Sequence record: LC739536.1
DNA: 64,000 nt
Origin: Escherichia phage phiWec187
Reading direction: 5' to 3' (one strand)
The notes under the pieces: generated by a model
What the model was told of the DNA's origin: nothing
Databases searched by the model: none
What the model saw: the letters and a program-made list of their open reading frames with translations, nothing else
Position numbers and translations under genes: made by a program
Part shown: in pieces, positions 1 through 64,000 of the stretch
How the letters are laid out: every line of letters begins with the position of its first letter
Position numbering within the stretch: position 1 is the first letter of the stretch

Positions 1-17
1 ACCTCCACGGTGAACGT

Positions 18-296
18 ATGTCTGAAATTGAAATCAGAAAGATGGTTGACAACTTCAACGCAAATATTACTAACGTAAGTGGTAATCTTGGTCATATCAA
101 AAACACCGATAAATTTAAACCAGTTAAGGCTTGGGTTAATGAAGTCGATTGTTATATTGGTGACGAGTTTGTTGTTGAAGGAACACCACTCGTTAAAATT
201 CAATTCTATGATCCTGAACTGTATGAAGCAAGAAAGAACGGCGTTCTTAAAGGTTTAAGTATTGGTGCAGTAGGATGTAAAGTGAAGAAGGATTAA
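18..296 (+). CDS. hypothetical protein; reading frame stays open to the window edge, so may be the 3' part of a longer upstream head-morphogenesis gene
   Basis: ORF track; no stop codon in frame between position 3 and the ATG at 18; sits immediately upstream of the scaffold-like gene. Confidence 0.3.
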   Translation: MSEIEIRKMVDNFNANITNVSGNLGHIKNTDKFKPVKAWVNEVDCYIGDEFVVEGTPLVKIQFYDPELYEARKNGVLKGLSIGAVGCKVKKD

Positions 297-298
297 TT

Positions 299-1414
299 GT
301 GGCACATACATATCTAGCTGACGTAGACTTTTCGGGTAAAGCTACGGAAGATTCTTGCGGAGCACACATTGCTTACACCTTCGATTTTCAAGGTGGTGCT
401 GCTTCTGGCTTTAATACCCCTCTACTTTTTAAATCTGGTGACAACCCAGACATTAGCTTCACTAAGTTAGAAGCTCTAGAAAAAATGGGTGAAGACGTTA
501 CTGAATTACGTAAATCATATATGAACCAACTTATGGGATCATTATCTGATGCCGTTCGTGAAAAATACGAATCTGGTTGGGATTGGGTTTATGTAGTCGA
601 TGCCGATTTTGATAATGGCATTGTTATTTTCTGTTCTGACTATGGAATGTTCTCTACTGATTTTACTATTAACGGACTTCTTGTTGAAGTTGGTGATGTT
701 GCAAAACCAGTAGTACAAACAACGGACTATGAAGTAGTAGACGGTGATGTTTTAGTTTCCCTGGATTTCTTTGATAACTTGATTGATGATGCTCTAGGTG
801 ATTTAGTTAAGAGCGCAATTAAGTTTGATCACGTAAAAGATTATTTAGTAAAAGCTCACGAAGCTCGTACTAATAAAGACTCTGTGATTGCAGAGGATAA
901 TCCAGCAGATCTTGAATCTGCAAACACAACCGATATAAATAAAGGAGATACCCCTTTGGAAAATATTAACAAAGAAGAATTCCTGAAATCTGCTGAGGTG
1001 CAAGACCTTATTAAAGCACAGATTGCAGAAGCGGTAGAAAAAGCTGCTGCTGAAGCTCGTGCAGAGGCAGAAGCTAAAGCACAGGAAGAAATCAACAAAG
1101 CTAAGGCAGAAGCCGAAGAACTTCGTAAAGCAGAAATTGCTCGTATCGAAGAAGACTATACCAATGTAATTAAGTCTTATGGCTATGTTGAAGAAGACAA
1201 AGTTGAAGCACTTGTTAAATACCTAGTAGATAACAAAGAAATTGCTGAAACTGTTGTTACTGCATTTGAAAAAGCTCGCGAAGAAGTTGAAACAGTTAAG
1301 AAAGAATTTGGCAAAGAAGTAGGTGTTGATGTTGAAAACAAAGAACCTGTTGCTAAATCTGCTTCTGAACTGATTCGTCAAAAAGCTGCTGAACTTAAAA
1401 AAGCCCAGAAATAA
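299..1414 (+). CDS. scaffolding-like head assembly protein
   Basis: GTG start after AAGGA; very acidic, with an Ala/Glu/Lys-rich coiled-coil C-terminal half (AEAVEKAAAEARAEAEAKAQEE...); lies just upstream of decoration and capsid genes. Confidence 0.45.
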   Translation: MAHTYLADVDFSGKATEDSCGAHIAYTFDFQGGAASGFNTPLLFKSGDNPDISFTKLEALEKMGEDVTELRKSYMNQLMGSLSDAVREKYESGWDWVYVVDADFDNGIVIFCSDYGMFSTDFTINGLLVEVGDVAKPVVQTTDYEVVDGDVLVSLDFFDNLIDDALGDLVKSAIKFDHVKDYLVKAHEARTNKDSVIAEDNPADLESANTTDINKGDTPLENINKEEFLKSAEVQDLIKAQIAEAVEKAAAEARAEAEAKAQEEINKAKAEAEELRKAEIARIEEDYTNVIKSYGYVEEDKVEALVKYLVDNKEIAETVVTAFEKAREEVETVKKEFGKEVGVDVENKEPVAKSASELIRQKAAELKKAQK

Positions 1415-1432
1415 TCTAAGGAGATTTAATTA

Positions 1433-1825
1433 ATGGCAACTGGAATTTCTTTATCAAACTACCGCCAGGAATTTGGACACCTTGTTCTGGGTGGAGTATT
1501 TAGTTCTGACCTAGGTCACTGTGTTCGTGAAGTGAACCTGGTTAAAACTGCAACCATGAAAATTGGTTCTGTACTGAAAGCTGACAACACAGAAGCTGCT
1601 TCTGCTGGTGAAGCTGTTAAAGTTCTGCTGTGGACTGACGCACTGTTCGGGATCGATGATGTTGCAGTAGGTGACACTTTCACCGCAGTTGTTGGTGTAC
1701 GTGACCTGACTCTCAACCGTTATGCAGTTTACTACAAGAGTGGTGATCTGATTGATGACGCTGGCGTTGCAGCACTGGAAACTCACGATCTGAAACTGAC
1801 TGAAAAAGTTGTTTTCACTTCTTAA
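1433..1825 (+). CDS. head decoration protein (lambda gpD-like)
   Basis: 130 aa; YYKSGDL segment resembles the FYKSGTF segment of lambda gpD as I recall it; position immediately upstream of major capsid gene. Confidence 0.5.
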   Translation: MATGISLSNYRQEFGHLVLGGVFSSDLGHCVREVNLVKTATMKIGSVLKADNTEAASAGEAVKVLLWTDALFGIDDVAVGDTFTAVVGVRDLTLNRYAVYYKSGDLIDDAGVAALETHDLKLTEKVVFTS

Positions 1826-1846
1826 TTTTTAATAGGAGATTTATAC

Positions 1847-2848
1847 ATGCCAGCTATTATCTTAGATCAGGTTGTTGACTTTAGCCCAATGATTGAGCTA
1901 CAAGAAACTCCTGATACACTTATCGCAAGTCTGAACCTGTTTGATGTTCAGTATCATGCTACCACTGCTATCGAAATTGGCAGACAGAAAAATGCAGATG
2001 GTCTGATCCCAGCACGTGAACGTGGTGGTGAGCGTAACTTCCTGACTATGGACGCTCCAAGCGTTAAAGTCTTCCGTATTCCGTTCTTCCCTCTGGATAA
2101 GAACATTAAGGCACAGGATATTCAATCCTTCCGTAGCTTCGCTATGGGTGGCATCAATGATAACCTGCGTACCGAAGCGGAAGTTGTTAACCGCTATATG
2201 ACTCAAATCCTGCGTGATGTTGCAAAAACTAAAGAAAAAATCTTTGCAGAAGCAGTAATGGGTCGTGCATACAATGGTGTTGGTGGTGCAGCTAACTCTG
2301 CATACAACTGGTACACCGAATGGGGTGCTACCCAGAAATCAGTATCTGTAGATTTCGCTTCTACTACTGTTTCTCCGGCTGCTACCATTGAGCAAGAAGC
2401 TCGTGCATACATCATCGATCAGAAACAAGACGGTTCTACCGCTACTCGTATCGTTGCTCTGTGCTCTCGTGAGTTCTTTGCTTCTCTGGTTAACTCTCCG
2501 TTTGTTCGCCAGGCTTATCAATACTTCCAAGGTACTCCGAACCTTCTGCGTGACCGCCTAAGCGGTAATATGGACGTTCAGGTATTCGAATGGAATGGTG
2601 TAACCTACATCGAAGATATCCACGGTAACATCCCTGCTGGTGAAGCGTTTGTTCTGCCAATGGGTATCCCAGATATGTTCCAGGCGCACTATGCTCCAGC
2701 GGATACTCCAGAACTGGCTAACACTGTTGCTCGTGATCTGTATACCTTTATGGTATCTGAACACCGCACTGTACAGCTACAGTCTGAATTCTCCCTGCTG
2801 GCGGTTAACACCCGTCCAGAACTGGTAGTTAAACTGACTACTGCTTAA
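1847..2848 (+). CDS. major capsid protein (lambda gpE-like family)
   Basis: 333 aa, size and position after the decoration gene; strong RBS AGGAGA; followed by a strong terminator, typical of a highly expressed capsid gene. Confidence 0.6.
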   Translation: MPAIILDQVVDFSPMIELQETPDTLIASLNLFDVQYHATTAIEIGRQKNADGLIPARERGGERNFLTMDAPSVKVFRIPFFPLDKNIKAQDIQSFRSFAMGGINDNLRTEAEVVNRYMTQILRDVAKTKEKIFAEAVMGRAYNGVGGAANSAYNWYTEWGATQKSVSVDFASTTVSPAATIEQEARAYIIDQKQDGSTATRIVALCSREFFASLVNSPFVRQAYQYFQGTPNLLRDRLSGNMDVQVFEWNGVTYIEDIHGNIPAGEAFVLPMGIPDMFQAHYAPADTPELANTVARDLYTFMVSEHRTVQLQSEFSLLAVNTRPELVVKLTTA

Positions 2849-2866
2849 TCCTTAACGGGATTCTAA

Positions 2867-2898
2867 AAAGCCTGCCCCTTGCGGGTGGGCTTTTTTAT
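2867..2898 (+). terminator. rho-independent terminator after capsid gene
   Basis: GC-rich stem (gcctgcccc / gggtgggc) followed by ttttttat. Confidence 0.6.
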
Positions 2899-2915
2899 TA
2901 TGTGTCCCACTAACA

Positions 2916-3284
2916 ATGAGAGGAAACACGATTATGGGTAACGCTGTACTGAAAACATATTTTAGCTACCATGAAATGATTATGGATTTTGCTTCACTAT
3001 CTCCTGCATTAGATGCAGGTAAGACACTTAGTGTTGCTCCACCTATGTCATTCTATACTACAGATGGTAGAGTAGCCCTTGGCGGTAACTTTATTCACTT
3101 CTTAGTTCGTCTACGTGAAGAGACAGGAATTCAGGTTCATCCTTTCGGAAGTGAAGAACATCCTGGATACTATCTCGTTAGCTACGAAGAGTATGCACCA
3201 GTAGAATTAAAAACGCAAGATAAAATTGAAGTTAAAGCAGTAGACACACCAGCAAAGAAACGTGCACAGCGCACTAAAAAGTAA
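2916..3284 (+). CDS. hypothetical protein (head-tail joining region)
   Basis: ORF with RBS; position between capsid and sheath genes. Confidence 0.3.
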   Translation: MRGNTIMGNAVLKTYFSYHEMIMDFASLSPALDAGKTLSVAPPMSFYTTDGRVALGGNFIHFLVRLREETGIQVHPFGSEEHPGYYLVSYEEYAPVELKTQDKIEVKAVDTPAKKRAQRTKK

Positions 3285-3296
3285 TAGGAGGTTTAC

Positions 3297-3845
3297 ATGC
3301 TTATAGCTAGTGACCTTGTACCTATGATCCGCATATTGGTATTTAACCCTTCACAAGAAACACTTCCTGATGCAATGATTGAACAAATCATTCAAACGTG
3401 GATAGATGTGCTAGGGAATGATGATGCCAATAAATGTGCTGTACTGTGGAACAGTCTGATCTCTGTACTTGAATACTTGTGGAATACAGACGTACTAAAT
3501 CATAATACACAAACAGGTGGTGCTCTTTCTAGAAAAGAGAAAGTTGGCGAAGTACAGGTTGAAGTAACCTTTGGTACTGGACAGACAGAATACATTTCAC
3601 CTTGGGAAAATATCTATAAAGGATATCTTGATGGTGATATGATGATACCTGGTTGTACTTCTGGTAGAGGTGTAACGAGTAAAGTATTAGTTGGTGGTGT
3701 TGATGCTCGCGAAATTGATCGTGTCAACAGTGATCCTAATTCAGTAAATGGTTTAGGTGGTGTTGGTAGTGTAGATCGACATACGAGAAATATCAAATAT
3801 ACCAGAAACTATGGCCCCATTGGTTACTACAGAAGGGATAAATAA
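3297..3845 (+). CDS. hypothetical structural protein (head-tail joining region)
   Basis: ORF with RBS AGGAGG; gene order. Confidence 0.3.
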   Translation: MLIASDLVPMIRILVFNPSQETLPDAMIEQIIQTWIDVLGNDDANKCAVLWNSLISVLEYLWNTDVLNHNTQTGGALSRKEKVGEVQVEVTFGTGQTEYISPWENIYKGYLDGDMMIPGCTSGRGVTSKVLVGGVDAREIDRVNSDPNSVNGLGGVGSVDRHTRNIKYTRNYGPIGYYRRDK

Positions 3846-4333
3846 TGAAATGTGAGATCACACGTGGCGATGATATGTCGTTAGATGAATATTTTATTAA
3901 AATGCTGGCTCTAGATAATATAGAAATAGATGCTGGTTTTCTTACTGCTGTTCGCCATCCAGAATCAGATCTCACTATCCCTGCAATTGCTGCCATACAA
4001 CAGTTTGGTAATGAAACAAACAATACTCCTGCACGTCCGTTTTTAACGGACGGTGCAGTCCATGCCAGTAAAGAAATACCTAAGCATTTTGAAGAAGTGT
4101 TTAGAAATTATTTACTTCGTGGAAGGGGTTTAGCTGCCTTTGAACCTATTGCAAAAGTTTCACGAGAATCTATTGCTAAAGCGATTGCTCTGCAACGTTA
4201 TAGACCGCTATCTCCTGTGACTATTAAAATCCGTAGAGATAAAGGTAACTACTCTTCTCATATTCTTATTGATACTGGACACTTAATTAACAGTATCGAA
4301 TCAGAAATCAAGAAGGGTCGTTCTAAAAAATAA
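3845..4333 (+). CDS. hypothetical structural protein (head-tail joining region)
   Basis: start overlaps the upstream stop (ATGA); gene order. Confidence 0.3.
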   Translation: MKCEITRGDDMSLDEYFIKMLALDNIEIDAGFLTAVRHPESDLTIPAIAAIQQFGNETNNTPARPFLTDGAVHASKEIPKHFEEVFRNYLLRGRGLAAFEPIAKVSRESIAKAIALQRYRPLSPVTIKIRRDKGNYSSHILIDTGHLINSIESEIKKGRSKK

Positions 4334-4334
4334 C

Positions 4335-4363
4335 TTGCAATAAGTCTGTTTTTGATGTATACT
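4335..4363 (+). promoter_or_regulatory. sigma70-like promoter (TTGCAA, 17 nt spacer, TATACT)
   Basis: -35 ttgcaa at 4335-4340, 17-nt spacer, -10 tatact at 4358-4363, upstream of the RBS/ATG at 4378. Confidence 0.35.
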
Positions 4364-4377
4364 AAAAAGGAGATACA

Positions 4378-4794
4378 ATGCTATTAGACCAATTTACTCT
4401 CCTTGATCTTACAACGTATCAGGGTCGTAAAAGAACCTATGTTCAAGATCCTGATTCGCCAATTTCCAATATGGGTAATACAGTAGCATACGAAGACTTT
4501 ACAATAGAGGCTGCAAGTTTGCAACCAATATCAGGTAGAACACTTCAAGCACTGCCAGAAGGATACAGATCTAAGGCACAATATAGCTTCTGGACAAAAA
4601 CAGAAATCAGAGGCATTCAGCAAGGATCAGATCAATTATCTGACCAAATACTAATAGATGGACAATGGTTTTCCATTTATTCTTTGAAAGACTGGACAAG
4701 AACATCTTTCTTAATACACACACATTGTGTTGCTATTCTAGATGACCAGAATAACACCTATTCTTATTCTGAGGAGGGTGGTAATTTTGGCTAA
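4378..4794 (+). CDS. hypothetical structural protein
   Basis: RBS AAAGGAGA then ATG; gene order. Confidence 0.3.
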   Translation: MLLDQFTLLDLTTYQGRKRTYVQDPDSPISNMGNTVAYEDFTIEAASLQPISGRTLQALPEGYRSKAQYSFWTKTEIRGIQQGSDQLSDQILIDGQWFSIYSLKDWTRTSFLIHTHCVAILDDQNNTYSYSEEGGNFG

Positions 4795-5443
4795 TATCTA
4801 TGAACAAATTGAATTGTATGAAAATACGATATTATTAAATATCGCTAAGTTCTTACAAAGACTCGTGGGGCTTCCGGTTTATGTTATGGATAAGCCATTT
4901 GTTAAACCAACAACCCCATATCTGACATTACGTATTGTATCATCTGATGATTCAGGTGGTTGGTCACAAAAATATTCTTTTAGTGAAGATGCGTTTTCAT
5001 ATCTAATGGACAATAAGTATGAAATAGAACTTATGGCTTTTAGAGGAAGACCAATGACACTTTTAAGTTATGTTCTTGCGGCACTTCGTGGTGCAGATGA
5101 ATTAAAATACCAGTATCTTTATTCCAAAGGTATTAGCTTCTTGTCTGCAACAAATGTTGCACAGGCTAACACTGTTCTGGATGGAGATAAAACTGAACAA
5201 AGAGCGAGAATATTTCTTACATTCAATACTACGATGGTTATTGAGGATTTAGTAACTACCGAAATTGAAGCAATTAATATGAACATTCATTCGTTCAGAG
5301 ATGATTACGATGATCCTACTCCAATAGATCTTCCTTTGGATAAGATTTACATTGTTGCTCACAGAAGTAAAACCTATTACTTTACGACGACTGATGATGG
5401 ATCATTAATTAAGTATATCCCAACGGATAATTCATTGGAATAA
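4787..5443 (+). CDS. hypothetical structural protein; start re-assigned to TTG at 4787
   Basis: ORF track starts at 4742 inside the upstream gene; GAGGAGGG RBS 8 nt upstream of TTG 4787 gives a more plausible start with an 8-nt overlap. Confidence 0.3.
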   Translation: MANIYEQIELYENTILLNIAKFLQRLVGLPVYVMDKPFVKPTTPYLTLRIVSSDDSGGWSQKYSFSEDAFSYLMDNKYEIELMAFRGRPMTLLSYVLAALRGADELKYQYLYSKGISFLSATNVAQANTVLDGDKTEQRARIFLTFNTTMVIEDLVTTEIEAINMNIHSFRDDYDDPTPIDLPLDKIYIVAHRSKTYYFTTTDDGSLIKYIPTDNSLE

Positions 5444-5463
5444 AGTTTCTAACAGGAGCATAA

Positions 5464-6870
5464 ATGGCAACTTTTCGTGATAAGGTAGTTTCCGTAACCC
5501 TTACCTACGGTGCTACTTCAATTAGTGAAACACAGTTTGATATCCCTCTAATTCTTACAGGGCATAACGTTACTGGCAATCTTGTAGATTATTTCACTTC
5601 TTCAGACGCACTTCTGCAAGCAGGTTTTGGCACTGCCGATCCAGCTTATAAAATGGCAAAACTACTATTTGACGGTCTGTTCGCACCAGAACAAGTTATC
5701 GTCGGTAAGCGTGATGTTTCTAAAACGACTCTAACTCCAGTAGTTGAAGATAGTGCAACTTACGTTATCACTATTAAAGCAAATTCAAAAAGCAAGGACT
5801 TCAAGTTTGTTGCCGATGATACTGCAACTGCTCAAGAGATTGTTGTTGGTTTAACAGAAATGATCAACGCAGACGTAGTGTATAAAGAATTTTTCACTGT
5901 GTCAAACGATGGTAGTGTTATCACTGTAACCCCAGTTGCAGGTAAATACGCTACTATGGATAGTTCAGGATTCACAACTAACGTAGAATATGCAAATGAT
6001 ATCTTAGAAGATATTGCTAAAATTGCAGACTATGAAAACAGTTGGTTCTGGTTACTATCTGATTCTCACGCAGAACAAGATATTATCGATCTAGCAGGTT
6101 ATGTAGAAGAGCACGATAAAGTGTACTTCTTCTCTACCTCGCAACCAGGTGTTCTAACTAAAGAAGAAGATAACATTCTAGAACGCTTAGGTGATATGGG
6201 CTACAATAACACTTGTATGGCATTGTGGATGACTAACGCTGATACAGTGTTCCCAGAAGCTGCTGTAGTTGGTTCTATCTGCTCTGCAACACCAGGTACT
6301 ACTACCTTGCATGGTAAAACCCTTGTTGGTATCGAGATTGAAAAACTTGGTCAGACAGCAGAAAACTTTATCGTTCAACAGAATGGTAATATTTACCGTA
6401 AAGAACACGGTGTTCTGTTCTACCGTGATGGCTTCATGGTAAGTGGTTTCTATGTTGACTATGTGGTACACGCTCTGTGGTTCAAAGCTCGCGTAGAAGA
6501 ATCTCTGTTCGCTCTATTCAAACAGCAATCTATGCTTGGTAGTGGTGTTAGAGCAACTTCTGCTGGTCTTGCTTTGATTCGTCAGGCTGTTACTGCAAAC
6601 CCAATCCAAGTAGGTATTAACAATGGTTCTATTGCCAATGAGGTAGTAACTTCAGAGGAAACAGGACTTCTGGTAAGCCTTAAACCTACTATCTATATCC
6701 CATCTCGTGCAGATATGACTGATGCTCAAATCAATGCACGTTTGGTTGATGGTATGGTTATTGAATACGTATATGCTGGATTCTTCCACTATGTTAAAGT
6801 GCAGGTAAACGTTCTGACGAACCGCACTGCAAATAGCCAGAATTCCAATAGCTCTACTGTATCTTCATAA
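5464..6870 (+). CDS. tail sheath protein (contractile tail)
   Basis: 468 aa; position immediately upstream of tube, chaperone pair and tape measure; size typical of sheath proteins. Confidence 0.55.
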   Translation: MATFRDKVVSVTLTYGATSISETQFDIPLILTGHNVTGNLVDYFTSSDALLQAGFGTADPAYKMAKLLFDGLFAPEQVIVGKRDVSKTTLTPVVEDSATYVITIKANSKSKDFKFVADDTATAQEIVVGLTEMINADVVYKEFFTVSNDGSVITVTPVAGKYATMDSSGFTTNVEYANDILEDIAKIADYENSWFWLLSDSHAEQDIIDLAGYVEEHDKVYFFSTSQPGVLTKEEDNILERLGDMGYNNTCMALWMTNADTVFPEAAVVGSICSATPGTTTLHGKTLVGIEIEKLGQTAENFIVQQNGNIYRKEHGVLFYRDGFMVSGFYVDYVVHALWFKARVEESLFALFKQQSMLGSGVRATSAGLALIRQAVTANPIQVGINNGSIANEVVTSEETGLLVSLKPTIYIPSRADMTDAQINARLVDGMVIEYVYAGFFHYVKVQVNVLTNRTANSQNSNSSTVSS

Positions 6871-6877
6871 TTAAAAG

Positions 6878-6897
6878 CAGCGGGGGAAACCCCGCTT
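6878..6897 (+). terminator. hairpin (partial terminator or attenuator) between sheath and tube genes
   Basis: stem agcgggg / ccccgct with gaaa loop; weak T tract. Confidence 0.4.
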
Positions 6898-6928
6898 ATA
6901 TGAAAAGTAGTATAAAAGGAGATCCACT

Positions 6929-7408
6929 TTGGATAAAATGCTTACTGGCGTAATGGCCTATGATCCTTCTCAAGTAATCCTGTCTTTGGGTGGTTGGGAA
7001 CCTTGGGGTTTCGCCGCAGATACCAAAATTGTTATTAACAAAACTAACGATATCATCAACCCATATTCAGGTACTGATGGTGACGTTTCCTTGGCTCTTA
7101 GTCGTAACCGTTTAGGTACGCTAACAATGTCACTGCAACGTACTTCCCCAGCAAACGAAGTTCTTGCTGCTTATGCACAAACGATGTATTCTACTCGTCA
7201 AGTAGCATTTAGCGTATATCTAGAAGACCCTCGCGGATATTATATCAGCACAATTGGTTGGATTCAAAGCCAACCGGACGACACTATTGGTGAAACTATT
7301 CAAGAAAACCAATGGGTAATTGGTCTTAAAGATGCAAGCCTACTTCGTTCTACTGTAGGTGTTGGTGTTAACGCACTTAACTCTATTAGTGCTCTAACTA
7401 TTCAGTAA
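6929..7408 (+). CDS. tail tube protein
   Basis: 159 aa, directly downstream of sheath; followed by a terminator. Confidence 0.5.
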   Translation: MDKMLTGVMAYDPSQVILSLGGWEPWGFAADTKIVINKTNDIINPYSGTDGDVSLALSRNRLGTLTMSLQRTSPANEVLAAYAQTMYSTRQVAFSVYLEDPRGYYISTIGWIQSQPDDTIGETIQENQWVIGLKDASLLRSTVGVGVNALNSISALTIQ

Positions 7409-7411
7409 CAA

Positions 7412-7437
7412 AAAGGGCAGAAATGCCCTTTATTTTT
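7412..7437 (+). terminator. rho-independent terminator after tube gene
   Basis: stem agggca / tgccct then tatttttaaa. Confidence 0.55.
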
Positions 7438-7451
7438 AAAGAGAGGAAATA

Positions 7452-7934
7452 ATGGAACAACAAAAAGATAATACTATTGCAAAATTTGCTCGTCCAGAAG
7501 TAATGGTTGAAATTGATCTGGATGAAGGACGCAGTGTAAAATTTAGAGTTCTCAAGTGGAGTCCAACTAAAGTTTTTGAAAGGATTCCAGAACTAGGTAG
7601 TGTACTAGCTGTTCCTATGACAATGTATAATACTGCTCTTATGTCAGCAGACGAAGATCTAGAAGCTCGTATTGCTATGGCGCTGATCCAATTATTCAGT
7701 GGTCTGGAAGAAAAAAACTTAGCCGCATTCTTACGTAAAATTTTAGATGAAGTTTACACAGAAGCAGGTCACAGTGTTTCCGATAATTTTGATGAATTGT
7801 TTTTTGCTCACCCAGAATTAGTTGTTGACTTAGCTGCAAAAGTTCTTGAGGTGAACTATGCCCCTTTTTTCAAACGAGGTTTCGGAAAACTGTTGACCCA
7901 ATTTCAAGGAATAGAGACTCTAGCGAAGAGTTAA
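7452..7934 (+). CDS. tail assembly chaperone (upstream frame)
   Basis: 160 aa between tube and tape measure; contains a slippery heptamer near its 3' end. Confidence 0.5.
   Translation: MEQQKDNTIAKFARPEVMVEIDLDEGRSVKFRVLKWSPTKVFERIPELGSVLAVPMTMYNTALMSADEDLEARIAMALIQLFSGLEEKNLAAFLRKILDEVYTEAGHSVSDNFDELFFAHPELVVDLAAKVLEVNYAPFFKRGFGKLLTQFQGIETLAKS
7865..7871 (+). other. candidate programmed -1 ribosomal frameshift site T_TTT_TTC
   Basis: heptamer in X_XXY_YYZ register of the 7452 frame; the -1 frame is open from 7871 to the stop at 8209. Confidence 0.45.
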
Positions 7935-7981
7935 GTCCGGCAATTAAATCAGCAATTGAAATTGCCTCACAAACCCTTAGC

Positions 7982-8209
7982 TTGACATGGTATGAAGTAA
8001 TTCTTTGTAAGGTAATTAAGAATACCTCCGAAACCTTGTCCTCATTAGATAATTATGGTGTAGATTATCTACTTAAAATTTATGAATATTTAACATTTGA
8101 AGACTATGTACAAGATCTTCACGTTAAAGATGCGGATATTAAACGTGGTCAACAGAGAACAATAAGAGAACTGGATACGGCTATGAAAAAATTAATTCCA
8201 GATTCATAA
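7982..8209 (+). CDS. tail assembly chaperone -1 frame extension (probably expressed only as a frameshift fusion 7452..7870/7871..8209)
   Basis: frame is -1 relative to the 7452 ORF and open back to the slippery site; analogous to lambda G/GT. Confidence 0.4.
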   Translation: MTWYEVILCKVIKNTSETLSSLDNYGVDYLLKIYEYLTFEDYVQDLHVKDADIKRGQQRTIRELDTAMKKLIPDS

Positions 8210-8228
8210 GTAATACGGAGGATTACCC

Positions 8229-10208
8229 TTGTTAGAAATTAACACTTCCAAGATTAAGAATACAGTAACGTTTACTGTAGATAAAGACAGTTTAAAAAAT
8301 ACTAAAGACGCAATTAAAAACCTTAAAACTTTTACAGAATCTATTGAACCATCTTTAAATATGACTAAAATGCGTCGTCAATTTAAAAGTATGGAAGAGT
8401 ATGCTAAAAGAATAAGGCAGCAAATGTCAGGTCTTGGCGGCGGTAATCCTCCACCAATCCCACCAACCGGAGGTTCAAGCGGTGGTGGAAAAGGAGGAAG
8501 TGGTAGAGGTGGTTCTGGATCTTCTGGAGGACGTAAAACACCAGAGGAAAGAGCCGCAGAAGCCGCCGCTAAACGTGCAGCACTTGCTAATATGAAGCAA
8601 GACGATTTTAGTTTTAAAGCTATGCCTTTTACAAAAGCAGACAGCAGAATTCTAGAAAAATCTAAAAAGATTGTAGAAGAAACTGTTGAACTTTATCGTA
8701 AAGGTGTAATCACTAGCCAACAAATGAATAATACTTTGGCTAGACAGTTAGAAGAACTACGAAGATCTCATAAAGAGAAGAATGCACAACTTCTTGATGA
8801 AGAGAGAGCTAGACGCAGAATTGCCCGTCTGCAAGAAGCAGAAGATAAAAGAAGACAGCGTATCCGAGAAAGAGAAAGAAAGGATTTCGAACGTCAGCAA
8901 AGAAGAGAAAAAGAAGCAAGACAACGCGACAGACAACGTAAGCTATCTGGTGTAGGTAATGCTGCTATTGCTCTTAACCCTGCTATGTTTGGTGCTGCTC
9001 TTTTAGGTGCTGGTTTATATCAAGGTATAAGTAAAATTTCCGAAGGTATTACTGCATCGGCAGAGCGTGTTAATATGGTTAGTAGAGGTGGTCAGAACGT
9101 ACAGGTAAACCCTAACGCAATCTTAACAATGCGTACTTGGGGTGAAATGAACGGTGTAGACTCTGCTAGTATTATTAAAGCTATTGATAACCTTAAAGAC
9201 GTTCGTGAACGTTTAGGTAACACTGTACTCCACTCTGAATTTGATGAAAAATCAGGTAAATGGAAAGGTGGAGATAGTGGTATTAATGAAATCATGAACC
9301 AATTTGGTTGGACAAAAGAAGATGTTGCTAAATTCCAGAATAGACCTTTAGACTTTGTTCAAGCACTTGTTAATGAAGGTCAAAAAAGAGGAATGAACTC
9401 TGCGCAAATTGGTCGTCTGATGGAAAACCTTGGTGATGACTTAATGCACTACCAACGTATGTTTTTGGATAATGGTAAAGAGTTTATGGAAGTCCTGAGA
9501 ATGTTAAGTAATTCAGGTGCAACTCTTAACGACGAAAACATCCAAGCAGCACAAGATTTTGTTAAGCTAAGAGCACAAATTAATGCAGCAGGAGAAGGTT
9601 TTACCAATAACTTACTTGTAGGTTTTATGGATGGTTTAAAATCTGCACCAGATTTTGCAGAGAATATGAAAACTTTCCAAGAGGCTGCTCGTGGTCTTGG
9701 TGAAATGTCTGGTAGTATTGTAAGTAGCCTTGCAAAAATTGCAAAATATTTCCTTGATTTTTCAAATAAGGTTGGGCCAAAAAATAATACTAAAGAAGCT
9801 GTAAGAGATTATTATAATGGTACGCAGTATGGGTACGATGCACAGGTTGGTGGTAATCCTTGGGCTTATTGGCCTATTGGAAGAGATCAACATCTACCTG
9901 AAAATCAACCTTTAGGTAACTTTGATAGTAGTTTCTTAACTAGTGCCTTAAATCCAAGTGCTTCTAGTATTGGTTACAATAGACCTGATTTAACAGCATC
10001 TATGCTAACACCACGCCAAGGTGTTCCAGTACCGTTAAGTGTAGAGAATACAGTTGTTATCCCAGACAACGCATTCCAGATTAATGTTATTCCAGATGGT
10101 TATGGTTTTAGTAATTATCTAGATGCGACAATGAATACCAGTTTTAGTAACTTCTCACAAGGTTTAACTCTTCAGTTAAGCAGTGGACAATCTTCTACTG
10201 GTGGTTAA
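8229..10208 (+). CDS. tail tape measure protein
   Basis: 659 aa; Gly/Ser-rich linker, charged coiled-coil (RRRIARLQEAEDKRRQRIRERERK...), hydrophobic segment (AAIALNPAMFGAALLGAGLY); position after the chaperone pair. Confidence 0.7.
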   Translation: MLEINTSKIKNTVTFTVDKDSLKNTKDAIKNLKTFTESIEPSLNMTKMRRQFKSMEEYAKRIRQQMSGLGGGNPPPIPPTGGSSGGGKGGSGRGGSGSSGGRKTPEERAAEAAAKRAALANMKQDDFSFKAMPFTKADSRILEKSKKIVEETVELYRKGVITSQQMNNTLARQLEELRRSHKEKNAQLLDEERARRRIARLQEAEDKRRQRIRERERKDFERQQRREKEARQRDRQRKLSGVGNAAIALNPAMFGAALLGAGLYQGISKISEGITASAERVNMVSRGGQNVQVNPNAILTMRTWGEMNGVDSASIIKAIDNLKDVRERLGNTVLHSEFDEKSGKWKGGDSGINEIMNQFGWTKEDVAKFQNRPLDFVQALVNEGQKRGMNSAQIGRLMENLGDDLMHYQRMFLDNGKEFMEVLRMLSNSGATLNDENIQAAQDFVKLRAQINAAGEGFTNNLLVGFMDGLKSAPDFAENMKTFQEAARGLGEMSGSIVSSLAKIAKYFLDFSNKVGPKNNTKEAVRDYYNGTQYGYDAQVGGNPWAYWPIGRDQHLPENQPLGNFDSSFLTSALNPSASSIGYNRPDLTASMLTPRQGVPVPLSVENTVVIPDNAFQINVIPDGYGFSNYLDATMNTSFSNFSQGLTLQLSSGQSSTGG

Positions 10209-10214
10209 TGCATA

Positions 10215-10243
10215 AAGCCTCGCTTCGGCGGGGCTTTTTATTT
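10215..10243 (+). terminator. rho-independent terminator after tape measure gene
   Basis: stem aagcctcgc / gcggggctt with ttcg loop, then tttatttg. Confidence 0.6.
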
Positions 10244-10246
10244 GTC

Positions 10247-10276
10247 TTGACAAAGAGTTGTTTTTCGTGATAAAAT
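10247..10276 (+). promoter_or_regulatory. sigma70-like promoter with extended -10 (TTGACA ... TGaTAAAAT)
   Basis: ttgaca at 10247-10252; tg at 10268-10269 and taaaat at 10271-10276; immediately after a terminator and upstream of the 10324 gene. Confidence 0.4.
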
Positions 10277-10323
10277 GAGTGATAAGGGAGAATGTTTCTT
10301 ATCACATTAAGAGGTAAAATTAT

Positions 10324-11040
10324 ATGGCAGCAAACACTCCAGAACAACACGTTCAAGCGGTTTATAAAGCGGAACAAGAAATAAATTCTACAAAAAACAC
10401 AAATAACTCTGCCTCTACTGTGAAAGGGGAGAATGGTTTTTGTATTTTAGCAAGTGTTTACAATAGTGCAAGTGATCAATATATTCAAAACTACCAAGCT
10501 ATAGTTTTTGATGCTGTTCCAAATATCGGTGTAAAACGTCAAGCTGATGTTACGAGCTATCCTGTAGAAAATGGTGCTAATGTATCGGATCACGTTCAAG
10601 TTAAAAATAATACTTTCTCTTTATCAGGAATGATTACAGAGACACCTGTAAGATTGATGCGAGATATGCTATATAGTGCTGGTGTTAACGGTACTCGTAT
10701 CAGTCAAGCAATTACTTACTTAGATAAAATATTTGATCAAAGACAGCCTATCATTTTAATAACAGAACATAAGGTGTATGAGAATGTTATTTTGAAAGGC
10801 ATATCATATGAATATCAAACAGAGTATGCAATGCAATTTGACTTGGAATTTGAACAAGTAAGATTAGTTTCTTACGGAGAAACCAACGCTATTGCACTTA
10901 AGACTCAACCAAATAAAAACACAGGTGTTAAGAACAAAACAAACGCAACAGGTAGCAAACCAGATGCTGATTTGAACAAACGAGCAGGACAAGCAACAGG
11001 CACTGAACATTTGAGTAATGACAGTCCAGATGGTAAGTAA
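10324..11040 (+). CDS. hypothetical tail/baseplate protein
   Basis: gene order downstream of tape measure. Confidence 0.3.
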   Translation: MAANTPEQHVQAVYKAEQEINSTKNTNNSASTVKGENGFCILASVYNSASDQYIQNYQAIVFDAVPNIGVKRQADVTSYPVENGANVSDHVQVKNNTFSLSGMITETPVRLMRDMLYSAGVNGTRISQAITYLDKIFDQRQPIILITEHKVYENVILKGISYEYQTEYAMQFDLEFEQVRLVSYGETNAIALKTQPNKNTGVKNKTNATGSKPDADLNKRAGQATGTEHLSNDSPDGK

Positions 11041-11054
11041 TAAGGAGTAATATT

Positions 11055-11474
11055 TTGGCTATTTCATCTTATTCAAGAGTAAGTAGAAGCACTTCAAATA
11101 GCGGATATAACGCGGTATTTATTGATCAAAAGTTAGGTTATTCTTCTTGGTACTTACCTACAGAACAGTACCCAGATCAAACATATACAGTAACTCTCGA
11201 TGGAGTAGATTATGATATACGTTTGAGATGGAATACAAGAGATCAAGCGTGGCAAATGCAATTAGGATTATCAGGAGACAATCCTAGTGTAACTTTTAAA
11301 GTAACCAATGGTTTAGATCTTCTAGAACCATATAAGTATATAGAATCTGTGCCGGATGGTCAACTTTATTTGGTAGATACTGTTAAAATAAACGGTAGAC
11401 CTAATTACTATGACACAGGTGTAGATAAAAGATTTGCTTTGGTTTATATCGACGCTCTTCCATATCAAGCATGA
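11055..11474 (+). CDS. hypothetical tail/baseplate protein
   Basis: gene order. Confidence 0.3.
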   Translation: MAISSYSRVSRSTSNSGYNAVFIDQKLGYSSWYLPTEQYPDQTYTVTLDGVDYDIRLRWNTRDQAWQMQLGLSGDNPSVTFKVTNGLDLLEPYKYIESVPDGQLYLVDTVKINGRPNYYDTGVDKRFALVYIDALPYQA

Positions 11475-11490
11475 TAAAAGGAGTTTTTAA

Positions 11491-12501
11491 ATGGCAGAAG
11501 AAAGAAATTACACAAAAGCTCCTGCACCAAATCTAAACAGAGCATACAAACTGTTAATAGGTACAGCTACTAATACTAAAGAAAAAAGGACAAAAAATTC
11601 CTCTTTCAAATCTACAGTAGACTTAGATACTAAACTAGGGGATGCTAAAAAATCAACCCCTAATTTGTATGTTATTACGGAGCACCAAATATCTTTCACA
11701 ATAAGAAAAGATAATAATAAAGATCCTAATCAAGCCGAGATAACTATTTATAACCTAAGTGATGATACTGTTAATTATATTAACAAGGGTATTCGTAACA
11801 ACTTGGCTGTTGCTTTAGCGGTAGGTTATGAAGGTCAAGAGTTAATTATGATCTTTAAGGGAACGGTGCAATGGGTGAGTGATACCTTTAACAATACAGA
11901 CAGACGTACAGTGTTACATTGTCTGGATGGTGGTATTAACATCTCCGAAGCAAGGACAAGCAGAAGTTATCCGAAAGGTACAAAAGTAAGTAAGGTTGTT
12001 AAAGATTTAGTTAAAGATTTAGGTACTACAGAAGGTAATATTCACGTAGACACAGAGAAAACTTTATCATCTGCAACAGCTATGTGTGGGAACACATCAC
12101 ATTACTTAGAAAGTATCTGTAAAGGTATTGATCATAATGTGTCAATACAAGACGGATCTGTTTACGTAACACCAAGATCACAAATGTCTAGCGCAAGATG
12201 CGCATATATTAGTGCAGAAACAGGTTTAATTGGTAGTCCAGAACCTTTCCACAACGATATTAAACCGACACAAAAAGTAACTAAATCTTCTAAGAAAGCT
12301 AAAAAGCCTACAGATGGTGTTAAGTTCAGATGTGAGATGAACGGTGCTATCCTACCAGAAAAAACTGTTTGGCTCAAGAGCCATAACTACGATGGTGGTT
12401 TTAAGGTAGTATCTGTTGTTCATACAGGAGATAGGGAAGGTAAAGACTGGACAACTGAAGTAGAGTCTGTATCTGTATCTGCAATTATTAAGAAGGGCTA
12501 G
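11491..12501 (+). CDS. hypothetical tail/baseplate protein (possibly hub)
   Basis: 336 aa; gene order upstream of spike. Confidence 0.3.
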   Translation: MAEERNYTKAPAPNLNRAYKLLIGTATNTKEKRTKNSSFKSTVDLDTKLGDAKKSTPNLYVITEHQISFTIRKDNNKDPNQAEITIYNLSDDTVNYINKGIRNNLAVALAVGYEGQELIMIFKGTVQWVSDTFNNTDRRTVLHCLDGGINISEARTSRSYPKGTKVSKVVKDLVKDLGTTEGNIHVDTEKTLSSATAMCGNTSHYLESICKGIDHNVSIQDGSVYVTPRSQMSSARCAYISAETGLIGSPEPFHNDIKPTQKVTKSSKKAKKPTDGVKFRCEMNGAILPEKTVWLKSHNYDGGFKVVSVVHTGDREGKDWTTEVESVSVSAIIKKG

Positions 12502-12503
12502 AA

Positions 12504-13241
12504 ATGGATGCTTTAAATTTTGTAACAGCAATCCGTGGATTAATCAACGAGCAAGTTGCGGAAGTACATACATCTTTACCTGTAAGGGTAATTGGTGTAG
12601 ATTATGGATCTAAGACAGTAACTTTAGAATCTATCGTAAAAAATACCAGATCTACTGAAGATGAAATAGATTACCCAACATTCCACGATGTTCCTTTTAT
12701 GGTAAATGGTGGCGGTACAGGTAGAATTTCATTCCCAATCAAAGCAGGAGATATTGGTGTTGTTGTCTTTTCAGAAAGAGATCCGTCGAATGCTTTCCAG
12801 ACAGACGGAGATACAGCCAGCAGCGGAACATTAATTCAACCTTGTGGTTTGTATCCAGCCTGTTTTATTCCTAAGATAGCAACAGCTACAGATTCTTCAG
12901 AAGAAGTAGACTCTGAAAAAGTTGTTATCTCAAATAATAAGCAAACTTACGCTTCGTTTGATCCTAACGGTAATATATCTGTGTACAACACACAAGGTAT
13001 GAAAATAGATATGACACCAAACAGTATCGTCCTTACCGATGCAGGAGGGGGAAAACTTACACTGCAAGGTGGAACTATGACATATAAAGGTGGTACTGTA
13101 AATTTAAACGGTTTAACAATCACACCTGACGGTCGTATGACAGATAGTGGTGGCATTGGTTTACACACACATACACACCCTGTACGCGGTGTTGAAACTG
13201 GTGGTGGCACTGTTACTTCCGACAAACCAAATGGAGGTTAA
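12504..13241 (+). CDS. baseplate central spike protein (gpV-like) with His-rich apex
   Basis: 245 aa; C-terminal HTHTHP motif and Gly-rich tip resemble metal-binding spike apex domains; position in baseplate block. Confidence 0.45.
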   Translation: MDALNFVTAIRGLINEQVAEVHTSLPVRVIGVDYGSKTVTLESIVKNTRSTEDEIDYPTFHDVPFMVNGGGTGRISFPIKAGDIGVVVFSERDPSNAFQTDGDTASSGTLIQPCGLYPACFIPKIATATDSSEEVDSEKVVISNNKQTYASFDPNGNISVYNTQGMKIDMTPNSIVLTDAGGGKLTLQGGTMTYKGGTVNLNGLTITPDGRMTDSGGIGLHTHTHPVRGVETGGGTVTSDKPNGG

Positions 13242-13244
13242 CAG

Positions 13245-13880
13245 ATGGGAATACCATTTGATTTAAAACTTGATGGTTCTAACGATTTAGTAATGGTGGA
13301 TGGTGATTTAACACTAACCACAACTAAAAGTGAAATTGCAGCACAGACGCTTGGAATAACACTTAGAACTTTCCGTGGAGAATGGTTCCTCAACTCTAAT
13401 TTTGGGGTTCCATATCTGCAAGAGATTATTGGTGTTGCCAAGAAGAAAGAGATTGTTGATCGCATTTTCTTATCAACTATCGCAAGTAATGTTTATATAG
13501 ATAATATTAATTCCTACACATCCTCTTATGATAGAGATGATAGGTATTACTCAATGAACGTTACTGTTACAGTTGGTGAACAAGTTGTTAGTGCTCTATT
13601 CAGTACACAGCCGTCTGAAGAATATATCTATCCAGAAGCTGGTGACGATAATGCAGCAATCACTTGTGAAGCATTTGAAATTGTTGAATCTGCAAATAGA
13701 CTCTATCGCTTTATTAACATTGTTGGTCTTCCTAAAGATACTTATTCTACTTGGTGGAATGAGTGGTCTAACGAGGCATTGATTGAAAAATACCTTGTTA
13801 ACGAAGCCAATAAAGGTCTTGCAACCAATTACAACTATACTATAACAGCAACAATGGGAGCTACAAATAATAATGGCTGA
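13245..13880 (+). CDS. hypothetical baseplate protein
   Basis: gene order; translationally coupled to neighbours. Confidence 0.3.
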   Translation: MGIPFDLKLDGSNDLVMVDGDLTLTTTKSEIAAQTLGITLRTFRGEWFLNSNFGVPYLQEIIGVAKKKEIVDRIFLSTIASNVYIDNINSYTSSYDRDDRYYSMNVTVTVGEQVVSALFSTQPSEEYIYPEAGDDNAAITCEAFEIVESANRLYRFINIVGLPKDTYSTWWNEWSNEALIEKYLVNEANKGLATNYNYTITATMGATNNNG

Positions 13881-14346
13881 TTTAACTACAATCAAGGTGT
13901 CTGATCTACCTGTAACAACATCTGTTTCAGACACAGATTATTTTGTAACAGATCAATCAGGCATCACTAAGAAAACATCATTACGTGTTCTTCTTGCGGG
14001 TGCTGGTGTTACACGAAATCGTCTTTCTGCAAGGGGTACTGTTACAAACACCCTAGCTTTAGATATTAGCACGGCAGAGTATTTCTCTGCCACTTTATCT
14101 AGTCCAACTTGCAGTATTTCATTTAGTAATGTTCCAGTTACAACTAACATTGTTCAAAACTTTACGCTATCCCTACGTCAAGGCAGTGGAGCAAATAAAG
14201 TAACGTGGCCTCAATCTGTTAAATGGAGTTTTGGTCGCGCTCCTGTTTTGAGTTATAAACAGGGAGCTACAGATATTTTTGAATTTGTTAGTTATGATAA
14301 TGGAGCTACCTGGATAGGTAGTTTAGTGATGGCAGGAGTGATTTAA
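13873..14346 (+). CDS. hypothetical baseplate/tail protein
   Basis: 8-nt overlap with the upstream gene; gene order. Confidence 0.3.
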   Translation: MADLTTIKVSDLPVTTSVSDTDYFVTDQSGITKKTSLRVLLAGAGVTRNRLSARGTVTNTLALDISTAEYFSATLSSPTCSISFSNVPVTTNIVQNFTLSLRQGSGANKVTWPQSVKWSFGRAPVLSYKQGATDIFEFVSYDNGATWIGSLVMAGVI

Positions 14347-17222
14347 TGTCAAGAATTAAGCACAGAATTGACAATGTTTTTCAACTGATCGATGGACATA
14401 TTCAGTTCTTAGATCGTAATACAGGTTTAACTGTAGATCCTACAGTGCAACACTATGTATTAAACCCACAAAACGTTCTAGCTAATAACAGACACTTTAT
14501 AAACTGGACTGCTCAAGAAGGGCAACCAAACGGGGATGCTACAACAGAAGGTCAATCCGTGCTTATTCTTGGTTGCGCTTATGCATACCTAGCTTCCGGC
14601 GATACAAAGTATTTAGACTCTGCTAAAAAATATTGGCAAGCCTATATAGATTACTTCTTTGGTGGTCAACCTATCCCAGATCCGCCAGCAAAGTATCGCC
14701 CTAACTGGATTATTAACGGTAAAGAACCACGTCTTGCACATTATCCTCTTACAGATGATGGCTACCCTACACACGGAGGTTTTAAGGGTAGCTTAATGAC
14801 GTGGACTAACGGTAGAACAGTTATTCCTCATGGTGCTCCGCATTGGGGAGAATACCTTGACAAAGCATGGTTTGCTTTTAATGGTAATCTAGGATGGAAC
14901 TCTGTAAACGCTACAGTTTATGCTGTTAATGCAGATGGTACAACAGATTGGTCTAAGAAGGGAGATCAATGGGATGTTGATTGGATCATTGATCGTCTAG
15001 GACGTAAAGTTGATTGGGATGGAAATATCTTAGAAGAAGGTTTTCCAACATCTCAATACGGAACAGTTCAACTAAAAAATACTTCTGTAAATGGTACATA
15101 TAAATTTAACTATGCGACTTGTAACCCTGTTGAACACGGTGGTTATTTAATGGAGCGTAACACTATGTGGCATAACAGACCAGTTAACGTTCCGGTAGAA
15201 ATGGGCTTTCAGGATAATGCGTCAGATGCCGAAACTTGGTGGTGTGATGCTAATTACCTGATGTACCAAATTACAGGAGAAAGAAAATATTGGTTATGCT
15301 GGCAGTCTTCACTGTTAGTGTGTCAAGATTACTCAAACATTGATATGTTTGATAAATTCTTCCGTAAGTCTACATATGCAACTATTCCGTTTACAGATGG
15401 TATCTCTTACGATTATTCGTATCCATCTACAGCAATACCTAAATATTCAAGAGATACTTTAGGTTATATTGTTATTAGACAAGATGTTGCTGCTCAAACA
15501 ACATTAGAACAGCAATCCATTTGGTTTAAAGTTGATCAGAACTCTAAGTTACGAGTTCAGTTCCAAGGTGTAGATGACGCAGGACATGGTATCCTTTTCC
15601 GTCCAGAATTGAAGCTAAGTAATACCAAAGATGAAAATAACACAGTAACTTACCGTTGTGGCTTACCACTAGGTACAGCTAATATGACAAGCATGGATAT
15701 TCCATTATCCAGCTTTATGAGAAGTACCCCTCCAAATGGTGGAACATATATTATCGCAGATCCGCGAATTATTGTTGACTGGGGTGACAATACTGTGGTA
15801 CAATTTAAGTATGTAACAGGTATTACTGGAACTAATGATGACCAGATTGTTACTGCATCAATGGATACGGATGGTGGTGTCACTGTTGGTTTTTGGTTAA
15901 CCCCTACATCAAAAGCTAATGTTAAGTCTATCACATATAGAACATATGAAGATGACTTTAACATGACTATCACGGATGCTCAAGGTTGGAGATGGTGGGC
16001 TATGCTACCTAAAACGCAAGGAGCATGGAGTACGAAGACTTTATCAGCCTCTGATTTTAAGTTAAGTGCTTACCAGCCTAATCATCCAGAAACAGATCCT
16101 AAACCTTCAGCAATAAATCTTACTGCTGTAGATCAGGTAAATTTAGTTCTCGATACGGCTCCTGTCAATGGTTTAACAGGAACAATAGATTTCTATTGTA
16201 TTAACGATGTGCCTGAAAGATATTCGTCATCTTCTGGTGATGATTATACCATGTACTTCCGTATCACTGTACAGGCTTCAAGTCCTCATACTGCTAAGTT
16301 AGGTGATTGTACTATTATTGACTATAAGTTAAATAGTCTTAATTACACACCAGGAATAATTCCATTCTCTAATATCAGTGACCCAAACACTGCATTGTAT
16401 GATGGCTGGCGTGGTATTCCATACCCAGGATACCAATACCCTTCCTTATACTGTTTTGCAGGTAGAGATATTGATTGGACGCGTTTAAATAACAGTATCA
16501 ATTTCTTGTATGATTCTCAAATGTGGTTTTATAACACATTCGATCCTGTGATGCCTGGGCCTATGGCACAAGCGTATGTGTGGGATCGTTGGGATGCAAG
16601 AAAATACGGTGAACCAAATACGTTCACAATGAAACACTGGAATGAAAAAGCGTGGGATGGTTATGAAGCTCGTGCATTCTACTGTGCTTGTCATGCTGTA
16701 TACGAACTTGTACAAAGAGGAGAAACACCTCCTGAAAAACTAGTAACAGTTTGTAAAAATTGGATCAACTATCTTAAATGGTTCCAAGACAATAATGATG
16801 GAAGAACACCAACTATCTTTAACCCAGATGGTACAGTTCTTGCGCCTATAGATGACTTTACTAGTCATATGTCTGCACTGTTTATGGCGGGTTGTTCAAT
16901 CATGGGCTTGGCAGGTTATGATTCACAAATTCCAAACATTGGTATTGTAGCAGACAGATGTTTTGATCTGATTCAGCAAAACTATATTGTGCTTTCCCCT
17001 AACCATCCGATGAATGGTTCCTGGAGTGTTGCACCACGCCCAGATTCAGATAACGGAATGTTCTTTGGTTTCCATGCTGGAGAACTATTACGTGGTTTTG
17101 GTTTATATGCCTTGTATCGTAAACTAAACCCTCAAAACGCTTTACCAATTTTGGATAATAGTAACATACCAACACTAACTGTTCTAACTATGAATGATAT
17201 TAGTGTTGATGTAACCAAATAA
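14346..17222 (+). CDS. large virion structural protein, Trp/Tyr-rich (possible carbohydrate-interacting domain)
   Basis: 958 aa ORF in the baseplate/fibre region; aromatic-rich composition; no motif I can name with confidence. Confidence 0.3.
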   Translation: MSRIKHRIDNVFQLIDGHIQFLDRNTGLTVDPTVQHYVLNPQNVLANNRHFINWTAQEGQPNGDATTEGQSVLILGCAYAYLASGDTKYLDSAKKYWQAYIDYFFGGQPIPDPPAKYRPNWIINGKEPRLAHYPLTDDGYPTHGGFKGSLMTWTNGRTVIPHGAPHWGEYLDKAWFAFNGNLGWNSVNATVYAVNADGTTDWSKKGDQWDVDWIIDRLGRKVDWDGNILEEGFPTSQYGTVQLKNTSVNGTYKFNYATCNPVEHGGYLMERNTMWHNRPVNVPVEMGFQDNASDAETWWCDANYLMYQITGERKYWLCWQSSLLVCQDYSNIDMFDKFFRKSTYATIPFTDGISYDYSYPSTAIPKYSRDTLGYIVIRQDVAAQTTLEQQSIWFKVDQNSKLRVQFQGVDDAGHGILFRPELKLSNTKDENNTVTYRCGLPLGTANMTSMDIPLSSFMRSTPPNGGTYIIADPRIIVDWGDNTVVQFKYVTGITGTNDDQIVTASMDTDGGVTVGFWLTPTSKANVKSITYRTYEDDFNMTITDAQGWRWWAMLPKTQGAWSTKTLSASDFKLSAYQPNHPETDPKPSAINLTAVDQVNLVLDTAPVNGLTGTIDFYCINDVPERYSSSSGDDYTMYFRITVQASSPHTAKLGDCTIIDYKLNSLNYTPGIIPFSNISDPNTALYDGWRGIPYPGYQYPSLYCFAGRDIDWTRLNNSINFLYDSQMWFYNTFDPVMPGPMAQAYVWDRWDARKYGEPNTFTMKHWNEKAWDGYEARAFYCACHAVYELVQRGETPPEKLVTVCKNWINYLKWFQDNNDGRTPTIFNPDGTVLAPIDDFTSHMSALFMAGCSIMGLAGYDSQIPNIGIVADRCFDLIQQNYIVLSPNHPMNGSWSVAPRPDSDNGMFFGFHAGELLRGFGLYALYRKLNPQNALPILDNSNIPTLTVLTMNDISVDVTK

Positions 17223-17230
17223 GGAAAATA

Positions 17231-19306
17231 ATGAAACAGGCTATTTTTACTGTAACTCGAAATACGAGAGTAAATGCCAGTTCATTCAGCTATAAGACCG
17301 TCGATGGAACGGCGGTCGCTGGTAGAGATTATGTAGCTAAACAGGGAACAGTAACGTTCCCTTCTGATGCAGATTCTGCTACTGTAGTGGTTGATGTATA
17401 TGAACGCCCGGCAAACTCTTTAGATCTTTATTTTACTCTTGAGATTACTAGCATAAGTCAAAATAACATGATGATCAATGAAGAAATTCGTTGTGTTATT
17501 ACGACTAATCAATCGAATACAACCCCGCTAACTTGGCCTGTTGTGAAGTCTAGAATGTTTGATCCTAAGTTTTGGACAATAGATTCTCAAGCAACAGAAA
17601 GTTGTTCTATTATCTCTAATGGTGATTCTTTCACAGCAAGAATGGTTAATAGGACAGTGGCTGGTCTTGCTGGGATTATTTGGTCAACTTACGATAAATA
17701 TGATCACAAAGGATTAGGCTACCAAGAACATTCTGATTTAAGTAAAGAAAAACTTTGGTTTAAAATGGAACTTAGTCAAGGTGTTCCTGGATTAAAAGAA
17801 GAAAAATTAATGCCATCCTTAACAGTGACACTGAAGGATGAAACAGTTCATTATATATCTCTAAACTTTTATGCAGAAGAAGTTTCAGAGGACGGTAAAA
17901 CAGCAATAATCAAATTAGATTTCTCAAATTTAAAATCTGGGCCAGAAAATGATATTGTTGTTGACACTACACAGATAGATAACATGTTCTTCTCCTTGAT
18001 TTCCGCAAGGTATCAAGAAATTGAAGATGTTATACCAGTAGACAATATAGATCTTTCCTTTAAGTTTACCATACTAGAGCCTGATACTGGTTACAGTATG
18101 ATGAATATGGGTAATTTAAATGTTCCGGCGCACACCATAAGAATGTGTACATCTTATGATGATATGTATAACCTAACCCCAGAGCGAGTTATTTCTAACA
18201 CCTATAGATTAGGTTATAGAGATATGATTAACCATTATAATGGTATGTCACACTATTATCAATTTAGTTGGGATGCTGGATCTAATAAATGGGCTTTGAA
18301 CAGAACAGAATATTTAAACCCAGCAACAGAGGCCTGGTTTGATAATTTCCACGCTAATGCAAAAGCTATGGGCTACACAGTAATGAACTCCTTAAGTTTT
18401 GAAATTATGAGTACAGTGTGTCCTGTAGAATGGGTACAACATACTTGGAATGATGATCTGGCTGCTACAGGTTATGAGCCACCAAGTTATGTTTTATCTC
18501 CTTCAATTGATGAAGGGATGAATTATTTACAAGGTGTAATAAATAAGATAGCTTCTATATCCGCTGCTAATGATCTTCCGGTTATTATTCAGGTTGGTGA
18601 ACCGTGGTGGTGGTATAACACAGCTACCAATCTCCCGTGTATTTATGATTATGCAACCAAAGTTGCATTTAATAATGAAACTGGATTATATGCACAAGAT
18701 GTTGGTACAGTTAAGAATTATAAAACTGGTACACCATATGATGAATATTATGCATTCTTATCTAAAACATTAGGACTGCGTGTTGCTAAATTTGCAACAG
18801 ATACTAGATTAGCATATCCTGGAGCAAAAGTTACATTGTTACCATTTGTACCATCCATCTTAGGTAACGGTATGATGGAATTTGTTAACTTCCCTAAAGA
18901 TTATTATATCCCAGAAAACTTTGACTTTTATTGTTCAGAATGTTATGACTGGTTGTTGGAAGGTCAGATGGAAAGATCTTTCGATGCTATCACAATACCT
19001 AATGAACAATTAGGTTTTAGTTATGATAAGATACATTATCTTGCAGGGTTTGTTCCAGATGCAACTCTAGCACCATTATATGGCTTTGATCCTGAATCAG
19101 ACTACAGAACATATTTGTGGAAAATGATTATAGGTAATATTGTATTGAATGACCAGAGGTTTGTTGGTTTGTATCAATACATATGGGCTTATCCACAAAT
19201 TATGGCAGATTCATTAACTGTTCTTAATTCAAAATCCCAAGTTTTTTATATGGGTAACGTACCTCTGAATGTCTTTTTACAAGATACAGTATATGTTTCT
19301 TCTTAA
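17231..19306 (+). CDS. large virion structural protein
   Basis: 691 aa ORF; gene order. Confidence 0.3.
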   Translation: MKQAIFTVTRNTRVNASSFSYKTVDGTAVAGRDYVAKQGTVTFPSDADSATVVVDVYERPANSLDLYFTLEITSISQNNMMINEEIRCVITTNQSNTTPLTWPVVKSRMFDPKFWTIDSQATESCSIISNGDSFTARMVNRTVAGLAGIIWSTYDKYDHKGLGYQEHSDLSKEKLWFKMELSQGVPGLKEEKLMPSLTVTLKDETVHYISLNFYAEEVSEDGKTAIIKLDFSNLKSGPENDIVVDTTQIDNMFFSLISARYQEIEDVIPVDNIDLSFKFTILEPDTGYSMMNMGNLNVPAHTIRMCTSYDDMYNLTPERVISNTYRLGYRDMINHYNGMSHYYQFSWDAGSNKWALNRTEYLNPATEAWFDNFHANAKAMGYTVMNSLSFEIMSTVCPVEWVQHTWNDDLAATGYEPPSYVLSPSIDEGMNYLQGVINKIASISAANDLPVIIQVGEPWWWYNTATNLPCIYDYATKVAFNNETGLYAQDVGTVKNYKTGTPYDEYYAFLSKTLGLRVAKFATDTRLAYPGAKVTLLPFVPSILGNGMMEFVNFPKDYYIPENFDFYCSECYDWLLEGQMERSFDAITIPNEQLGFSYDKIHYLAGFVPDATLAPLYGFDPESDYRTYLWKMIIGNIVLNDQRFVGLYQYIWAYPQIMADSLTVLNSKSQVFYMGNVPLNVFLQDTVYVSS

Positions 19307-19317
19307 GGATCTCTAGT

Positions 19318-19563
19318 ATGAGAAAATTTTTAATAGGTATGTTTTGTACATATCCTGATAATAAAGTCAGTTCTACTAAAGTTTGGAATGCTATTGGTAT
19401 GATTGTTATGTCCAGTATGTTTATTTATTTGGGAATTGATAAAGAAATTCCTGAATGGATGGGCTGGGCTTTTGTTTTTATGATCACACCATCCAGACTG
19501 ATGAAGAATTTAATAGATTTACGTTGGGGCAGATCACCTGCCCCTGATAAGGAGGATAACTAA
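19318..19563 (+). CDS. small membrane protein
   Basis: 81 aa with two hydrophobic segments. Confidence 0.3.
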   Translation: MRKFLIGMFCTYPDNKVSSTKVWNAIGMIVMSSMFIYLGIDKEIPEWMGWAFVFMITPSRLMKNLIDLRWGRSPAPDKEDN

Positions 19564-21050
19564 TGGCAGATTATGGTTTAACAGATGCTGGTTTTGTCAT
19601 TCCAACGTTTGATGATATTTTAAATAATTATATGACAGCATTGAAAAACACTTTCGGTGCAGATACAGCTACATCTGAAGATACTGTCTTTGGTCAACTG
19701 TTTCGTATTATTGCATATACAGATTACACCCTTTGGGAAGGTATGCAAGGTGTTTACAATACCCAAACCTTAGATGGTGCAGAAGGTATTTATCTTGATG
19801 AAATTTTCTCTAAAAGGGGTTTTTATCGTAAAGCTGCTTCTGCTGGTAGTGGTTATGCTTATGTTAAATCTAACAATAAGGCAGCTTGGACTTATGAGCT
19901 AAGCACAGATGTTTATTTTAATGCCGATAACGATTTGACATATTATGTCAGTGCACCAACAATGTTGAATGCTAAGATTGGAGCATATACCATTTCTAAA
20001 GCAAACGCAACAGCTTCTGGTGAAACTTCTATTACTTTCTACATTCAAAGTGCTATTGACGGTGGTCTTAACAGTAAAACACTAAGTCCTAGCAATACAA
20101 ACTTTATTTTAGATCTCACGAATTTCATTAAAGCTAACGTATCAACAACAGATCGTGCTTTAGTATGGAATGATGCTAGTAATGTTTACATGGGTTATAA
20201 TCCAGAAGATAATGTTAACCCAATAGGTTTAGTAACACCAGTGAAATTTTACGCATCTATTGCAATAGGTACAAAATGGAGTGAAATTCCAGTTACGTGT
20301 TCAGACGTTGGTTATAATCCAGTAGGTACAGAAAGTATCACAGGTATTTCTTCAACGTTTACAGGCTTTTTAGATACAGGTAACTTCTATCCATTCTCTC
20401 CAGGTACAGATGTTGAAACAGATGCAGAATTCCGTTCTCGTTTCAATGATAATATGGATGAAGCTAATGCTGCTACTCGTGCTGCTATTGTTAAAGCTCT
20501 GCTACTGACAGATGGTGTGACAAAGGTTAAGATTTATGATAACCCTACATTACATGATCAGGAACATGCTCCAGCTATGACATTCCAGACTATTGTGTAT
20601 GGTGGTACAGCAGAAGAAGTTGCACAGGTTATTTATAATACTAAACCTATTAACACCTTAACCTATGGTACAACAGCAATTACTATCGTAACAGAAGATG
20701 GCGGTCAAGAAGTAATTCGTTTTTCTCCTGGTGACAATGCTGAATATTCACTTAAACTGATATATCAAACTGGCAATGGTAGTGTGTTAAGTACAACAGA
20801 AAGAGAAAATATTGTTTCTGCTCTTTCAAACCTACAGGCTTATTTTGAGTTAGGGTCAACAGTAACTAACGATCAGATAAAAGGTGTAATTTATTCTGCA
20901 CTTGCGTTCGGACGCTTGACTTCTCTCCGTGTTTATGTTAAACTTAATACTGAGGATGACAGTAAATATAATGAGGGAGATATCACTCCAGCGTACAATG
21001 TTGTACCATCCTTTGACCTTGATAATATTTCCTACGAGTACGGAGTCTAA
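19563..21050 (+). CDS. baseplate J-like protein
   Basis: 495 aa; N-terminal region typical of baseplate J family as I recall it; followed by a gpI-like gene. Confidence 0.45.
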   Translation: MADYGLTDAGFVIPTFDDILNNYMTALKNTFGADTATSEDTVFGQLFRIIAYTDYTLWEGMQGVYNTQTLDGAEGIYLDEIFSKRGFYRKAASAGSGYAYVKSNNKAAWTYELSTDVYFNADNDLTYYVSAPTMLNAKIGAYTISKANATASGETSITFYIQSAIDGGLNSKTLSPSNTNFILDLTNFIKANVSTTDRALVWNDASNVYMGYNPEDNVNPIGLVTPVKFYASIAIGTKWSEIPVTCSDVGYNPVGTESITGISSTFTGFLDTGNFYPFSPGTDVETDAEFRSRFNDNMDEANAATRAAIVKALLLTDGVTKVKIYDNPTLHDQEHAPAMTFQTIVYGGTAEEVAQVIYNTKPINTLTYGTTAITIVTEDGGQEVIRFSPGDNAEYSLKLIYQTGNGSVLSTTERENIVSALSNLQAYFELGSTVTNDQIKGVIYSALAFGRLTSLRVYVKLNTEDDSKYNEGDITPAYNVVPSFDLDNISYEYGV

Positions 21051-21052
21051 AA

Positions 21053-21682
21053 ATGGCAGTGAGTGTTGACCATGTGACAACGTGGGATAGTATCAATGAA
21101 GATGTTAAAGACCTACTGATTGAAGATTTTAAATCTTCTCCGAACATTGTCAAACTACTCTATATCATTTCTAGCGAAAAACAAAAGATAGATCAGGCAA
21201 TGATCTATCTTGCCAAACACCGCTTGATCTCTACTGCAACTGGTAAGTATTTAGATCTTATTGGTGAAGAGATGGGGATGGAAAGAAATGGTGCTACAGA
21301 TGAAGAGTATCGTACAATATTAAAAATCAGGGCTTATCGTGTTGCGTCTTCTGGTACGCGAGATGATATCATTGATATGTTCGCTCGTTTTACAGGAACA
21401 GAAAAAGAAACGATCAATACATACGTTGGATTAAATAAAACATTCGACGTATTCTTTTATAATTTGTGTCTACAATCCGATCAGGCAGTAGCACAGTTAC
21501 TTAACGTTTTCCCGATCCTAAGTAGTTATCGCTTAGGTGCGAAAGCGGGTTCAGCCTTTGGTTTCACTTCCTATTATGCCACAACTCCACCTCATGGCAT
21601 AGGTGGTTTAGGTTCTCTTTACACAGAGGCTGAAGGAGATGATACAGGGCGAATGACTATGCTGATAGCTCAAATAGAATAA
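21053..21682 (+). CDS. tail protein I-like baseplate protein
   Basis: 209 aa; position after the J-like gene; family assignment from recollection only. Confidence 0.4.
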   Translation: MAVSVDHVTTWDSINEDVKDLLIEDFKSSPNIVKLLYIISSEKQKIDQAMIYLAKHRLISTATGKYLDLIGEEMGMERNGATDEEYRTILKIRAYRVASSGTRDDIIDMFARFTGTEKETINTYVGLNKTFDVFFYNLCLQSDQAVAQLLNVFPILSSYRLGAKAGSAFGFTSYYATTPPHGIGGLGSLYTEAEGDDTGRMTMLIAQIE

Positions 21683-21695
21683 GGAGTTACCCTTA

Positions 21696-22676
21696 ATGGC
21701 AAAGCCACAATACTACCCTGACTGGGCGACACAAACAGTAACCCTCCCAGGAACGGGAAACACAAACAAGATTAGACCAAAAGAAACCATCCGTAATGTT
21801 GGTATGGACTTTGGTCAGATTATGACTTGTGAAGAAATGAACTGGATCTTAAACAATATTGGGTCTTGGATTCGCTATATGCAAGATGAATTCTTCCCAA
21901 CATTGCCTACTACATATCTTCCTATAGTCGGTACTAAAATTACAATGGCAGGTGATGCTACAGGTGAAGTTACATGGAATGGTAATGCTGCTGTAACATT
22001 ATCTATTCAAGTAGTAGATAACAGTCATAATCACTTATCAGCTAACATTACAGACGCAACATCGAACCAAGTTGTAGGAAATGTCCTTGTTAAGCGTGAT
22101 AATGGTGGTGCTATCTATGCAGGTGATATTTACACTTGTGGTACAGGTGCTACAGATCCTGCAACATTATTTTTTAGAAACTATAATGGACAAACAGTAG
22201 GCAATATGTCTTCTGAACCAGGTGCAGGTGGTCAACTCTATATTTATAGAATAAATCCATCTACTGGAGGAACATCTTGTGGAGTCCGTTTGTATGATGC
22301 AGGTTATGTTTTAATAGACAATCCTCGTTCTAATTCTGGTCAAGATACTGGCAATGGTAATGCTCTTGTAAGATTAGATTATCTTAACTCAAGACTAAAC
22401 TCATTGCAAAGTACACTGCAAAATAATATTAACAACGTTAATAGCAACTTGCAAGGCCAAATTAATAACATTAACAATAGAGTTTCTTCTGTTGTGTCTT
22501 CTATCCGTCTAGGTACACGTATTAAAGCTGGTGTATCTGAATCTCCTTTCTATGCTGGTCACGTGATCACAGGTTGGGGTTTTGGTGATAAGAAAGAACT
22601 TCGTGGTGCTTGGTATTGGTCTGCTCCGCTACAATATTACATTAATGGTAGGTGGATAACAGTAACCAACGTTTAG
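21696..22676 (+). CDS. tail fibre protein (short)
   Basis: 326 aa; Gly/Asn/Thr-rich with heptad-like segment (LQNNINNVNSNLQGQINNINNRVSS). Confidence 0.35.
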   Translation: MAKPQYYPDWATQTVTLPGTGNTNKIRPKETIRNVGMDFGQIMTCEEMNWILNNIGSWIRYMQDEFFPTLPTTYLPIVGTKITMAGDATGEVTWNGNAAVTLSIQVVDNSHNHLSANITDATSNQVVGNVLVKRDNGGAIYAGDIYTCGTGATDPATLFFRNYNGQTVGNMSSEPGAGGQLYIYRINPSTGGTSCGVRLYDAGYVLIDNPRSNSGQDTGNGNALVRLDYLNSRLNSLQSTLQNNINNVNSNLQGQINNINNRVSSVVSSIRLGTRIKAGVSESPFYAGHVITGWGFGDKKELRGAWYWSAPLQYYINGRWITVTNV

Positions 22677-22688
22677 TAAGGAGAACAC

Positions 22689-23240
22689 ATGAAAAAAGAT
22701 GTTATTTACACTGGCTTTGAACTATATCAACCAGAATTGACAGAAGAAAATGTCATCTATCTTTCAATAGGTGCTGGTTTTCTTAAAGATAAAGATGGTA
22801 ATGATTGGTACGAAATTCAGAAATATTTATCCAAAAATTACCCTGATGCCTATTTCTTAACTCTAGATCACAACAATGTAGTTGTTGCAGCTACGAAAGA
22901 TGTTTCTACATATTTTCCCGCTGGTCTTACTGTTCTTGTAACATACAATGTTCCAGATAAAATAGAAGAAGAAAGCAACCTAGGGTCGTGGAGATATGAC
23001 AATGGTAAGTTTATTTCTCATAATGGGTTTGCAATAGAAGATGCCAACCTTAAAATGGAAAAAGAATTAACTTGGGCCACAAATCAAATATCTGCAATTC
23101 AAGATTTAGAGGAATTACAAGGTTTATCTGAAGAACAAAAAGATTGGTTAGGAAAAGTTAAACTCTATCGTGCAACATTAATTCAAATTAACGTTGAAGA
23201 TGCACCTAATATAACTTGGCCTACAAGACCTAAGAAATAG
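22689..23240 (+). CDS. hypothetical protein (possible fibre assembly factor)
   Basis: gene order between fibre genes. Confidence 0.25.
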   Translation: MKKDVIYTGFELYQPELTEENVIYLSIGAGFLKDKDGNDWYEIQKYLSKNYPDAYFLTLDHNNVVVAATKDVSTYFPAGLTVLVTYNVPDKIEEESNLGSWRYDNGKFISHNGFAIEDANLKMEKELTWATNQISAIQDLEELQGLSEEQKDWLGKVKLYRATLIQINVEDAPNITWPTRPKK

Positions 23241-23249
23241 GGGCAATGT

Positions 23250-23591
23250 ATGGAGCTAACAGAAGTATGGGATATCGCTAAAGAGGCGATTATCCCTCTT
23301 ATTGGCGTAATCTGGGTGGTCTTCAAACAGAAGATAGATGATATGGCAAGTGATTTGGATAAAATGGAAGACAAATACCGCGAACTAGAAAAGAAGTTGG
23401 TGTTTGTTGAATCCACTTATGCTACCAAAGCAGAACTTGCTCAAATGCTTAACCAGATCAACTCTACATTAATGGCAAATAATACTGCCTTAGAACAGAA
23501 GATTGAAAAAATAATGGATTTAAAAAATGCTCCTGTTCAATTAATGCTAGAGGAGATTACAAAGCGCACACAAAGTAAGGACAAAAATTAA
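23250..23591 (+). CDS. hypothetical coiled-coil protein
   Basis: 113 aa; hydrophobic N-terminus then coiled-coil. Confidence 0.25.
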   Translation: MELTEVWDIAKEAIIPLIGVIWVVFKQKIDDMASDLDKMEDKYRELEKKLVFVESTYATKAELAQMLNQINSTLMANNTALEQKIEKIMDLKNAPVQLMLEEITKRTQSKDKN

Positions 23592-26005
23592 TGGCGAATT
23601 TTCCAACATATCCTGCTACGACACTAGAACAAGGTGTTGATCTGGTTATATTCTCGTCTAACCAGATGCATGATGTTATTAATGGGGATGCTACAGCAAC
23701 TGTAGAAACCGAAACAGGTTTAATACCTACACTGCGTAAAGCACTTGTTGATAACTTCTTCTTTAAGAGTCCTGTTGCTTGGTCAGCAGGATCAACTGAA
23801 ACTGTATTTAACCAGTTACGTTATTTTGAAAACGGTATCTTGAGTGGGTACTATTATGCCCCATCTGCCACTACTGCGAACCCTGTACCTATGCAGGGCA
23901 CACCTGTAGGGGACAGTAACTGGACTCTGTACGCTCTTAAAACTGAACAGTTAGCTTCAGATGTGTATCCTTGGTATTTTAAAGGTGCTACAGGATATGA
24001 AACAGAAATCAGTCCTCCTTATATCTTTGATAATGCTATTGTCACCATTAACGGTGTAATTCAGATTCAAGGTGAAGCATTTACTATCAAAGATAGTAAA
24101 ATTATTCTGGCAGAACCATTAGGTTTAGATCCGTCTACTGGTCTACCTAACAAATTGTTTGCTTTTATTGGTAAAACAACAGCTTCTACTTCTTACGTAG
24201 AGAAAAACCTTTTGTCATCTACTACTGGTGCAGCAATGGTTGGTCTTCCATCTGGAGGCAACCTGTTACAAGCTCAATACTTTGTAACGCCTGAGCAGTT
24301 TGGTGCAATTGGTGATGGAGTTACCGATGATACTCAAGCAATTTTAAAAACTATCACTTTCGCTAACACGAATAACATTCAAGTACGTGCAGATAAGAAT
24401 TATAGATTCACAAGCTCAATTGCTATGTCTGGTATTCGTTGGTATGGTGGTACATTCACTGGTAACGGTGGAACAATGATTTCTACTGTGTCCTGTTGGA
24501 TGGAAAACGTTCGCTTTGAAAAATGTTATGTTAAGATGTTAGGTGGTGATTGCCGATTCTATCGTAATATCTTCTCCAACGCAACATCTACAGCAGCATT
24601 CTTAATGCAAGCAATGACAAGTGAAGGTACGTTGGACTTCAGTTACAACGAAATGTATGGTTGTAAATATGCGATCCTGCAACAAGGTACTGGAGAAGTA
24701 ATGACCTACGGGCGTTACTCTAACAACTATATTCACGATATCAAAGGTGATGCTATTGAACTTAACGTAGTTCAAAAACACTACACTGAAGGTTTGATTA
24801 TCGAGAATAACCACATTGCTAACGTAGATGCTTCTGGACAAGGTGCAAACTGGGGTATTGGTATTGGTGTAGCAGGTAGTGGCCCATATGGTGTTGATGT
24901 TCCTGATTCACAATATGTACGTAATTTCAGTATCGTTGGGAATAGGGTTTACAATTGCCGTCAATGTTTACACGTTGAAATGGGTAAAAACTTCACAATA
25001 CGTGATAATGAAGTTTATCCTAACACAGCAGTTTCAACAGGTACAGGTTTAACTACTTGTGGTGTTGCATTATACGGATGCCAAGATTTTGAAGTTGATG
25101 GTTTAACTGGTTATCTGCTCAATGATCCGTCTGTTTCAACACGTATGGTCTTTATTGACTGGGGTGTTAACAGTGGAAGATATGCGGGGCCACCAATTAA
25201 CTTTACAATTAAGAATTTGGATATTCCAGAATCTTCAATTGAGATTGCAACATCTGGATCAGATGCCTGGGAAAACTCTACAATTGTTAGTAATATCAAT
25301 TGTAATATTTTTAAATGGCGTGGGCTACCATCTAGCTCTACCTTTAATAATATTCGTTGCCGTAGTATTGACTTTATTGGTCAACACGGAAGCGGAGAAG
25401 GAAGTGGTGGCGGTTTCTATACTCGCAGCCAATTCACGTATATGAAGTGGGTAGGATGTACAGCACTTAGCGGAGATGAAACAACAGTTTCTTTTGCTAA
25501 AATCTACACTGATCGTTGCGATCAGGTTGGAAATAACTTTGGTGTTCCAACTGCTGTTGATGGTACAGGTCATCGTGGGCCAGTTTTAACTACTATTTCT
25601 GAACAATATTTTACAGCTTATGATGAATTCCCAGGTGGGCGTGAATTCCCTACTGGAACAGTTATTCATTGTGCAAGCGGTAAAAAACATGTTGTTACAG
25701 TAGGTGGTGCTTTCTTTAGTGACAACGAGAAAATAAAAGCAACTGTTACAGGTCAAACCTATCTACAGTCTAATGCTTTAAACTGGGCTAGTAATGGCTA
25801 CGCTAAAGCAGCAGGTACTAAGATTGTTATTCCAGGTGCAGGTGCAAATGGCGGCGATCTTGTGACAACTATAGCACGTGCTACATATGTGACAAATAGT
25901 TTGTACACAATAGATATTGCAGATCCAATTGTAACACCTACAGCAGAGAATACACAAATTAAAGCTCTGAATCCTGTTACTTTTGTTACTGTCAATAATG
26001 CTTAA
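23591..26005 (+). CDS. tailspike with pectate-lyase-type right-handed beta-helix (putative polysaccharide depolymerase)
   Basis: 804 aa; TPEQFGAIGDGVTDDTQAI matches the pectate-lyase superfamily signature; repeated G/N/V/I-rich beta-helix-like segments. Confidence 0.65.
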   Translation: MANFPTYPATTLEQGVDLVIFSSNQMHDVINGDATATVETETGLIPTLRKALVDNFFFKSPVAWSAGSTETVFNQLRYFENGILSGYYYAPSATTANPVPMQGTPVGDSNWTLYALKTEQLASDVYPWYFKGATGYETEISPPYIFDNAIVTINGVIQIQGEAFTIKDSKIILAEPLGLDPSTGLPNKLFAFIGKTTASTSYVEKNLLSSTTGAAMVGLPSGGNLLQAQYFVTPEQFGAIGDGVTDDTQAILKTITFANTNNIQVRADKNYRFTSSIAMSGIRWYGGTFTGNGGTMISTVSCWMENVRFEKCYVKMLGGDCRFYRNIFSNATSTAAFLMQAMTSEGTLDFSYNEMYGCKYAILQQGTGEVMTYGRYSNNYIHDIKGDAIELNVVQKHYTEGLIIENNHIANVDASGQGANWGIGIGVAGSGPYGVDVPDSQYVRNFSIVGNRVYNCRQCLHVEMGKNFTIRDNEVYPNTAVSTGTGLTTCGVALYGCQDFEVDGLTGYLLNDPSVSTRMVFIDWGVNSGRYAGPPINFTIKNLDIPESSIEIATSGSDAWENSTIVSNINCNIFKWRGLPSSSTFNNIRCRSIDFIGQHGSGEGSGGGFYTRSQFTYMKWVGCTALSGDETTVSFAKIYTDRCDQVGNNFGVPTAVDGTGHRGPVLTTISEQYFTAYDEFPGGREFPTGTVIHCASGKKHVVTVGGAFFSDNEKIKATVTGQTYLQSNALNWASNGYAKAAGTKIVIPGAGANGGDLVTTIARATYVTNSLYTIDIADPIVTPTAENTQIKALNPVTFVTVNNA

Positions 26006-26008
26006 TTA

Positions 26009-26031
26009 AAAAGGGGCGAAAGCCCCTTTAT
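26009..26031 (+). terminator. terminator hairpin after tailspike gene
   Basis: stem aaggggc / gcccctt with gaaa loop; A/T-rich flank. Confidence 0.5.
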
Positions 26032-26046
26032 AAAAGGAGTAGTAAA

Positions 26047-28008
26047 GTGATTTTAACACGTCCAAATAGTGCCATTGCAGACATGGTAGAGTCTCGCTAT
26101 AGAAAGCGTAGAAGTTTTGCAAGTGGTTTTACCTTAAGAGATGCTCGTGAAGCATTGCTCTTTGAAACTGACGGTAACTACTATCAGTGGAAAGGTTCTC
26201 TACCTAAAGTTGTACCTGCTAACTCTACTCCTACATCTACTGGAGGGATTTCAGATACAGCTTGGAAAAATGTGGGTAATGCAGATGACATTGCTCAAAT
26301 AGAATCAGAATTAGATGCTATTGAAGCTGAAATTGAAGATCTTAGAGAATCCATTCCAGAGGCTGGTAAATCAGCTTACCAGATTGCCGTAGACAATGGT
26401 TTCCAAGGTACTGAGACAGAGTGGTTGGCTTCTTTAAAAGGTGATCCAGGTGCTCCATTAAAGCTACTAGGGACGCTATCTAATACCAACCAATTACCTA
26501 CAACTGGAAACAATGCAGGGGATGCATGGATTGTAGGCGAGAATATGTATGCTTGGGATGGTACTGCTTGGAGAAAAGTAAACTCACAGGGGCCAGAAGG
26601 TAAATCTGCTTATGAAGTATGGCTTGCAGCAGGAAACGAAGGTACAGAACTAGATTATCTTGCCGCAATTAAAGGTGATAAAGGGGAGCCTGGCCCAGAG
26701 GGGCCACAAGGTGTGCCAGGTAATAATGCTAATGGTTTTGATTACCAAGGCGCAGCTAATTCCGTTTCAGATCTTCCTTCTGCATCTCCTGGAAACACAT
26801 CTCAAGCATGGAGTATTGGTACATATCTATACGTGTCAAACGGTGTAGAATGGATCAATATGGGCGCTATAGTGGGGCCAAAAGGAGATAAAGGCGACAA
26901 AGGAGATAAGGGTAACACTGGTGATTCAGCTTATCAAGTCTGGTTAAATGCTGGTAACGTTGGTACTATTGACGAATATATTGCCTCTCTGAAAGGAGAA
27001 AAAGGTGATAAGGGAGACAAGGGTGATCAAGGTGAACAGGGTATACAAGGCTTGACGGGGCCAACTGGTGCAGGGTTGACCATTATTGACATTCTGACTA
27101 GCACTTCTGAACTACCACAAACTGGAGAAGATGGCGATGGTTATCTGATCAATAATGAACTTTGGGTCTGGTTGCAAGGAGCCACAGAGTGGACAAATGT
27201 TGGTCGTTTAGCTGGTACTCCAATCACTGCAAAAGGACACGTTGCGTCTGCAAGTGCACTTCCTCCTACAGCCAATTACGGTGATGCTTATCTGACGGAA
27301 GATACAGGTCATCTTTACATTTACACCTATGATGAACAAACTCAAACTGCTGAATATGTAGATATGGGTAGTTTGAAAGGTGATAAGGGTGAAAAAGGTG
27401 ACGCTGGTACTAACGGTACAGACGGTGCAACTTGGATTGTTAAAACAACAGATCCAATCTCTAGTGATGGTAAACAAGGTGATTATGCCTTTAATATCTC
27501 CACTGGCGAGGTGTTCTTAAAAACATCTGCAACTATCTGGACTTCTCAAGGTACACTACCTAGTATCACAGATGCACCTAGTGATGGTAAGACTTATGCT
27601 CGTAAAGATGGAGCATGGGAAGAACTCACTAATTCTGTAGATGGTCAAGATATAGTTCCAACAAAAGTAACAACTAATTTTATAGAGGTTACAGCATATA
27701 CTAACAATTCTGTTACAGGGGACTGGACACCTCCAGGAACACATAACATGAATGTGTTGAATCTTACTGGTAACTCTACTATAAAAGCATGGCCTGGTGT
27801 CGAAGATAGCACAAAACCTAAACCATTCTCTGCAATAGTTTATCTTATCCAAGATGCCACTGGAGGTCGTACTGTTACTTTAGATCCATCTTACAAAGTA
27901 ATTGGTTCCAGTGATATTAATACAGATCCTAACGGAGTAACAATACTACAACTAACATATTGTGGTGTTGGCGATTACGTGGATGCTATTGTTGCTAAAC
28001 GCACATAA
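26047..28008 (+). CDS. tail fibre with collagen-like Gly-X-Y repeats
   Basis: GTG start after AAGGAG; GDKGEPGPEGPQGVPG, GPKGDKGDKGDKGNTGD, GEKGDKGDKGDQGEQGIQGLTGPTGAG. Confidence 0.6.
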   Translation: MILTRPNSAIADMVESRYRKRRSFASGFTLRDAREALLFETDGNYYQWKGSLPKVVPANSTPTSTGGISDTAWKNVGNADDIAQIESELDAIEAEIEDLRESIPEAGKSAYQIAVDNGFQGTETEWLASLKGDPGAPLKLLGTLSNTNQLPTTGNNAGDAWIVGENMYAWDGTAWRKVNSQGPEGKSAYEVWLAAGNEGTELDYLAAIKGDKGEPGPEGPQGVPGNNANGFDYQGAANSVSDLPSASPGNTSQAWSIGTYLYVSNGVEWINMGAIVGPKGDKGDKGDKGNTGDSAYQVWLNAGNVGTIDEYIASLKGEKGDKGDKGDQGEQGIQGLTGPTGAGLTIIDILTSTSELPQTGEDGDGYLINNELWVWLQGATEWTNVGRLAGTPITAKGHVASASALPPTANYGDAYLTEDTGHLYIYTYDEQTQTAEYVDMGSLKGDKGEKGDAGTNGTDGATWIVKTTDPISSDGKQGDYAFNISTGEVFLKTSATIWTSQGTLPSITDAPSDGKTYARKDGAWEELTNSVDGQDIVPTKVTTNFIEVTAYTNNSVTGDWTPPGTHNMNVLNLTGNSTIKAWPGVEDSTKPKPFSAIVYLIQDATGGRTVTLDPSYKVIGSSDINTDPNGVTILQLTYCGVGDYVDAIVAKRT

Positions 28009-28010
28009 TC

Positions 28011-28036
28011 AAAGCCCCTTCTGGGGCTTATTATTT
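28011..28036 (+). terminator. terminator hairpin after collagen-like fibre gene
   Basis: stem aagcccc / ggggctt then tattattt. Confidence 0.5.
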
Positions 28037-28047
28037 AAGGAGATTAA

Positions 28048-30867
28048 ATGTATCCTATTCCTTTATTTATGTCAACAACATCAGCTTCAGTAGTAACAGC
28101 TACATCTATAACTACTTCCTCTATTGGTATTGCAATAGTTGGTGGTAAAAAACAACTGACATACACAGTTACACCGGAAGATGGTGCATTATTTGATATA
28201 GCTTTTTCATCTTCAGATAATACCAAAATGGTTATAGATAATAGTGGTATGATGGAGTTTGTTGCCGAAGGTGGTTTTGATGCAATAATGACAGCTAAAA
28301 ATAATTTAGGTGCTGTCTTAACTGATCAATCTGGTGGTTATGCTTCAGAATTAAGTGTGTACACTGAAAGTCTATCGGCTATGGATGTAGGCACTACTCA
28401 ACAGTTGGTTGCTACAATCAGTCCAGAAGGTGCTAAAGACCTTCCAGATATGGTAATTACATACACCACAACAGATCCAGAAGTAGCTACTGTAAGCCCT
28501 ACAGGGTTAATAACTGCTCTTAAAGATGGCGGTTGCCGTATAGGTTGTACTGCAACGTATCAAGGAACAGTTGTGGCCTCTGATAGGTCTTATTTAGGTG
28601 TTAATGCTATTCCTGTTATTTCTAATGTAACAGCCGTGGCAAACAGTTATGGAGACGTTCGTGTTGCTTGGGATGTAACTGATCCGCTAGACGGTGATAC
28701 TTATACTGTAGAAGTATTAGATTTAAGTAATAATAGTGTTCAGTGGACTACAACAACCACGAATACTTACGCTTACTTTGATATCTCTGACTCTATTCCT
28801 CTTTATGGGTTTGCTCCAACATACCTTAAAATTAGCGTTAAGAGCACCAAAGCAGCAGCCGTTATCTTTAATAACTCAATAGCTACAGATGATTCGTTCA
28901 TTAAAGAAGTTATTGTCTTTGCTGGACAAGATAACGTAAATGCACACTTTACAGAACTATCTGGTGCAAATAAAGCAGCAATGAGTAGCACAACAGCCCG
29001 TAATGCATATGCCACGCAACGTGGTTTAGCAAATGCTGAAGTTCTTCCGTTAAATACAGCTTCTGGATCATCAGCAGCAGATAAATATGCAGATGATAAA
29101 GCCGGAACAGGAACACCAGACAACTACTGGTATGATCTGGATAACACAGCAGATGGGCCATGCTTAACTAACTTTATCACTAAAGTCACACCTTATGCAA
29201 GTAAGGTTAAAGCCATTATTTGGGGACAAGGTGAAAATGATGCTGTATCAGCATCTTCGACTGTTGCAGGTAGGTACAGTAACACTACACGTTACCATGA
29301 TGCTACGATAGCCATCTTTGATAAGATGCGTACAATAGTTCCTGCTTCTCAAGCAAAAATTGTTTGGCAGATCCTAGGACGTTCTTATTTATATGGTGTA
29401 GAAGTTAATGGTGTGGATTGGCAGAAGTACAGAAATGTACAAAGAACCATCTCTACAGCACGTGATGATGTTATCATTGGTTCTTGGGTAGATGGTGCTG
29501 AACGTTACAGTGGTTATGTTTATGAAGAAGGTATTGATGGTCGTATCCATTATATTTCTTCTGTATACCAAACAGCAGCTACAAAACTTGCTAAATCAGC
29601 AGCAGACGGTACAGACTTAACATCAACGTCACCTGTTTGGGTTGATATGGCTGTTCCAACTGGAGCAACAGCTACTTCCCAATCTAATCAAGATACAATT
29701 TTAGCATGGGATGCTCAAGGCTATAGTAAACACTACTTCCGTAATATTAACGTCTTAACCGCATCTGTATTAACTGAACAAACGCTTAATACGAACAGTT
29801 ATACGTTTACCTATGCAGATCAAGTAGCACAATATGGCTTTGCAGCAGGAACTACTATATTTGATGTTGCATATTATGACGAAGCAAATGATGTGTTATC
29901 TCCTTTAGTACGTTTTAATGTTAACGTTACAGCAGGAACCGTAGAAGATAAACCTGTAGTGATGGATTATGATTTAACACAAGAAACTCTTCCATCAGAT
30001 GTTAAGGTTAATGGTGGGAACTCTTTTGCTCGTACTTCTGGAGATACACTTGTAGCCACTAACACCTTGGTTGCTCCGTTGGAGTATATTGGTACTACCC
30101 CTGTAGGTAGACGTGTAACAGCTAACACAGCTACACAAATTTTTGTCAACAACGCCTTAACAAGTGCAAGCCCGTGGGTAAAGACCAACTTAACTGTTGC
30201 AGCTTCATCTGATAACTCTCCGGTTGGAACTACTGCTAATGTATTCAAATTAACTCCGACTACAACCTCTGGTAGTCATATCTTAACTGCAACATATACT
30301 AACGCGTACAACATATCTGCCGGACGTAACTGGTCTGCCTCTGTTTTCTTGAAAGCGAACGGGATTACTAAGGCCAAACTAAGATTAAAAGCAGGAACTG
30401 AAGTTAATGAGGGTACTTTTGATTTAGCAGCAGGTACATTCACAGGAAGTGAAGCTAATATTATATCTATGGGCAACGGTTGGTATCGTGCTATTCTGCA
30501 TAAAACAGGGATAGCCAAACAGTCCTCCATAAGTTTTGAAATAATTGCCTTGGATGCAACTGGTGCGGAGATTTTCGCTGGAGATGGTACTAGTAACCTT
30601 GCAGTTTGGTTGCCACAGCTTGAAGGTGCTTCTACAGGAGAAACATCAAAAGCTGGATCGCCTTATGTCTGCACATATCCTGGAAATTTAGGAGGAGTAT
30701 CCTTCACTATACCAAGGAACGGACATACTGGTGTGGATGTTTACTATTCCAACGGAGACGTTGTTCGTGACGTATTCTCTGGTACGGCATCTACTTGGAC
30801 AATAAACTACTCCAGCTTGTACGATTGGGGATCAGTCTTTATTACAGGTTTGAAATATTACGACTAA
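28048..30867 (+). CDS. tail fibre with Ig-like N-terminal region and putative SGNH/sialate-O-acetylesterase-like domain
   Basis: 939 aa; FAGQDNVNAH and IWGQGENDA resemble the GQSNM and WxQGE blocks of SASA-type esterases; last gene of the + strand module. Confidence 0.45.
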   Translation: MYPIPLFMSTTSASVVTATSITTSSIGIAIVGGKKQLTYTVTPEDGALFDIAFSSSDNTKMVIDNSGMMEFVAEGGFDAIMTAKNNLGAVLTDQSGGYASELSVYTESLSAMDVGTTQQLVATISPEGAKDLPDMVITYTTTDPEVATVSPTGLITALKDGGCRIGCTATYQGTVVASDRSYLGVNAIPVISNVTAVANSYGDVRVAWDVTDPLDGDTYTVEVLDLSNNSVQWTTTTTNTYAYFDISDSIPLYGFAPTYLKISVKSTKAAAVIFNNSIATDDSFIKEVIVFAGQDNVNAHFTELSGANKAAMSSTTARNAYATQRGLANAEVLPLNTASGSSAADKYADDKAGTGTPDNYWYDLDNTADGPCLTNFITKVTPYASKVKAIIWGQGENDAVSASSTVAGRYSNTTRYHDATIAIFDKMRTIVPASQAKIVWQILGRSYLYGVEVNGVDWQKYRNVQRTISTARDDVIIGSWVDGAERYSGYVYEEGIDGRIHYISSVYQTAATKLAKSAADGTDLTSTSPVWVDMAVPTGATATSQSNQDTILAWDAQGYSKHYFRNINVLTASVLTEQTLNTNSYTFTYADQVAQYGFAAGTTIFDVAYYDEANDVLSPLVRFNVNVTAGTVEDKPVVMDYDLTQETLPSDVKVNGGNSFARTSGDTLVATNTLVAPLEYIGTTPVGRRVTANTATQIFVNNALTSASPWVKTNLTVAASSDNSPVGTTANVFKLTPTTTSGSHILTATYTNAYNISAGRNWSASVFLKANGITKAKLRLKAGTEVNEGTFDLAAGTFTGSEANIISMGNGWYRAILHKTGIAKQSSISFEIIALDATGAEIFAGDGTSNLAVWLPQLEGASTGETSKAGSPYVCTYPGNLGGVSFTIPRNGHTGVDVYYSNGDVVRDVFSGTASTWTINYSSLYDWGSVFITGLKYYD

Positions 30868-30899
30868 TAAAAAAGGAGCCATTAGGCTCCTTTTCTTTT
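30868..30899. terminator. bidirectional rho-independent terminator between convergent modules
   Basis: aaaaaa, stem ggagcc / ggctcc with atta loop, ttttctttt; A-run and T-run on both sides. Confidence 0.6.
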
Positions 30900-30902
30900 A
30901 TC

Positions 30903-31334
30903 TTAATCAGTGAAAATTACGCTCACATCTTCTTTAGAGAAGAGTTTATGATCTTCACCTTTTGTCTCAAGAGTTTCATACAGGTTAAGAAGTTCTGAAA
31001 CATCTTTCTCTACCAGTTTCTTCAATGTTGCAATTTTCTGTTTGCGATTCTTAATACGTTCAGCTACAACCTTACGTTGGTATCCGGCAGTACGATAACC
31101 TGAGAAAGTTACACCAGTAAGACTTGCAGTTACAGGATCGTAGTGACGTTCAATCTGAAATTTATTAAAAGGTACAGCGTCATCACGAATAATCTTACCG
31201 CCATTACTTACTTGACGAAGACCAGTAACTTGCTCAAGTCGTGCCATAGAAATCTTTGGAGACAGACCAGAATCCAGGTTCATACCGTTGTTAATCAGTG
31301 CTTTCAGGGTGATTTTGCTGTTCAGTGTACTCAT
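30903..31334 (-). CDS. hypothetical protein co-transcribed with the DNA methyltransferase
   Basis: 143 aa; start overlaps the 3' end of the methyltransferase gene by 44 nt; no family I can recognise. Confidence 0.35.
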   Translation of the reverse strand: MSTLNSKITLKALINNGMNLDSGLSPKISMARLEQVTGLRQVSNGGKIIRDDAVPFNKFQIERHYDPVTASLTGVTFSGYRTAGYQRKVVAERIKNRKQKIATLKKLVEKDVSELLNLYETLETKGEDHKLFSKEDVSVIFTD

Positions 31335-32022
31335 TTAGTCGTTCCTCCGCTTGCTTAAAAATATTTACATCGGCTTCACAGCCTAAGTATTCTCTACCTG
31401 TTAAAAGTGCCGCAACTTGTGTTGTTGCACTTCCAGAGAAGAAGTCTAAGACTACATCTCCTTCGTTGGTGTGTATATTAATAAGGTCACAAAACAAAGT
31501 CAAGTGTTTTTGTGTTGGATGAAAACGATCTGCTCCTTGATAGATAGGATACTCGAACACACCCTTATGGTAGGAAGCATTGAAGGTTGGCTTCGAACCT
31601 TTAACACAAACAATAGCCATCTCTTTAGCGTTACTAAGGTAGTTAACACCACTGTTGATGGGTACAGGGTTTGTTTTAATCCATTCAATAGTACGGAACA
31701 TACGAAAACCAAGCGGTTCAAGGATTTCACGTAGCTCCTGGATCTTCCAGATATCATACCAAACTATACAAGTACCACCTTTTCTAAGCACCCTGTAGGC
31801 TTCTTTGAATACTTCTTTAAAGTAAGGAATATCTACAACATCCCAATCACCAAAGTTGTAAGATACACGGAATCTATCCGTATCTTTTCCAGTCGGCTCT
31901 CCAGATTGAAAATTTGTGTCACGAGAAATAGCATATGGTGGGTCAGTAAGAATCAAATCTACACTATTGCTTTCGAGGGTTTGCAGGTAGTTTAACGCGG
32001 TGTTGTTTACAAATTCGCTCAT
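31291..32022 (-). CDS. DNA methyltransferase, beta class (N6-adenine or N4-cytosine)
   Basis: N-terminal DPPY catalytic motif (LILTDPPYAI) and C-terminal AdoMet motif (VLDFFSGSATT); motif order IV then I defines beta class. Confidence 0.7.
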   Translation of the reverse strand: MSEFVNNTALNYLQTLESNSVDLILTDPPYAISRDTNFQSGEPTGKDTDRFRVSYNFGDWDVVDIPYFKEVFKEAYRVLRKGGTCIVWYDIWKIQELREILEPLGFRMFRTIEWIKTNPVPINSGVNYLSNAKEMAIVCVKGSKPTFNASYHKGVFEYPIYQGADRFHPTQKHLTLFCDLINIHTNEGDVVLDFFSGSATTQVAALLTGREYLGCEADVNIFKQAEERLNEYTEQQNHPESTD

Positions 32023-32040
32023 TATATCTCCTTCAAAGAA

Positions 32041-32060
32041 AAGGAGCCGTTAGGCTCCTT
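32041..32060 (-). terminator. rho-independent terminator after SSB gene
   Basis: stem aaggagcc / ggctcctt with gtta loop; minus-strand T tract ttttctttg; same stem as the 30868 hairpin. Confidence 0.5.
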
Positions 32061-32082
32061 ATATTTACACAATATTTAACTA

Positions 32083-33030
32083 TTAGAAACAGTGCAGGAA
32101 GTTTCGACCATACTGCAAACCAATAGGAGCAAATGGGATATCATCATCGAAATCTTGAACAACAGGTTCTGGCTCTTTCGGTGCTGGCTCTTTCTTCTCT
32201 ACTTTTTTAGTTTCTTTCTTAACTTCTTGTACCGGGGTAGACATTCCACGGATAGCAGCAGCTACTTTATCAGACAAAGCAAGAACTTCACGAGCAGCTT
32301 CAATAATCTCTTCTGCCGTTACAGTCTTACCTGTATGATCACGACAAGCGTTAAGAATTGCGTGTCCAACTGAAGCACCAAGATCATAGTCAGTCACATC
32401 AACGCCACGATCTTTAGCAATTTCTGCTTTCAGAGTAACAGTTGCAGATTGTACCACACCAGCCAAGTCGAAAGCATCACCTTTCACACCAGCACGTAGA
32501 AGCTCCAGAGCGCCGTTCACAGCGTGTCCTGTTTCAATCCCCACGGTATCACGTTTTTTGTAGTTAGGCTTGTTACCGTCATTATTAGATGGCTTATTTC
32601 CACCTTTTGAAGAGGATTGCGCTTGCTGAACACCTTCTGTTGAAAGAATAGTGATTTTACCTTTAGAGGAATTGTAGTATGTTTTGCCATTCCATTCAGA
32701 AGGTTTAACATCCATAGTTAGTTCTACACCTTTTTCGATAGTAACCCACTTGTCACCATCTTTAACTTGCAGGTTTTCATGTTCTGGATGCAGTTTAACT
32801 TCACCTAGGCTAACCCAAACACCTTTATCATCAGCACTAGCACCTTTCTCTTTAATAAGCAGAGATGCTTTGTGAGTTGATTCAATTTTCTTATCTGGCT
32901 GACCTGCAACCTTAATATAAGAGACTTTCATTTCATCAAACTTATCCAGTTTGACATATTCAACGATACCTTCAGCCCAGAATGCTTCTTTTTTAGTACG
33001 ACGGTCGATTTCAGAATTAATTACTGGCAT
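32083..33030 (-). CDS. ssb: single-stranded DNA-binding protein
   Basis: 315 aa; Gly/Asn/Lys-rich linker and acidic DFDDDIPF motif, the hallmark tail of bacterial-type SSB, here followed by 15 more residues. Confidence 0.6.
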   Translation of the reverse strand: MPVINSEIDRRTKKEAFWAEGIVEYVKLDKFDEMKVSYIKVAGQPDKKIESTHKASLLIKEKGASADDKGVWVSLGEVKLHPEHENLQVKDGDKWVTIEKGVELTMDVKPSEWNGKTYYNSSKGKITILSTEGVQQAQSSSKGGNKPSNNDGNKPNYKKRDTVGIETGHAVNGALELLRAGVKGDAFDLAGVVQSATVTLKAEIAKDRGVDVTDYDLGASVGHAILNACRDHTGKTVTAEEIIEAAREVLALSDKVAAAIRGMSTPVQEVKKETKKVEKKEPAPKEPEPVVQDFDDDIPFAPIGLQYGRNFLHCF

Positions 33031-33046
33031 AAATTCTCCTCTATAA

Positions 33047-33445
33047 TTACATTACTTTAACACAAAACTCTCGTAAAAGAGTAGCGTCAGTTTCTTCCAA
33101 CAGGTATTTACCAAGACCAATACCAAATCCTATTTCACCACTTTCGAAATGGAGGATTTGTATCTTTTCTCCACCAAGGTTAATTACTTTTGCTTTTCCA
33201 GGATTATCCAAAACATCTCGTATTGTATCCTGTAGTAGCATTAGTTCACGTTTTGTGATAGTGGTTTCAGATATCTCTTTGTTTTCTACTCTCACTGTTA
33301 AACGGTTGTATCCACCAAAGAGACATAGTATTTGAATAAAAAAGGTATTATCTTGAGGTTCAACATCTTTTTTAGTTAACTCAAGACGATTAGTTTCTCT
33401 ACTATAGAACGTCTCGACTAAGATTTTAGAACGATTATCTGTCAT
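33047..33445 (-). CDS. hypothetical protein
   Basis: 132 aa ORF. Confidence 0.3.
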   Translation of the reverse strand: MTDNRSKILVETFYSRETNRLELTKKDVEPQDNTFFIQILCLFGGYNRLTVRVENKEISETTITKRELMLLQDTIRDVLDNPGKAKVINLGGEKIQILHFESGEIGFGIGLGKYLLEETDATLLREFCVKVM

Positions 33446-33488
33446 TCAAGTCCTCATAATAACACATAATTATAATGTTTGTCAACAC

Positions 33489-34082
33489 TTAAATTTTAAA
33501 TTCTTCACTGTTAAATGAATCCAGTGTACGTACTTCTGGTTCTTTGGGAATGAAAACGTCTTTTACAAAGCGGAACATAGGGAAACGTTCTGCCATTTTA
33601 CGGACGTGTGCTTCTTTACCTGTGTATCGGTGATTAATAGTACAAATATTAGTTTTCAGTGCAAATTCAAAATCTGGATGATATACATAATTTTGACCAT
33701 CCCAGTAACACAAGCAAATAGCTACATCAAAGTTCCATACGATTTCACTGCGTACACCTTCTTCCATAATCATAAAGTTAAACTTAAGATCTTTATAGTA
33801 TGCTTCAAATACCCATTTCAAATGCGGTAGTTCGGCATAAGTGTGTTCTGTTTGCTTAGTAAGTTGTTTAACATTACGTGCACCAACACCCAACATCAAA
33901 AATTTCTCTACTAATACGATTGTATTGTGGTTAGGCATACGCAAGTAAATATCAATATCTTGCGCAGGTTTCTCTAATCGCCAATCACGTACAGCGCCGC
34001 CAGCTACAATTGCAAACGGATCTACCAGTTGGCACATACGTAATACTTCTAAAGCTCGTACTTTTTGATCTTCAATATTCAT
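33489..34082 (-). CDS. minimal nucleotidyltransferase with tRNA CCA-adding/poly(A) polymerase-type head motif
   Basis: 197 aa; VAGGAVRDWRLEKPAQDIDIY matches the GGxVRD...DxD head motif of class II tRNA nucleotidyltransferases; too short to carry the body domain. Confidence 0.45.
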   Translation of the reverse strand: MNIEDQKVRALEVLRMCQLVDPFAIVAGGAVRDWRLEKPAQDIDIYLRMPNHNTIVLVEKFLMLGVGARNVKQLTKQTEHTYAELPHLKWVFEAYYKDLKFNFMIMEEGVRSEIVWNFDVAICLCYWDGQNYVYHPDFEFALKTNICTINHRYTGKEAHVRKMAERFPMFRFVKDVFIPKEPEVRTLDSFNSEEFKI

Positions 34083-34219
34083 ATTTTCTCCTATCTCTTA
34101 TGGTCTTTGCGTTATTCTAGATGTTCAAACATCTAATTATGAAATGGTTTAAAAGTGCGGAACAACCTTGGCAATTACAGATTGTTCCACATAAAAACTC
34201 CTTTAAAATCAAAGATTTG

Positions 34220-37200
34220 TCAATGACAACTAGCCCATGAGTTACCAACATCGTAACCAGCAGTGAGAGGTACATTAAGATTGTAATACTCACCAGCTTT
34301 ATTAACAGCGATAGATGCTAATTCTCCAGCACGACTGTAGGCTGTAAACCAACCACCTTTCGGAGATTCATGTACGTTAGCCCAAATCTTGCCAGTACGT
34401 TTCTCTTCCTCTTCTTTCCAGGTATTAACTTTATCCAAACATTCTTTATCAATTTTCTTTTGTTCTTCTGGATCATCAACTTGAGTCCAACCTAAAGATT
34501 CTTTAGAGAACCATTTAAAATGCACCAGATCACGAGTTACTTCAAGCTGTGCTTCATCGTGATATGCAATCATTTGTTGAACGAATGACTTATTTTTCCA
34601 GTCATCAACAAAAAAGTCAACAGCTAATCCTTCTTCTTCGATAAGATCGTCGTAGATAACCATTGCTCTTTTTGCACAAATAACACCACCACTCTGGAAC
34701 AGAGAGTTAAGTATTGCGTGTGCAGATCGTGTAGGTACTTTTCTACCATCAATACCGAGAATGTATTTCTTACCTGTTTTAACCCAAAAATCATGCAGAC
34801 GTTCTTTAAGAAGCGCAAGAGGTTTTGCAGCTTCCCAGAAAGCATCGTATACAAGCTGTCCTGTATACATATCACTACCTATAGTTTTTGCTACTTTTGC
34901 AGCTTGAGCGCCGTACGTGCAGTTACCTGTCAACGTGATAAAACCATTCTGACGCATAACAAAAGATTCATTCTTGGTTGAGATACAGAATACATCTGTT
35001 ACTCGTGAAAAAGCTCTTGTCAACCTCTGTCCTGAAATAGTTTGTCCGTTATTGATTGCCAACGTTAACATGCCATCTTTTTGAACAGAACCATACGCAA
35101 TATTACCTGTCATATTGATAGCCAAAGAAACAGCGTCGCTAATCTTACCTTTCTTTTGACGGATAACAAGACTGCCGTTTGGACGCTTATGACCATCTGC
35201 CATCCAGAATGCCTCTAAGAATGCTTCCAACACAGCTTGACCTTGATTAGCAATTAATGTAGACCAGTCCACTTCGTGCTTATTTTGACCCACTTCAACG
35301 CCACATTTAGTCAAAAATTCCCTAAACTGACTCTTATTAGGACGTAATGAATGCATCGTTCCAGATACATACTCGTCAAATGTGAAGATATCTCCCACAG
35401 CCTCACGTGCTTCTTCTAAGAATTTTTTCTCATCTTGATCTACCGTGACTGTAATACCCATTACTTTATTTCTGGCTTTGCCAGACCACTTATAGTAGCC
35501 ATCCGAAAGAAGCCAGCCTAAGAAACGACCTTCTTCCACTGTTAGAGTAGACACCACACCAGATCGCCCTGCTGCAATTATGTTTGACTCCGAGTTTAAA
35601 TCCTCTGTAGATCTACGCTCCACTTGCATATACTTAACATTGTTACCATCTGATCGCATAGTTTTTCTCTGTGCGTTAATCCACATATGATCGTTAGTAA
35701 CTTCTACTTTGAACCACTTGTTACCGAGAGAGACAACTTCTGCATCGTTATAGTCCCACAGCTTAAGAATAGGGGTATATTCGTAAAGAGCGGTGTGAGT
35801 ATTATAAGATAAAACTTCATCCCCTACAAAAAGATCTTTACGTTTCTTCCAACCCGTTCTTGTTAACACTTCCGTATTATCTACAGGTACACAACCGTAT
35901 TTAACGCTCTTAGCAGGACCACGTTCAAACTTACGTCCAATAATATCAGTAATATGTTTTGCCATCATAGTATGCACATCGTTTGGTTTTTCTAACAGAA
36001 GTGCATTACAGTAAGCATGATCAGGATTATCATATCTCCACGTATAATGCGACTCAATCTTCGCCTCTAATGAATCAAAGTCATAACCAATCTGGAAGTA
36101 TTTAGGAACCTCTACACCAAATAAGTTACGCATTTCATATCCGTACAGAGATGTTACACGTGGGATATTTGCTACTAACCTATGTTTCATACGAGATGTA
36201 GCTGCATCACACGTTGCAGCAGGAGTTGGTATACGACCATCAGCCCTTACTGCTGCCAGATAACCTTTATCGTAATCCTCTTCTTCTTCCCAATCAGCAC
36301 CACCCCCTAGAATAGAGTTCCTACGGTGTTTATACGTAAGATACTGCACAACCTGCGTAGCATAAGGAAACTTTTCACCTAGTGCTTCCAAGTTAGGACA
36401 AATATCTTTCTCTTGCCCTTTTGTAAAGGAAGGGTTAGTAAGCACTTTAACACCACGACCTTTAGCTTTAGCAATACGATCTCTTAGTTTCCATTCCAAA
36501 GTTTCTGGTGTGCACTCCAGATGATCACATCTGTCCTGGCAGAAATTAGATGCTAATGTTTGATCAACATAGTCACGAATGGCTTTCTCCATTTGTGCTT
36601 CATCTTTCTTAATCTTAGTGCCAGATTTAAGAGTGATATCTTTATCTTTATATTCAGATGGACTCCAACCTAAACCAACTAACCAATTTTTAATATGTGT
36701 TGTGTCGTCTAAAGTAGCAGGTACTGTAGGATCACAAATAGGTTCTTCTGCTGGAATAGGTAGTTTAAACTCTTTACCTAATGCAAATAACCACCAACCA
36801 TCTTCTTTTTGTACAAGTTCACCAGAATGTTTCTCTGCAAACTTTATCATGTTACTTGAAGGTTCACCATTCTTTTTAAACTGTAGTTTAGGTGGAATGA
36901 ATGATTTCAAATAACCTTTAGTAGCAGGTTTAGGAGGTAGCACAGGTTCTGCCTCTAAACGACATGCTTCCATTCGAGCATCCAGATCACGAATATTATC
37001 TTCTGCTTGTTTCATGTTGAAAGCAAAGCCACGGTGCTCTTGACGTGTAATAATATCAGCTACACGTTGTTCTAAGTTAAATGGTTCAGACCACTTATTA
37101 TAATCACCCCACTCTTCCATCAAATAACGGAACACTGCGGTGTTAGCTTTGTTATCGTAAATACAGTAATACAGCATATCTGCTGCAAATGTTCTAAATC

Positions 37201-37768
37201 TTTCAGTTTCAGGGATGTTTTTTCTGAAATCAATTTTAACATCCCCTCCAGCTTTCTTAGATAACTCTGCCAGACTATGACCACCGAAGCGATCAGGGTT
37301 TAGTGTCTTACTTAAGATCATAGTATCACAAATTTCAATGTTACTATTACCCCAAGTATTGTACTTAATACTGTAGTTGAGTTTAAAAAATAATTTAATT
37401 GCCAGTAAGTCGAAGTTAATGATGTTGTGTCCAACTACTTTGGTAATTTTATAGTTTGAATTACCTTTAAATTTACCTGTTCCGTTTACAAAATCAGGAA
37501 AATCTTTAAGAGGGAAATGGGTATATTCTAAATGCTCATATTCCTCCAGTCGGTATTCATACTTTCCGTCAGTCTCAACATACGGACGACCATCGAAAAG
37601 ATATTTATCACCATCATGGAAAGCAATAATCTCTCCAGTATCATGACTTTCGCACACAATACAGTGCATTGCAAAACTATCTTTTAAACGATATGGACTT
37701 GCCAAGTAATCTACACTTTCGTCATTAAGCAAGTTGTTACTTTCAATGTCGAAAGTAAAAGCTCCCAT
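34220..37768 (-). CDS. family A (T7-like) DNA polymerase with 3'-5' exonuclease domain, interrupted by an intein
   Basis: Exo I FDIESNN; motif A DFDSLEAKI; motif B RGPAKSVKYG split by the intein and resuming CTYGAQAAK; motif C AYHDEAQLEV. Confidence 0.85.
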   Translation of the reverse strand: MGAFTFDIESNNLLNDESVDYLASPYRLKDSFAMHCIVCESHDTGEIIAFHDGDKYLFDGRPYVETDGKYEYRLEEYEHLEYTHFPLKDFPDFVNGTGKFKGNSNYKITKVVGHNIINFDLLAIKLFFKLNYSIKYNTWGNSNIEICDTMILSKTLNPDRFGGHSLAELSKKAGGDVKIDFRKNIPETERFRTFAADMLYYCIYDNKANTAVFRYLMEEWGDYNKWSEPFNLEQRVADIITRQEHRGFAFNMKQAEDNIRDLDARMEACRLEAEPVLPPKPATKGYLKSFIPPKLQFKKNGEPSSNMIKFAEKHSGELVQKEDGWWLFALGKEFKLPIPAEEPICDPTVPATLDDTTHIKNWLVGLGWSPSEYKDKDITLKSGTKIKKDEAQMEKAIRDYVDQTLASNFCQDRCDHLECTPETLEWKLRDRIAKAKGRGVKVLTNPSFTKGQEKDICPNLEALGEKFPYATQVVQYLTYKHRRNSILGGGADWEEEEDYDKGYLAAVRADGRIPTPAATCDAATSRMKHRLVANIPRVTSLYGYEMRNLFGVEVPKYFQIGYDFDSLEAKIESHYTWRYDNPDHAYCNALLLEKPNDVHTMMAKHITDIIGRKFERGPAKSVKYGCVPVDNTEVLTRTGWKKRKDLFVGDEVLSYNTHTALYEYTPILKLWDYNDAEVVSLGNKWFKVEVTNDHMWINAQRKTMRSDGNNVKYMQVERRSTEDLNSESNIIAAGRSGVVSTLTVEEGRFLGWLLSDGYYKWSGKARNKVMGITVTVDQDEKKFLEEAREAVGDIFTFDEYVSGTMHSLRPNKSQFREFLTKCGVEVGQNKHEVDWSTLIANQGQAVLEAFLEAFWMADGHKRPNGSLVIRQKKGKISDAVSLAINMTGNIAYGSVQKDGMLTLAINNGQTISGQRLTRAFSRVTDVFCISTKNESFVMRQNGFITLTGNCTYGAQAAKVAKTIGSDMYTGQLVYDAFWEAAKPLALLKERLHDFWVKTGKKYILGIDGRKVPTRSAHAILNSLFQSGGVICAKRAMVIYDDLIEEEGLAVDFFVDDWKNKSFVQQMIAYHDEAQLEVTRDLVHFKWFSKESLGWTQVDDPEEQKKIDKECLDKVNTWKEEEEKRTGKIWANVHESPKGGWFTAYSRAGELASIAVNKAGEYYNLNVPLTAGYDVGNSWASCH
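34922..35893 (-). mobile_element. intein (324 aa) with LAGLIDADG homing endonuclease, inserted in polymerase motif B
   Basis: starts at Cys626 (CVPVDNTEVL), ends at Asn949 (FITLTGN) followed by Cys+1; LAGLIDADG-like FLGWLLSDGY and LEAFWMADGH; boundary codons checked on the nucleotide sequence. Confidence 0.75.
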
Positions 37769-37861
37769 TCTCCCTCCTTAAAATATTTCTAAAGTCTTAA
37801 TTTGTTAATACTGTACCATAAATTAATTGTTTTGTAAAGGGGCTTTCGCCCCTTCTTGTTA

Positions 37862-38254
37862 TTAATTGTCAGCACTTAGTTGTACTTTAATAAGGCAATT
37901 AGGGACACCATTGGTATTTCTCAAGCCTACACGGTCAATTTTAACTGTCCCTGTTAAGCCACTAAAAGTGGAAACAATGTTATTAATGTTTTCATCCTTA
38001 CTAGCGATATCAAGAACAACTTTATCACTAACATTTTTCAGCATACGATCTACAAGCTCTCCCACAAAACCACCGGTAGTTTGAATGAGAAGGTATAGGC
38101 AACCATCCTCAAACCACAAATGTTCACCATAAGCATAACCGTATGGTTCTAACTCCGATCCATCTTGAAATTTAAACTTAGCAACAGTTTTCGTATAATC
38201 ATACCCTAACGCAGAAGGGGATACCCCATAGAGGATATTTTCGTTGTCTTTCAT
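37862..38254 (-). CDS. hypothetical protein; start re-assigned to ATG at 38254
   Basis: ORF track start at 38383 lies inside the primase-helicase gene; internal ATG at 38252-38254 is preceded by AAGGAGA and lies just past the primase-helicase stop. Confidence 0.35.
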   Translation of the reverse strand: MKDNENILYGVSPSALGYDYTKTVAKFKFQDGSELEPYGYAYGEHLWFEDGCLYLLIQTTGGFVGELVDRMLKNVSDKVVLDIASKDENINNIVSTFSGLTGTVKIDRVGLRNTNGVPNCLIKVQLSADN

Positions 38255-38264
38255 ATTTCTCTCC

Positions 38265-40037
38265 TTAATAAAAACCATCAGGAATATTCTCTGGGTTACT
38301 TGTGTATTGATCGTAATCGTGAAGTGTAGCTGTTTTAATCTCATAGAAGAAACTACCTGCTGCACCAGTCTCTGAGAACTCACGGTTCTTTAGAATGTAG
38401 CAATATGTGCGGTTACGTTCCATAGGATCTTCAGCTTGTTTATCACGCTCCAGCGCAATTGTGATACCAGCACCTTTAGCAAGGAAGCTACTACCCATTG
38501 CATCATCTTCTACAATATGTTCATTACTATTGTTAGAAGACTTTTTAACGTGTGAAATTACAACAATGGTAATTGCGTACTCTTTCATAATGCGTTTGAG
38601 CCACGTCGCAAGTTCCTCTTGTTGTGACACGTCCATACCAGAAAGCAAGTCAGAATAAGGGTCGATAACAAGAATGGTTACTCCGAAATAAATAATCATT
38701 TCCAGAACCTTCTCTTTAATCACATCTACGTTAGCCCCACGATCATCACAAACATAGAAACGTGGTGTTCCATCTTCTCGTTCGTAAAAATCACGAATCT
38801 TTTCTTCATTATCTTTTAAAATCTTTTCCTTCTCTTCTTTTGTTTTACGGTGAAGAGGGATGTGCAAGAATGAAGACAGTAAGTTACGAGAATACTTCTT
38901 ATACGTTGCCTCCAAAGATAAAATACCAAGAGTATGTTCTGGGTGTGCAAGAATAATGTGCTTCGTAATCTCGTTAACCAACAGTGTTTTACCGATACTT
39001 GTTTTTGCAAGTATAACAGTAATTTCTTCTTCTACCAAGCCTCCACCTAACATATTAGAAGCAACACGCATGAATGGAGGAAGGGTGATCATTTTAGCTT
39101 CCAGGCATTCCAAGGCTGCTTCATACAGTACGTTAGAAGCATAAACACCAGCAGGTGTGTACAGTTTAGCTTTGAAAAAGCGATCAAGAAAGTGATCAAT
39201 TTTTCCTTCTACTAGTGCCTGGTTAGGATCTTTAACATCCGTTAGTTCCATCACGTAAACTTTATTACGTGGTAAGATTTTAACACATTTCTCAACTGCT
39301 GCACGTCCAGCTTCATCATTATCCATACACAGAACAATCTTTTTAAATTGATCTAAGAATTTATAACGATGTTGAAGCTGCTTATGCAGAGATGTTTCGC
39401 CACAAGTGCCAGATACTACAGCAGGAACAGGATATTTACCGCCCTTGTTATAATCTTTTAGCATCTGTGTTGCAGCCAGCATATCGTGTTCACCACCAAC
39501 GATTAGAATAGTACCGCTGTGGTTACGATATTTAAACTCACCAAAAAGATCACAATCCTTTCCTGTTTCACCGATAGGATGCGAAAAATCTTTTGGATCA
39601 ATACGTTGTTTATACCCAGCAATATTGTAATCTTTAGTTGTAGGGTATAGTGTTGAAATTACTTCGCCAGTAGCTTCATCGTACATATAGCGTACACCGA
39701 AAGGTTTAGAGATATCTTCACGAATACCGCGATAACCTTTTGGATTAGTTCCAGTGCTGGCTTTTAGTTTATCATGTACTTCTGGATTAAACTCACTACC
39801 CAAGATATCCTCCTCTTCAATTTCTTCGCCGTGTGCATTTAACCATTTTTGATCAGGGATAGTAAAGCCACAAGAAAAACAATGTGCTCCTCGATGGTCT
39901 TCATCGGCATCTAAGCCATATACCATCAAATTGTTTTGTGATCGATCACGCCCTCCTTTCATACAACGAGGACACCCAGTATGTCCTTCTTGACTTAAAT
40001 CAATGTTATACCCATATTTATTTACAACATAAGACAC
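38265..40037 (-). CDS. bifunctional DNA primase-helicase (T7 gp4-like)
   Basis: 590 aa; N-terminal zinc-binding Cys motifs (CPRC ... CFSCG), central primase region, C-terminal DnaB-like helicase with P-loop (AKTSIGKT) and Walker B-like VIDPYSDL. Confidence 0.8.
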   Translation of the reverse strand: MSYVVNKYGYNIDLSQEGHTGCPRCMKGGRDRSQNNLMVYGLDADEDHRGAHCFSCGFTIPDQKWLNAHGEEIEEEDILGSEFNPEVHDKLKASTGTNPKGYRGIREDISKPFGVRYMYDEATGEVISTLYPTTKDYNIAGYKQRIDPKDFSHPIGETGKDCDLFGEFKYRNHSGTILIVGGEHDMLAATQMLKDYNKGGKYPVPAVVSGTCGETSLHKQLQHRYKFLDQFKKIVLCMDNDEAGRAAVEKCVKILPRNKVYVMELTDVKDPNQALVEGKIDHFLDRFFKAKLYTPAGVYASNVLYEAALECLEAKMITLPPFMRVASNMLGGGLVEEEITVILAKTSIGKTLLVNEITKHIILAHPEHTLGILSLEATYKKYSRNLLSSFLHIPLHRKTKEEKEKILKDNEEKIRDFYEREDGTPRFYVCDDRGANVDVIKEKVLEMIIYFGVTILVIDPYSDLLSGMDVSQQEELATWLKRIMKEYAITIVVISHVKKSSNNSNEHIVEDDAMGSSFLAKGAGITIALERDKQAEDPMERNRTYCYILKNREFSETGAAGSFFYEIKTATLHDYDQYTSNPENIPDGFY

Positions 40038-40049
40038 ATGATTCTCCTA

Positions 40050-40319
40050 CTAAAATGATTCGTTTGTCTCCATAATATATTGCATTTCCAAATCTTCCAT
40101 ATGTTTCTTAAATTGGTAAACAATTTCCGATGGGGAAATATCTATATCAAAAAGTTCTTTTGTACCAGAATAAAACCTAATACCGTCAACAATAAGGCCA
40201 CCATAATAATCCCAATCACTTTCTCGTGAGAAAGGATTAGGTTCTTCATAATAGTAATCTACTTCAACAATAATAGGTTCTTTATTATCTTGTTTATACT
40301 CAAAATCAAAAGTGTTCAT
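40050..40319 (-). CDS. hypothetical protein
   Basis: 89 aa acidic ORF. Confidence 0.25.
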   Translation of the reverse strand: MNTFDFEYKQDNKEPIIVEVDYYYEEPNPFSRESDWDYYGGLIVDGIRFYSGTKELFDIDISPSEIVYQFKKHMEDLEMQYIMETNESF

Positions 40320-41263
40320 TATAAATCCTCGATAAGCAGTCTGCGGGTTTCATTTAAATCATCAATATTGTAGTTATCTCTTACATACTTAGCAAGAGCC
40401 AATCCTTTCTCAATACAAACATCAGGAGATTCGATTAAGTATTCTACAATATCTTTCCACTCTTTAACTGAATCAGCAAAGAAGATTAGATCTTTAAATT
40501 CTTCAGTATAATAGTTCTCTCGTGGTGAACAAACGAGTGGCAAACCTTTAGCACCAGCTTCAAGAATTTTTAAATTACTTTTGGCATTATTAAAATGATT
40601 ATTTACTAACGGAGCTATGGAGATTTGATGACCATCGTATGCTTCCATATAACACTCATAAGGACGAATACCTTCATAAACACAATCTGGTTGAATATCT
40701 TCTTTAATTTGCAACCATTGAGCACTACTTAACTCTTCGTGATCTCTACGAAATCCACATAAAGTTAAATCTTTACCAAAAGCAGGAAGAATTGCTAAAT
40801 CATGTTTATGGGTTTCACTTCCCGCCCAAACCAGTGGGCTTTTAGAATAACGATCTTTAGTAAGAACAAACTGCCCTTCATCAAAAGGTAGTCCGTTAGG
40901 CACAATATGTACATTATCATTGTATTGGCTTAATTCGACCTTTAATGCTGGAGTTGTTGTAGTTACAAGATCGCTTCTTTCAAGGAACCATTTTAGGTCA
41001 TCTCGGATTTGATTTTCAAATAATCCTTCCAGCATATGCCCTTCAGGAATAATTAAAGAATCATCCAGATCCATTACCAATTTAAACCCAAGTTGTTTAA
41101 GAGCCAGGAAACCTGGCTTTCCACGTGTTGGTACTCCATTGAACACAAAAATATTATGCTTAGGATTAATGGTCAGTTTGCGTTTATATGGCAAAATGAT
41201 TCTATGAAAATCACATACACTATACTTTTCATTTCCGCGTGTGTCAAGAATAATATTAGGCAT
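40319..41263 (-). CDS. glycosyltransferase, GT-B-like (paralog 1)
   Basis: 314 aa; C-terminal KILEAGAKGLPLVCSP resembles the GT1/GT4 nucleotide-sugar-binding region; paralogous to 41275..42249. Confidence 0.45.
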   Translation of the reverse strand: MPNIILDTRGNEKYSVCDFHRIILPYKRKLTINPKHNIFVFNGVPTRGKPGFLALKQLGFKLVMDLDDSLIIPEGHMLEGLFENQIRDDLKWFLERSDLVTTTTPALKVELSQYNDNVHIVPNGLPFDEGQFVLTKDRYSKSPLVWAGSETHKHDLAILPAFGKDLTLCGFRRDHEELSSAQWLQIKEDIQPDCVYEGIRPYECYMEAYDGHQISIAPLVNNHFNNAKSNLKILEAGAKGLPLVCSPRENYYTEEFKDLIFFADSVKEWKDIVEYLIESPDVCIEKGLALAKYVRDNYNIDDLNETRRLLIEDL

Positions 41264-41274
41264 ATAACTCCTTG

Positions 41275-42249
41275 TTAAAGACTTTCAATAACTTGACGAC
41301 GCAGTTCATTGGCATCTGCAAGATTATAATTAAGACGAACGTGTTCTGCAAGCATCATACCACGATCTTCTGTGTATCTAGGGTTCCTCATTAGCTTGAC
41401 AACTTCATAATGCCAAGATGCTTTAGAGTCTGCATAGATAACAGCCTTTGCATCTACCGGATTGAAGTACGGCAGCACAGGAGAACAGATAATAGGAAGA
41501 CCCTTTGCACCTGCTTCCAAAATCTTCAAATTGCTTTTACAGTTGTTGAAGTCATTATCTACCAGAGGAGCAATTGCAATACTGTGACCGTCATACACAG
41601 ACATATACTCACCTAAATTTTTAATAGCTGGTTTATACTGTGCATTTGGAATTTTACGTTTTACTTTAACCCACTCCGCAGTAGTTAGATACTGACTATT
41701 ATTTCCAACAGGTGCAGAAGGATACACTTCATACCCTGCAATTGTCAATAGCGTATCATCAAATGTATTAGCTACAAGAGATAAATCAGGTTCATGGCTT
41801 GCTCCTCCCGCCCAAATAATAGGCGTGTCAGAATAACGGTCTTTTGTCAAAGTAAATTGACCTTCGTCGTAAGGTAGTGCGTTTCTAATAACGACAACAT
41901 TACGATTTAAATGACGAATTTTGTAAGCTAGGTATTCTGTTGTTACAGTAACCACATCTGCTAACTTAATCATCTCTACAATAGTCTTTGAGTGATTAGT
42001 AAATACGCCAGCCATATAATGTTCAGGATTAAGCGAATAAAAATCATCTAAATCAACAATAATCTTAACACCTTGTGCCTTCAGGCGTTTAACCTCGTCT
42101 GATCCACGAGAATACACTCTATTAAAAACTAAAACGTCTTTCTTAGGTTTAAACGTATTTCCAGCAAATGGCATTACAATACGATGGTAATCACAACCAC
42201 TGCCTAACTTATTATCACACTTAAGTACAGGAGTATTAGGATTTACCAT
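41275..42249 (-). CDS. glycosyltransferase, GT-B-like (paralog 2); start re-assigned to ATG at 42249
   Basis: shares CDYHRI and IAIAPLVDNDFNNCKSNLKILEAGAKGLPIICSP blocks with paralog 1; AGGAGG RBS 9 nt upstream of ATG 42249. Confidence 0.45.
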   Translation of the reverse strand: MVNPNTPVLKCDNKLGSGCDYHRIVMPFAGNTFKPKKDVLVFNRVYSRGSDEVKRLKAQGVKIIVDLDDFYSLNPEHYMAGVFTNHSKTIVEMIKLADVVTVTTEYLAYKIRHLNRNVVVIRNALPYDEGQFTLTKDRYSDTPIIWAGGASHEPDLSLVANTFDDTLLTIAGYEVYPSAPVGNNSQYLTTAEWVKVKRKIPNAQYKPAIKNLGEYMSVYDGHSIAIAPLVDNDFNNCKSNLKILEAGAKGLPIICSPVLPYFNPVDAKAVIYADSKASWHYEVVKLMRNPRYTEDRGMMLAEHVRLNYNLADANELRRQVIESL

Positions 42250-42922
42250 ATTTTTGAGCCTCCTCATAAGAGATAAAAGTTTTACCATTGCGAAGATCCT
42301 CCAGTGATTGTTTATATTGTTCCCAGTTTACACCAATCCCCTGTTCTTTCTCTTCTTTTGACAGATTTGCAAAAGGTAAAGGATTGTCTCCAAACACATC
42401 GTCAGGATGGATAAACGCCATAATTCGAATAGGACATGGTACGCCGTGAATACCTCGGTTCAAACCTGCAAGTGGAACGCGCTGAATCCACTCTGCATCT
42501 TCATATCCATAACCGTGGGTGTATGAGCGGAAATAGCCAGCTTTCTCAATAACTGCACGGGAATACATACCAAACTGGCACATGCCTAGCTCCCAAATAA
42601 CTACTTCTCCTTCAATACCTTTTACTTTATCTTTAAAGTATTCAGGCATACCAAAGAAATCCCAACCATTTTCCTTCGCCTGTTTTACAAAATATGTTTC
42701 CCAACCTGGAACAACAGGATAACAATCATCATCAAAAATAAACCAGTAGTCATACCCTTCATCATAAAACTTTTTCATCAGTTCATTACGGGCATATGCA
42801 ACACCTTTTCGTTCACGATCATACTGTACAACAAAAGTAGCATTAGGATCAGTTACAAGATAATCTTTAAGAGGACGCTTACCTACAGTAATAACACCAA
42901 CACCAATTTTTGTATTTTCCAA
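42236..42922 (-). CDS. glycosyltransferase family 2-like (GT-A fold)
   Basis: 228 aa; DxD-type acidic motif FIFDDDCY and downstream YGYEDAEWIQR resembling the GT2 ED...R block. Confidence 0.5.
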   Translation of the reverse strand: MENTKIGVGVITVGKRPLKDYLVTDPNATFVVQYDRERKGVAYARNELMKKFYDEGYDYWFIFDDDCYPVVPGWETYFVKQAKENGWDFFGMPEYFKDKVKGIEGEVVIWELGMCQFGMYSRAVIEKAGYFRSYTHGYGYEDAEWIQRVPLAGLNRGIHGVPCPIRIMAFIHPDDVFGDNPLPFANLSKEEKEQGIGVNWEQYKQSLEDLRNGKTFISYEEAQKYGKS

Positions 42923-42931
42923 AATAACTCC

Positions 42932-43495
42932 TTAAATAATTTTATTCATGTCTTGACAATGTAAAAGGTGTGAAACAGCTTTTCTAGGATCATCATTACC
43001 TAAACGGTATGTGTGAAATAAATATAACCCACGTAGTAAACCTAGCCTTTTATTGTTAGCGTGCAATGCTTTAGAGAAAATTATATCAAACTGTATTGAT
43101 CTTTCCTCAAAAGGAATTTCATTCCACAGACTCTTACGAAAGAGAAGAAAGAATCCTGCTAAGATAGCATCTGTAGGTACTTCCTCTATTGAGTTTCCCC
43201 ATTCTAGATGTGCTCTTTTTGCAATCTCAATGTGGTGTAATATATTCGGATCTTCACTTCTTTCATTATTAAATAATTGATATGTTGATCCCAATCTGTT
43301 ACAAGATGCACCAAGAACATCAAAATCAGGATTTGAACGGACAATTGATTCCAGCCAAGCAGGTTGTTCTGGAAGAAGAAACATTGTATCAATGTCTCTT
43401 AGGCAAATCCAACTATCTTCTGGTAAGACACTTATTGTGTCATTGATACCTTTTCCAATATCTCCAGAAAGATAGGGAGTTATGTGAAATATCAT
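42932..43495 (-). CDS. putative glycosyltransferase (GT-A-like, DxD motif)
   Basis: 187 aa; CLRDIDTMF acidic motif; adjacent to three glycosyltransferase genes. Confidence 0.3.
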   Translation of the reverse strand: MIFHITPYLSGDIGKGINDTISVLPEDSWICLRDIDTMFLLPEQPAWLESIVRSNPDFDVLGASCNRLGSTYQLFNNERSEDPNILHHIEIAKRAHLEWGNSIEEVPTDAILAGFFLLFRKSLWNEIPFEERSIQFDIIFSKALHANNKRLGLLRGLYLFHTYRLGNDDPRKAVSHLLHCQDMNKII

Positions 43496-43552
43496 ACTCC
43501 CTCCGTATTATTACTTTAGCATTTTTAGACTAAAAAGTCCAAATGGTTTTAC

Positions 43553-43747
43553 CTATTGATTACGTTTTGCGAGTTCCATTTGGATAGCTAAACTGTGATC
43601 TCGTGCTTCCATATACTCTTTATATGTTTCATTAAGATGATCACGACAAACATCACGCAGTTTAATCAGTTTATCTGTAGGGATACCACTAAGATCATCC
43701 CAAGATTTTACAACTTCACCAGTATCATTGATCCCAATGGTTTTCAT
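43553..43747 (-). CDS. hypothetical small protein
   Basis: 64 aa ORF. Confidence 0.25.
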   Translation of the reverse strand: MKTIGINDTGEVVKSWDDLSGIPTDKLIKLRDVCRDHLNETYKEYMEARDHSLAIQMELAKRNQ

Positions 43748-44003
43748 CTACAACCTCCTTAATTGCTACAGCACAGTTTTTGCAGATACACTGCCCTTTA
43801 CCTTTAGAAATCTGGATGTAAGGTTCATTTTCATTTTCGCCCTTACGTGAGTCATATATTACAGAATTGAAGCACACAACGCAAATATTTTTTAAGATTG
43901 TATACTTATCAACTTTCTTTTTTGTTTTAAAGTTAACTTCAATAACATCAGCCATCAGTGTAACACTCCCAGTATGTTGCTTTGTGACATAACCATAGAA
44001 CAT
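43725..44003 (-). CDS. hypothetical small Cys-rich protein (possible zinc ribbon)
   Basis: 92 aa with CVVC ... CICKNC. Confidence 0.25.
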   Translation of the reverse strand: MFYGYVTKQHTGSVTLMADVIEVNFKTKKKVDKYTILKNICVVCFNSVIYDSRKGENENEPYIQISKGKGQCICKNCAVAIKEVVDENHWDQ

Positions 44004-44233
44004 TCAACATTATCGTGACTACGTGAAAAACGTTCCCAAACATCTTCATCGACTCGTAAAGCTATACAAGGATAGACGTTATCATTGATCATTTCAATTG
44101 AATAAACATCCACATTGTCTTCGTCTTCGATGAACATCATTGCAAACTGTTCTAAATGTTTCCTAATGTAATGTACATCCTCTTCTGTAAGACCAATAAC
44201 AAGATAACTTGCAACGATAACGCCATCTTTCAT
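43955..44233 (-). CDS. hypothetical small protein
   Basis: 92 aa ORF. Confidence 0.25.
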   Translation of the reverse strand: MKDGVIVASYLVIGLTEEDVHYIRKHLEQFAMMFIEDEDNVDVYSIEMINDNVYPCIALRVDEDVWERFSRSHDNVECSMVMSQSNILGVLH

Positions 44234-44243
44234 CTATATCTCC

Positions 44244-44753
44244 TTAGCGATAGAATTGATGTTCTTTGTAGCGGTACACTAGAACCATATCTTTTTCCCA
44301 GTGTGCTCTTATTGTAGATTTTTTAAAGTATAATGCTCCTTTTGTAATATCTAATGCAATTCGTAATTCTGGAAAATGCGTATCGAGATAAAGTAGACGT
44401 TCTGCTATAGCCTTAGCTTCCTTCCACTTATCACGTTCCATAACGTTGAATGTCTTTGTGTAAGAGAATTGTCCTTTTTGAAACAAAACTTCTTTTATAG
44501 TATCAGGGAAATATGAATCTCTAGCCCTATTCAATACTACATTACCAACAGCAGACATACCGCGCTTTCCTTGATTACGACTTTCTGCATAGATTGCACA
44601 AGCTAATAGATTTTCTTTACTATCACGCTTTGTACACTTGTGAACTACTTTAGCAGTTTTTACGTTTGCAGCTTCGGCTTGCGCCACAACAGGTGTAAAT
44701 GTAAAAGCAGTTAAGGATAGTAACGCAATTGCGACAAAGGTTTTTATTGACAA
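44244..44753 (-). CDS. secreted cell-wall hydrolase (SleB/Hydrolase_2-like), candidate endolysin
   Basis: 169 aa; N-terminal signal peptide with AQA-EA cleavage-like site; LACAIYAESRNQGKRGMSAVGNVVLNR resembles cell-wall hydrolase family 2. Confidence 0.5.
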   Translation of the reverse strand: MSIKTFVAIALLSLTAFTFTPVVAQAEAANVKTAKVVHKCTKRDSKENLLACAIYAESRNQGKRGMSAVGNVVLNRARDSYFPDTIKEVLFQKGQFSYTKTFNVMERDKWKEAKAIAERLLYLDTHFPELRIALDITKGALYFKKSTIRAHWEKDMVLVYRYKEHQFYR

Positions 44754-44846
44754 ACTTGCCTCCTATTTTGTTAAACGAACTTTTATTGTAACACAGAAGA
44801 GGCTGTTTTGCAAGTGGAGGGGGGATTATCCCCCTCTTACACTCTG

Positions 44847-45449
44847 TTAGATATTGTAAACCTTCGTATGAGTTACTACACCATCTTCTACAAAATCAAT
44901 ACGTTCTTGATCCGTAACTAGTGCAGACAACACTTTAAATTTAATTTTTACACGTTCAAAAGCTGGTTGACCATCTTTAAGATAATTATGTTCGGTTGTC
45001 ACTGTCTTGTTTACAAAATCAACTTTCGCTTTACCGTTTTCGCGTAGGTGGAATGTTTTTCCTGCTTTGTACACAATTTCAACATTACCTTCGAGAATAA
45101 TTCCTTCAAAAAGTTCACCCTCTTCTTCATTTTCTTCACTTTTGAACAGACGACGAAACTCTTCCATATCAAGATAAACAACATCTTCAGAATAACTATC
45201 AGTAAGGTATGTCTTACCATCCATTAACCCGAAATATTGCCAGATCGCAGAATAAACATCACTAGTTGATCCAAGGGTTTCTCTGAGTTTAGTTCCACGG
45301 ATTACTTCATAAACTTCAAAATTGAAACCAGACTGCAAAGCATCAAACAGTACATCACTAACTTCTACAGCATAATCTTGATTGTTGTCAACATCCACAA
45401 GAAAATTGCCGCTACGAATAAGTTTTTGACCTTCTAAAGTAATACCCAT
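44847..45449 (-). CDS. hypothetical protein
   Basis: 200 aa acidic ORF downstream of TerD. Confidence 0.3.
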   Translation of the reverse strand: MGITLEGQKLIRSGNFLVDVDNNQDYAVEVSDVLFDALQSGFNFEVYEVIRGTKLRETLGSTSDVYSAIWQYFGLMDGKTYLTDSYSEDVVYLDMEEFRRLFKSEENEEEGELFEGIILEGNVEIVYKAGKTFHLRENGKAKVDFVNKTVTTEHNYLKDGQPAFERVKIKFKVLSALVTDQERIDFVEDGVVTHTKVYNI

Positions 45450-45476
45450 TGTTTTCTCCTCTTTTATTTAAAATAT

Positions 45477-45492
45477 GCGCCCCGAAGGGCGC
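45477..45492 (-). terminator. terminator hairpin after TerD gene
   Basis: stem gcgccc / gggcgc with cgaa loop; minus-strand atatttt follows. Confidence 0.4.
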
Positions 45493-45501
45493 TATGATTT
45501 A

Positions 45502-46098
45502 TTACTCGAACCAATCGTCGCCAGCGCCAAACGCTTTAACTACATCGTAAATGTCAAGCCCAGCTTTACCCACACCATACGCTTTCAGTTTCCATTCGCT
45601 ATCTTCTCGCACCAGGGAGGCAACGTGGCAAATGGTGTTACCTGCAAGTTCTGGAGCCAAGAAGTCAAAGTCCAGCAGTTCAACATTACGTTCATCATCG
45701 AAGATTTTAAGGAAACCTTCGGTAGCGTGACCAAGGCGTTTCTTACCCGTTTCGTCATCAATAGTAATTACGAATGCAATTTCCTGTGCTTCAGCAGAGA
45801 TATTATCCAGTGTAACATCAATCTGCTCCATCTGTCCTACACCATCACGAACATCTTCACCTGCAAAAGTAGAACGTTCAGGATCAAATTTCTGCGCGTA
45901 GCACACCAGGTGACGAGGAGACAACAGTTCCGGCAGACCAGATGCATTGTGTCGGCAAATCAGAGCACTAACATCCAGATCCAGTTTTTCGTTAGATTTC
46001 CAAGAGAATTCCAGACGAATGCGTTTCAGTGCTGGTGCAATCTTTTTCAGAGAAACTTTTTCGCTAGAACCTTTTTTCAGGGAAATTTTCTGAGTCAT
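45502..46098 (-). CDS. terD: TerD-family stress protein
   Basis: 198 aa; ISLKKGSSEKVSLKK, LDLDVSALIC, EIAFVITIDD, SEWKLKAYGVGKAGL align with E. coli TerD blocks as I recall them. Confidence 0.8.
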   Translation of the reverse strand: MTQKISLKKGSSEKVSLKKIAPALKRIRLEFSWKSNEKLDLDVSALICRHNASGLPELLSPRHLVCYAQKFDPERSTFAGEDVRDGVGQMEQIDVTLDNISAEAQEIAFVITIDDETGKKRLGHATEGFLKIFDDERNVELLDFDFLAPELAGNTICHVASLVREDSEWKLKAYGVGKAGLDIYDVVKAFGAGDDWFE

Positions 46099-46170
46099 AA
46101 TTTATTATCTCCTTTGTTGTTAATTTACGTTGTCTATTTTACTAATCTTTTCTACAAAGTCAAGCGTTTT

Positions 46171-46965
46171 TTACGCTTTTGCTCCAAATTTTTTAACCCA
46201 CTCACCAAACTCTTCGGATAGCAGTTTATCGTAAAGTTCTTCGTCAGACAAGGACAAATCTGCAATACCGATAAAATCAACATTATCGTATTCTTTTGCC
46301 AAGTCTTTCAGGAATTTAAAGTTTGCATTACCTACACCAACCATAAACCAGTAAACAGGCGTATTGCGGTGTTTGTTCAGTAAGCTACGTACTGCTGAAG
46401 TATCCATGTTCTCCCCGTCAGTTTGGAAGAAAATCATTGCAGGAGTACGATCAACTTGTGCATCAGTATCTACAACCTGTTCTACAACAGTACGTGTTAC
46501 TTCTACAAGTTCTTTTTTACCAGTTAGTTTAGCAAGGAAACCTTTAGCCGGAACTTCTTCATACTCAACGACTTCGCGTGTAATATTTTTCATAGGTACA
46601 CTACCGAAGTATGTATCATAGATCTCTTGCATTACTGGAGCATAAGCAGTACCACCGTTGATGCAAACATTAGACATGCAAGAGCCGACATAATCATCAT
46701 ACACATCAGCCGTTGCAGGAGGCAGTTCAAAAGAAGAACTATTGAAAGCCCACATGTCAATCTGTGCATTATCATCAAACTTCATACCAAACGGCAGTAG
46801 CTTACCTACAAAATCACTGACAGTGCCATCACGATATAGCTCACACATACTACCCGAAATATCTAAGGCGCTACCGACACGAAGAACAACATCGTTAATC
46901 TTTTTCTTACGCAGAGATACAGTAAGAGTCTCTTGACGTTTTTTAAGACTGATTTTATTGGACAT
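46171..46965 (-). CDS. von Willebrand factor A domain protein (TerY-like)
   Basis: 264 aa; MIDAS-like DISGSM motif after a TerD-like ISLKK N-terminus; adjacent to terD. Confidence 0.55.
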   Translation of the reverse strand: MSNKISLKKRQETLTVSLRKKKINDVVLRVGSALDISGSMCELYRDGTVSDFVGKLLPFGMKFDDNAQIDMWAFNSSSFELPPATADVYDDYVGSCMSNVCINGGTAYAPVMQEIYDTYFGSVPMKNITREVVEYEEVPAKGFLAKLTGKKELVEVTRTVVEQVVDTDAQVDRTPAMIFFQTDGENMDTSAVRSLLNKHRNTPVYWFMVGVGNANFKFLKDLAKEYDNVDFIGIADLSLSDEELYDKLLSEEFGEWVKKFGAKA

Positions 46966-46966
46966 A

Positions 46967-47236
46967 TTATTTCTCCTTTTTGACTGTAATGTTAGTAACT
47001 TCTAAATCCACTTCTACCACTTCTATATCATATAAAATACAGTTAAGTTGACCTCTTTGTGAACCGTTCAGACACATTGCTTGGTTTGTATTAACCTTAA
47101 TAAACACTAAGTTTCTGAACGTATCTAAACCAGCATCTTGATAGGCAAAATAATATACAAATGTATCACCTGCGTCAAGTTCTCCAAAACATTTAGGTTC
47201 ATATGATTCGTCGTCTTTGATATTAAATTTAAGCAC
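46967..47236 (-). CDS. hypothetical protein
   Basis: 89 aa ORF. Confidence 0.25.
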   Translation of the reverse strand: MLKFNIKDDESYEPKCFGELDAGDTFVYYFAYQDAGLDTFRNLVFIKVNTNQAMCLNGSQRGQLNCILYDIEVVEVDLEVTNITVKKEK

Positions 47237-47792
47237 TATCTTCTCCTTTACCTACTTTCAAGCCTAAATAGAAAGCCTCTCTAGTGATTTTTTGCAACTC
47301 GTTTAAAGAGATAGTTACAACTAAATCATCTTCAATTTCTAGCTTTGAGTCTTCTTCTGTCTCAATGCAAGTATTATGCACTTTGTGGTAAGGATTGTCA
47401 ACACGTTTAAATTTATTATTTTCAGTGCTGAAGAAGCAATCTGGATCTTCTTCCACATCACCCCAACCCTGGTTAGGATCTTCTTCAGATCTTTCTGTTG
47501 GGATCTCACCTGTAAAGTGCTCTTCTAATACCAGAGCAATCCCATCTCCAGGATCGGAAGAGAACATCAAATTACAAACTTCTTCCCAAGGCATAGACCA
47601 CTTAAATCTTTTACGATTGCCATGTTTATCTTCTTCGTTAGAGAAAACACTACCATAGCTATCATAATTCCCATACATCTCTTCGACAACCTTACCACCT
47701 TTCAAAAGAAATAGGTAGCAAGGAGAGCCATCGAAAGAGGTAGAAAGAGCAGCATTACCAGACTCTTTGCACAAGAAACTAAAACACCCCAT
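47229..47792 (-). CDS. hypothetical acidic protein
   Basis: 187 aa ORF within the Ter-like cluster. Confidence 0.3.
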   Translation of the reverse strand: MGCFSFLCKESGNAALSTSFDGSPCYLFLLKGGKVVEEMYGNYDSYGSVFSNEEDKHGNRKRFKWSMPWEEVCNLMFSSDPGDGIALVLEEHFTGEIPTERSEEDPNQGWGDVEEDPDCFFSTENNKFKRVDNPYHKVHNTCIETEEDSKLEIEDDLVVTISLNELQKITREAFYLGLKVGKGEDSA

Positions 47793-47992
47793 TATACACC
47801 AGCCTTAAGATCAATTAAAGCCAAAGTTGTTTCAGAGTGTGTTTGCTCGTCTACAGGTGCAGTCATATGATAATACAAAAAATCTTCGGCATCATACCAA
47901 TCTGATTCTTGACCTTGTTTCCAACCATCAATGAAAGCATCTTCCATAATGGTTTGCAATTCTTCACGAGTTAAGTGAATATCTTTACTCAT
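47792..47992 (-). CDS. hypothetical small protein
   Basis: 66 aa ORF. Confidence 0.25.
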   Translation of the reverse strand: MSKDIHLTREELQTIMEDAFIDGWKQGQESDWYDAEDFLYYHMTAPVDEQTHSETTLALIDLKAGV

Positions 47993-48225
47993 TACACATT
48001 CTCCTCTTTTACCAAGTCCATCGTTGAACTATCAAAACCATCTTTAGAAGAATAGGTATAGACAGAACGTAGTTCTCGCAGGACAGTGAATACATTAGGA
48101 TCATCTAACCAAGCATCCTGGAGGAGAACATAACGATCTTCATTGTCATACTGAACAGCAATCATAGAACCAGACAGTTTGTAAATTTTAATATTCATAA
48201 TATATTTCTCCTTAAAGTAGACCAC
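47992..48225 (-). CDS. hypothetical small protein
   Basis: 77 aa ORF. Confidence 0.25.
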   Translation of the reverse strand: MVYFKEKYIMNIKIYKLSGSMIAVQYDNEDRYVLLQDAWLDDPNVFTVLRELRSVYTYSSKDGFDSSTMDLVKEENV

Positions 48226-49315
48226 GTTTAACAGTTTGAATCATACCATCTTCAAGAGATTGCACTTCTTGAATGTAATCAATACGCGCAGCACGGGCTT
48301 CAGTGTTGATTCGGTTAGTTTCTTCCAACATTTTAACTAAGTTTTCTTGATCGCGACGTAATGTTTCAATATCCAATACTTGACGATTAGCAAGTTGTGT
48401 AGCTTCAATTTGGTTTTGTGCAGCCAGATCACTACCCATTGCAATAGCAGCATTAAATTCATTCAGCACATTGTTCTGTGTATCGGCTGCTTTCTTCTGG
48501 CGTAGACTTTCAATATACATAGAAAAGTTTGCAGAGTAAGCAGGGATAACATTATTCACAATATTACGGGCTGATCGCATCAAACTTGCAGATACTTTCT
48601 GCATACTTTGTACACGTGGCCCCATCTGAACACACAGTAAACGCAAGGCTTTCAGGTCTGCAATACGAATTTCAAGCAGATCCATAGTATCACGAGTACG
48701 TTGACGCTCTTCTACTTCATTTTCAGGTAGTGTATTAAGGCGAACTTCTTCTTTTTCATAAGTAGCTGTTAGAAGCTCTATATCCCTGTTTAAGCTAAGA
48801 GCATATTTTGCAATAGCCTCTTCTAAACGTTGCAGATATCGTAAAGAATCTTCTTCTTTTTTCAAGTCTGTTTGTAGTGTCTTTACCAAACCTTCAATAC
48901 GATTATTGATGGTGTCAAATTCACCAAACAAATCTTCTTTCATACCTAATACTTTCTTAACCAGTTTACCTAAGCCTTTAGATTGTTTAATAGAGTTAGG
49001 ATCAAGTTGCTTTGCTTGCTTAATAAGTGCAGTTAAACGTTCACTCATTTCATCCCCCTGAGATGAACGCTGGTGTTTAAGCACTTCAGCATTAAGGTTA
49101 CGAAGAGTAAGTCCTGCATCAGCACCAACTTGTTCAATCTCTTCACGAGACATTGGAGGCAGCATTTGTACAGGTCGTGCAACAGCAGGGGCATATACAG
49201 GGCTTGCATCCATAGCACTTGGAGCAAACAAAGACTTACTTTTTTCTGTTGTTGCCGTGAATACACTCATTTCAGACGGTTTGCTTTTTACGGCACTGAT
49301 AAAAGGACTGGACAT
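48212..49315 (-). CDS. TelA-like toxic anion resistance family protein
   Basis: 367 aa, largely coiled-coil, with size and architecture of TelA/KlaA; context with TerD and TerC; no single diagnostic motif. Confidence 0.45.
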   Translation of the reverse strand: MSSPFISAVKSKPSEMSVFTATTEKSKSLFAPSAMDASPVYAPAVARPVQMLPPMSREEIEQVGADAGLTLRNLNAEVLKHQRSSQGDEMSERLTALIKQAKQLDPNSIKQSKGLGKLVKKVLGMKEDLFGEFDTINNRIEGLVKTLQTDLKKEEDSLRYLQRLEEAIAKYALSLNRDIELLTATYEKEEVRLNTLPENEVEERQRTRDTMDLLEIRIADLKALRLLCVQMGPRVQSMQKVSASLMRSARNIVNNVIPAYSANFSMYIESLRQKKAADTQNNVLNEFNAAIAMGSDLAAQNQIEATQLANRQVLDIETLRRDQENLVKMLEETNRINTEARAARIDYIQEVQSLEDGMIQTVKRGLL

Positions 49316-49383
49316 TCAATTTCCTCCGTATTCTTTAGTAGATGGTGATACCTCTGTACCACCATCATAACACAAATTAAGTA

Positions 49384-50235
49384 TTAAACAAACATATCTA
49401 AATAATTTGTAGTAATAAATGCTCCATCTGCTTCCAGATTAACATAACCAGTAGCATTAGTGGTTAAGAAATCCAGATCGAAGGACTCTTTAACACCCCG
49501 TACCTCAACACGAGAGATATCGAATACAGGTAGTGTAACAGCCTCTTCGTGCAATACCGTACCTTTGTAGGTTGCCTTAATGATAAACTTGATATTACCC
49601 GTTCCAGCATCATACAAAACACTTTCAAACCCTTTGAGAGTATACTTATCACCAGAAGTGAAGTGCAAAGTTGCTTTGTTTACAGTACGTTTTTTACGAG
49701 GAGTTCCTTTCACACGTTTATGATCACTACGTTTTTTGTATTTAGGAATGAATACAAACGATACATTGTGAAGAAAGGTATCAACATCAAGGATTTTAAT
49801 ATCCTCTGTTGCAGCAAATTTTGAAGTTGTTGCATCAAAATGCTTTTCCCGGCGATCATACATAAAGATATCAAACCGATCTTCTAAATCAAACAAATTA
49901 TGTATTTTAATTTCAGAATGCTTGCGCATTGCAGCAACCTTGAACTCTTCAAAACGTGGGTGTTCTACAAGTTCTTCAAGTTTTACACCAAAGACAGTAT
50001 ATTGCTTCGGAGTTTTTTCTGGTGTTGGCATTACAGAAGCATAATCACCGATTGCGCTCTTAAAGCAAAATTGTTCTTGACCTGTATTTTTACCAACGAA
50101 TTTACAGTATTCGTCATCGTGCATACTTTCCTGGGTAGTACCAACAAACTCAAAACCATCTTTATTCTTCTCAAGAATTTCTTGATTAAAGATCCAACCT
50201 TCCAGGCGATATACTTTACCAACTTCTAGTTTCAT
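49384..50235 (-). CDS. hypothetical protein
   Basis: 283 aa ORF between TelA-like and lipoprotein genes. Confidence 0.3.
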   Translation of the reverse strand: MKLEVGKVYRLEGWIFNQEILEKNKDGFEFVGTTQESMHDDEYCKFVGKNTGQEQFCFKSAIGDYASVMPTPEKTPKQYTVFGVKLEELVEHPRFEEFKVAAMRKHSEIKIHNLFDLEDRFDIFMYDRREKHFDATTSKFAATEDIKILDVDTFLHNVSFVFIPKYKKRSDHKRVKGTPRKKRTVNKATLHFTSGDKYTLKGFESVLYDAGTGNIKFIIKATYKGTVLHEEAVTLPVFDISRVEVRGVKESFDLDFLTTNATGYVNLEADGAFITTNYLDMFV

Positions 50236-50270
50236 CTGTTTCTCCTTCTTATTTAATCTGTATTAAATTA

Positions 50271-50861
50271 TTAACGACGACGTGAGCTACTAAAACTACG
50301 TTTCGACGAAGAATAACTTTTCGAAGACTTACTATAAGAGCTAACAGGACTTGAGTAAGACTTACCAGCAGAGTAATCACTATTCACTTTTGTTGTTGAT
50401 GGGCGTGAATACGTTTGTACACTTTGCTGCTTAATTGTGTTTTGTTTAGTGGTTGTATATGTATTTCCTTGTTTATCATAAAAACTATGCTTTTGTGTTG
50501 TATATGCTTTACTATTAGTTGTAGGAGCAGCGTTGTTATTGATAATTGTTGTATTGCTACCGCCATCTCTATAACCACCACCGCCACTATTACCACTCAA
50601 CATATGACCAAGAAGCATACCTGTAGCGAACTCACCTACGCCAGAAGAACCACTGCCGCCTCCTTGAACAACAACTGTTGAAGGTTGTGCAGGTGCTGCT
50701 TGAACAACTTGAGGTGCAGGCTGATTTACATATTGTTCATCTACCATCTGATTTGGTGTTTGTTGGTAACGTTGGTTTTGTACATTTTCAGAATCATCAC
50801 AACCTACCAGCAATGCACTACCTAATACAACTGCAACAATAAAAGATTTAATGTTTTTCAT
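50271..50861 (-). CDS. lipoprotein with Gly-rich and Ser/Tyr-rich low-complexity regions; start re-assigned to ATG at 50861
   Basis: signal peptide with lipobox LLVGC; GAGAGG-type RBS upstream of the second ATG; C-terminal SYSSPVSSYSKSSKSYSSSKRSFSSSRRR. Confidence 0.45.
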   Translation of the reverse strand: MKNIKSFIVAVVLGSALLVGCDDSENVQNQRYQQTPNQMVDEQYVNQPAPQVVQAAPAQPSTVVVQGGGSGSSGVGEFATGMLLGHMLSGNSGGGGYRDGGSNTTIINNNAAPTTNSKAYTTQKHSFYDKQGNTYTTTKQNTIKQQSVQTYSRPSTTKVNSDYSAGKSYSSPVSSYSKSSKSYSSSKRSFSSSRRR

Positions 50862-51093
50862 TTGTAACCCTCTCATTTAAAGTCTCAACACAATTTTTAA
50901 AATCTCTAGAGAAACAATACATCTGTTCTCCGTTCCTGTTGATAGTAATTGTATGGTTATCAATATATGTTGTCAAGATAAAAATCAAACAAAACAACCC
51001 TAGAGCAAAACAAATATTTTCAAACAGAATCCAAAGAACACGTAAAACCACCATCAGATCACCTCAATAAAGCCCCCGAAGGGGCTTAATGAA

Positions 51094-52071
51094 TTAAGCA
51101 ACAGCCTGGTCTTCTTTTTCAGGGAAGATTAAACTTGCAATAACACCCAGCCCAAGAGTACCTAACACAATATACATACTGATCGTCGGATCAATGTGTG
51201 CTGGTAGGAAACTCACTTTTGCGTGCAGAGTTTCTGCAAACGGATGATACATCAGTTTTACACCCACAAATACCAGGACTACGATAACTGCTTTCTCCAG
51301 ATGAACCAAATACTTCAGTGCAACACTAAGAACAAAGAACAGAGCACGTAAACCTAAGATAGCACAGAGCATCGAAGAGAACACCAGCAGAGGTTCTTGT
51401 GTCACTGCAATCACTGCTGGAACAGAGTCTACTGCAAAGATTACGTCAACCATTTCCATTACAAACACACAAACCAGAGCCGGAGTTGCTACACGAACAC
51501 CATTTTTGATTGTGAAGAACTTCTCACCATCCATCTGATCAGATACAGGGAACAGCTTACGAACAATGCGAGTAGCCCAGTGTTTAGAGTAATCAACTTC
51601 TGCATCATTATCTCCAGCGAATACCATTTTAGCCGCACAGAAAAGGATGACCGCACCGAAGAAGATATTAACATACCAGCCCAAACTCAACAAGTAAGTG
51701 CCTACTGCTACAAACACACCTCGGAAGACAATCGCACCTGCAATACCCCAAAGTAGAATCTTGTGCTGCAAGTGTGTGCTTTTAATACCAAAACTTGCGA
51801 ATACTGCCACAAATACTACTAAGTTATCTACAGAAAGAGATTTCTCCAACACATACCCACTTAAGAACAAGCTCGCAAAATCAGCACCGTGTTGGAAGTA
51901 TACAAAACCATAGTAGGCTAATGATACCCCAATCCAGAAAATTGACCAGCCAATTGCAGATTTAAATGAAATTTCTTTGTTTTCTCTGTGTCCAAAGAAA
52001 TCAATACAAATCGACAAGACTAAAATACCCACTAAAACAACCACATCAATAATTGGGAAACCCAGTTGCAT
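51094..52071 (-). CDS. terC: TerC-family integral membrane protein
   Basis: 325 aa polytopic membrane protein; YVLEKSLSVDNLVVFVAVF matches the conserved TerC block. Confidence 0.75.
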   Translation of the reverse strand: MQLGFPIIDVVVLVGILVLSICIDFFGHRENKEISFKSAIGWSIFWIGVSLAYYGFVYFQHGADFASLFLSGYVLEKSLSVDNLVVFVAVFASFGIKSTHLQHKILLWGIAGAIVFRGVFVAVGTYLLSLGWYVNIFFGAVILFCAAKMVFAGDNDAEVDYSKHWATRIVRKLFPVSDQMDGEKFFTIKNGVRVATPALVCVFVMEMVDVIFAVDSVPAVIAVTQEPLLVFSSMLCAILGLRALFFVLSVALKYLVHLEKAVIVVLVFVGVKLMYHPFAETLHAKVSFLPAHIDPTISMYIVLGTLGLGVIASLIFPEKEDQAVA

Positions 52072-52148
52072 TCTTTTCTCCTCTTTAATGCGGAGGACAA
52101 TCCTCCGCTCTATGTCTTATACTATAAACTGTTTTTAAAGAAAGTCAA

Positions 52149-52397
52149 CTAGTTCAGTTCTGTAATTTTAAGTTTATCTTCTTTGTTAATGATAGGGAAA
52201 GCTACAGCATCACCTACATCATCAATAAAGCAAATAGCAAGACCACCTTCCACTTTGCTAACCTGACCATTAAAGGCATGATACGGGGCAGGAACTTCAT
52301 CTCCATCTTCAATGAGAATAGCCTCGTAAACCTTGCCGATAGTACAATCACGGGTGTTTATAAATTTTTCAAGCACTTCAACATTTACTTTACGCAT
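52149..52397 (-). CDS. hypothetical small protein
   Basis: 82 aa ORF. Confidence 0.25.
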   Translation of the reverse strand: MRKVNVEVLEKFINTRDCTIGKVYEAILIEDGDEVPAPYHAFNGQVSKVEGGLAICFIDDVGDAVAFPIINKEDKLKITELN

Positions 52398-52411
52398 ATA
52401 AAGATCCTCTC

Positions 52412-52618
52412 TTATTTGTTAGATTGAAAGATACCACGGAGTACCGCAAGAATGAACGTCACACAGACTACACTCCAAAACGTTACAGGAACATGATGCC
52501 AGTCTAAGCCGATAATGTCAATCATATAATTGTATGCTAAAAGCAGTAGCCAACTAGGGATTAACACAATCAAGAACACAACAATAAAACAACCTAATAC
52601 TGCTAAAACACCTGCCAT
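52412..52618 (-). CDS. small membrane protein
   Basis: 68 aa, two hydrophobic helices. Confidence 0.3.
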   Translation of the reverse strand: MAGVLAVLGCFIVVFLIVLIPSWLLLLAYNYMIDIIGLDWHHVPVTFWSVVCVTFILAVLRGIFQSNK

Positions 52619-52627
52619 ACTTTCTCC

Positions 52628-53344
52628 TTATTTCAGTTTGTAAACAATTACATTTAAACCTTTGTTTACTAGAGTTTCTTCGATCATAAGTTTTACAATA
52701 TTCCAAGAACCTCCAGCCAAACCACAACCAAGCATTGGTAAACCTACAATTTTACCGCCTGAAGATACAACATCGTCTCCCATACTATCTAGCGCATTGT
52801 AGATAGCTTCATAATTCAGGTCACGCTTACCTTCCTCACGACGACTATAACCATATTGTCCATATAAATTATAAATTGTCAAATTGTTTTCTGTATATTT
52901 GGTAAACGTACCTAATTTTTTATAATCACCACGTTTAGTGGCACAATCTGCTTTAAACGCACCAGGCCACTTGCTTTTAATTTTTGGTGCAATACCACTA
53001 CCCATAGTGCAAAAACAGTTACAGCAGTGTGCTATAGCGTCTATATCGCCTCTCTCGGCTGCTGCTAAAAGATCACCGTATACCTCAATGATACCTGCTG
53101 GATAACTTGTTACAATTTCATCTTCCCAGTACATTTTCTCTACACCACCGATCAGTGCAAAGTTTTGTGTAATGCGATCATCAATATAGTTAAGCCCTGA
53201 AACATACACAGCGTATTCATCCTGTGCTGTAATACCTTGCACACGAATTCTTAAGACACCATCTTTATCTGTTGCTACACGCCCAAAATCTTTTTCTGTA
53301 ATATTGGTGATAGGATCTCCGAAAGTCATTACTTTATTAGACAT
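52628..53344 (-). CDS. macro-domain protein (ADP-ribose binding/processing); start re-assigned to ATG at 53344
   Basis: IAHCCNCFCTMGSGIAPKI and C-terminal LGCGLAGG resemble macro-domain blocks; ORF track start lies inside the upstream gene. Confidence 0.5.
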   Translation of the reverse strand: MSNKVMTFGDPITNITEKDFGRVATDKDGVLRIRVQGITAQDEYAVYVSGLNYIDDRITQNFALIGGVEKMYWEDEIVTSYPAGIIEVYGDLLAAAERGDIDAIAHCCNCFCTMGSGIAPKIKSKWPGAFKADCATKRGDYKKLGTFTKYTENNLTIYNLYGQYGYSRREEGKRDLNYEAIYNALDSMGDDVVSSGGKIVGLPMLGCGLAGGSWNIVKLMIEETLVNKGLNVIVYKLK

Positions 53345-54194
53345 AATAATCCCCTTTAACATTAGATTTGTTGATAATGTTGCTTTCAAAAAATTGACGT
53401 AGGAAATCAAAGTTCTCTTTGTATTTTTCAATGTTATTGTAACCTTCTGCAAGGCAACCAAAGAACAGTTGTTCTACATAATACAAAGGAAGTTGTGAAA
53501 GTGCAATTTTAAAATCAACTTCGCTTTGACTCATTAGATACTTAATAGGACGAACCAAACATTTAGCATCAGTTTCTTGCTTAATCATTTTAATAAAAGC
53601 TGCCAGATTATTGATATAGTTGAAGTTAAGTGCAGCTTCGGTATTGGCTTCTGTACCTTCATACTTTGCAAAGTACAGGAAAAACGTATCGTTTTCAACA
53701 CCTTCTTTGTCTAAAATTTCAATAAGTTTTTCTTCGTGTGTTCCTGTAATATTAACATCATCAATGAAAATCAGAGTTTTATTACCCCAGAAATCACGAT
53801 TGATAGAGAAAGTGTCACCATCGATCAAAGCCTTACGATCTTCTTTGCTAAGAAATCCATAATCATTGATATAACTCACTTTACGATGAACGATATCCCA
53901 CTCCACTGCTTTACCTCCTTTGATAGAGATTAGGTAGTTGAGGTGATCTACAAAATGCTCAGATAACACTGTAGCTGCATTTTTCACATAATTATATGGA
54001 GATGGAATAACAACAAAACTTTCATTTACTAGTCGTTCTTCATATTTAGAAAAGAAACTTTCAGCTAGAATGCGTCCCATTCTTTTTGCTGCCTGGTTAC
54101 TGCCAAACTTTAGTTTGGAATAATCTGCAATGTTAAATTTTGCTTCCTTCAGGTTAGTAAAAGTATTAGCAAAATGTTGAATTTGATTACGCAT
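53337..54194 (-). CDS. phosphoribosyltransferase-domain protein (type I PRTase fold)
   Basis: 285 aa; TLIFIDDVNITGTHEE matches the PRPP-binding motif (hydrophobic x4, DD, xxTG) of type I PRTases. Confidence 0.55.
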   Translation of the reverse strand: MRNQIQHFANTFTNLKEAKFNIADYSKLKFGSNQAAKRMGRILAESFFSKYEERLVNESFVVIPSPYNYVKNAATVLSEHFVDHLNYLISIKGGKAVEWDIVHRKVSYINDYGFLSKEDRKALIDGDTFSINRDFWGNKTLIFIDDVNITGTHEEKLIEILDKEGVENDTFFLYFAKYEGTEANTEAALNFNYINNLAAFIKMIKQETDAKCLVRPIKYLMSQSEVDFKIALSQLPLYYVEQLFFGCLAEGYNNIEKYKENFDFLRQFFESNIINKSNVKGDYYV

Positions 54195-54843
54195 TAATAA
54201 GTTCCTCTTTTTTAAGTTTAGCCAACAAGTCTTCTGGATTAATAATATGACAGAACTTCATCCCTATGTCAACAGCTTTTCCATCATAAATCAAACTATC
54301 TCCAACGTGTAAAATCTCCTCTGGTGCGAGATCAAACGTTACCATTTCATCAAAAGAGAGTTTAAAAAACCTAGGATCTGGTTTACACAAGCAAAACTCA
54401 TCAGAAAAATGCATAAAGTCAAATGGTAATTTTGTTAAGCCAGAATATACAGCTAAGAAACTACCTGGTACAAAATTAGTATTGCTCTTAATACTCAAAG
54501 AATAGGTTGAACTTAGCTCTTCCAACTTCTTGCAAAGTTCAGGGTTCAATATTGGAGGATGTTTTATAAACATTGCTAAACAGTCTCTTTTTAACCCATC
54601 CACTTTATCAAGATCAATGTTCAAACGAGTAGAAAGTGTTTCCCAAGCATTCCTAGACGTTCCACAAATGCCTTTTTCTGCTTTTAAATCCAGGAGAGTT
54701 TTTACCTCTTTATATACGGTAGCTGCTTCTGCCTCAGAACAAGAGGCATACTCGGCAATAACCTTGTTGCGTTCTTCTGCATACAAAGGATTAGCAGTAA
54801 TAAGAGTATTCCATACATCAAAAGAAATATGCTTAACAGTCAT
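54187..54843 (-). CDS. HAD-superfamily hydrolase/phosphatase; start re-assigned to ATG at 54843
   Basis: motif I FDVWNTL (DxYGT-type variant) and motif IV VGDSLIYDG; GGAGG RBS 7 nt upstream of ATG 54843. Confidence 0.55.
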   Translation of the reverse strand: MTVKHISFDVWNTLITANPLYAEERNKVIAEYASCSEAEAATVYKEVKTLLDLKAEKGICGTSRNAWETLSTRLNIDLDKVDGLKRDCLAMFIKHPPILNPELCKKLEELSSTYSLSIKSNTNFVPGSFLAVYSGLTKLPFDFMHFSDEFCLCKPDPRFFKLSFDEMVTFDLAPEEILHVGDSLIYDGKAVDIGMKFCHIINPEDLLAKLKKEELINA

Positions 54844-55012
54844 TTTTAATCCTCCGTCCAAAAGAATATCATCTGCTTAATTTTATTGATCTCTTGATGT
54901 AGTAACTTTCCAGCATGTGATTGATCTTTAATATTGACAGCAAGAATTTCAAGCTCCGTTAGTTTTTCCTGTATAGCTTTATATTCATCATCTGTAAGCA
55001 TTTTCTTCCCCT

Positions 55013-55216
55013 TTAGAATGGTAATCTTTGTATGTCACTTATCCCCACACCAAGAAGTCTAGCAATATCCTTATCTAAAAGCAACTCTTTTTGTTCTAAA
55101 ATGTTAATCAGATCCCCTAATACTTCTTTAATGTCACGATCATTTTTAACAACGTGACCACCTGCTGTATCAACTTTATCTTTAAAAACAAAGTAATGAT
55201 CCATAATACCCTCCAT
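55013..55216 (-). CDS. hypothetical small protein
   Basis: 67 aa ORF. Confidence 0.25.
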   Translation of the reverse strand: MEGIMDHYFVFKDKVDTAGGHVVKNDRDIKEVLGDLINILEQKELLLDKDIARLLGVGISDIQRLPF

Positions 55217-55250
55217 ATAAATAAAGGAGGCTTTCGCCTCCTTTTATCAC

Positions 55251-56411
55251 TTAGTAAGAACGACCACCAAACACATACTCTGTGTAGTTTTTACGTTCTT
55301 TGTTTTTAATAACAACTTCAATGTTGTTGCCTTTATCATCGGTGAACACAAAGTGATAACCGTCACCACCCATTGTACGGATGTGTTTTTCATCATACGT
55401 CAGCAAGATACGGTCTACACCCCAGTAGTAGTCACCTTCTTCGTCTTTATCTTCTACGGTAACGACTCCTTCCATTTCAGGAAGATGCTCTTCTCCTGAC
55501 TTATGATCTACAGCTACAACATAACGATTACCGCTAAACAAACCTTGTGCTGTCATACCGTCAATATCTGTATCTGACGAAACATCTCCTGTACGATCTA
55601 CACCGTTAACTTTCAGAAGTTTAACTTCTTTTGCAGCATAGCGGTGTTCAGTAATACTGATACCCATTAATGCAAGTGCATCAGAGAATTTGTCATTAGG
55701 GTAACGGTTAAGTTCTTCTACTAATGACTGAACAATATCAAAGTTCAAGTCCACGGAAAGATTATAAAGCGTTTCAAAATCTGGTAAAAAGGCTTTGTTC
55801 TCCAGATTTTTAGCCAGATAGTCATCCATAGTAGCTTTAGGTAGTTTCTTATAGCTAAAGCTGTAGAAAATACGGCTAGGACGATTACGCAAAAATTCTG
55901 ATACATAACCATCGTTTTTAGTCAATACAAACAGCTTGTCGTAGCCACCTACACCATCCAGCAGGGTAAGCAAGCCATCCTGTGCATCTTTTTCAGCATA
56001 CAGTTTATCAAATTCATCGATCATAATCATCACAGGTTGTGTGATTTTAGACATAAAATTGATAAAGCCTTCGCCATTAAAAGCACTACCGATAGAAATA
56101 GTAGGAATACCCATTTCACGAAGAGCAGAAGACAGCATTTTAGCTTGCAAAGTTTTACCGCTACCCTTCGTACCCTCAAGGAGAACACCTGTGTTTTTAC
56201 CTTTGCGGCTAAGGAACGTCTTGATAATACGTTCTGATTTATCATCAGTATCACCGTATGTTACTGAAGGGACTTCCATATCGTTTTTAGGATACAGGAA
56301 GAACTCACCACTTTGAGTAACACCTACACCAAAAGTTCCTGCTGGAATTTCTTCAATATCTGTACCAGACTTCTGACGCAGGAAGATTTGATTGCCGAAT
56401 ACTGTAAACAT
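55251..56411 (-). CDS. AAA-type ATPase of unknown function
   Basis: 386 aa; Walker A GTKGSGKT and Walker B VMIMIDEFD; GAGGAG RBS. Confidence 0.55.
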   Translation of the reverse strand: MFTVFGNQIFLRQKSGTDIEEIPAGTFGVGVTQSGEFFLYPKNDMEVPSVTYGDTDDKSERIIKTFLSRKGKNTGVLLEGTKGSGKTLQAKMLSSALREMGIPTISIGSAFNGEGFINFMSKITQPVMIMIDEFDKLYAEKDAQDGLLTLLDGVGGYDKLFVLTKNDGYVSEFLRNRPSRIFYSFSYKKLPKATMDDYLAKNLENKAFLPDFETLYNLSVDLNFDIVQSLVEELNRYPNDKFSDALALMGISITEHRYAAKEVKLLKVNGVDRTGDVSSDTDIDGMTAQGLFSGNRYVVAVDHKSGEEHLPEMEGVVTVEDKDEEGDYYWGVDRILLTYDEKHIRTMGGDGYHFVFTDDKGNNIEVVIKNKERKNYTEYVFGGRSY

Positions 56412-56431
56412 AGTTTTCTCCTCTATTTAAT

Positions 56432-56902
56432 TTAGTCAGATTCCCAAATGTTGTCTTTCTTAATCCACATTCGTTGATTATCTGAACCTCTATAACGTTT
56501 CGTTGTTGGTTGATTCATATCATACTTACCATCTATCACTATGTCAACCAGTTTTTTAATTTTTTCTGGAATTTCCTCAAAAAGATATCCTGTATATAAG
56601 ACAATATCTTTTTTGTTTCCAAAACAATCTCTTACCTTCTCAAGAACATACTCTACAGTGTCAATGTTCTCTTTGTCAAGAGGTTCACCACCTAAAACTG
56701 TTAATCCTTTAATGAAAGGTCGAGATAAATCTTTCAAGATAAGATCTAATGTTTCAGTAGTGAACTCTTGTCCGTGGTTATACGACCAGGCTTTCTGGTT
56801 AAAGCAGCCACGGCAACCGTGGCTACAACCGCTCACCCACAAAGAGCATCTTACACCGTCACCGTTGAGCATGTCAACAGGTTCATATCCGGCGTAATTC
56901 AA
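56432..56902 (-). CDS. nrdG: anaerobic ribonucleotide reductase activating protein (radical SAM)
   Basis: 156 aa; CSHGCRGC radical-SAM cluster motif; start overlaps the nrdD stop. Confidence 0.8.
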   Translation of the reverse strand: MNYAGYEPVDMLNGDGVRCSLWVSGCSHGCRGCFNQKAWSYNHGQEFTTETLDLILKDLSRPFIKGLTVLGGEPLDKENIDTVEYVLEKVRDCFGNKKDIVLYTGYLFEEIPEKIKKLVDIVIDGKYDMNQPTTKRYRGSDNQRMWIKKDNIWESD

Positions 56903-57840
56903 AAATGTTTCTCCCTTTCTAGTACCTCTTGCATTTTACCTTTATTATAGGGGCGAGAGTTAGGGGCAGAAAGGTATCCTGACACTCTTCTGATCACAGA
57001 TATGGATTCTTCTTCATGATTGCCACAACTTGGACACTCGAAGCCTTTAGCCGTTGCTTTAAATTCACCATGAAAACCACATTTGAAACACTGATCTACA
57101 GGTTGGTTCACACCAAAATAAGGAATTTTGTTGTAGGCATAATCTACAAGAGTTTCCAGTGCTTGCAAGTTATTTTTAAGGTTTGGTGTTTCTACATAAC
57201 CTATGTTCCCACCATTACTGATTTGTGCAAAACCTTCCTCATAATCCCACTTTTGGAACGGGGTAGTGTGCATCCATACAGGTTGATGGAAAGAGTTTGT
57301 CAAGTAGTCACGATCAATAGAACCAGGATAGCGATCATTTAATGCTTTGGCAAATTTATAGCACAAGGATTCTGCTGGTGTTCCATACAAACTAAAAGCT
57401 AAACCAGAACGTTCTTTAAATGTGCCACAGATATCCTTCATATATTGAAGGATGTTTTTACCCATTGCTTTTGTATTGGTGTTACCTGGGTATAAAATCT
57501 CCATAGCTTCTGCTAAACCTACATAACCGATACTAATAGAGGCATAACCACCTTCGAATAGTTTACCAATCTCTTCATTAGCTTCTAGTCGAGCTAAAGC
57601 CCCTTCCATAAACAATGTAGGGTTTTGAGATGCTTTGGTATGTCTAATACGGTTAACACGTAGCATATGTGCCTTATACGCCATCTCCATATGTTGTTCC
57701 AACAGTTCAGTAAATAAGATGCCCTTTTCACGGGACTCTGCTGCAATGATAGGTAAGTTTAAAGAAACCACGCCTAAGTTGAAACGACCATCATATTTTT
57801 CACCTTGCTCTGTTGCGTAGTATGACAAGAAACTTCTACA
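56899..57840 (-). CDS. nrdD: anaerobic ribonucleoside-triphosphate reductase, exon 2
   Basis: CRSFLSYY...DGRFNLGVVSLNLP aligns with my recollection of E. coli NrdD; C-terminal CPSCG zinc site and RVSGYL glycyl-radical motif; proposed exon start at the Cys codon 57838-57840. Confidence 0.75.
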   Translation of the reverse strand, partial: CRSFLSYYATEQGEKYDGRFNLGVVSLNLPIIAAESREKGILFTELLEQHMEMAYKAHMLRVNRIRHTKASQNPTLFMEGALARLEANEEIGKLFEGGYASISIGYVGLAEAMEILYPGNTNTKAMGKNILQYMKDICGTFKERSGLAFSLYGTPAESLCYKFAKALNDRYPGSIDRDYLTNSFHQPVWMHTTPFQKWDYEEGFAQISNGGNIGYVETPNLKNNLQALETLVDYAYNKIPYFGVNQPVDQCFKCGFHGEFKATAKGFECPSCGNHEEESISVIRRVSGYLSAPNSRPYNKGKMQEVLEREKHF

Positions 57841-58609
57841 CATTATGTTCAAAGTGGCTCGCAAGGCCACTCCCGCACCATTACGTGCTGCTGCATGTCA
57901 CCATGCAGATCAGACTATATCTTCATGCTTAAAGCATGTCTACCATTTGGGGTGTCATAGGCTTACACCCTACGCTGCTACATTCATCACAGCTAGTCGT
58001 TAGGCATTTCGTAACAGAACTCATAATCATAATTATTTGGTGCTCCTCGCTTTAAGATTGCAGATATTCTTTTTCTGTCCAACCCTAAAGCGTCAGCACA
58101 ACATCTCAGACTTTTAAAGTAAAAAACTTCACCGGTAGCCTTATGAGTAGCTTTTACACTGTGACACCTTGTGTAGAAAGCATAACAGTTATTATCGTAA
58201 CCCTCTTGCGTGTTGTCTGGACAAGATCCCCACTCAAGATTGTATACACTATTGTCTTTCCTATTGTCACCTTTATGCTTCACATAAGGTAAATTGTCTG
58301 GATTGGGTAAAAACGCTTCAGCTACAAGTCTGTGCACCCGAAAGCAAACAGTTTTCTTGTTTTTACGTATTCTGACAAGTTGGTATCCTGTGTTTATTTC
58401 TTCCCACGAGCGAAGGATTCTTTCATCCTTATACCTGGTACAATAAACATTTCCAAGCTCGTCAATTTCATACCCTTCAAAATCACGAATTTGTTTTCTC
58501 ATATCAGTACCCCCTTCTTCTGTGTTGGGAGTTCTGTTACGTTTAGCACGGGATTGTCTCGTTGAGAGTTCCCCCGTTTAGGCAGATTTTACATGAGCAG
58601 TTATAGTTT
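57841..58609 (-). mobile_element. group-I-intron-like intervening sequence in nrdD carrying an HNH homing endonuclease ORF
   Basis: nrdD frame broken between ...VTSMG and CRSFL...; exon 1 ends in U (GGT) and the intervening sequence ends in G, as in group I introns; no RBS or ATG precedes exon 2. Confidence 0.55.
57993..58502 (-). CDS. HNH homing endonuclease (intron-encoded)
   Basis: 169 aa; ELGNVYC...GYQLVRIR...VHRLVAEAFLPNP...NLEW resembles the HNH_3/NUMOD pattern of phage homing endonucleases. Confidence 0.7.
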   Translation of the reverse strand: MRKQIRDFEGYEIDELGNVYCTRYKDERILRSWEEINTGYQLVRIRKNKKTVCFRVHRLVAEAFLPNPDNLPYVKHKGDNRKDNSVYNLEWGSCPDNTQEGYDNNCYAFYTRCHSVKATHKATGEVFYFKSLRCCADALGLDRKRISAILKRGAPNNYDYEFCYEMPND

Positions 58610-59467
58610 ACCCATGCTTGTGACGCGACCATCTGAAGATCCTGTAACTTCTTTGTTTAAAGGTACAGAGATAAAATCAGGATAAATGCGTTCAGCACAA
58701 CACTCCATTGCCAGTTGCTTCAAATCATAGTTTGGATCGCCAGCTTTCATGTTAACACCATCTTCCAAGAAGAAGATAACTTTAGGAAACACAGGAGTTA
58801 CCCTATCTTTTCCTAATCCTTGTTTGTGCACCATTAGGTAGTTTTTAGTGATCATTCTACCAAAAGCAGAGGTATCCAAGCCTAAACTAATTGTTATAAA
58901 AGGTGACTGACCATTTACACTCATTAGGGTGTTCACCTGGTAGATTAAAGTTTGCATTGCATCATAAACCTGTTTATCTACCATACGCATAGCAATATCA
59001 TAATCGCCAACATCGGCGTATATTTTATTAAAACTTGCTTTAACGTATTGACTAAGCCCAGTATCAATATGTGCACAAGTTTGTCCACCATATTGGCTAG
59101 AAGCTACTGCTTGAATAATTTGAGTTAGGACAGTAGTTGCTACACCGATAGATTTTGGTTTTTCAATATGTGCATTACCAATACGGAAACCGTTCTCAAG
59201 CATATCTTGGTAATTTACCAGGCAACAATTAGTTAGAGGTGAGAGTAAATAATCTAAATCGTGAATGTGACCATACCCACTTTTATGCCATTCTGCCAGA
59301 TCTTCCGGTAAAATATGGGTCATTGCCATGTGCTTGCTTAGGATACCTGCTAGTAAGTCTCGGTGAGTATTAACAATCATTGCAGGTTTGTTTGCATTTT
59401 CACGAGTAAATTCTTCGGATGTTTGTTCGAGGAATCCGATTACATCCTCATATAGTTTTTGGGTCAT
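58610..59467 (-). CDS. nrdD: anaerobic ribonucleoside-triphosphate reductase, exon 1
   Basis: N-terminal 286 aa of NrdD; track ORF runs two codons further to a stop inside the proposed intron. Confidence 0.75.
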
Positions 59468-59486
59468 TAATCCTCCGTGGAAAATA

Positions 59487-59509
59487 AAAGCCAGCTTAAT
59501 GCTGGCTTT
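59487..59509 (-). terminator. terminator hairpin upstream of nrdD
   Basis: stem aaagccagc / gctggcttt with ttaat loop; minus-strand ttttattttcc follows. Confidence 0.45.
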
Positions 59510-59556
59510 AGGGTGGATCTTTATTTTAAATCTTTTTCGTAAGATTGTCCTTGATC

Positions 59557-60507
59557 TTAGTCAAGGTTTTTGGTAATACGTGTACAACCGTCAGAAGTCA
59601 AACCGTCAACTTGAGTTTCCCAAGTACCATGAATATTTCGGAACAATGTTGTTACACCTTTTGGTTCATTAATAATGATTGCCATAACAAGTTTAGGATC
59701 GATAACAGACATAATCTTTTCCTCAATACCCTCTGTAATAACATTATTGCGCACAATATTAATTGCATCTTCTTGTACAGTAAGAACACTTACGTTCTTA
59801 AGAGTATATACCTGCTGTGTAGTGTAAATAATACGAACATAACTTACAGAACGAGTAGGCACAGGTTTACGCGGTCGGCGAAAACGTGGTTTTGGTGAAG
59901 ATTCAGTCTTACTTTCATTTTTTGAATAATACTCCTCAAACAGTTTAGTAAATGTTTTTACATCAACTACAAACCGATCTTTCCTATATGGAGAATTCTT
60001 ATGTGCACCATTAATACCACTGTTTTCATCGAAGAAAGTAATGTTTTCTTCAGTTGAATACATTAGATAATGCTCTGCATTTTTCCAATGTGGTTGTGGA
60101 CAACGAGGATTACAAACGGAAAGCAAATAATTAATATTTTCTTCCGTGGCCTCAGTATCCAGGAAACACGTATTATGCACAGTCAGTTGTACTTTTTCAG
60201 CCATATCCTTTTCTTTATCCTCATTGGTAAGATATTCAATACGAAGAATTTCCAGAAAATTTTCAGGTGTTACTTCCATAAATGTATATTCAGGATGAAG
60301 TTCCATATATTCAAATCCACAACCATCTAATTGCTGTAGAAAGTTAGGGTAGAAGAACAAATCATTAACACTGTGAATCAGATCATTGATTTCTGCTTCA
60401 GTTGTGTAACCAAAACTTTTGTGAATTGCCTCGTTAAGAATATGCAGGATACCCATCTCTTCTGCTGCTTTTTTAACTTCCAGTTTATTAGCGTAAAATG
60501 CAATCAT
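59557..60507 (-). CDS. hypothetical protein
   Basis: 316 aa ORF. Confidence 0.3.
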   Translation of the reverse strand: MIAFYANKLEVKKAAEEMGILHILNEAIHKSFGYTTEAEINDLIHSVNDLFFYPNFLQQLDGCGFEYMELHPEYTFMEVTPENFLEILRIEYLTNEDKEKDMAEKVQLTVHNTCFLDTEATEENINYLLSVCNPRCPQPHWKNAEHYLMYSTEENITFFDENSGINGAHKNSPYRKDRFVVDVKTFTKLFEEYYSKNESKTESSPKPRFRRPRKPVPTRSVSYVRIIYTTQQVYTLKNVSVLTVQEDAINIVRNNVITEGIEEKIMSVIDPKLVMAIIINEPKGVTTLFRNIHGTWETQVDGLTSDGCTRITKNLD

Positions 60508-60524
60508 TATGTTCTCCTTCTAAA

Positions 60525-60959
60525 TTAGTTTAAAATTTCTTTTGCAATGGTAGAAGCAAGTTTTCCATCATATTGATTCGGATACTCTGCTTTAAGGTGT
60601 TTCATCATATCTGGCATTTTCTTGCCTGTCAAGGCAAATTCTTCGGCAATAGCTCGAAGATCATCTTCAGATAGCATTTCTGGTAAATATTTCTCCAGAG
60701 TGGTGATATCACGCATAGCTCTCTCACATTTGCTAAGGGAAGCATTAACTTTCTTAAGCGAGTCTAGTTCCTCTTTAGCGTGTGCAATACCAATCTTAAC
60801 AATGTTAATCATAATATCGTCTTCTGATTTGTTTAGATTTGCCTTTTGAGTACGAGCAAGGTCAAACTCACCAATAATATTAGTTAACAAAGCAAAAGCA
60901 CCCTTATCGGTTGTACGTGCTAAGATACGATCTGCTTTCATTTGTGTCACAATAGACAT
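60525..60959 (-). CDS. GatB/YqeY-domain-like protein
   Basis: 144 aa helical protein; size and composition resemble YqeY-type domains; weak call. Confidence 0.35.
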   Translation of the reverse strand: MSIVTQMKADRILARTTDKGAFALLTNIIGEFDLARTQKANLNKSEDDIMINIVKIGIAHAKEELDSLKKVNASLSKCERAMRDITTLEKYLPEMLSEDDLRAIAEEFALTGKKMPDMMKHLKAEYPNQYDGKLASTIAKEILN

Positions 60960-60971
60960 TCTATTCTCCTC

Positions 60972-61544
60972 TTATTTGCTAATGCTTTGAGTCTTGTTTA
61001 TAACACGGTTTATTGCCAGTGAAGCCCTAGGCTCCGCAATACCTGTTGCATAGATATAAGGATGACCTCTTGGAGACTCCCTCATACCGAATGAACCTAA
61101 TTCTAAACCATATTCATCCTCTACGTCAACCCCAATATTAGTGGGTACTAAATATGTTTTAACTCCATAATAAGTAGAGAAGAAACAGCGCATAGCGTTA
61201 GCATACTCTTCAATTGTAGCATCAGGGTAGAACTCAATCAACTCCAATTTCAAGAAAATATTAAAATGGGTATCATCTAAATTTTCTTCTGTACGGTAAC
61301 ATGGCGTTAGTGCCATATACGGATTACCTGCTGCAAATTCAAAACCATCCTTCTCCATTTGCAGGAAAGATTGTTCTGCACTAGCTACATAGTATTTACC
61401 GTTAGGATGCCCTAATGGGCGATCCTCTTTATTTTCTGGTAGTGTGTACGCTAGTATATCAGCATCCACGAGATATGGAACTTCTAACATTTGTGCAAAT
61501 CGACCATAGTAATCAATAGCTTGAGCTATTACTGCAACATTCAT
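60972..61544 (-). CDS. class II aminoacyl-tRNA synthetase-like catalytic core protein (minimal)
   Basis: 190 aa; PCYRTEENLDDTHFNIFLKLELIEF resembles class II motif 2 (FRNE...H..EFT..E); GSFGMRE a possible motif 3; weak call. Confidence 0.3.
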   Translation of the reverse strand: MNVAVIAQAIDYYGRFAQMLEVPYLVDADILAYTLPENKEDRPLGHPNGKYYVASAEQSFLQMEKDGFEFAAGNPYMALTPCYRTEENLDDTHFNIFLKLELIEFYPDATIEEYANAMRCFFSTYYGVKTYLVPTNIGVDVEDEYGLELGSFGMRESPRGHPYIYATGIAEPRASLAINRVINKTQSISK

Positions 61545-61792
61545 GATCGACCTCCATTGCGGAATGCACGTTTAGTAATGTTTGACATAGTGATCAAATC
61601 TTGAAGCGTCATATCAGGAAAATGCTGTTCAAGAACACCTTCAACAGCGCCTACAATATCTGATAACTCAATAAGTTGCATCAGCTTGCAGTCTTGATCA
61701 ATAGCATCTTGAAGTTCATAAAGCTCTTCTTGAATCTTAGCAACAGAACCATATTCCTCTTTGCTAATCTCCTTCAAATGATACCCTGCCAC
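61541..61792 (-). CDS. MazG-like nucleotide pyrophosphohydrolase-like small protein
   Basis: 83 aa all-helical; EELYELQDAI ... ELSDIVGAVEGVLEQH resembles the MazG/HisE Glu-rich metal-binding pattern; weak call. Confidence 0.3.
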   Translation of the reverse strand: MAGYHLKEISKEEYGSVAKIQEELYELQDAIDQDCKLMQLIELSDIVGAVEGVLEQHFPDMTLQDLITMSNITKRAFRNGGRS

Positions 61793-61802
61793 TTTAACCC
61801 CC

Positions 61803-64000
61803 TTAGTTTACCAGTTTATTTATGTCTGGTAAAAGATTTATTTCACCTAAGAAATCACCTTCACCTTCCTCTAGCCAACTCTCATATGCTTGTGCATGAT
61901 TATAGTTACCATCAAAAGAATCTGCAACAAATTTTTCTACAGTTTTTCGAGATGTGTCAGCGCCAAATACACCAAGTTTAATACCATTGATAGGTAAAGT
62001 GGTGCTTGTGGGTACTTTCTCTGTTGCAACACGGTTGATATCTATAATCTCCTGTACGGTTGTGTTCCATTGTAAGCATTTAACACAACGGGTGTGCGCT
62101 ACATACAGTAGGTTTCGCTCTGCCTCTTCTAGTCCTACCCATTCACCAGTCTTTTTATCATAATTGGAAGGAAAATCATTAGCAACAATAACCTGATCCC
62201 ACTCCAAACCTTTAGATTTGTGTGCTGTAGTCAATGTGACTTTTGCTGTAGGAGAATTTCTATGCGTTCTAAGTGTATGTGCTATAGTGTTTGCCTTACC
62301 AGAAACTACAATGTTTAACAAACGTTTAGCATCTGGATCAGCCTCTGCACACTCAACAAATTCATCCCAGTCTGCATAAGGTAATACAGTTTCATGTTTT
62401 ACTTTCTCAATATCTCCTCTCCGAAGAGCATTAACACTATCTACCATAGAGATAAAATCCCTGGTATCTACGTTAATAATAATTTCTTCCCCGTCTGCAA
62501 TACGATCCATTGCCTCCATAAGCAAGGTTAAATTCTTGCGAAAGATGATAGTGTAAGGTTTTGTATAGTCTACAACATCTGATTTGTAGCTACCTACTAC
62601 AGTATCAAAGCCTTTACCAACCAAAGGATGACGCAAAGGTTCTTTATCGCTTAAAATCATATTGGCAATGTTTGCCACTTTGGGGCCAAAACGGAAGCAA
62701 GCAGTTAATGGAAGTTCTGCCCCATACTTAGCTGTTTCAATCATCATATTAGAGCTACCTCTAAATTGATAAATGCAGTTGTGGCTAAGAATTTCATTGC
62801 CAAAGAAGTTAGCAGTATCCTCTACTTCAATATCATAATAGATACCCTCACTATCTACAATGTCCACAATCTCTTCTGCCGTTACAGTATCACCATCTTT
62901 TACCAACACAGACATGCCTTTAAACAAACCCGCTGCCGGAATTAAGTTATATTTGGCACTGTTCACAGAGGACATGCATTCTTTTAAAGATGCAAACGGA
63001 ACTATTTCAAGGATCTTTTGTGCAAAACTCAATGCTTCACGATAAGAATTGAAATATTTACGTACACGGTAACGACCTTCCAATTTAGCAGCACTTACGC
63101 TTACACCTGCTTTAATCAGTGAAGAATAGATCGGCATTTCACTTTCTGTCCACTCAAAACTAACTTGTGTTCCTTTACAACCTTGTGCTCGCAAAGTCAC
63201 TGTTAGCATTTTTCTTTCATCTACTGCACAATTGATGCTGTGCCAGTGTGGATAAGCAAAATGATAATCTTTATCCTCTAAAAGTTTAAAACCATTTTGT
63301 CCGAATTGTTCAAAGATGTTATTGATCTTTTCTTGATTAATGCCGCGTGAACTTGCTTCAAATACACAAGTAGGCATGCCATATTGTAAACTGTAAGCCA
63401 TTTCTTTTTCCATAGCAGCTTCACGGTTTTCAACAATATCCAACACCCATAATTTCTGTGCTTTTTCAGAACGTGTACGTTGCCCCAGTTTAGAAAAACC
63501 TTCTTTATCATCGAATTTGTTAGTGATCCCTACTCGGAAACCTAAATCTTTCCTCCACATTAGGTATACCACCATCTGATCATCTTTCAGAACATAGGAT
63601 GAAGCCCAAATACGATGGTTATGTGTCATATCTAAAGTTTTACCTGTGGCAGTAATAATATTCCTACCTTTTGTACGTGTAGATAAAGTCTTATTTGTTA
63701 CTTTTCTAAATGTAATTTTACCATTAGAATAAGACTCTACCTTATCACCGATTTGTAGGTCTTTCATTGTAACCTGACCATTCTCGGTATTAAGTACCGT
63801 GTTTTCCGACACACATTGGAATTCATCGCCCACTACCACAATTTGTTTTGCAGATTTAGCATTTCGCAGAATAGACAAGAATGCAGGGTTAACATCCTGG
63901 AATTCATCACCAAAAATAATGTCATAACCAAGATCAGCACCTGATAATTCAAACAATTTTACATAGGTGTCATGCGTCATCAAAGTATCTGTGTTAGGAT
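61803..64000 (-). CDS. UvrD/Rep-like superfamily 1 helicase interrupted by an intein (5' end outside the window)
   Basis: motif II GDEFQD; motif III VGDEFQ split by the intein and resuming CIYQFRGSS; frame open past the TTG at 63983 to the window edge. Confidence 0.75.
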   Translation of the reverse strand, partial: PNTDTLMTHDTYVKLFELSGADLGYDIIFGDEFQDVNPAFLSILRNAKSAKQIVVVGDEFQCVSENTVLNTENGQVTMKDLQIGDKVESYSNGKITFRKVTNKTLSTRTKGRNIITATGKTLDMTHNHRIWASSYVLKDDQMVVYLMWRKDLGFRVGITNKFDDKEGFSKLGQRTRSEKAQKLWVLDIVENREAAMEKEMAYSLQYGMPTCVFEASSRGINQEKINNIFEQFGQNGFKLLEDKDYHFAYPHWHSINCAVDERKMLTVTLRAQGCKGTQVSFEWTESEMPIYSSLIKAGVSVSAAKLEGRYRVRKYFNSYREALSFAQKILEIVPFASLKECMSSVNSAKYNLIPAAGLFKGMSVLVKDGDTVTAEEIVDIVDSEGIYYDIEVEDTANFFGNEILSHNCIYQFRGSSNMMIETAKYGAELPLTACFRFGPKVANIANMILSDKEPLRHPLVGKGFDTVVGSYKSDVVDYTKPYTIIFRKNLTLLMEAMDRIADGEEIIINVDTRDFISMVDSVNALRRGDIEKVKHETVLPYADWDEFVECAEADPDAKRLLNIVVSGKANTIAHTLRTHRNSPTAKVTLTTAHKSKGLEWDQVIVANDFPSNYDKKTGEWVGLEEAERNLLYVAHTRCVKCLQWNTTVQEIIDINRVATEKVPTSTTLPINGIKLGVFGADTSRKTVEKFVADSFDGNYNHAQAYESWLEEGEGDFLGEINLLPDINKLVN
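62778..63815 (-). mobile_element. intein (346 aa) inserted in helicase motif III
   Basis: starts CVSENTVL, ends FFGNEILSHN followed by Cys+1; canonical terminal His-Asn; boundary codons checked on the nucleotide sequence. Confidence 0.7.

Follow-up and report, generated by a model that had tools for sequence, protein, structure and literature searches.

The tail region of phi92-like myophages raises a decoding question. Are the two reading frames between the tail tube and tape measure genes independent genes, as annotated, or do they yield a short chaperone together with a longer product made by programmed -1 ribosomal frameshifting, as in the G/GT pair of lambda? We addressed this in a window of 64,000 nt of Escherichia phage phiWec187 (sequence record LC739536.1; "the window" is this whole stretch of DNA), which is 99.8% identical to phi92 and derives from a phi92-like myophage. 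All evidence for the frameshift is comparative, and on that evidence the tail assembly chaperone gene very probably carries a G/GT-type programmed -1 ribosomal frameshift. The locus is laid out as follows.

5464..6870, plus strand: tail sheath gene, phi92 gp130 (phrog_205, E 3e-104; Pfam DUF3383), for context
6929..7408, plus strand: tail tube gene, phi92 gp131 (phrog_280; Pfam PF11681), for context
7412..7431, plus strand: terminator-like hairpin and T-run in the gap between tube and chaperone genes; the phAPEC8 record annotates a terminator at the same place
7452..7934, plus strand: short chaperone ORF, phi92 gp132 (TAC-N or "G"), ATG start, 160 aa by standard decoding
7982..8209, plus strand: annotated separate gene phi92 gp133, TTG start, 75 aa (phrog_16039, of unknown function)
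8229..10208, plus strand: tape measure gene, phi92 gp134 (phrog_16051 "tail length tape measure protein", 1321.6 bits, E reported as 0)

The chaperone pair (7452-8209) thus sits between the tube and tape measure genes. In the cryo-EM structure of phi92, gp130 is the sheath, gp131 the tube and gp134 the tape measure, and gp132 and gp133 are absent from the components built into the virion (PMC13450770). The tape measure protein, whose gene starts at a TTG with a Shine-Dalgarno GGAGG 7 nt 5' of it, is the presumed client of the chaperone, and the hairpin at 7412..7431 would offer a possible means of attenuating chaperone expression. The identity of gp132 is well marked: residues 29-144 match positions 3-123 of the 127 in Pfam PF21822, Phage_TAC_15 (80.8 bits, E 1.6e-22; gathering cut-off 22), the protein matches phrog_3840 "tail assembly chaperone" (E 4.4e-54), and RefSeq names it "tail assembly chaperone" in phi92. 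Its ATG is preceded by a Shine-Dalgarno sequence of -7.5 kcal/mol.

The candidate shift site lies near the 3' end of this ORF and consists of two overlapping heptamers.

7862..7868, plus strand: second in-register heptamer, C_CCT_TTT, overlapping the next to form the 10-nt slippery stretch CCCTTTTTTC
7865..7871, plus strand: slippery heptamer T_TTT_TTC, the proposed -1 shift site (P-site UUU, A-site UUC)

The sequence reads gcccc from 7860, TTTTTT from 7865 and C at 7871, with the codons GCC CCT TTT TTC at 7860-7871, so the register that the earlier note assigned to T_TTT_TTC is correct: 7865 is a third codon position, which places the heptamer in the canonical X_XXY_YYZ register. The signal, its register and the open frame that follows can all be read directly from the DNA. 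C_CCT_TTT occurs in 12/12 loci with a Pro codon at this point (six Stephanstirmvirinae, the window included, and six metagenomic loci) and is absent from Vequintavirinae, which have ..TGT TTT TTC instead. Slippage on either heptamer gives the same protein (...NYAPFF/QTRFRK..., shift at the slash), so the contribution of C_CCT_TTT is inseparable by sequence. Among the 62 putative genes of the window we counted 81 in-register X_XXY_YYZ heptamers, after which the -1 frame stays open for a median of 5 codons (95th percentile 30); only the overlapping pair at 7862 and 7865 exceeds 60 open codons, with 113 and 112, respectively. TTTTTTC occurs eight times per strand in the window, and the copy at 7865 is the sole one in register in the 62 genes. 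The site at 7862/7865 is therefore more than a chance occurrence. A shift here is also mechanistically plausible in E. coli, given that U_UU.C is the second most shift-prone tetramer in that host, that UUY codons are highly shifty and that all-pyrimidine heptamers are favoured (PMC4066793). Two other routes were considered and rejected: A_AAA_AAC at 7712, the other in-register heptamer of gp132, because the -1 frame is closed there, and a -2 shift on the U-run as the origin of any long product, because the +1 frame stops 9 codons past the site.

Conservation of the site was assessed across 25 distinct loci. T_TTT_TTC is identical and in register in 23 of them, from Stephanstirmvirinae, Vequintavirinae, Plateaulakevirus and six metagenomic contigs, among which chaperone identity falls to about 29%. 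The other two carry different slippery heptamers at the equivalent place, i.e., lambda-type G_GGA_AAG in Rheinheimera phage Barba18A and A_AAT_TTT in Vibrio phage S4-7. In all 25 loci the -1 frame carries the downstream ORF, and the two ORFs overlap by 85-157 nt. Third codon positions are the most telling: across the 23 loci the third base is invariant in only 4 of 144 codon columns, namely the three heptamer codons and, among the other 141 aligned columns, a single Trp. The first heptamer codon may be Pro CCT, Cys TGT or Ser AGT, and its final T is always kept. These alignments show selection on the nucleotides of the heptamer, far exceeding what the protein would require.

If the site is used, the frame that it opens should be coding from the site onward, upstream of any start codon. 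Two further features matter here.

7871..8209, plus strand: -1-frame extension (the "T" part), 112 codons plus stop
7935..7981, plus strand: stretch annotated as intergenic, read here as -1-frame coding sequence with no possible in-frame initiation

The open -1 frame through 8209 that the earlier note described holds up: it is closed by a TGA at 7847-7849, is open from 7850 and ends at the TAA at 8207-8209, overlapping the gp132 ORF by 85 nt in the window. Between 7850 and 7981 it contains no ATG, GTG or TTG, and the TTG at 7982 is its first such codon. In an ungapped nucleotide alignment of seven relatives, differences within 7935-7981 fall at 0.35/0.20/0.72 over -1-frame codon positions 1/2/3, and the annotated gp133 ORF gives 0.18/0.13/0.52 by the same measure. 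This periodicity shows coding constraint on 7935-7981 and, by that comparative measure, that the -1 frame is translated before any start codon is reached. A conserved motif, SPAIKSAIEIASQTLS, likewise lies upstream of the TTG. No Shine-Dalgarno sequence precedes TTG 7982 (0 kcal/mol), whereas nine of nine neighbouring genes have one of -5.5 to -10.5 kcal/mol. Among relatives, the position of the first -1-frame start codon is not conserved, and the annotations place the downstream start at scattered points (giving ORFs of 132 to 369 nt) or omit the ORF. The missing Shine-Dalgarno sequence, the upstream periodicity and the unconserved starts together suggest that the downstream ORF has no independent translation start, and we read the gp133 ORF as the C-terminal part of a fusion.

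The predicted fusion (TAC-NC or "GT") would join 140 aa from frame 0 to 112 aa from frame -1, 252 aa in total, with VLEVNYAPFFQTR as its predicted junction peptide. Fusion proteins built in the same way for 17 loci (242-258 aa) align end to end and share the motif RFR(K/R) just 3' of the shift; their helix-rich, conserved C-terminal domain begins ahead of the annotated gp133 start. In a word-indexed search with the 252-aa fusion as query, which recovered none of the short T parts, no single-ORF fused homologue appeared, all 45 database matches being short forms of 151-175 aa that correspond to the N-terminal part only; PF21822 is carried by 45/45. With no single-ORF fused version among these homologues, the two-frame layout is the rule. 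A sequence search of the PDB with the fusion returned nothing relevant (best match E 0.17), and an AlphaFold2 model of the single fusion sequence, with a mean pLDDT of 43, was too poor for use.

What might set the level of shifting is a separate matter, and one candidate lies upstream of the site.

7848..7854, plus strand: Shine-Dalgarno-like GAGGTGA, candidate 5' stimulator, 10 nt upstream of the heptamer

All 7 nt can pair with the 16S rRNA 3' end, forming a duplex of -9.9 kcal/mol that ranks in the top 0.7% of the gene's 9-mers. The codons that make it up, GAG (23% of Glu) and GTG (13% of Val), are both in the minority for their amino acids, and the element is partly a consequence of the conserved peptide L-E-V. 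Among 22 loci the equivalent element is strong in 13, moderate in five and absent in four, having been lost in phiTE, POP15, Mydo and KP13-16. GAGGTGA may stimulate the shift. The downstream stimulatory RNA structure for which the earlier note suggested a search did not emerge from either folding or consensus prediction. The folds of 7872-7951 and 7840-7990 have MFE z-scores of 0.19 (against shuffled sequences) and 0.42, with nothing stable in either. RNAalifold consensus structures for six Stephanstirmvirinae and ten Vequintavirinae, at about -0.6 and -2.2 kcal/mol, likewise lack compensatory changes. We found no conserved hairpin or pseudoknot 5-9 nt 3' of the heptamer (i.e., of the IS3/IS911/dnaX type), and an Rfam scan of 7300-8400 at E <= 1 gave no match above threshold, the sub-threshold matches (SraG, CRISPR-DR35, STnc400) being attributable to chance. 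An invariant GGTTTCG does lie 6-9 nt downstream of the heptamer; as an RNA signal it was rejected, since dual coding explains it better (G-F in frame 0 and R-F-R in frame -1).

We tentatively suggest, while leaning somewhat against it, that the shift is tuned by the 5' element alone, without a 3' structure, acting on the double stretch C_CCT_TTT_TTC. If so, that stretch would give the ribosome two consecutive chances to slip; phiTE, POP15, Mydo and KP13-16 would differ from the rest in their ratio of short to long chaperone; and the family would form a natural series for studying what sets the G:GT ratio and how widely that ratio can vary with tail assembly intact.

Under the frameshift reading, most ribosomes would translate 7452-7934 and release the 160-aa gp132. 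In a minority, tRNA-Phe would occupy UUU in the P site and UUC in the A site (7866-7871), both tRNAs would slip one base back onto UUU UUU, and decoding would restart at CAA (7871-7873). These ribosomes would continue to 8209 and produce the 252-aa fusion, its N-terminal 140 residues being the chaperone and its C-terminal 112 including all of the annotated gp133. If lambda gpG/gpGT is a guide, the N-terminal part common to both forms would coat gp134, the tape measure protein, and the extension would bring in the tube protein gp131 for polymerisation around the tape measure; neither chaperone form would stay in the virion. We infer that the shift is ribosomal, that its efficiency is low (a few per cent) and that these are the binding partners.

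Could the same products arise otherwise? The fusion might be made by transcriptional slippage, i.e., RNA polymerase adding one U on the T6 run in some of the transcripts and the ribosome reading these unshifted. The site is indeed a homopolymer run, extended to CCCCTTTTTT in the window; folds and alignments revealed no downstream RNA stimulator of ribosomal shifting; and the comparative evidence, which shows recoding at the site, is silent on whether it occurs at the transcriptional or the ribosomal level. Six T, however, is short for efficient slippage by a bacterial RNA polymerase, known cases of which involve runs of about 9. In 23 loci the run is followed without exception by C, though a T in its place would leave the Phe unchanged and make the run longer; this C fits the ribosomal rule that U_UU.C shifts more than U_UU.U (PMC4066793) rather than a preference for longer runs. 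The two distant relatives with G_GGA_AAG and A_AAT_TTT have non-homopolymeric, classic ribosomal sites that are poor slippage templates, and a Shine-Dalgarno-like element at dnaX-like spacing is sensible only for a ribosomal mechanism. We therefore consider slippage very unlikely.

More improbable still is the layout as annotated, in which gp132 (160 aa) and gp133 (75 aa, from TTG 7982) are independent genes and heptamer and overlap are incidental. That annotation is used for phi92 and most relatives, a TTG start is present at 7982, and 7982-8209 matches phrog_16039, whose members are proteins of 72 aa. Against these points, the TTG lacks the Shine-Dalgarno sequence found at all nine neighbouring genes, the 47 nt upstream of it show -1-frame coding constraint with zero start codons, protein conservation across subfamilies begins well 5' of annotated starts that are themselves scattered or missing, and the third-position invariance of the heptamer in 23 loci is left without explanation. 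The least probable of the three is a free "T" protein of about 113 aa, initiated internally through GAGGTGA at a non-canonical codon near the T-run. It draws on the strength of that Shine-Dalgarno-like sequence 10 nt upstream of the heptamer, on the rV5 record, where gp050 starts at a CTG abutting the T-run, and on a -1-frame ATG at the same spot in Erwinia phage pEa_SNUABM_55. CTG, however, is a very weak start in E. coli. The -1-frame codons of the window from 7850 to 7873 (GGT GAA CTA TGC CCC TTT TTT CAA) include no known start, nor does any relative with Pro at the preceding codon have one near the T-run, and an in-register heptamer that is replaced by other slippery heptamers would go unexplained. 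The lambda G/GT-type frameshift favoured by the earlier note, by comparison, accords with what was found at every level open to sequence comparison: chaperone family, gene order, -1 frame, heptamer conservation and upstream constraint.

Known systems place this signal in context. As in lambda, two overlapping ORFs lie between the major tail or tube gene and the tape measure gene, the downstream member uses the -1 frame and apparently lacks its own start, the virion would contain neither the short chaperone nor the fusion, and a strong RNA stimulator is not needed. The two differ in heptamer (T_TTT_TTC here, G_GGA_AAG in lambda) and in chaperone family, Phage_TAC_15 being a different Pfam family with no detectable similarity to gpG, and here the tail is contractile and the heptamer follows a Shine-Dalgarno-like element at a distance of 10 nt. 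P2, too, has a T-run as its site, T_TTT_TTG. Chaperone frameshifts of the P2 E/E+E' and Mu types are reportedly found in contractile-tailed phages, in work attributed to Xu et al. 2004 and Christie et al. 2002. These share with our locus the myovirus order of sheath, tube, chaperone pair and tape measure and the -1 direction of the shift; unlike them, the phages here form a lineage of 145-150 kb virulent phages with no detected sequence homology to P2 or Mu, and the heptamer ends in C, which permits cognate tRNA-Phe re-pairing. In lambda the ratio of the two forms is about 30:1. PMC5009743 summarises the work on its gpG/gpGT frameshift (Levin et al. 1993; Xu et al. 2004, 2013, 2014) and gives a P2 shift efficiency 2-3 fold above that of lambda.

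Two further comparisons bear on the stimulator and on the layout. In E. coli dnaX, a strong 3' stem-loop accompanies a shift of about 50% efficiency that yields a truncated product. Its site, in work attributed to Larsen et al. 1994, is said to be A_AAA_AAG, flanked by a 3' hairpin and, 10 nt to its 5' side, by a Shine-Dalgarno-like stimulator. The internal Shine-Dalgarno-like sequence about 10 nt 5' of the heptamer is thus common to both; the product here is extended instead of truncated, and no 3' structure was found. T4-like phages are, similarly, large virulent myoviruses that need the chaperone in a short and a long form (Vladimirov, Gautam and Davidson, 2022, cited by PMC10885494), and according to PMC10885494 some of them encode the two as separate genes with no frameshift. 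Here, by contrast, the frameshift layout is universal, with zero single-ORF long forms among the 45 homologues.

A related precedent dates from December 2025, when a -1 frameshift at an invariant GTTTTT in the chaperone locus was predicted for Vandenendeviridae (Pakpunavirus Adele) and Andersonviridae (PMC12846349). That analysis covered 159 and 231 genomes, respectively, and named Stephanstirmvirinae and Vequintavirinae as relatives, the phi92 and rV5 groups lying outside it. Both cases have a poly-T signal at the TAC-N 3' end, a -1 frame that no genome interrupts and a downstream ORF routinely mis-annotated as a hypothetical protein. Vequintavirinae sites (TGTTTTTTC) contain the same GTTTTT, whereas phi92-group runs are preceded by C instead of G. 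What is new relative to PMC12846349 is the heptamer register, the third-position invariance, the replacement heptamers and the Shine-Dalgarno-like element. We found no mention of a chaperone frameshift in phi92, rV5 or their subfamilies in the literature searched.

The signal is thus a phage signal of a well-known kind, and the novelty is its presence, unannotated, in the phi92-like group; the main value of the finding is for annotation, and no new mechanism is involved. None of 24 GenBank/RefSeq records inspected (phi92, phAPEC8, rV5, PVP-SE1-like, phiTE and other related groups) annotates a frameshift; they list instead a spurious "hypothetical protein" whose start varies from record to record, or leave about 290 nt blank. 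Phages considered for therapy are among the records inspected. By tblastn the chaperone is found in 362 phage records, and the annotation correction therefore probably covers hundreds of genomes. The 2025 prediction for Vandenendeviridae and Andersonviridae is extended to two further subfamilies, which suggests that the poly-T shift site was inherited across a supergroup of large virulent myophages. Studies of phi92 tail assembly, in turn, would gain a predicted long-chaperone sequence and a specific junction peptide as a target.

In a database sequence search, genomes of the genus Justusliebigvirus (Stephanstirmvirinae), Escherichia phage phi92 among them, matched window positions 6900-8300 at 99.8-99.9% identity, and profile searches of the sheath, tube, gp132 and gp134 were consistent with the RefSeq phi92 gene assignments.

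Tail genes around the candidate shift site (window coordinates) and the source of each assignment
5464-6870, gp130, tail sheath (RefSeq phi92 record; phrog_205 match)
6929-7408, gp131, "virion structural protein," the tube (RefSeq phi92 record; phrog_280/PF11681)
7452-7934, gp132, tail assembly chaperone (RefSeq phi92; Pfam Phage_TAC_15, E 1.6e-22; phrog_3840 "tail assembly chaperone," E 4e-54)
7982-8209, gp133, unnamed (RefSeq phi92; phrog_16039, a family without an assigned function)
8229-10208, gp134, tape measure (RefSeq phi92; phrog_16051 tape measure)

Cryo-EM of the phi92 virion (2026) assigns sheath, tube and tape measure to gp130, gp131 and gp134; gp132 and gp133 are both absent from its component list, and neither chaperone nor frameshift is mentioned (PMC13450770). 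A terminator-like hairpin at 7412-7431 (AAAGGGCAgaaaTGCCCTTT then ATTTTT, the T-run reaching 7437) lies between the tube and chaperone genes, where phAPEC8 carries an annotated terminator at the matching position; it could leave the chaperone and tape-measure genes less transcribed than those for sheath and tube. The "hypothetical tRNA" that RefSeq phi92 places within the sheath coding sequence (window ~6415-6507; 1016-1108 of the phi92 extract, L001) is probably spurious, as ARAGORN found no tRNA in 6200-6700. The host given for one series of "Campylobacter phage" records (MG0656xx; labeled Campylobacter jejuni) looks doubtful: several share 99.9% identity with phi92-like phages of E. coli, and for others the protein identity to rV5 and phAPEC8 is 100% or 75%.

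The chaperone ORF reads ...AAC TAT GCC CCT TTT TTC AAA CGA... near its 3' end, and with 7865 a third codon position, TTTTTTC at 7865-7871 therefore stands in the X_XXY_YYZ register. After a TGA at 7847-7849, the -1 frame runs without a stop to the TAA at 8207-8209, its earliest ATG, GTG or TTG being TTG 7982. Coordinates and lengths that the earlier note gave for heptamer, ORF and -1 frame, including the register and the opening through 8209, all proved correct. At this site, tRNA-Phe on UUU/UUC would slip to UUU/UUU and decoding would resume at CAA 7871, yielding a predicted fusion of 252 aa (140 from frame 0, 112 from frame -1); a shift at the overlapping in-register C_CCT_TTT (from 7862) would give the identical protein.

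We compared the window with 24 further distinct genomes or contigs (25 loci): five Stephanstirmvirinae (KP13-26, phAPEC8, 05F01, KP13-16, phiWec181), ten Vequintavirinae (rV5, SalP219, Av-05, FENT2, phiTE, POP15, Mydo, pEa_SNUABM_55, Kashira, 4MG), six metagenomic contigs (chaperones 34-70% identical to the query), Aeromonas phage 4L372D, Vibrio phage S4-7 and Rheinheimera phage Barba18A. All 25 have a downstream ORF in the -1 frame, overlapping the chaperone 3' end by 85-157 nt, and 23 (window included) carry T_TTT_TTC in register within the overlap; rV5-group chaperones share only about 29% identity with that of the window. At the equivalent site, Barba18A has G_GGA_AAG, the lambda heptamer (extract L025, 1230-1236), and S4-7 has A_AAT_TTT (L012, 1203-1209). 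It is a classic sign of ribosomal frameshifting when distant homologues exchange one canonical slippery heptamer for another at a fixed site. In Barba18A, the expected place of the tape-measure gene, after the chaperone pair, is taken by an HNH endonuclease gene on the opposite strand.

In a codon alignment of 23 chaperone genes, the third base is invariant in just 4 of the 144 columns with at least 20 sequences, i.e., the sole Trp codon and the three heptamer codons (7863, 7866, 7869). The first of these encodes Pro (CCT, 12 loci), Cys (TGT, 9) or Ser (AGT, 2), always ending in T, and the Phe codons are TTT then TTC without exception. As judged from this alignment, selection at the heptamer codons targets nucleotides. 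GGTTTCG (window 7878-7884 and homologous positions), 6-9 nt 3' of the heptamer, is also near-invariant in both subfamilies, which place it 3 nt apart; frame 0 reads it as G-F and frame -1 as R-F-R, and this dual coding accounts for its near-invariance, a spacer or stimulator role being possible.

Chance expectation was gauged from all in-register X_XXY_YYZ heptamers in the 62 putative genes called in the window. The -1 frame past these 81 heptamers stays open for a median of 5 codons (95th percentile 30), exceeding 60 only at the overlapping 7862 and 7865 (113 and 112). TTTTTTC, present in 8 copies per strand, is in register at 7865 only among those genes. Another in-register slippery heptamer inside the chaperone gene, A_AAA_AAC at 7712-7718, would yield only a truncated product because the -1 frame is closed there; its equivalent is AAAAAAT in KP13-26 and is unconserved in other relatives.

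Conceptual fusions from 17 loci (242-258 aa) align across their full length, sharing an RFR(K/R) motif directly past the shift, a variable Gly/Ser/Pro-rich linker, and a conserved C-terminal domain that begins ahead of the annotated starts (window: ...LSPAIKSAIEIASQTLS/LTWYEV...). That gp132 and gp133 are two independent genes is hard to credit. Seven relatives were aligned as nucleotides, ungapped and without protein guidance; differences at -1-frame positions 1/2/3 of 7935-7981 (annotated as intergenic, with no in-frame start) are 0.35/0.20/0.72, the pattern of the annotated gp133 ORF (0.18/0.13/0.52). Recoding must therefore fall between 7850 and 7934, where the conserved heptamer is the sole plausible site. 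No pairing with the anti-Shine-Dalgarno precedes TTG 7982 (0 kcal/mol vs. -5.5 to -10.5 for nine neighboring genes), and the invariant third bases of the heptamer codons also speak against separate genes; independent initiation is poorly supported. Still less probable is a free T protein (the -1-frame extension) initiated near the T-run, excluded in the window because the -1 frame lacks a start codon before 7982, and conceivable only in pEa_SNUABM_55, where a GGA TGT pair creates a -1-frame ATG just before the T-run, about 12 nt past GGAG (L014, 1257-1259). Transcriptional slippage on T6 would make the same fusion and, if slightly the likeliest of these alternatives, is very unlikely: the C after the run is invariant although TTT there would lengthen it, the replacement heptamers of distant relatives are non-homopolymeric, and a Shine-Dalgarno-like element lies upstream. 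Conserved heptamer, third-base invariance and -1-frame constraint instead support the lambda G/GT-like reading of the earlier note, and T_TTT_TTC is very probably a programmed -1 ribosomal frameshift site for a long tail chaperone.

In E. coli, U_UU.C is second to A_AA.G among shift-prone tetramers, UUY codons shift very readily, heptamers made up of pyrimidines alone are favored, and the best motifs permit cognate A-site re-pairing (PMC4066793); T_TTT_TTC matches each of these preferences. The downstream stimulatory RNA structure for which the earlier note proposed a search was not found (MFE z-scores 0.19 and 0.42); consensus folds there reached about -0.6 and -2.2 kcal/mol with zero compensatory pairs, and an Rfam scan of the site region gave no family past threshold, as a G/GT-type site of low efficiency would allow. 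GAGGTGA (7848-7854), a 7-nt complement to the 16S rRNA 3' end 10 nt upstream of the heptamer, is a likely candidate for a 5' stimulator of the dnaX kind: its duplex energy (-9.9 kcal/mol) is in the top 0.7% of chaperone-gene 9-mers, it uses minority codons (GAG, 23% of Glu; GTG, 13% of Val), and its equivalent is strong in 13, moderate in 5 and absent in 4 of 22 loci. By the lambda model (PMC5009743), the chaperone N-terminal part would bind the tape measure and the extension recruit tube protein, both forms leaving the finished tail and shift efficiency setting their ratio.

Annotated downstream ORFs in relatives range from 132 to 369 nt with very differently placed starts, and some records have none. 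That of rV5 (gp050; L007, 1251-1619) begins with a CTG right next to the T-run, giving a 109-nt overlap with gp051; this annotates, in effect, the entire -1 frame without a frameshift call, and the rV5 paper mentions no frameshift. None of 24 GenBank/RefSeq records of relatives joins the pair into one CDS, and database matches to the fusion were all short forms (151-175 aa), so no lineage has the long form as a single ORF.

Xu et al. are said to have reported in 2004 that the tail-chaperone frameshift is conserved in long-tailed phages, and the window site is of the same kind as lambda G/GT and P2 E/E+E'. For Vandenendeviridae and Andersonviridae, a December 2025 paper predicted this arrangement too, its motif being an invariant GTTTTT, with Stephanstirmvirinae and Vequintavirinae as named relatives outside the frameshift analysis (PMC12846349); Vequintavirinae sites read TGTTTTTTC and share that motif. 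Our searches turned up neither a publication nor a database record that describes the frameshift for phi92-like or rV5-like phages. The predicted chaperone frameshift is thus unannotated until now in a phi92-like phage, its kind well known and its mechanism not new; it would correct the annotation of probably several hundred genomes, and a possible Shine-Dalgarno-only stimulator arrangement may be informative.

What the first reader, a model, noticed from the sequence alone, without database searches (positions are those of the whole stretch)
23591..30867. Three consecutive receptor-binding proteins with different predicted enzymatic or structural modules
A pectate-lyase-type beta-helix tailspike, a collagen-like fibre and an Ig-like/esterase-like fibre are encoded in a row, each followed by its own terminator. 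This suggests a branched adsorption apparatus able to depolymerise and deacetylate surface polysaccharides, and possibly a broad or multi-receptor host range.
Basis: partly seen in the sequence, partly recalled or inferred. Interest (0 to 1): 0.4.

Follow-up and report, generated by a model that had tools for sequence, protein, structure and literature searches.

The report
Known phi92-type phage receptor-binding gene trio
These three genes are the already-described colanic-acid-cutting tailspike, collagen-like fibre and a modular glycan-binding tail protein of phi92-like E. coli phages; the third has an esterase fold but lacks the catalytic serine, so it probably binds rather than deacetylates sugars.

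The parts
23250..23591 (+). Context: 113-aa phi92 gp149-like protein. By eye it has a hydrophobic N-terminal segment and a heptad-rich remainder (not computed). Its stop overlaps the ORF1 start by 1 nt (TAATG).
   Evidence: (phrog_15210, E 2e-70)
23591..26005 (+). ORF1: colanidase tailspike (phi92 gp150 orthologue), 804 aa
   Evidence: 6E0V, residues 180-804 near-identical; phrog_6117, E 7e-270; WcaM-like, E 5e-29
23624..23968 (+). ORF1 N-terminal virion-anchor region (aa 12-126), homologous to the N-terminus of the phiTE tail fibre protein 9CUY_g
   Evidence: E 9e-18; phrog_4549
25700..25966 (+). ORF1 C-terminal TSP_Ig-like domain (aa 704-792)
   Evidence: PF20745, 55.1 bits against cut-off 27.9
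26006..26033 (.). GC-rich hairpin after ORF1 (GAAA loop). Poor U-tract on the + strand, good U-tract on the - strand. Invariant in Paula, phi92 and ALITA.
   Evidence: -14.5 kcal/mol, z -3.1; not called on +
26047..28008 (+). ORF2: collagen-like fibre (phi92 gp151 orthologue), 653 aa, GTG start
   Evidence: (phrog_15437 full length)
26077..26277 (+). ORF2 Tail_spike_N (TSP1/gp66-type) N-terminal domain, aa 11-77
   Evidence: (PF18668, 75.6 bits against 25)
26674..27432 (+). ORF2 shaft. Four G-X-Y runs (aa 210-227, 277-294, 317-343, 445-462) are interleaved with three 'SAY...LKG' repeats and five small repeats that I take to be beta-rich.
   Evidence: (Collagen, 32.4 bits against 27.2)
27556..27633 (+). 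ORF2 foldon-like motif (aa 504-529), sub-threshold
   Evidence: Fibritin_C, 19.5 bits against 21; T4 fibritin foldon chains, E 0.006-0.02
27673..27996 (+). ORF2 C-terminal knob (aa about 543-650), homologous to the C-terminal tip of phiTE fibre 9CUY_g
   Evidence: E 7e-7; phrog_4549 C-terminus
28012..28029 (+). Hairpin after ORF2 with an interrupted U-tract (weak terminator or attenuator)
   Evidence: -13.3 kcal/mol, z -1.9
28048..30867 (+). ORF3: 939-aa modular glycan-binding tail protein (intact form of phi92 gp152/gp153)
28075..28617 (+). ORF3 tandem Big_2 Ig-like domains (aa about 10-190)
   Evidence: (PF02368, 43.2 bits against 22.8, two stretches)
28885..29652 (+). ORF3 SASA/SGNH-fold domain (aa about 280-535), flanked by beta-sandwich domains (aa 191-279 and 536-630). 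Homologous to N4 gp65 residues 428-1059.
28930..28932 (+). Codon GAT = Asp295, at the position of the nucleophile Ser of the family's GQSN block-I motif
29221..29241 (+). Conserved block III WGQGEND (aa 392-398)
29548..29550 (+). Conserved block V His501
29965..30864 (+). ORF3 C-terminal exchangeable CBM-like beta-sandwich module (aa 640-939), matching the GTA head-spike-fibre domain
30871..30894 (.). Strong bidirectional intrinsic terminator at the convergence of the late structural operon and the minus-strand genes
   Evidence: (-15.4 and -18.2 kcal/mol)

Best explanation
The region holds the last three genes of the late tail/baseplate operon of a phi92-like (Justusliebigvirus) myovirus. It encodes three different host-glycan-directed virion proteins. 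(1) ORF1 is the colanidase tailspike. An N-terminal anchor, homologous to the baseplate-attached N-terminus of the phiTE fibre, carries a domain that hydrolyses colanic acid, clearing the exopolysaccharide barrier. Sequence identity is shown here; enzymology is taken from the phi92 orthologue. (2) ORF2 is a fibre with a TSP1/gp66-type N-terminal docking domain, a shaft of short collagen-like segments alternating with small repeats, a foldon-like motif and a small C-terminal knob that presumably contacts a receptor. The architecture is shown; trimeric state, receptor and position in the virion are inferred or unknown. (3) ORF3 is not a classical trimeric fibre but a modular multi-domain adhesin: two Ig-like Big_2 domains, a beta-sandwich, a SASA/SGNH-fold domain, another beta-sandwich, and an exchangeable CBM-like tip. 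In the SASA-fold domain the catalytic serine is replaced by Asp295, while block III and His501 are kept and the domain is under strong purifying selection. It therefore most likely acts as a non-catalytic 'pseudo-esterase' glycan-binding module. Together with the C-terminal lectin-like domain it would add binding avidity or specificity rather than deacetylase activity (inferred). The hairpins after ORF1 and ORF2 probably act as leaky attenuators or 3'-stabilisers within one transcript. The strong bidirectional terminator after ORF3 ends the operon (inferred).
Against: No activity or binding was measured here. The AF2 model of the central region has only moderate confidence, and His501 lies in a low-pLDDT loop, so active-site geometry could not be checked. 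An Asp-based or water-activating mechanism cannot be excluded, because the rest of the motif set is conserved and strongly constrained, which would also be expected of a working enzyme. Public annotations call ORF3 'tail carbohydrate esterase'. The dN/dS values rest on few substitutions (1-3 nonsynonymous). Neither gp150 nor gp151 could be fitted to fibre densities in phi92 cryo-EM, so their position and any branching remain unknown. ORF3 is broken in phi92, UAB_1 and possibly ALITA, so it is dispensable at least on some hosts. Presence of ORF3 in the virion was not verified.
Confidence: 0.72

Rival explanations
1. One reading: ORF3 is an active carbohydrate esterase or deacetylase fibre that strips acetyl groups from capsule, O-antigen or colanic acid during adsorption, in the way G7C gp63.1 and other SGNH tailspikes do.
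For: True SASA/SGNH fold. Block III WGQGEND and His501 are conserved. The domain shows the strongest purifying selection in the protein. Most family members keep the full catalytic motif set and 14 of 18 hit Pfam SASA. Public annotation reads 'tail carbohydrate esterase'.
Against: The nucleophile Ser is replaced by Asp295 in every Justusliebigvirus copy checked, by Ala in the closest representative (P0077), and by Asp in the TH18/P0001/P0006 group, which also loses Gln in block I. From my own knowledge, no SGNH or SASA esterase using Asp as nucleophile has been described. Pfam SASA is below threshold for ORF3 itself.
Confidence: 0.15
2. ORF3 is not a baseplate receptor-binding protein at all. 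It would be an accessory decoration or adhesin mounted elsewhere (tail tube or sheath, collar or head, Hoc-like), or a dispensable moron-like addition, giving weak generic adherence to glycans or mucus.
For: Its N-terminal Big_2 region matches Ig-domain 'major tail protein' and 'structural protein with Ig domain' PHROGs, and phi92 gp152 is annotated as having a lambda gpV-like fold. The C-terminal domain belongs to the GTA head-spike-fibre family. There is no recognisable baseplate-anchor or trimerisation domain. The gene is broken in phi92 and UAB_1 and truncated to about 628 aa in about 27 of 60 records, without loss of viability.
Against: It is the last gene of the fibre cluster, directly after gp150 and gp151. 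Its centre is homologous to the receptor-binding sheath protein gp65 of N4. Its tip matches the Sf11 distal-tail-protein appendage and a Pa193 baseplate wedge protein. The C-terminal module shows allelic exchange typical of receptor-binding tips.
Confidence: 0.2
3. The three hairpins are efficient intrinsic terminators, so that ORF1, ORF2 and ORF3 are three independent transcription units with separately tunable expression.
For: A stable GC-rich hairpin lies within 3-10 nt of each stop codon. Terminator-like sites in the region exceed the shuffled expectation (15 against 8.2 +/- 2.9). Other annotators marked terminators here in Paula, PATM and phAPEC8.
Against: After ORF1 the + strand tail is UUUAUAAAAGG, with no U-tract, and the scan did not call it; Paula annotates it on the opposite strand. 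The tail after ORF2 is interrupted (UUAUUAUUUAAGG) and its z-score is only -1.9. The gaps are about 40 nt and hold only the hairpin plus an RBS. No promoter-like site lies in them, though phage late promoters are not covered by the scan.
Confidence: 0.15

Closest known systems
Phage phi92 gp150 colanidase tailspike (PDB 6E0V/6E0W)
   Same: ORF1 residues 180-804 differ at only about 3 positions from the crystallised fragment. Same gene position, same upstream gp149-like gene and same downstream hairpin.
   Different: Nothing of substance; the window's allele has a few conservative substitutions. It is a hydrolase acting on colanic acid, not a pectate lyase.
Phage phi92 gp151 'potential tail fiber'
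   Same: Same length (653 aa), same GTG start with AGGAG RBS, same position; full-length match to phrog_15437.
   Different: None detected. Its position in the virion is unresolved even for phi92.
939-aa 'tail protein / tail carbohydrate esterase / lateral tail fiber' of alia, PaulScherrer (bas60_0037), BME3 and others; phi92 gp152+gp153
   Same: ORF3 is 97-99% identical to the long form found in 18 records.
   Different: phi92 itself carries a 218-bp frameshifting deletion that splits it into gp152 and gp153. About 27 records have a 628-aa short form lacking the C-terminal module. phAPEC8 gp086 has the Big_2 and C-terminal modules but no SASA-like domain.
Coliphage N4 non-contractile tail sheath / receptor-binding protein gp65 (PDB 9LC0, 9YF4)
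   Same: ORF3 aa 192-632 is homologous to gp65 428-603, 619-1059 and 1203-1291 (beta-sandwich plus SASA-like repeats). Both phage groups need the NGR glycan pathway on K-12.
   Different: ORF3 lacks gp65's NCTSP_N and TIM-barrel domains, which sit instead on the separate upstream protein at 17231-19306. ORF3 has one SASA-like domain, not two, and adds Big_2 domains and a CBM-like tip. It belongs to a myovirus, not a podovirus sheath.
SASA / CE6-type SGNH carbohydrate acetylesterases (1ZMB, 2APJ, NanS 3PT5, SIAE 8F9P)
   Different: Block I reads GQDN instead of GQSN, so there is no nucleophile serine. Pfam SASA is below the gathering threshold.
Sf11 distal tail protein gp17 C-terminal appendage; RcGTA-type head spike fibre domain (NF048003); Pa193 gp46
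   Different: Here the module is fused to the end of a long multi-domain protein. The function of the Sf11 appendage is itself unknown.
Branched tailspike assemblies of CBA120 (TSP1-4) and G7C (gp63.1/gp66)
   Same: ORF2 carries the Pfam Tail_spike_N (TSP1/gp66) domain, and several receptor-binding proteins are encoded in a row.
   Different: I did not look for the T4 gp10-like branching adaptor domains, and none turned up in the Pfam scans. Who docks on whom is unknown.

Membership tests
phi92 gp150-type colanidase tailspike (ORF1) | Sequence orthology to the crystallised or characterised protein | tested here: met
   1433 bits, residues 180-804 near-identical to 6E0V; phrog_6117, E 7e-270
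phi92 gp150-type colanidase tailspike (ORF1) | C-terminal TSP_Ig-like domain (PF20745) | tested here: met
   55.1 bits against cut-off 27.9
phi92 gp150-type colanidase tailspike (ORF1) | Hydrolysis of colanic acid | not testable with these tools
   Reported for phi92 gp150 (Xu 2025, cited in PMC13450770). Inferred for this allele from near-identity.
Pectate lyase / pectate-lyase-like superfamily (ORF1) | Profile match above threshold to a pectate-lyase-like family | tested here: not met
   PF12708 14.6 bits against 27; parallel beta-helix repeat TIGR03804 12.7 bits against 19.45. The resemblance is fold-class only, and the reported chemistry is hydrolysis, not beta-elimination.
Collagen triple-helix repeat (ORF2) | Pfam PF01391 above the gathering score, and uninterrupted G-X-Y runs | tested here: met
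   32.4 bits against 27.2; four runs of 6, 6, 9 and 6 triplets (81 of 653 aa)
TSP1/gp66-type tailspike N-terminal domain (ORF2) | Pfam PF18668 above the gathering score | tested here: met
   75.6 bits against 25; matches the N-terminal regions of CBA120 TSP3/TSP4 and other tailspikes
T4 fibritin foldon (ORF2) | Pfam Fibritin_C above the gathering score | tested here: inconclusive
   19.5 bits against 21; foldon chains at E 0.006-0.02; the motif reads ...DGKTYARKDGAWEEL
Bacterial Ig-like group 2 (ORF3) | Pfam PF02368 above the gathering score | tested here: met
   43.2 bits against 22.8, two stretches
SASA / SGNH carbohydrate esterase (ORF3 aa 280-535) | Pfam PF03629 above the gathering score | tested here: not met
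   14.3-16.9 bits against 24.8 (only the block III region aligns). However, 14 of 18 homologues match SASA at E no greater than 0.01.
SASA / SGNH carbohydrate esterase (ORF3 aa 280-535) | SGNH alpha/beta/alpha fold | tested here: met
SASA / SGNH carbohydrate esterase (ORF3 aa 280-535) | Block I nucleophile serine (GQSN) | tested here: not met
   Asp295 (GAT); fixed in six genomes; the family consensus is Ser
SASA / SGNH carbohydrate esterase (ORF3 aa 280-535) | Block III (QGExD) and block V His | tested here: met
   WGQGEND at 392-398; His501
SASA / SGNH carbohydrate esterase (ORF3 aa 280-535) | Acetylesterase activity | not testable with these tools
   Needs an enzyme assay
N4 gp65-type non-contractile tail sheath protein (ORF3) | NCTSP_N and TIM-barrel_NCTSP domains | tested here: not met
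   absent from ORF3. They occur in the separate protein at 17231-19306.
N4 gp65-type non-contractile tail sheath protein (ORF3) | Homology to the gp65 central beta-sandwich / SASA-like domains | tested here: met
   BLASTP 9e-14 and 5e-13; Foldseek 1e-26; profile 6e-50
GTA/phage head spike fibre domain (ORF3 aa 640-939) | NCBIfam NF048003 above cut-off; beta-sandwich CBM-like fold | tested here: met
Rho-independent terminator (three sites) | GC-rich hairpin immediately followed by a U-tract on the transcribed strand | tested here: inconclusive
   Met after ORF3 (30871-30894). Borderline after ORF2 (28012-28029). Not met on the + strand after ORF1.

The most novel reading that the evidence does not exclude
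ORF3 is a serine-less SASA 'pseudo-esterase' lectin. Together with the separate gp142-like protein (17231-19306, which carries the NCTSP_N and TIM-barrel domains), it reconstitutes on a myovirus baseplate the module set of podophage N4's gp64/gp65 receptor-binding sheath. On this reading, the conserved but catalytically disabled esterase pocket recognises an acetylated host glycan (NGR or O-acetylated colanic acid), and the swappable CBM-like tip tunes host range.
Probability: 0.15. Interest if true: 0.5.

Novelty: already known. Interest (0 to 1): 0.22.

Why it matters
The gene trio is part of the well-studied 'Swiss army knife' adsorption apparatus that gives phi92-like phages an unusually broad host range, which is relevant to phage therapy and host-range engineering. 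The useful new point is a correction. The protein that several public genomes label 'tail carbohydrate esterase' has the fold but not the catalytic serine, so it should be treated as a probable glycan-binding module until it is assayed. The type phage phi92 carries only a broken copy, so published phi92 structures cannot locate this protein. A long-form phage (alia, PaulScherrer or this one) would be the right specimen, and a comparison with phi92 could help with fibre assignment. The shared modules with N4 gp64/gp65 give a concrete handle on how unrelated phages that depend on the same NGR glycan pathway recognise it.

Tried and rejected
1. Word-indexed homologue searches with the ORF3 centre found only 2 and then 7 proteins, too few to judge motif conservation. 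The exhaustive HMMER search was needed.
2. phmmer of ORF3 against N4 gp65 returned nothing because of the bias filter. BLASTP, Foldseek and the profile search did detect the homology.
3. I considered that ORF3 might be the 'N4 Gp64-like glycan deacetylase fibre' of Maffei 2021 and Sellner 2021. Rejected: that protein is the upstream gene at 17231-19306.
4. I considered Asp295 to be a sequencing error. Rejected: GAT is at least 2 nt from any Ser codon and is identical in six independent genomes.
5. I considered the serine-less domain to be decaying. Rejected: it has the lowest dN/dS in the protein, although the counts are small.
6. I tried to link the ORF3 form to NGR use through phage Eryne (short form, poor growth without O-antigen). 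Rejected as evidence: the short-form phages muut, arall and outra were isolated on K-12 MG1655, and rV5-type NGR-dependent phages share only the Big_2 part of ORF3.
7. Schwarzer 2012 (PMC3457257) is not held, and the gp150 enzymology paper is known only through citation.
8. Searches for the sources of PDB entries 8ES4 and 23SH (ORF1 aa 123-197) were unproductive, so any branching-adaptor role for that segment is untested.
9. I did not read model coordinates, so Asp295-His501 geometry was not measured. His501 lies in a low-confidence loop.
Full report
IDENTITY OF THE WINDOW. Megablast of 23591-30867 finds 61 phage records, 52 of them covering at least 80% of the query. The best is Escherichia phage alia at 98.8% identity over the full length. 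All are Justusliebigvirus (Stephanstirmvirinae), the phi92-like myoviruses. The annotated neighbourhoods of phages Paula and PaulScherrer are collinear with the window. The order is baseplate hub, spike, gp25-like, two large fibre genes, gp6-like wedge, short tail fibre plus chaperone, a small gp149-like gene, then the three genes of the finding. A bidirectional terminator and minus-strand replication genes follow.

THE OBSERVATION. They are clearly real genes.

ORF1. Residues 180-804 align to PDB 6E0V/6E0W ('bacteriophage Phi92 gp150') at 1433 bits, with about three conservative differences. PHROG calls it 'colanic acid degradation' (E 7e-270). NCBIfam shows homology to the host colanic-acid protein WcaM (E 5e-29). 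Pfam finds the C-terminal TSP_Ig-like domain above threshold, but the pectate-lyase-like profile reaches only 14.6 bits against a cut-off of 27. According to the 2026 phi92 structure paper, gp150 has been shown biochemically to hydrolyse the beta-1,4 Glc-Fuc bond of colanic acid (Xu et al. 2025, cited in PMC13450770). So 'pectate-lyase-type' is acceptable only as a fold-class label; the enzyme is a glycoside hydrolase. The N-terminal 12-126 residues, absent from the crystal, match the N-terminus of the phiTE tail-fibre protein 9CUY_g (E 9e-18). In phiTE the fibre N-termini are the parts resolved on the baseplate wedge and sheath initiator. This suggests direct baseplate anchoring, which is an inference.

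ORF2. This is the gp151 orthologue. Pfam gives Tail_spike_N (TSP1/gp66 type) at 75.6 bits for aa 11-77, Collagen at 32.4 bits (above threshold), and Fibritin_C at 19.5 bits, just below threshold, for aa 504-529. Direct inspection shows four uninterrupted G-X-Y runs (aa 210-227, 277-294, 317-343, 445-462; 81 of 653 residues). They alternate with three 'SAYxx...LKG' repeats and five small repeats. The C-terminal knob (aa about 543-650) matches the C-terminal tip of the same phiTE fibre protein whose N-terminus matches ORF1 (E 7e-7). The two ends of a phiTE-type fibre are therefore distributed over ORF1 and ORF2. 'Collagen-like fibre' is a fair description, though collagen-like segments make up only about 12% of the protein.

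ORF3, THE CATALYTIC RESIDUES. In the alignment of 97 domain copies, the family consensus at ORF3 positions 293-296 is G-Q-S-N, with Ser in 51 of about 67 aligned copies. ORF3 reads G-Q-D-N. The family profile's 'GQsN' aligns to the 'GQSNMAG' motif of 2APJ and 1ZMB, which from general knowledge of the SASA family holds the catalytic serine. Block III (WGQGEND, aa 392-398) and His501 are conserved. The nearest representatives are informative: P0077 (51% identity) has GQAN; the P0006, P0001 and TH18 group has GGDN; P0079 and P0078 (about 50%) keep GQSN. The serine has therefore apparently been lost more than once in this clade. Asp295 is encoded by GAT, at least two changes from any Ser codon. 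It is identical in the window, Paula, PaulScherrer, PD06, Nernie and ALITA. The domain is not decaying. Against PD06 and Nernie its dN/dS is 0.054 and 0.024, the lowest of all ORF3 domains, though the counts are small. The most economical reading is a non-catalytic, binding-competent 'pseudo-esterase' domain. An unconventional catalytic mechanism cannot be excluded without an assay.

RELATION TO N4. ORF3 aa 192-632 matches N4 gp65 residues 428-603, 619-1059 and 1203-1291. The upstream protein at 17231-19306 (phi92 gp142-like, outside the finding) carries Pfam NCTSP_N (E 1e-20) and TIM-barrel_NCTSP (E 9e-82). It matches gp65 residues 55-416 plus N4 gp64 residues 107-367. This upstream protein, not ORF3, is the 'glycan deacetylase fibre' shared between N4 and Vequintavirinae relatives that Maffei 2021 and Sellner 2021 discuss. 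The modules of the N4 gp64/gp65 sheath are thus split over two proteins here. Both phage groups depend on nfrB and wecB (the NGR glycan) on K-12. I found no solid evidence linking ORF3 itself to NGR. rV5-type phages share only its Big_2 part, and short-form phages were isolated on K-12.

TERMINATORS. All three genes are followed within a few nucleotides by GC-rich hairpins (-14.5, -13.3 and -15.4 kcal/mol; z -3.1, -1.9 and -3.8). Only the last (30871-30894) has a proper U-tract, and it is bidirectional (-18.2 kcal/mol on the other strand). The hairpin after ORF2 is followed by UUAUUAUUUAAGG and was called by the scan. The hairpin after ORF1 is followed by UUUAUAAAAGG, was not called on the + strand, and has its U-run on the minus strand. 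It is invariant in Paula, phi92 and ALITA. The gaps are about 40 nt and contain only the hairpin and an RBS, so a single transcript with partial attenuation is more likely than three separate units. This is an inference.

WHAT IS KNOWN ALREADY. The multivalent adsorption apparatus of phi92-like phages, with several co-expressed tailspikes and fibres, is established (Schwarzer 2012, as cited). Even so, the 2026 cryo-EM study could not assign gp150 or gp151 to fibre density. The BME3 paper notes the 939-aa protein as a variable tail fibre unlike that of phi92. I found no paper analysing its domains or the missing serine. Some genome records label it 'tail carbohydrate esterase'.

VERDICT. The deacetylase inference is not supported. 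The terminator detail is only partly right.

Noticed in passing
window 17231-19306 (+): The phi92 gp142-like fibre carries Calx-beta, NCTSP_N (E 1e-20) and TIM-barrel_NCTSP (E 9e-82). It matches N4 gp65 residues 55-416 plus N4 gp64 residues 107-367. Together with ORF3 it covers the module set of the N4 gp64/gp65 receptor-binding sheath, split over two proteins 9 kb apart.
   Followed up: partly
window 19306-19563: The variable tailspike slot that holds the endosialidase gp143 ('fiber I') in phi92, and bas60_0027/0028 in PaulScherrer, is empty here. The gp142-like gene is followed directly by the 81-aa gp144-like gene, as in phage Paula.
   Followed up: partly
L003 (phi92) 3001-4663: The type phage phi92 has a 218-bp frameshifting deletion in its ORF3 orthologue, annotated as two genes, gp152 and gp153. 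Published phi92 structures therefore cannot contain this protein.
   Followed up: yes
window 29959-30867 (ORF3 nt 1912-2820): The C-terminal CBM-like module is 96.6% identical at nucleotide level in Klebsiella phage ZCKP1. It is replaced by a highly divergent allele in Nernie, EmilieFrey and JohannJBalmer, and is absent from about 27 short-form genomes. This points to recent module exchange.
   Followed up: partly
window 23250-23591 (+): A 113-aa gp149-like protein that by eye has a hydrophobic N-terminal segment and a heptad-rich remainder (not computed). PHROG labels it 'lipoprotein', with weak Rz-like spanin hits. Its stop overlaps the ORF1 start codon (TAATG), suggesting translational coupling with the colanidase. 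Its role is unknown.
   Followed up: no
public records MG065639, MG065656, MG065689, MG065645, MG065650: Several GenBank records titled 'Campylobacter phage' (A150, C3, A110a, A145, B15; about 146-151 kb) match E. coli Justusliebigvirus or Phapecoctavirus genes at high identity. A150, C3, A110a and A145 are 94-98% identical at nucleotide level; B15 matches only the Big_2 segment (61.5% aa). These are probably mislabelled or contaminant isolates.
   Followed up: no
L011 (ALITA) 4958-7777: In phage ALITA the ORF3 orthologue is annotated as two CDSs, a 719-aa 'tail carbohydrate esterase' and a 172-aa 'tail protein', despite 98.8% nucleotide identity. This is either a nonsense or frameshift difference or a sequencing error.
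   Followed up: no
L008 (N4) gp65 aa 440-602: The first SASA-like domain of N4 gp65 keeps a Ser at the nucleophile position (FAGESQ) and block III (WGQGDQD). The second copy is degenerate (GINQ...). Whether gp65 has esterase activity appears not to have been discussed.
   Followed up: no
L002 (PaulScherrer) 23118-26432: PaulScherrer's DNA polymerase is annotated as intein-containing, whereas Paula's polymerase gene in the collinear position is shorter (2580 nt) and has no intein annotated. I did not check the window's own polymerase gene.
   Followed up: no

Follow-up and report, generated by a model that had tools for sequence, protein, structure and literature searches.

The partner of a phage methyltransferase

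What is the 143-aa protein encoded beside a DNA methyltransferase (MTase) gene in a phi92-like phage, how did the two genes come to lie between hairpins that share a stem, and what might they do together? We addressed these questions with a 64,000-nucleotide stretch of Escherichia phage phiWec187 (LC739536.1; hereafter the window), a phi92-like E. coli phage (Justusliebigvirus). Hairpins with GGAGCC/GGCTCC stems at 30871–30894 (H1) and 32041–32060 (H2) enclose the MTase gene and the 143-aa ORF, which corresponds to phi92 gp154 (PHROG 20244) and is unannotated. The features of the locus are as follows.

30871–30894, no strand: H1, bidirectional intrinsic terminator between the tail gene (28048–30867, plus strand) and gp154, from the terminator scan
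30903–31334, minus strand: gp154-family gene, 143 aa, with an N-terminal winged-helix-like domain, a long coiled-coil helix, and no nuclease domain
31291–32022, minus strand: beta-class DNA MTase of the DpnA/M1.HpyAVI type, 243 aa, from PF01555, 5HEK, and PADLOC matches
31344–31348, minus strand: gp154 ribosome-binding site (RBS) GGAGG, within the 3′ end of the MTase gene and 9 nt before the gp154 ATG
32028–32033, minus strand: MTase RBS AAGGAG, directly past the T tract of H2, from the sequence
32041–32060, minus strand: H2, which follows the SSB-like gene (32083–33030) as an intrinsic terminator or attenuator, from the terminator scan and fold
33456–33485, minus strand: near-consensus sigma-70 promoter TTGACA-18-TATTAT with TG in front, upstream of gp157

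Two terminator-type hairpins flank the gene pair

H1 reads AAAAGGAGCC ATTA GGCTCCTTTT, and its RNA folds at −15.5 kcal/mol on the plus strand (z −4.0) and −18.3 kcal/mol on the minus strand (z −5.0). A T run is present on either side, and H1 can therefore terminate transcription in both directions. On the minus strand H2 reads AAGGAGCC TAAC GGCTCCTT followed by TTCTTTG, and it folds at −13.7 kcal/mol in a 45-nt context (z −2.4). Both hairpins have the G+C-rich stem, the subsequent T run, and the better-than-shuffled fold of an intrinsic terminator. The terminator scan and the folds thus agree with an earlier sequence-only reading of this DNA, in which terminator-type hairpins bracket both genes at the junction of the structural and replication modules. 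That reading also called the two hairpins near-identical and the T tract ccttttcttt shared. In this phage the copies do form a 28-nt direct repeat (89% identity, spacing 1168 nt) as well as a 26-nt inverted repeat (85%), but the resemblance is specific to the lineage, as L005 and L007 carry another stem, a GGGGC-type hairpin, at the upstream H2 position. The tract occurs at both sites, but on opposite strands.

The sequence GGAGCCnnnnGGCTCC has exactly two copies in the 64 kb versus 0.04 expected, and two matches were obtained in 0 of 100 shuffles. Other terminators in the window reuse stems as well, as had been noticed before (GGGGC at 26010 and 37837; GCCCC at 28012 and 51070). Because this sharing is also seen in pairs of other terminators, a common stem alone is weak evidence for common origin. 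Compensatory pairing changes were read directly from the sequences of orthologous hairpins: GGGAGCC/GGCTCCC becomes GGGAACC/GGTTCCC in ESCO13, one-sided wobble intermediates are found in L005 and L006, and the arms are swapped in KB57. G:C pairs are gained or lost in concert, with loops free to vary.

The MTase belongs to a lineage that is coupled to IceA-like enzymes

The assignment of the larger ORF to the beta-class MTases was borne out by a PF01555 profile search (1.9e-30; 106.9 bits versus a gathering cut-off of 26.7; profile positions 1–221 of 221) and by the order of its motifs, with DPPY (motif IV, residues 27–30) N-terminal to FSGSATT (AdoMet motif I, residues 195–201). The residues of both motifs are invariant in A6. 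PADLOC MTase_II was matched at 1.5e-46, and PDB 5HEK at E 1e-28 over residues 19–238, with only moderate identity in the aligned stretch. M1.HpyAVI/DpnA (PDB 5HEK, 5HFJ) is the best solved relative and has the same small beta-class layout, but at this moderate identity its target specificity is not transferable to the phage enzyme. M1.HpyAVI itself targets GAGG, which speaks against CATG as the site of the phage enzyme.

The MTases that are coupled to gp154 form one clade, recovered in 30 of 30 bootstraps, within a wider set of MTases coupled to IceA-like enzymes, a tree consistent with a single origin. ORFs located directly downstream of MTases that are 47–57% identical to the phage protein match PF05315 at 1e-29 to 9e-39.

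gp154 carries an IceA/NlaIII-type N-terminal domain but no nuclease

By using hhalign, we found that the N-terminal domain of gp154 (residues 22–84) matches that of IceA/NlaIII-family (PF05315) enzymes with a probability of 96.6% (E 5.4e-10), and the HMM matches between gp154 and PF05315-type proteins were reciprocal. The AlphaFold model of gp154, built from a 29-sequence alignment, is confidently folded; five close sequences had given a pLDDT of 54. Foldseek matched the model to IceA1 with a probability of 0.96, and a Foldseek search of the model against the PDB returned no significant match. The gp154 protein aligns only to residues 25–84 of IceA-like proteins. Their invariant residues (D114-H115, N144, and C151/C154/C182/C185) all reside in the half that gp154 lacks and have no counterpart in it; gp154 contains no cysteine and no conserved histidine, and a coiled coil occupies the place of the HNH/zinc nuclease half. 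This coiled coil of its own suggests that gp154 forms homo-oligomers.

By sequence comparison, gp154 is derived from the restriction enzyme that partners this MTase lineage in bacteria (PF05315, IceA1/NlaIII family). The earlier suggestion of a small restriction enzyme was on the right track, given the type of the N-terminal domain, but with a coiled coil and no nuclease gp154 is not a working enzyme; the competing suggestion that the ORF is unrelated to the MTase does not survive the same homology. Because gp154 is without the whole HNH/zinc half, the module cannot restrict in the classical way, and the pair does not include the adjacent enzyme with an intact catalytic motif that defines a complete type II restriction-modification (R-M) system.

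Searches of Pfam, NCBIfam, and PADLOC with gp154 gave nothing, PHROGs returned "unknown function," and a PDB sequence search gave coiled-coil noise only. Pfam had no match for any of 29 family members either, and PF05315 was accordingly not matched at full length. One family member gave a NUMOD4 match (E 0.011) that was below threshold and was dropped. A PD-(D/E)XK or HNH nuclease was likewise rejected, as gp154 has no conserved acidic/lysine or histidine/cysteine pattern.

The gene is under purifying selection. Relative to phi92 it carries nine synonymous codon changes and one nonsynonymous change (dN/dS 0.03). Among 1.8 billion proteins its family forms 32 clusters when grouped at 50% identity, and it has invariant residues.

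The two genes are kept together across phages

The overlap between the two ORFs that was pointed out previously amounts to 44 nt, and the GGAGG before gp154 is the annotated RBS in phi92. An overlap or abutment of 4–44 nt is kept in all loci that carry the pair, and the two genes are neighbors in five or more distinct gene contexts. The MTase gene is immediately upstream in 15 of the 19 metagenomic gp154 loci with upstream room, gp154 is downstream of every MTase at 64% identity or more, and the two co-diverge. Every one of the 55 phage records whose SSB is of the phi92 type (identity of 90% or more) has both genes, and the gp154 ORF is undisrupted in each of 55 genomes, with identities of at least 98.6%. 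Two lineages have gp154 without the MTase; in L017–19 it is found alone and has a sigma-70-like promoter and terminators to itself. Scans of viral contigs with the whole family alignment and with a third gp154 subfamily found nothing.

CATG is avoided in the window and at gp154-only loci

IceA1 is described as a functional NlaIII isoschizomer with the target CATG (PMC2816704). The presence of m6A in CATG blocks cleavage by NlaIII and by SphI (PMC6191088). The window holds 87 CATG versus 218 expected (observed/expected, O/E, 0.40), which makes CATG the most depleted of the 16 palindromic tetramers, and the depletion is uniform across the window. Cassette-free relatives have CATG O/E values of 0.65–0.73, and viral loci with the MTase and a full IceA-like enzyme have 0.30. 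At the gp154-only loci we observed 0 CATG versus 113 expected in 40 kb, and a further 50 kb of phage J2-1 had 0 versus 106 expected. L016 and L021 carry the pair and show little depletion (O/E 0.8), which fits full protection by methylation and adds no support.

The family association and the site avoidance together indicate that the MTase–gp154 pair is probably tied to CATG. Host CATG restriction alone can explain complete CATG avoidance. CCGG is also missing from J2-1.

The cassette is an old accessory module at a variable junction

The cassette site is the convergent junction of the replication and tail gene blocks. A comparison of this junction in related phages, which the sequence-only reading had proposed, revealed that the cassette is present in some and absent from others, namely the sister genus Phapecoctavirus, one Klebsiella relative, and two outgroups. 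The SSB-like gene and the tail gene are direct convergent neighbors, separated by one hairpin, in ESCO13, Klebsiella phi1_175008, KB57, and Salmonella R7. H1 and both of its flanks are orthologous to the single hairpin of ESCO13, the GGAGCC stem of H1 is also found in the outgroup L011, and compensatory variants of it are found in ESCO13, L005, L006, and KB57. Judged from these orthologues, H1 is the pre-existing ancestral junction terminator, present in relatives without the cassette, and not a cassette boundary as had been supposed. Of the two hairpins, only H2 is part of the extra segment; L006 and L017–19 have homologous H2-type hairpins that carry a TTTTCTTT tail. The extra segment (30902–32082) is, from this comparison, an old accessory module consisting of H2, the MTase gene, and gp154.

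The age of the module is reflected in L005, L006, and L007, where the cassette occupies the same site and its nucleotide identity is 72–74%, equal to that of the flanks. We sought a compositional sign of recent transfer in the cassette and found none, its GC content being that of the flanks. In the tree, the cassette-free Klebsiella phi1 groups with the cassette-bearing L005 and L007 (100% bootstrap), with deeper nodes weak; SSB-only and three-gene trees did not decide whether the cassette was gained once and then lost or was gained several times. The cargo at the junction varies, being nothing, an HNH gene, gp154 alone, or the MTase gene with gp154. The repeated GGAGCC terminators (∼22 nt of homology) may mediate gain, loss, and swapping of cargo, and no deletion variant from recombination between H1 and H2 was found among 55 close relatives. 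The hairpins themselves are ordinary; the interest of the locus is that one conserved junction is a recurrent landing site for varied cargo.

The morons of lambdoid phages, reportedly described by Hendrix and colleagues, are similar in being extra segments between conserved genes with a terminator at the end, and our cassette is indeed present or absent between collinear relatives and ends in a terminator. However, the cassette of this phage lacks its own promoter, is not carried by a prophage, and has a long vertical inheritance. A promoter directly upstream of the cargo was not called at this locus and is present in L017–19, L016, and L021. The proposal of a moron-type insertion thus holds for the accessory nature of the segment, but not in the classical or recent sense, as the segment is without a promoter and has the composition and divergence of its flanks.

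The PeSL cassettes of T4-type phages (PMC2839356, PMC4122927) are alike in having repeated stem-loop terminators around nonessential cargo at a variable site. In contrast, the repeat in the window is a terminator only and occupies a single site and not a hyperplastic region; what is seen that bears on recombination between the repeats is the variety of cargo at one site. The PeSL composite, a sigma-70 promoter with a stem-loop on both sides of the cargo, was not found in the window, which has stem-loops only. A PeSL-like composite occurs upstream of gp154 in L017–19, where an upstream stem-loop is followed by the sigma-70-like promoter TTGACG-17-TAATAT, and in L016 and L021 a promoter overlaps a hairpin.

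Expression of the cassette

No promoter was called between H2 and the MTase RBS, where the gap from T tract to RBS is only ∼8 nt. A TATAAT located over the MTase start codon was rejected as a promoter because it has no −35 element and its transcript would lack the start codon. Transcripts that start at the strong promoter in front of gp157 and the SSB-like gene would read through H2 into the MTase gene and gp154, and H2 would thereby set a low dose. Translation of gp154 is probably coupled to that of the MTase. The 33-nt stretch from hairpin to RBS is 100% identical in L006, whose coding DNA is only 72% identical.

Possible functions of the MTase–gp154 pair

The explanation that we favor for the whole, and to which we give a slightly better than even chance, is an old accessory module expressed by read-through of H2, with an MTase acting on CATG and gp154 as a nuclease-free CATG reader. 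The MTase would place m6A in CATG, or in a site containing CATG, of phage DNA, and gp154 would be a dimeric reader of the same site when unmethylated. Phage DNA would escape gp154 by methylation or, in gp154-only phages, by having no CATG. Because the phage's own DNA would escape, the target of gp154 would be the DNA of the host or of competitors, which it would occupy or mark, and not the phage genome. The IceA-family domain could serve dimerization or MTase binding instead of DNA reading.

The IceA1/NlaIII R-M systems are the natural comparison. The MTase lineage is the same, bacteria and some viral contigs encode the PF05315 enzyme directly after it, with order and orientation as here, the N-terminal domains of gp154 and enzyme are homologous, and CATG is avoided in the phage; the difference is that gp154 has a coiled coil, no HNH/zinc half, and no Pfam match. 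The phage MTase is a small DpnA-type enzyme, and its likeness to these systems is through its lineage.

We regard as tentative, and on balance doubtful, the reading in which gp154 is a methylation-sensitive CATG reader that phages turn against host or rival DNA lacking methylation, either as a restriction-like weapon or as a takeover factor. The protein would bind such DNA or coat it, obstruct it, or bring in a separate nuclease, and the phage would stay safe through methylation of its CATG sites or through deletion of every one of them.

The descent of gp154 from the cognate restriction enzyme would also suit an anti-restriction pair, in which the MTase guards against host CATG-type enzymes and gp154 is a decoy that poisons them via mixed dimers or shields unmethylated phage CATG. 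Phage orphan MTases are generally read as anti-restriction (PMC12210895), and the CATG depletion shows that CATG restriction was a past selective pressure. Nevertheless, both gp154-only lineages are without CATG in their sampled DNA, where shielding would be pointless and inhibition of a CATG enzyme unneeded, yet gp154 of L017–19 has a promoter and terminators of its own; moreover, the coiled coil suggests homo-oligomers. We consider this pair of roles unlikely.

A winged-helix-like fold with a dimerizing helix and a tight coupling to the MTase are what might be expected of a DNA-binding controller that tunes the MTase or the surrounding operon in a role like that of C proteins. However, C proteins are small Xre-type helix-turn-helix proteins encoded upstream of the restriction gene, whereas gp154 has a different fold (no HTH_3 match was found), is encoded downstream of the MTase, and occurs without it in two lineages. 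A regulator would also leave the CATG pattern unexplained, and we judge it improbable.

Presence or absence between genera and the 28-nt direct repeat on both sides would fit a recent moron bounded by two near-identical hairpins, with an ORF unrelated to the MTase. This is very improbable, as H1 is ancestral, the cassette has no promoter and diverges and is composed like the backbone, and gp154 co-diverges with the MTase and is homologous to the cognate enzyme. Finally, although orphan MTases commonly arise through loss of the restriction gene and gp154 is without the catalytic half, a decaying, functionless remnant is scarcely credible for a confidently folded protein with a dN/dS of 0.03, an ORF intact in every genome, a broad family with invariant residues, and its own promoter where it stands alone in L017–19.

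Implications

The favored explanation provides an origin and a testable function for an unannotated phage protein family, PHROG 20244. Like other phage orphan MTases, the enzyme comes from a lytic phage in which no active restriction partner accompanies it, and relatives are reported to carry several orphan MTase genes (PMC12210895); the difference here is that it keeps a conserved, translationally coupled derivative of the lost partner. An "orphan" phage MTase can thus retain a selected, coupled fragment of its former restriction enzyme. CATG is the predicted methylation target for phi92-like E. coli phages, a widespread group of therapeutic candidates. Were gp154 used as a weapon, the pair would amount to an R-M system rebuilt around binding instead of cutting. 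The zero CATG in the sampled DNA of gp154-only phages is a clean natural experiment, and it suggests that the gp154 fragment still tells self from non-self DNA.

Gene layout of the locus

By sequence, the phage is assigned to the phi92 group (Justusliebigvirus, Stephanstirmvirinae), and the 7 kb surrounding the locus share 98% identity with several Escherichia phages, ALITA and inny among them. The region in question corresponds to phi92 gp153-gp156.

Features of the locus (window positions)
28048-30867, plus strand: tail gene, converging on the minus-strand genes
30871-30894: hairpin H1
30903-31334, minus strand: gp154 gene
31291-32022, minus strand: methyltransferase gene
32041-32060: hairpin H2
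32083-33030, minus strand: gene for an SSB-like protein
33456-33485, minus strand: near-consensus sigma-70 promoter (TTGACA-18-TATTAT, TG before it), just upstream of gp157
34220-37768, minus strand: family-A DNA polymerase gene

The methyltransferase and gp154 ORFs overlap by 44 nt, with GGAGG preceding the second start. The SSB-like protein occurs in two C-terminal forms, one ending at an acidic DDDIPF (ESCO13, Klebsiella phi1, and metagenomic relatives L005 and L007) and one extending with APIGLQYGRNFLHCF (window 32083-32130, phi92, Mt1B1_P17, and both outgroups). The low-complexity C-terminal part of its gene carries two tandem copies of the 15-nt repeat GGTTCTGGCTCTTTC (32165-32194). The DNA polymerase has 1182 aa versus 854-865 aa in L005, L007, and ESCO13, relative to which it carries an insertion of ~320 aa; close relatives annotate it as an 'intein-containing DNA polymerase precursor'. 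Four 'Campylobacter phage' records (MG065639, MG065645, MG065656, and MG065689) match this E. coli phage type at 97% identity across the region and are probably mislabelled or contaminated.

The junction hairpins as terminators

The sequence-only reading had described a moron-type insertion bounded by two near-identical terminator hairpins. Both hairpins were recovered by sequence, terminator scan, and folding. The sequence GGAGCCnnnnGGCTCC occurs twice in 64 kb, only at H1 and H2 (0.04 expected). As a direct repeat the two copies match over 28 nt (89%), and as an inverted repeat over 26 nt (85%). The window holds about nine hairpins of the form AAG/G+C-rich stem/loop/CTT, and the proposed reuse of similar stems holds: two further stem types are each used twice, and therefore a common stem alone is not strong evidence.

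In phages lacking both genes (ESCO13, Klebsiella phi1_175008, and the outgroups Mydovirus KB57 and a Salmonella phage), a single hairpin separates the convergent SSB-like and tail genes; it is of the GGAGCC/GGGAGCC type throughout the group and in the Salmonella outgroup reads AAAAGGAGCC TTTC GGCTCCTTTT. When the window was aligned with ESCO13 by BLAST, homology was lost in the SSB C-terminus and regained at 30901. Because homology resumes there, H1 and both its flanks (ATAAAAGAAAAGG... and ...TTTTTTATTAGTCGTAATATTTC) are orthologous to the single ESCO13 hairpin. The extra DNA relative to cassette-free phages is 30902-32082, comprising H2 and the two genes, and H1 is thus not a boundary of the cassette.

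Among the orthologous hairpins, pairing survives sequence change: both arms have changed in ESCO13 (GGGAACC/GGTTCCC), L005 and the related locus L006 have wobble intermediates altered on one side, a G:C pair has been gained in concert, and the arms are swapped in KB57. The loops vary freely. Such preservation of pairing indicates that selection maintains the structure, here as a terminator. Hairpins of the H2 type that end in a TTTTCTTT tail are also present in L006, where 33 nt including the RBS are identical to the window, and in loci L017-19. At the H2 position, L005 and L007 carry a hairpin of the GGGGC type, so equal stems on both sides are lineage-specific. H1 and H2 are ordinary terminators.

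Age and variability of the junction

Sequence comparison indicates that the cassette is accessory and not recent. Both genes are present in each of the 55 records with a phi92-type SSB and absent from Phapecoctavirus records, which agrees with the accessory part of the moron label. The label otherwise fits only loosely, because L005, L006, and L007/8 carry this cassette at the corresponding junction with 72-74% nucleotide identity to the window, a level equal to that of the flanking genes, and because H2 leaves no room for a promoter before the methyltransferase RBS. The GC content of the cassette is unremarkable. In a three-gene tree with weak deeper nodes, the cassette-free Klebsiella phage groups with L005 and L007 (100% bootstrap), and the cassette may therefore have been lost at least once.

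The cargo at this junction varies: Mt1B1_P17 has an annotated endonuclease gene there, L006 combines the cassette with an HNH gene, and L017-19 have a gp154 homologue without the methyltransferase, in some cases accompanied by an HNH gene. The lone homologue lies between two GGAGCC hairpins with its own promoter (TTGACG-17-TAATAT), resembling the PeSL cassettes of T4-type phages (PMC2839356, PMC4122927). HNH endonuclease genes adjoining the gp154 slot (L006 269-740; L017 3350-3856; L003 5992-6399; L013 3153-3731), assigned by PF13392 in L017 and by annotation in Pseudoalteromonas phage J2-1, may be chance neighbours, agents of cassette mobility, or partners.

The sigma-70 promoter upstream of gp157 probably drives a gp157-SSB-methyltransferase-gp154 unit. 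Transcription would pass from gp157 and SSB through H2, a putative attenuator, into the methyltransferase and gp154 genes and end at H1. Close relatives alia, PHB05, SD2, W22, and VEcB have ~495 extra bases within the 7-kb region, an insertion polymorphism near the cassette; an HNH endonuclease gene is annotated there, listed between the methyltransferase and nucleotidyltransferase genes (approximate site ~33446-33488).

Origin of gp154

The methyltransferase matches PF01555 (1.9e-30) and is of the beta class, since DPPY precedes FSGSATT; its best solved relative is the DpnA-type M1.HpyAVI (5HEK, 1e-28). No homologues between 99% and 40% identity were found in the phage collection. The methyltransferase-gp154 pair is adjacent, with 4-44 nt of overlap, in at least five unrelated neighbourhoods (next to SSB, ribonucleotide reductase genes, and three sets of unknown genes), and the methyltransferase is present at 15 of the 19 metagenomic gp154 loci with upstream room. 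The proteins co-diverge (methyltransferase 86/81/78/64% versus gp154 63/66/56/36-44%). Two lineages have gp154 without the methyltransferase, namely L017-19 with relatives L029-31 and L045, and J2-1.

gp154 has no direct family match. A search of 1.8 billion representatives yielded 32 clusters of 100-143 aa proteins, whose alignment has invariant G23, S25, R50, D52, F77, and G79. The AlphaFold model built with this alignment (pLDDT 94.9) begins with two helices, followed by a long conserved loop and a beta hairpin, then a helix of 43 residues and a short one at the C-terminus. Relative to phi92, the gene has nine synonymous changes and one non-synonymous change (dN/dS 0.03) and is under purifying selection.

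A search starting from the methyltransferase covered viral and bacterial contigs. Methyltransferases at least 64% identical all have gp154 downstream; at 47-57% identity, its place is often taken by an ORF of 200-250 aa (~20 of 46 bacterial loci and five viral ones). These ORFs match PF05315 (ICEA; 1e-29 to 9e-39), and their C-terminal half contains a D-H, an N, and four Cys, all invariant. IceA1 is a functional isoschizomer of the CATG-cutting enzyme NlaIII (PMC2816704). The gp154 profile matches the N-terminal 85 residues of the IceA-like ORFs and the IceA-like profile matches gp154 (hhalign 96.6%, E 5.4e-10, gp154 residues 22-84); independently, Foldseek matches the gp154 model with an IceA1 protein of viral origin (probability 0.96). 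Cysteine is absent from gp154, as is any conserved histidine. The gp154-coupled methyltransferases group in a single clade (30/30 bootstraps) nested among IceA-coupled ones. Together, the profile, hhalign, Foldseek, and tree results show gp154 to be a truncated restriction enzyme that has retained the N-domain and acquired a coiled coil, and the tree is consistent with a single truncation.

CATG avoidance and a possible role for gp154

CATG is the most under-represented palindromic tetramer in the window (87 observed, 218 expected; observed/expected ratio, O/E, 0.40), evenly across its four quarters. The ratio is 0.65-0.73 in relatives without the cassette, 0.10-0.40 in L005, L007, L020, and L043, ~0.8 in L016 and L021, and 0.30 in viral loci with a methyltransferase and a full IceA-like enzyme. 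Six loci with gp154 and without the methyltransferase have no CATG in 40 kb (113 expected), and a further 50 kb of J2-1 contain neither CATG (106 expected) nor a methyltransferase homologue.

Palindrome avoidance differs by lineage: GTAC has an O/E of 0.24 in ESCO13 (50 kb) versus 0.78 in the CATG-depleted window, and J2-1 (bases 1-50000) lacks CCGG (34.6 expected) as well as CATG. Given this second absence, pressure from host restriction is by itself also a sufficient explanation for the CATG avoidance.

The methyltransferase would modify CATG, and gp154 may still read this site when unmethylated. A purely anti-restriction role is less favoured, since a phage without CATG has no sites to shield and no need to block a CATG enzyme, but still retains gp154 with its own promoter. 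We therefore favour the hypothesis that gp154 acts on foreign DNA, and consider this partner ORF, rather than the ordinary hairpins, the interesting part of the locus.
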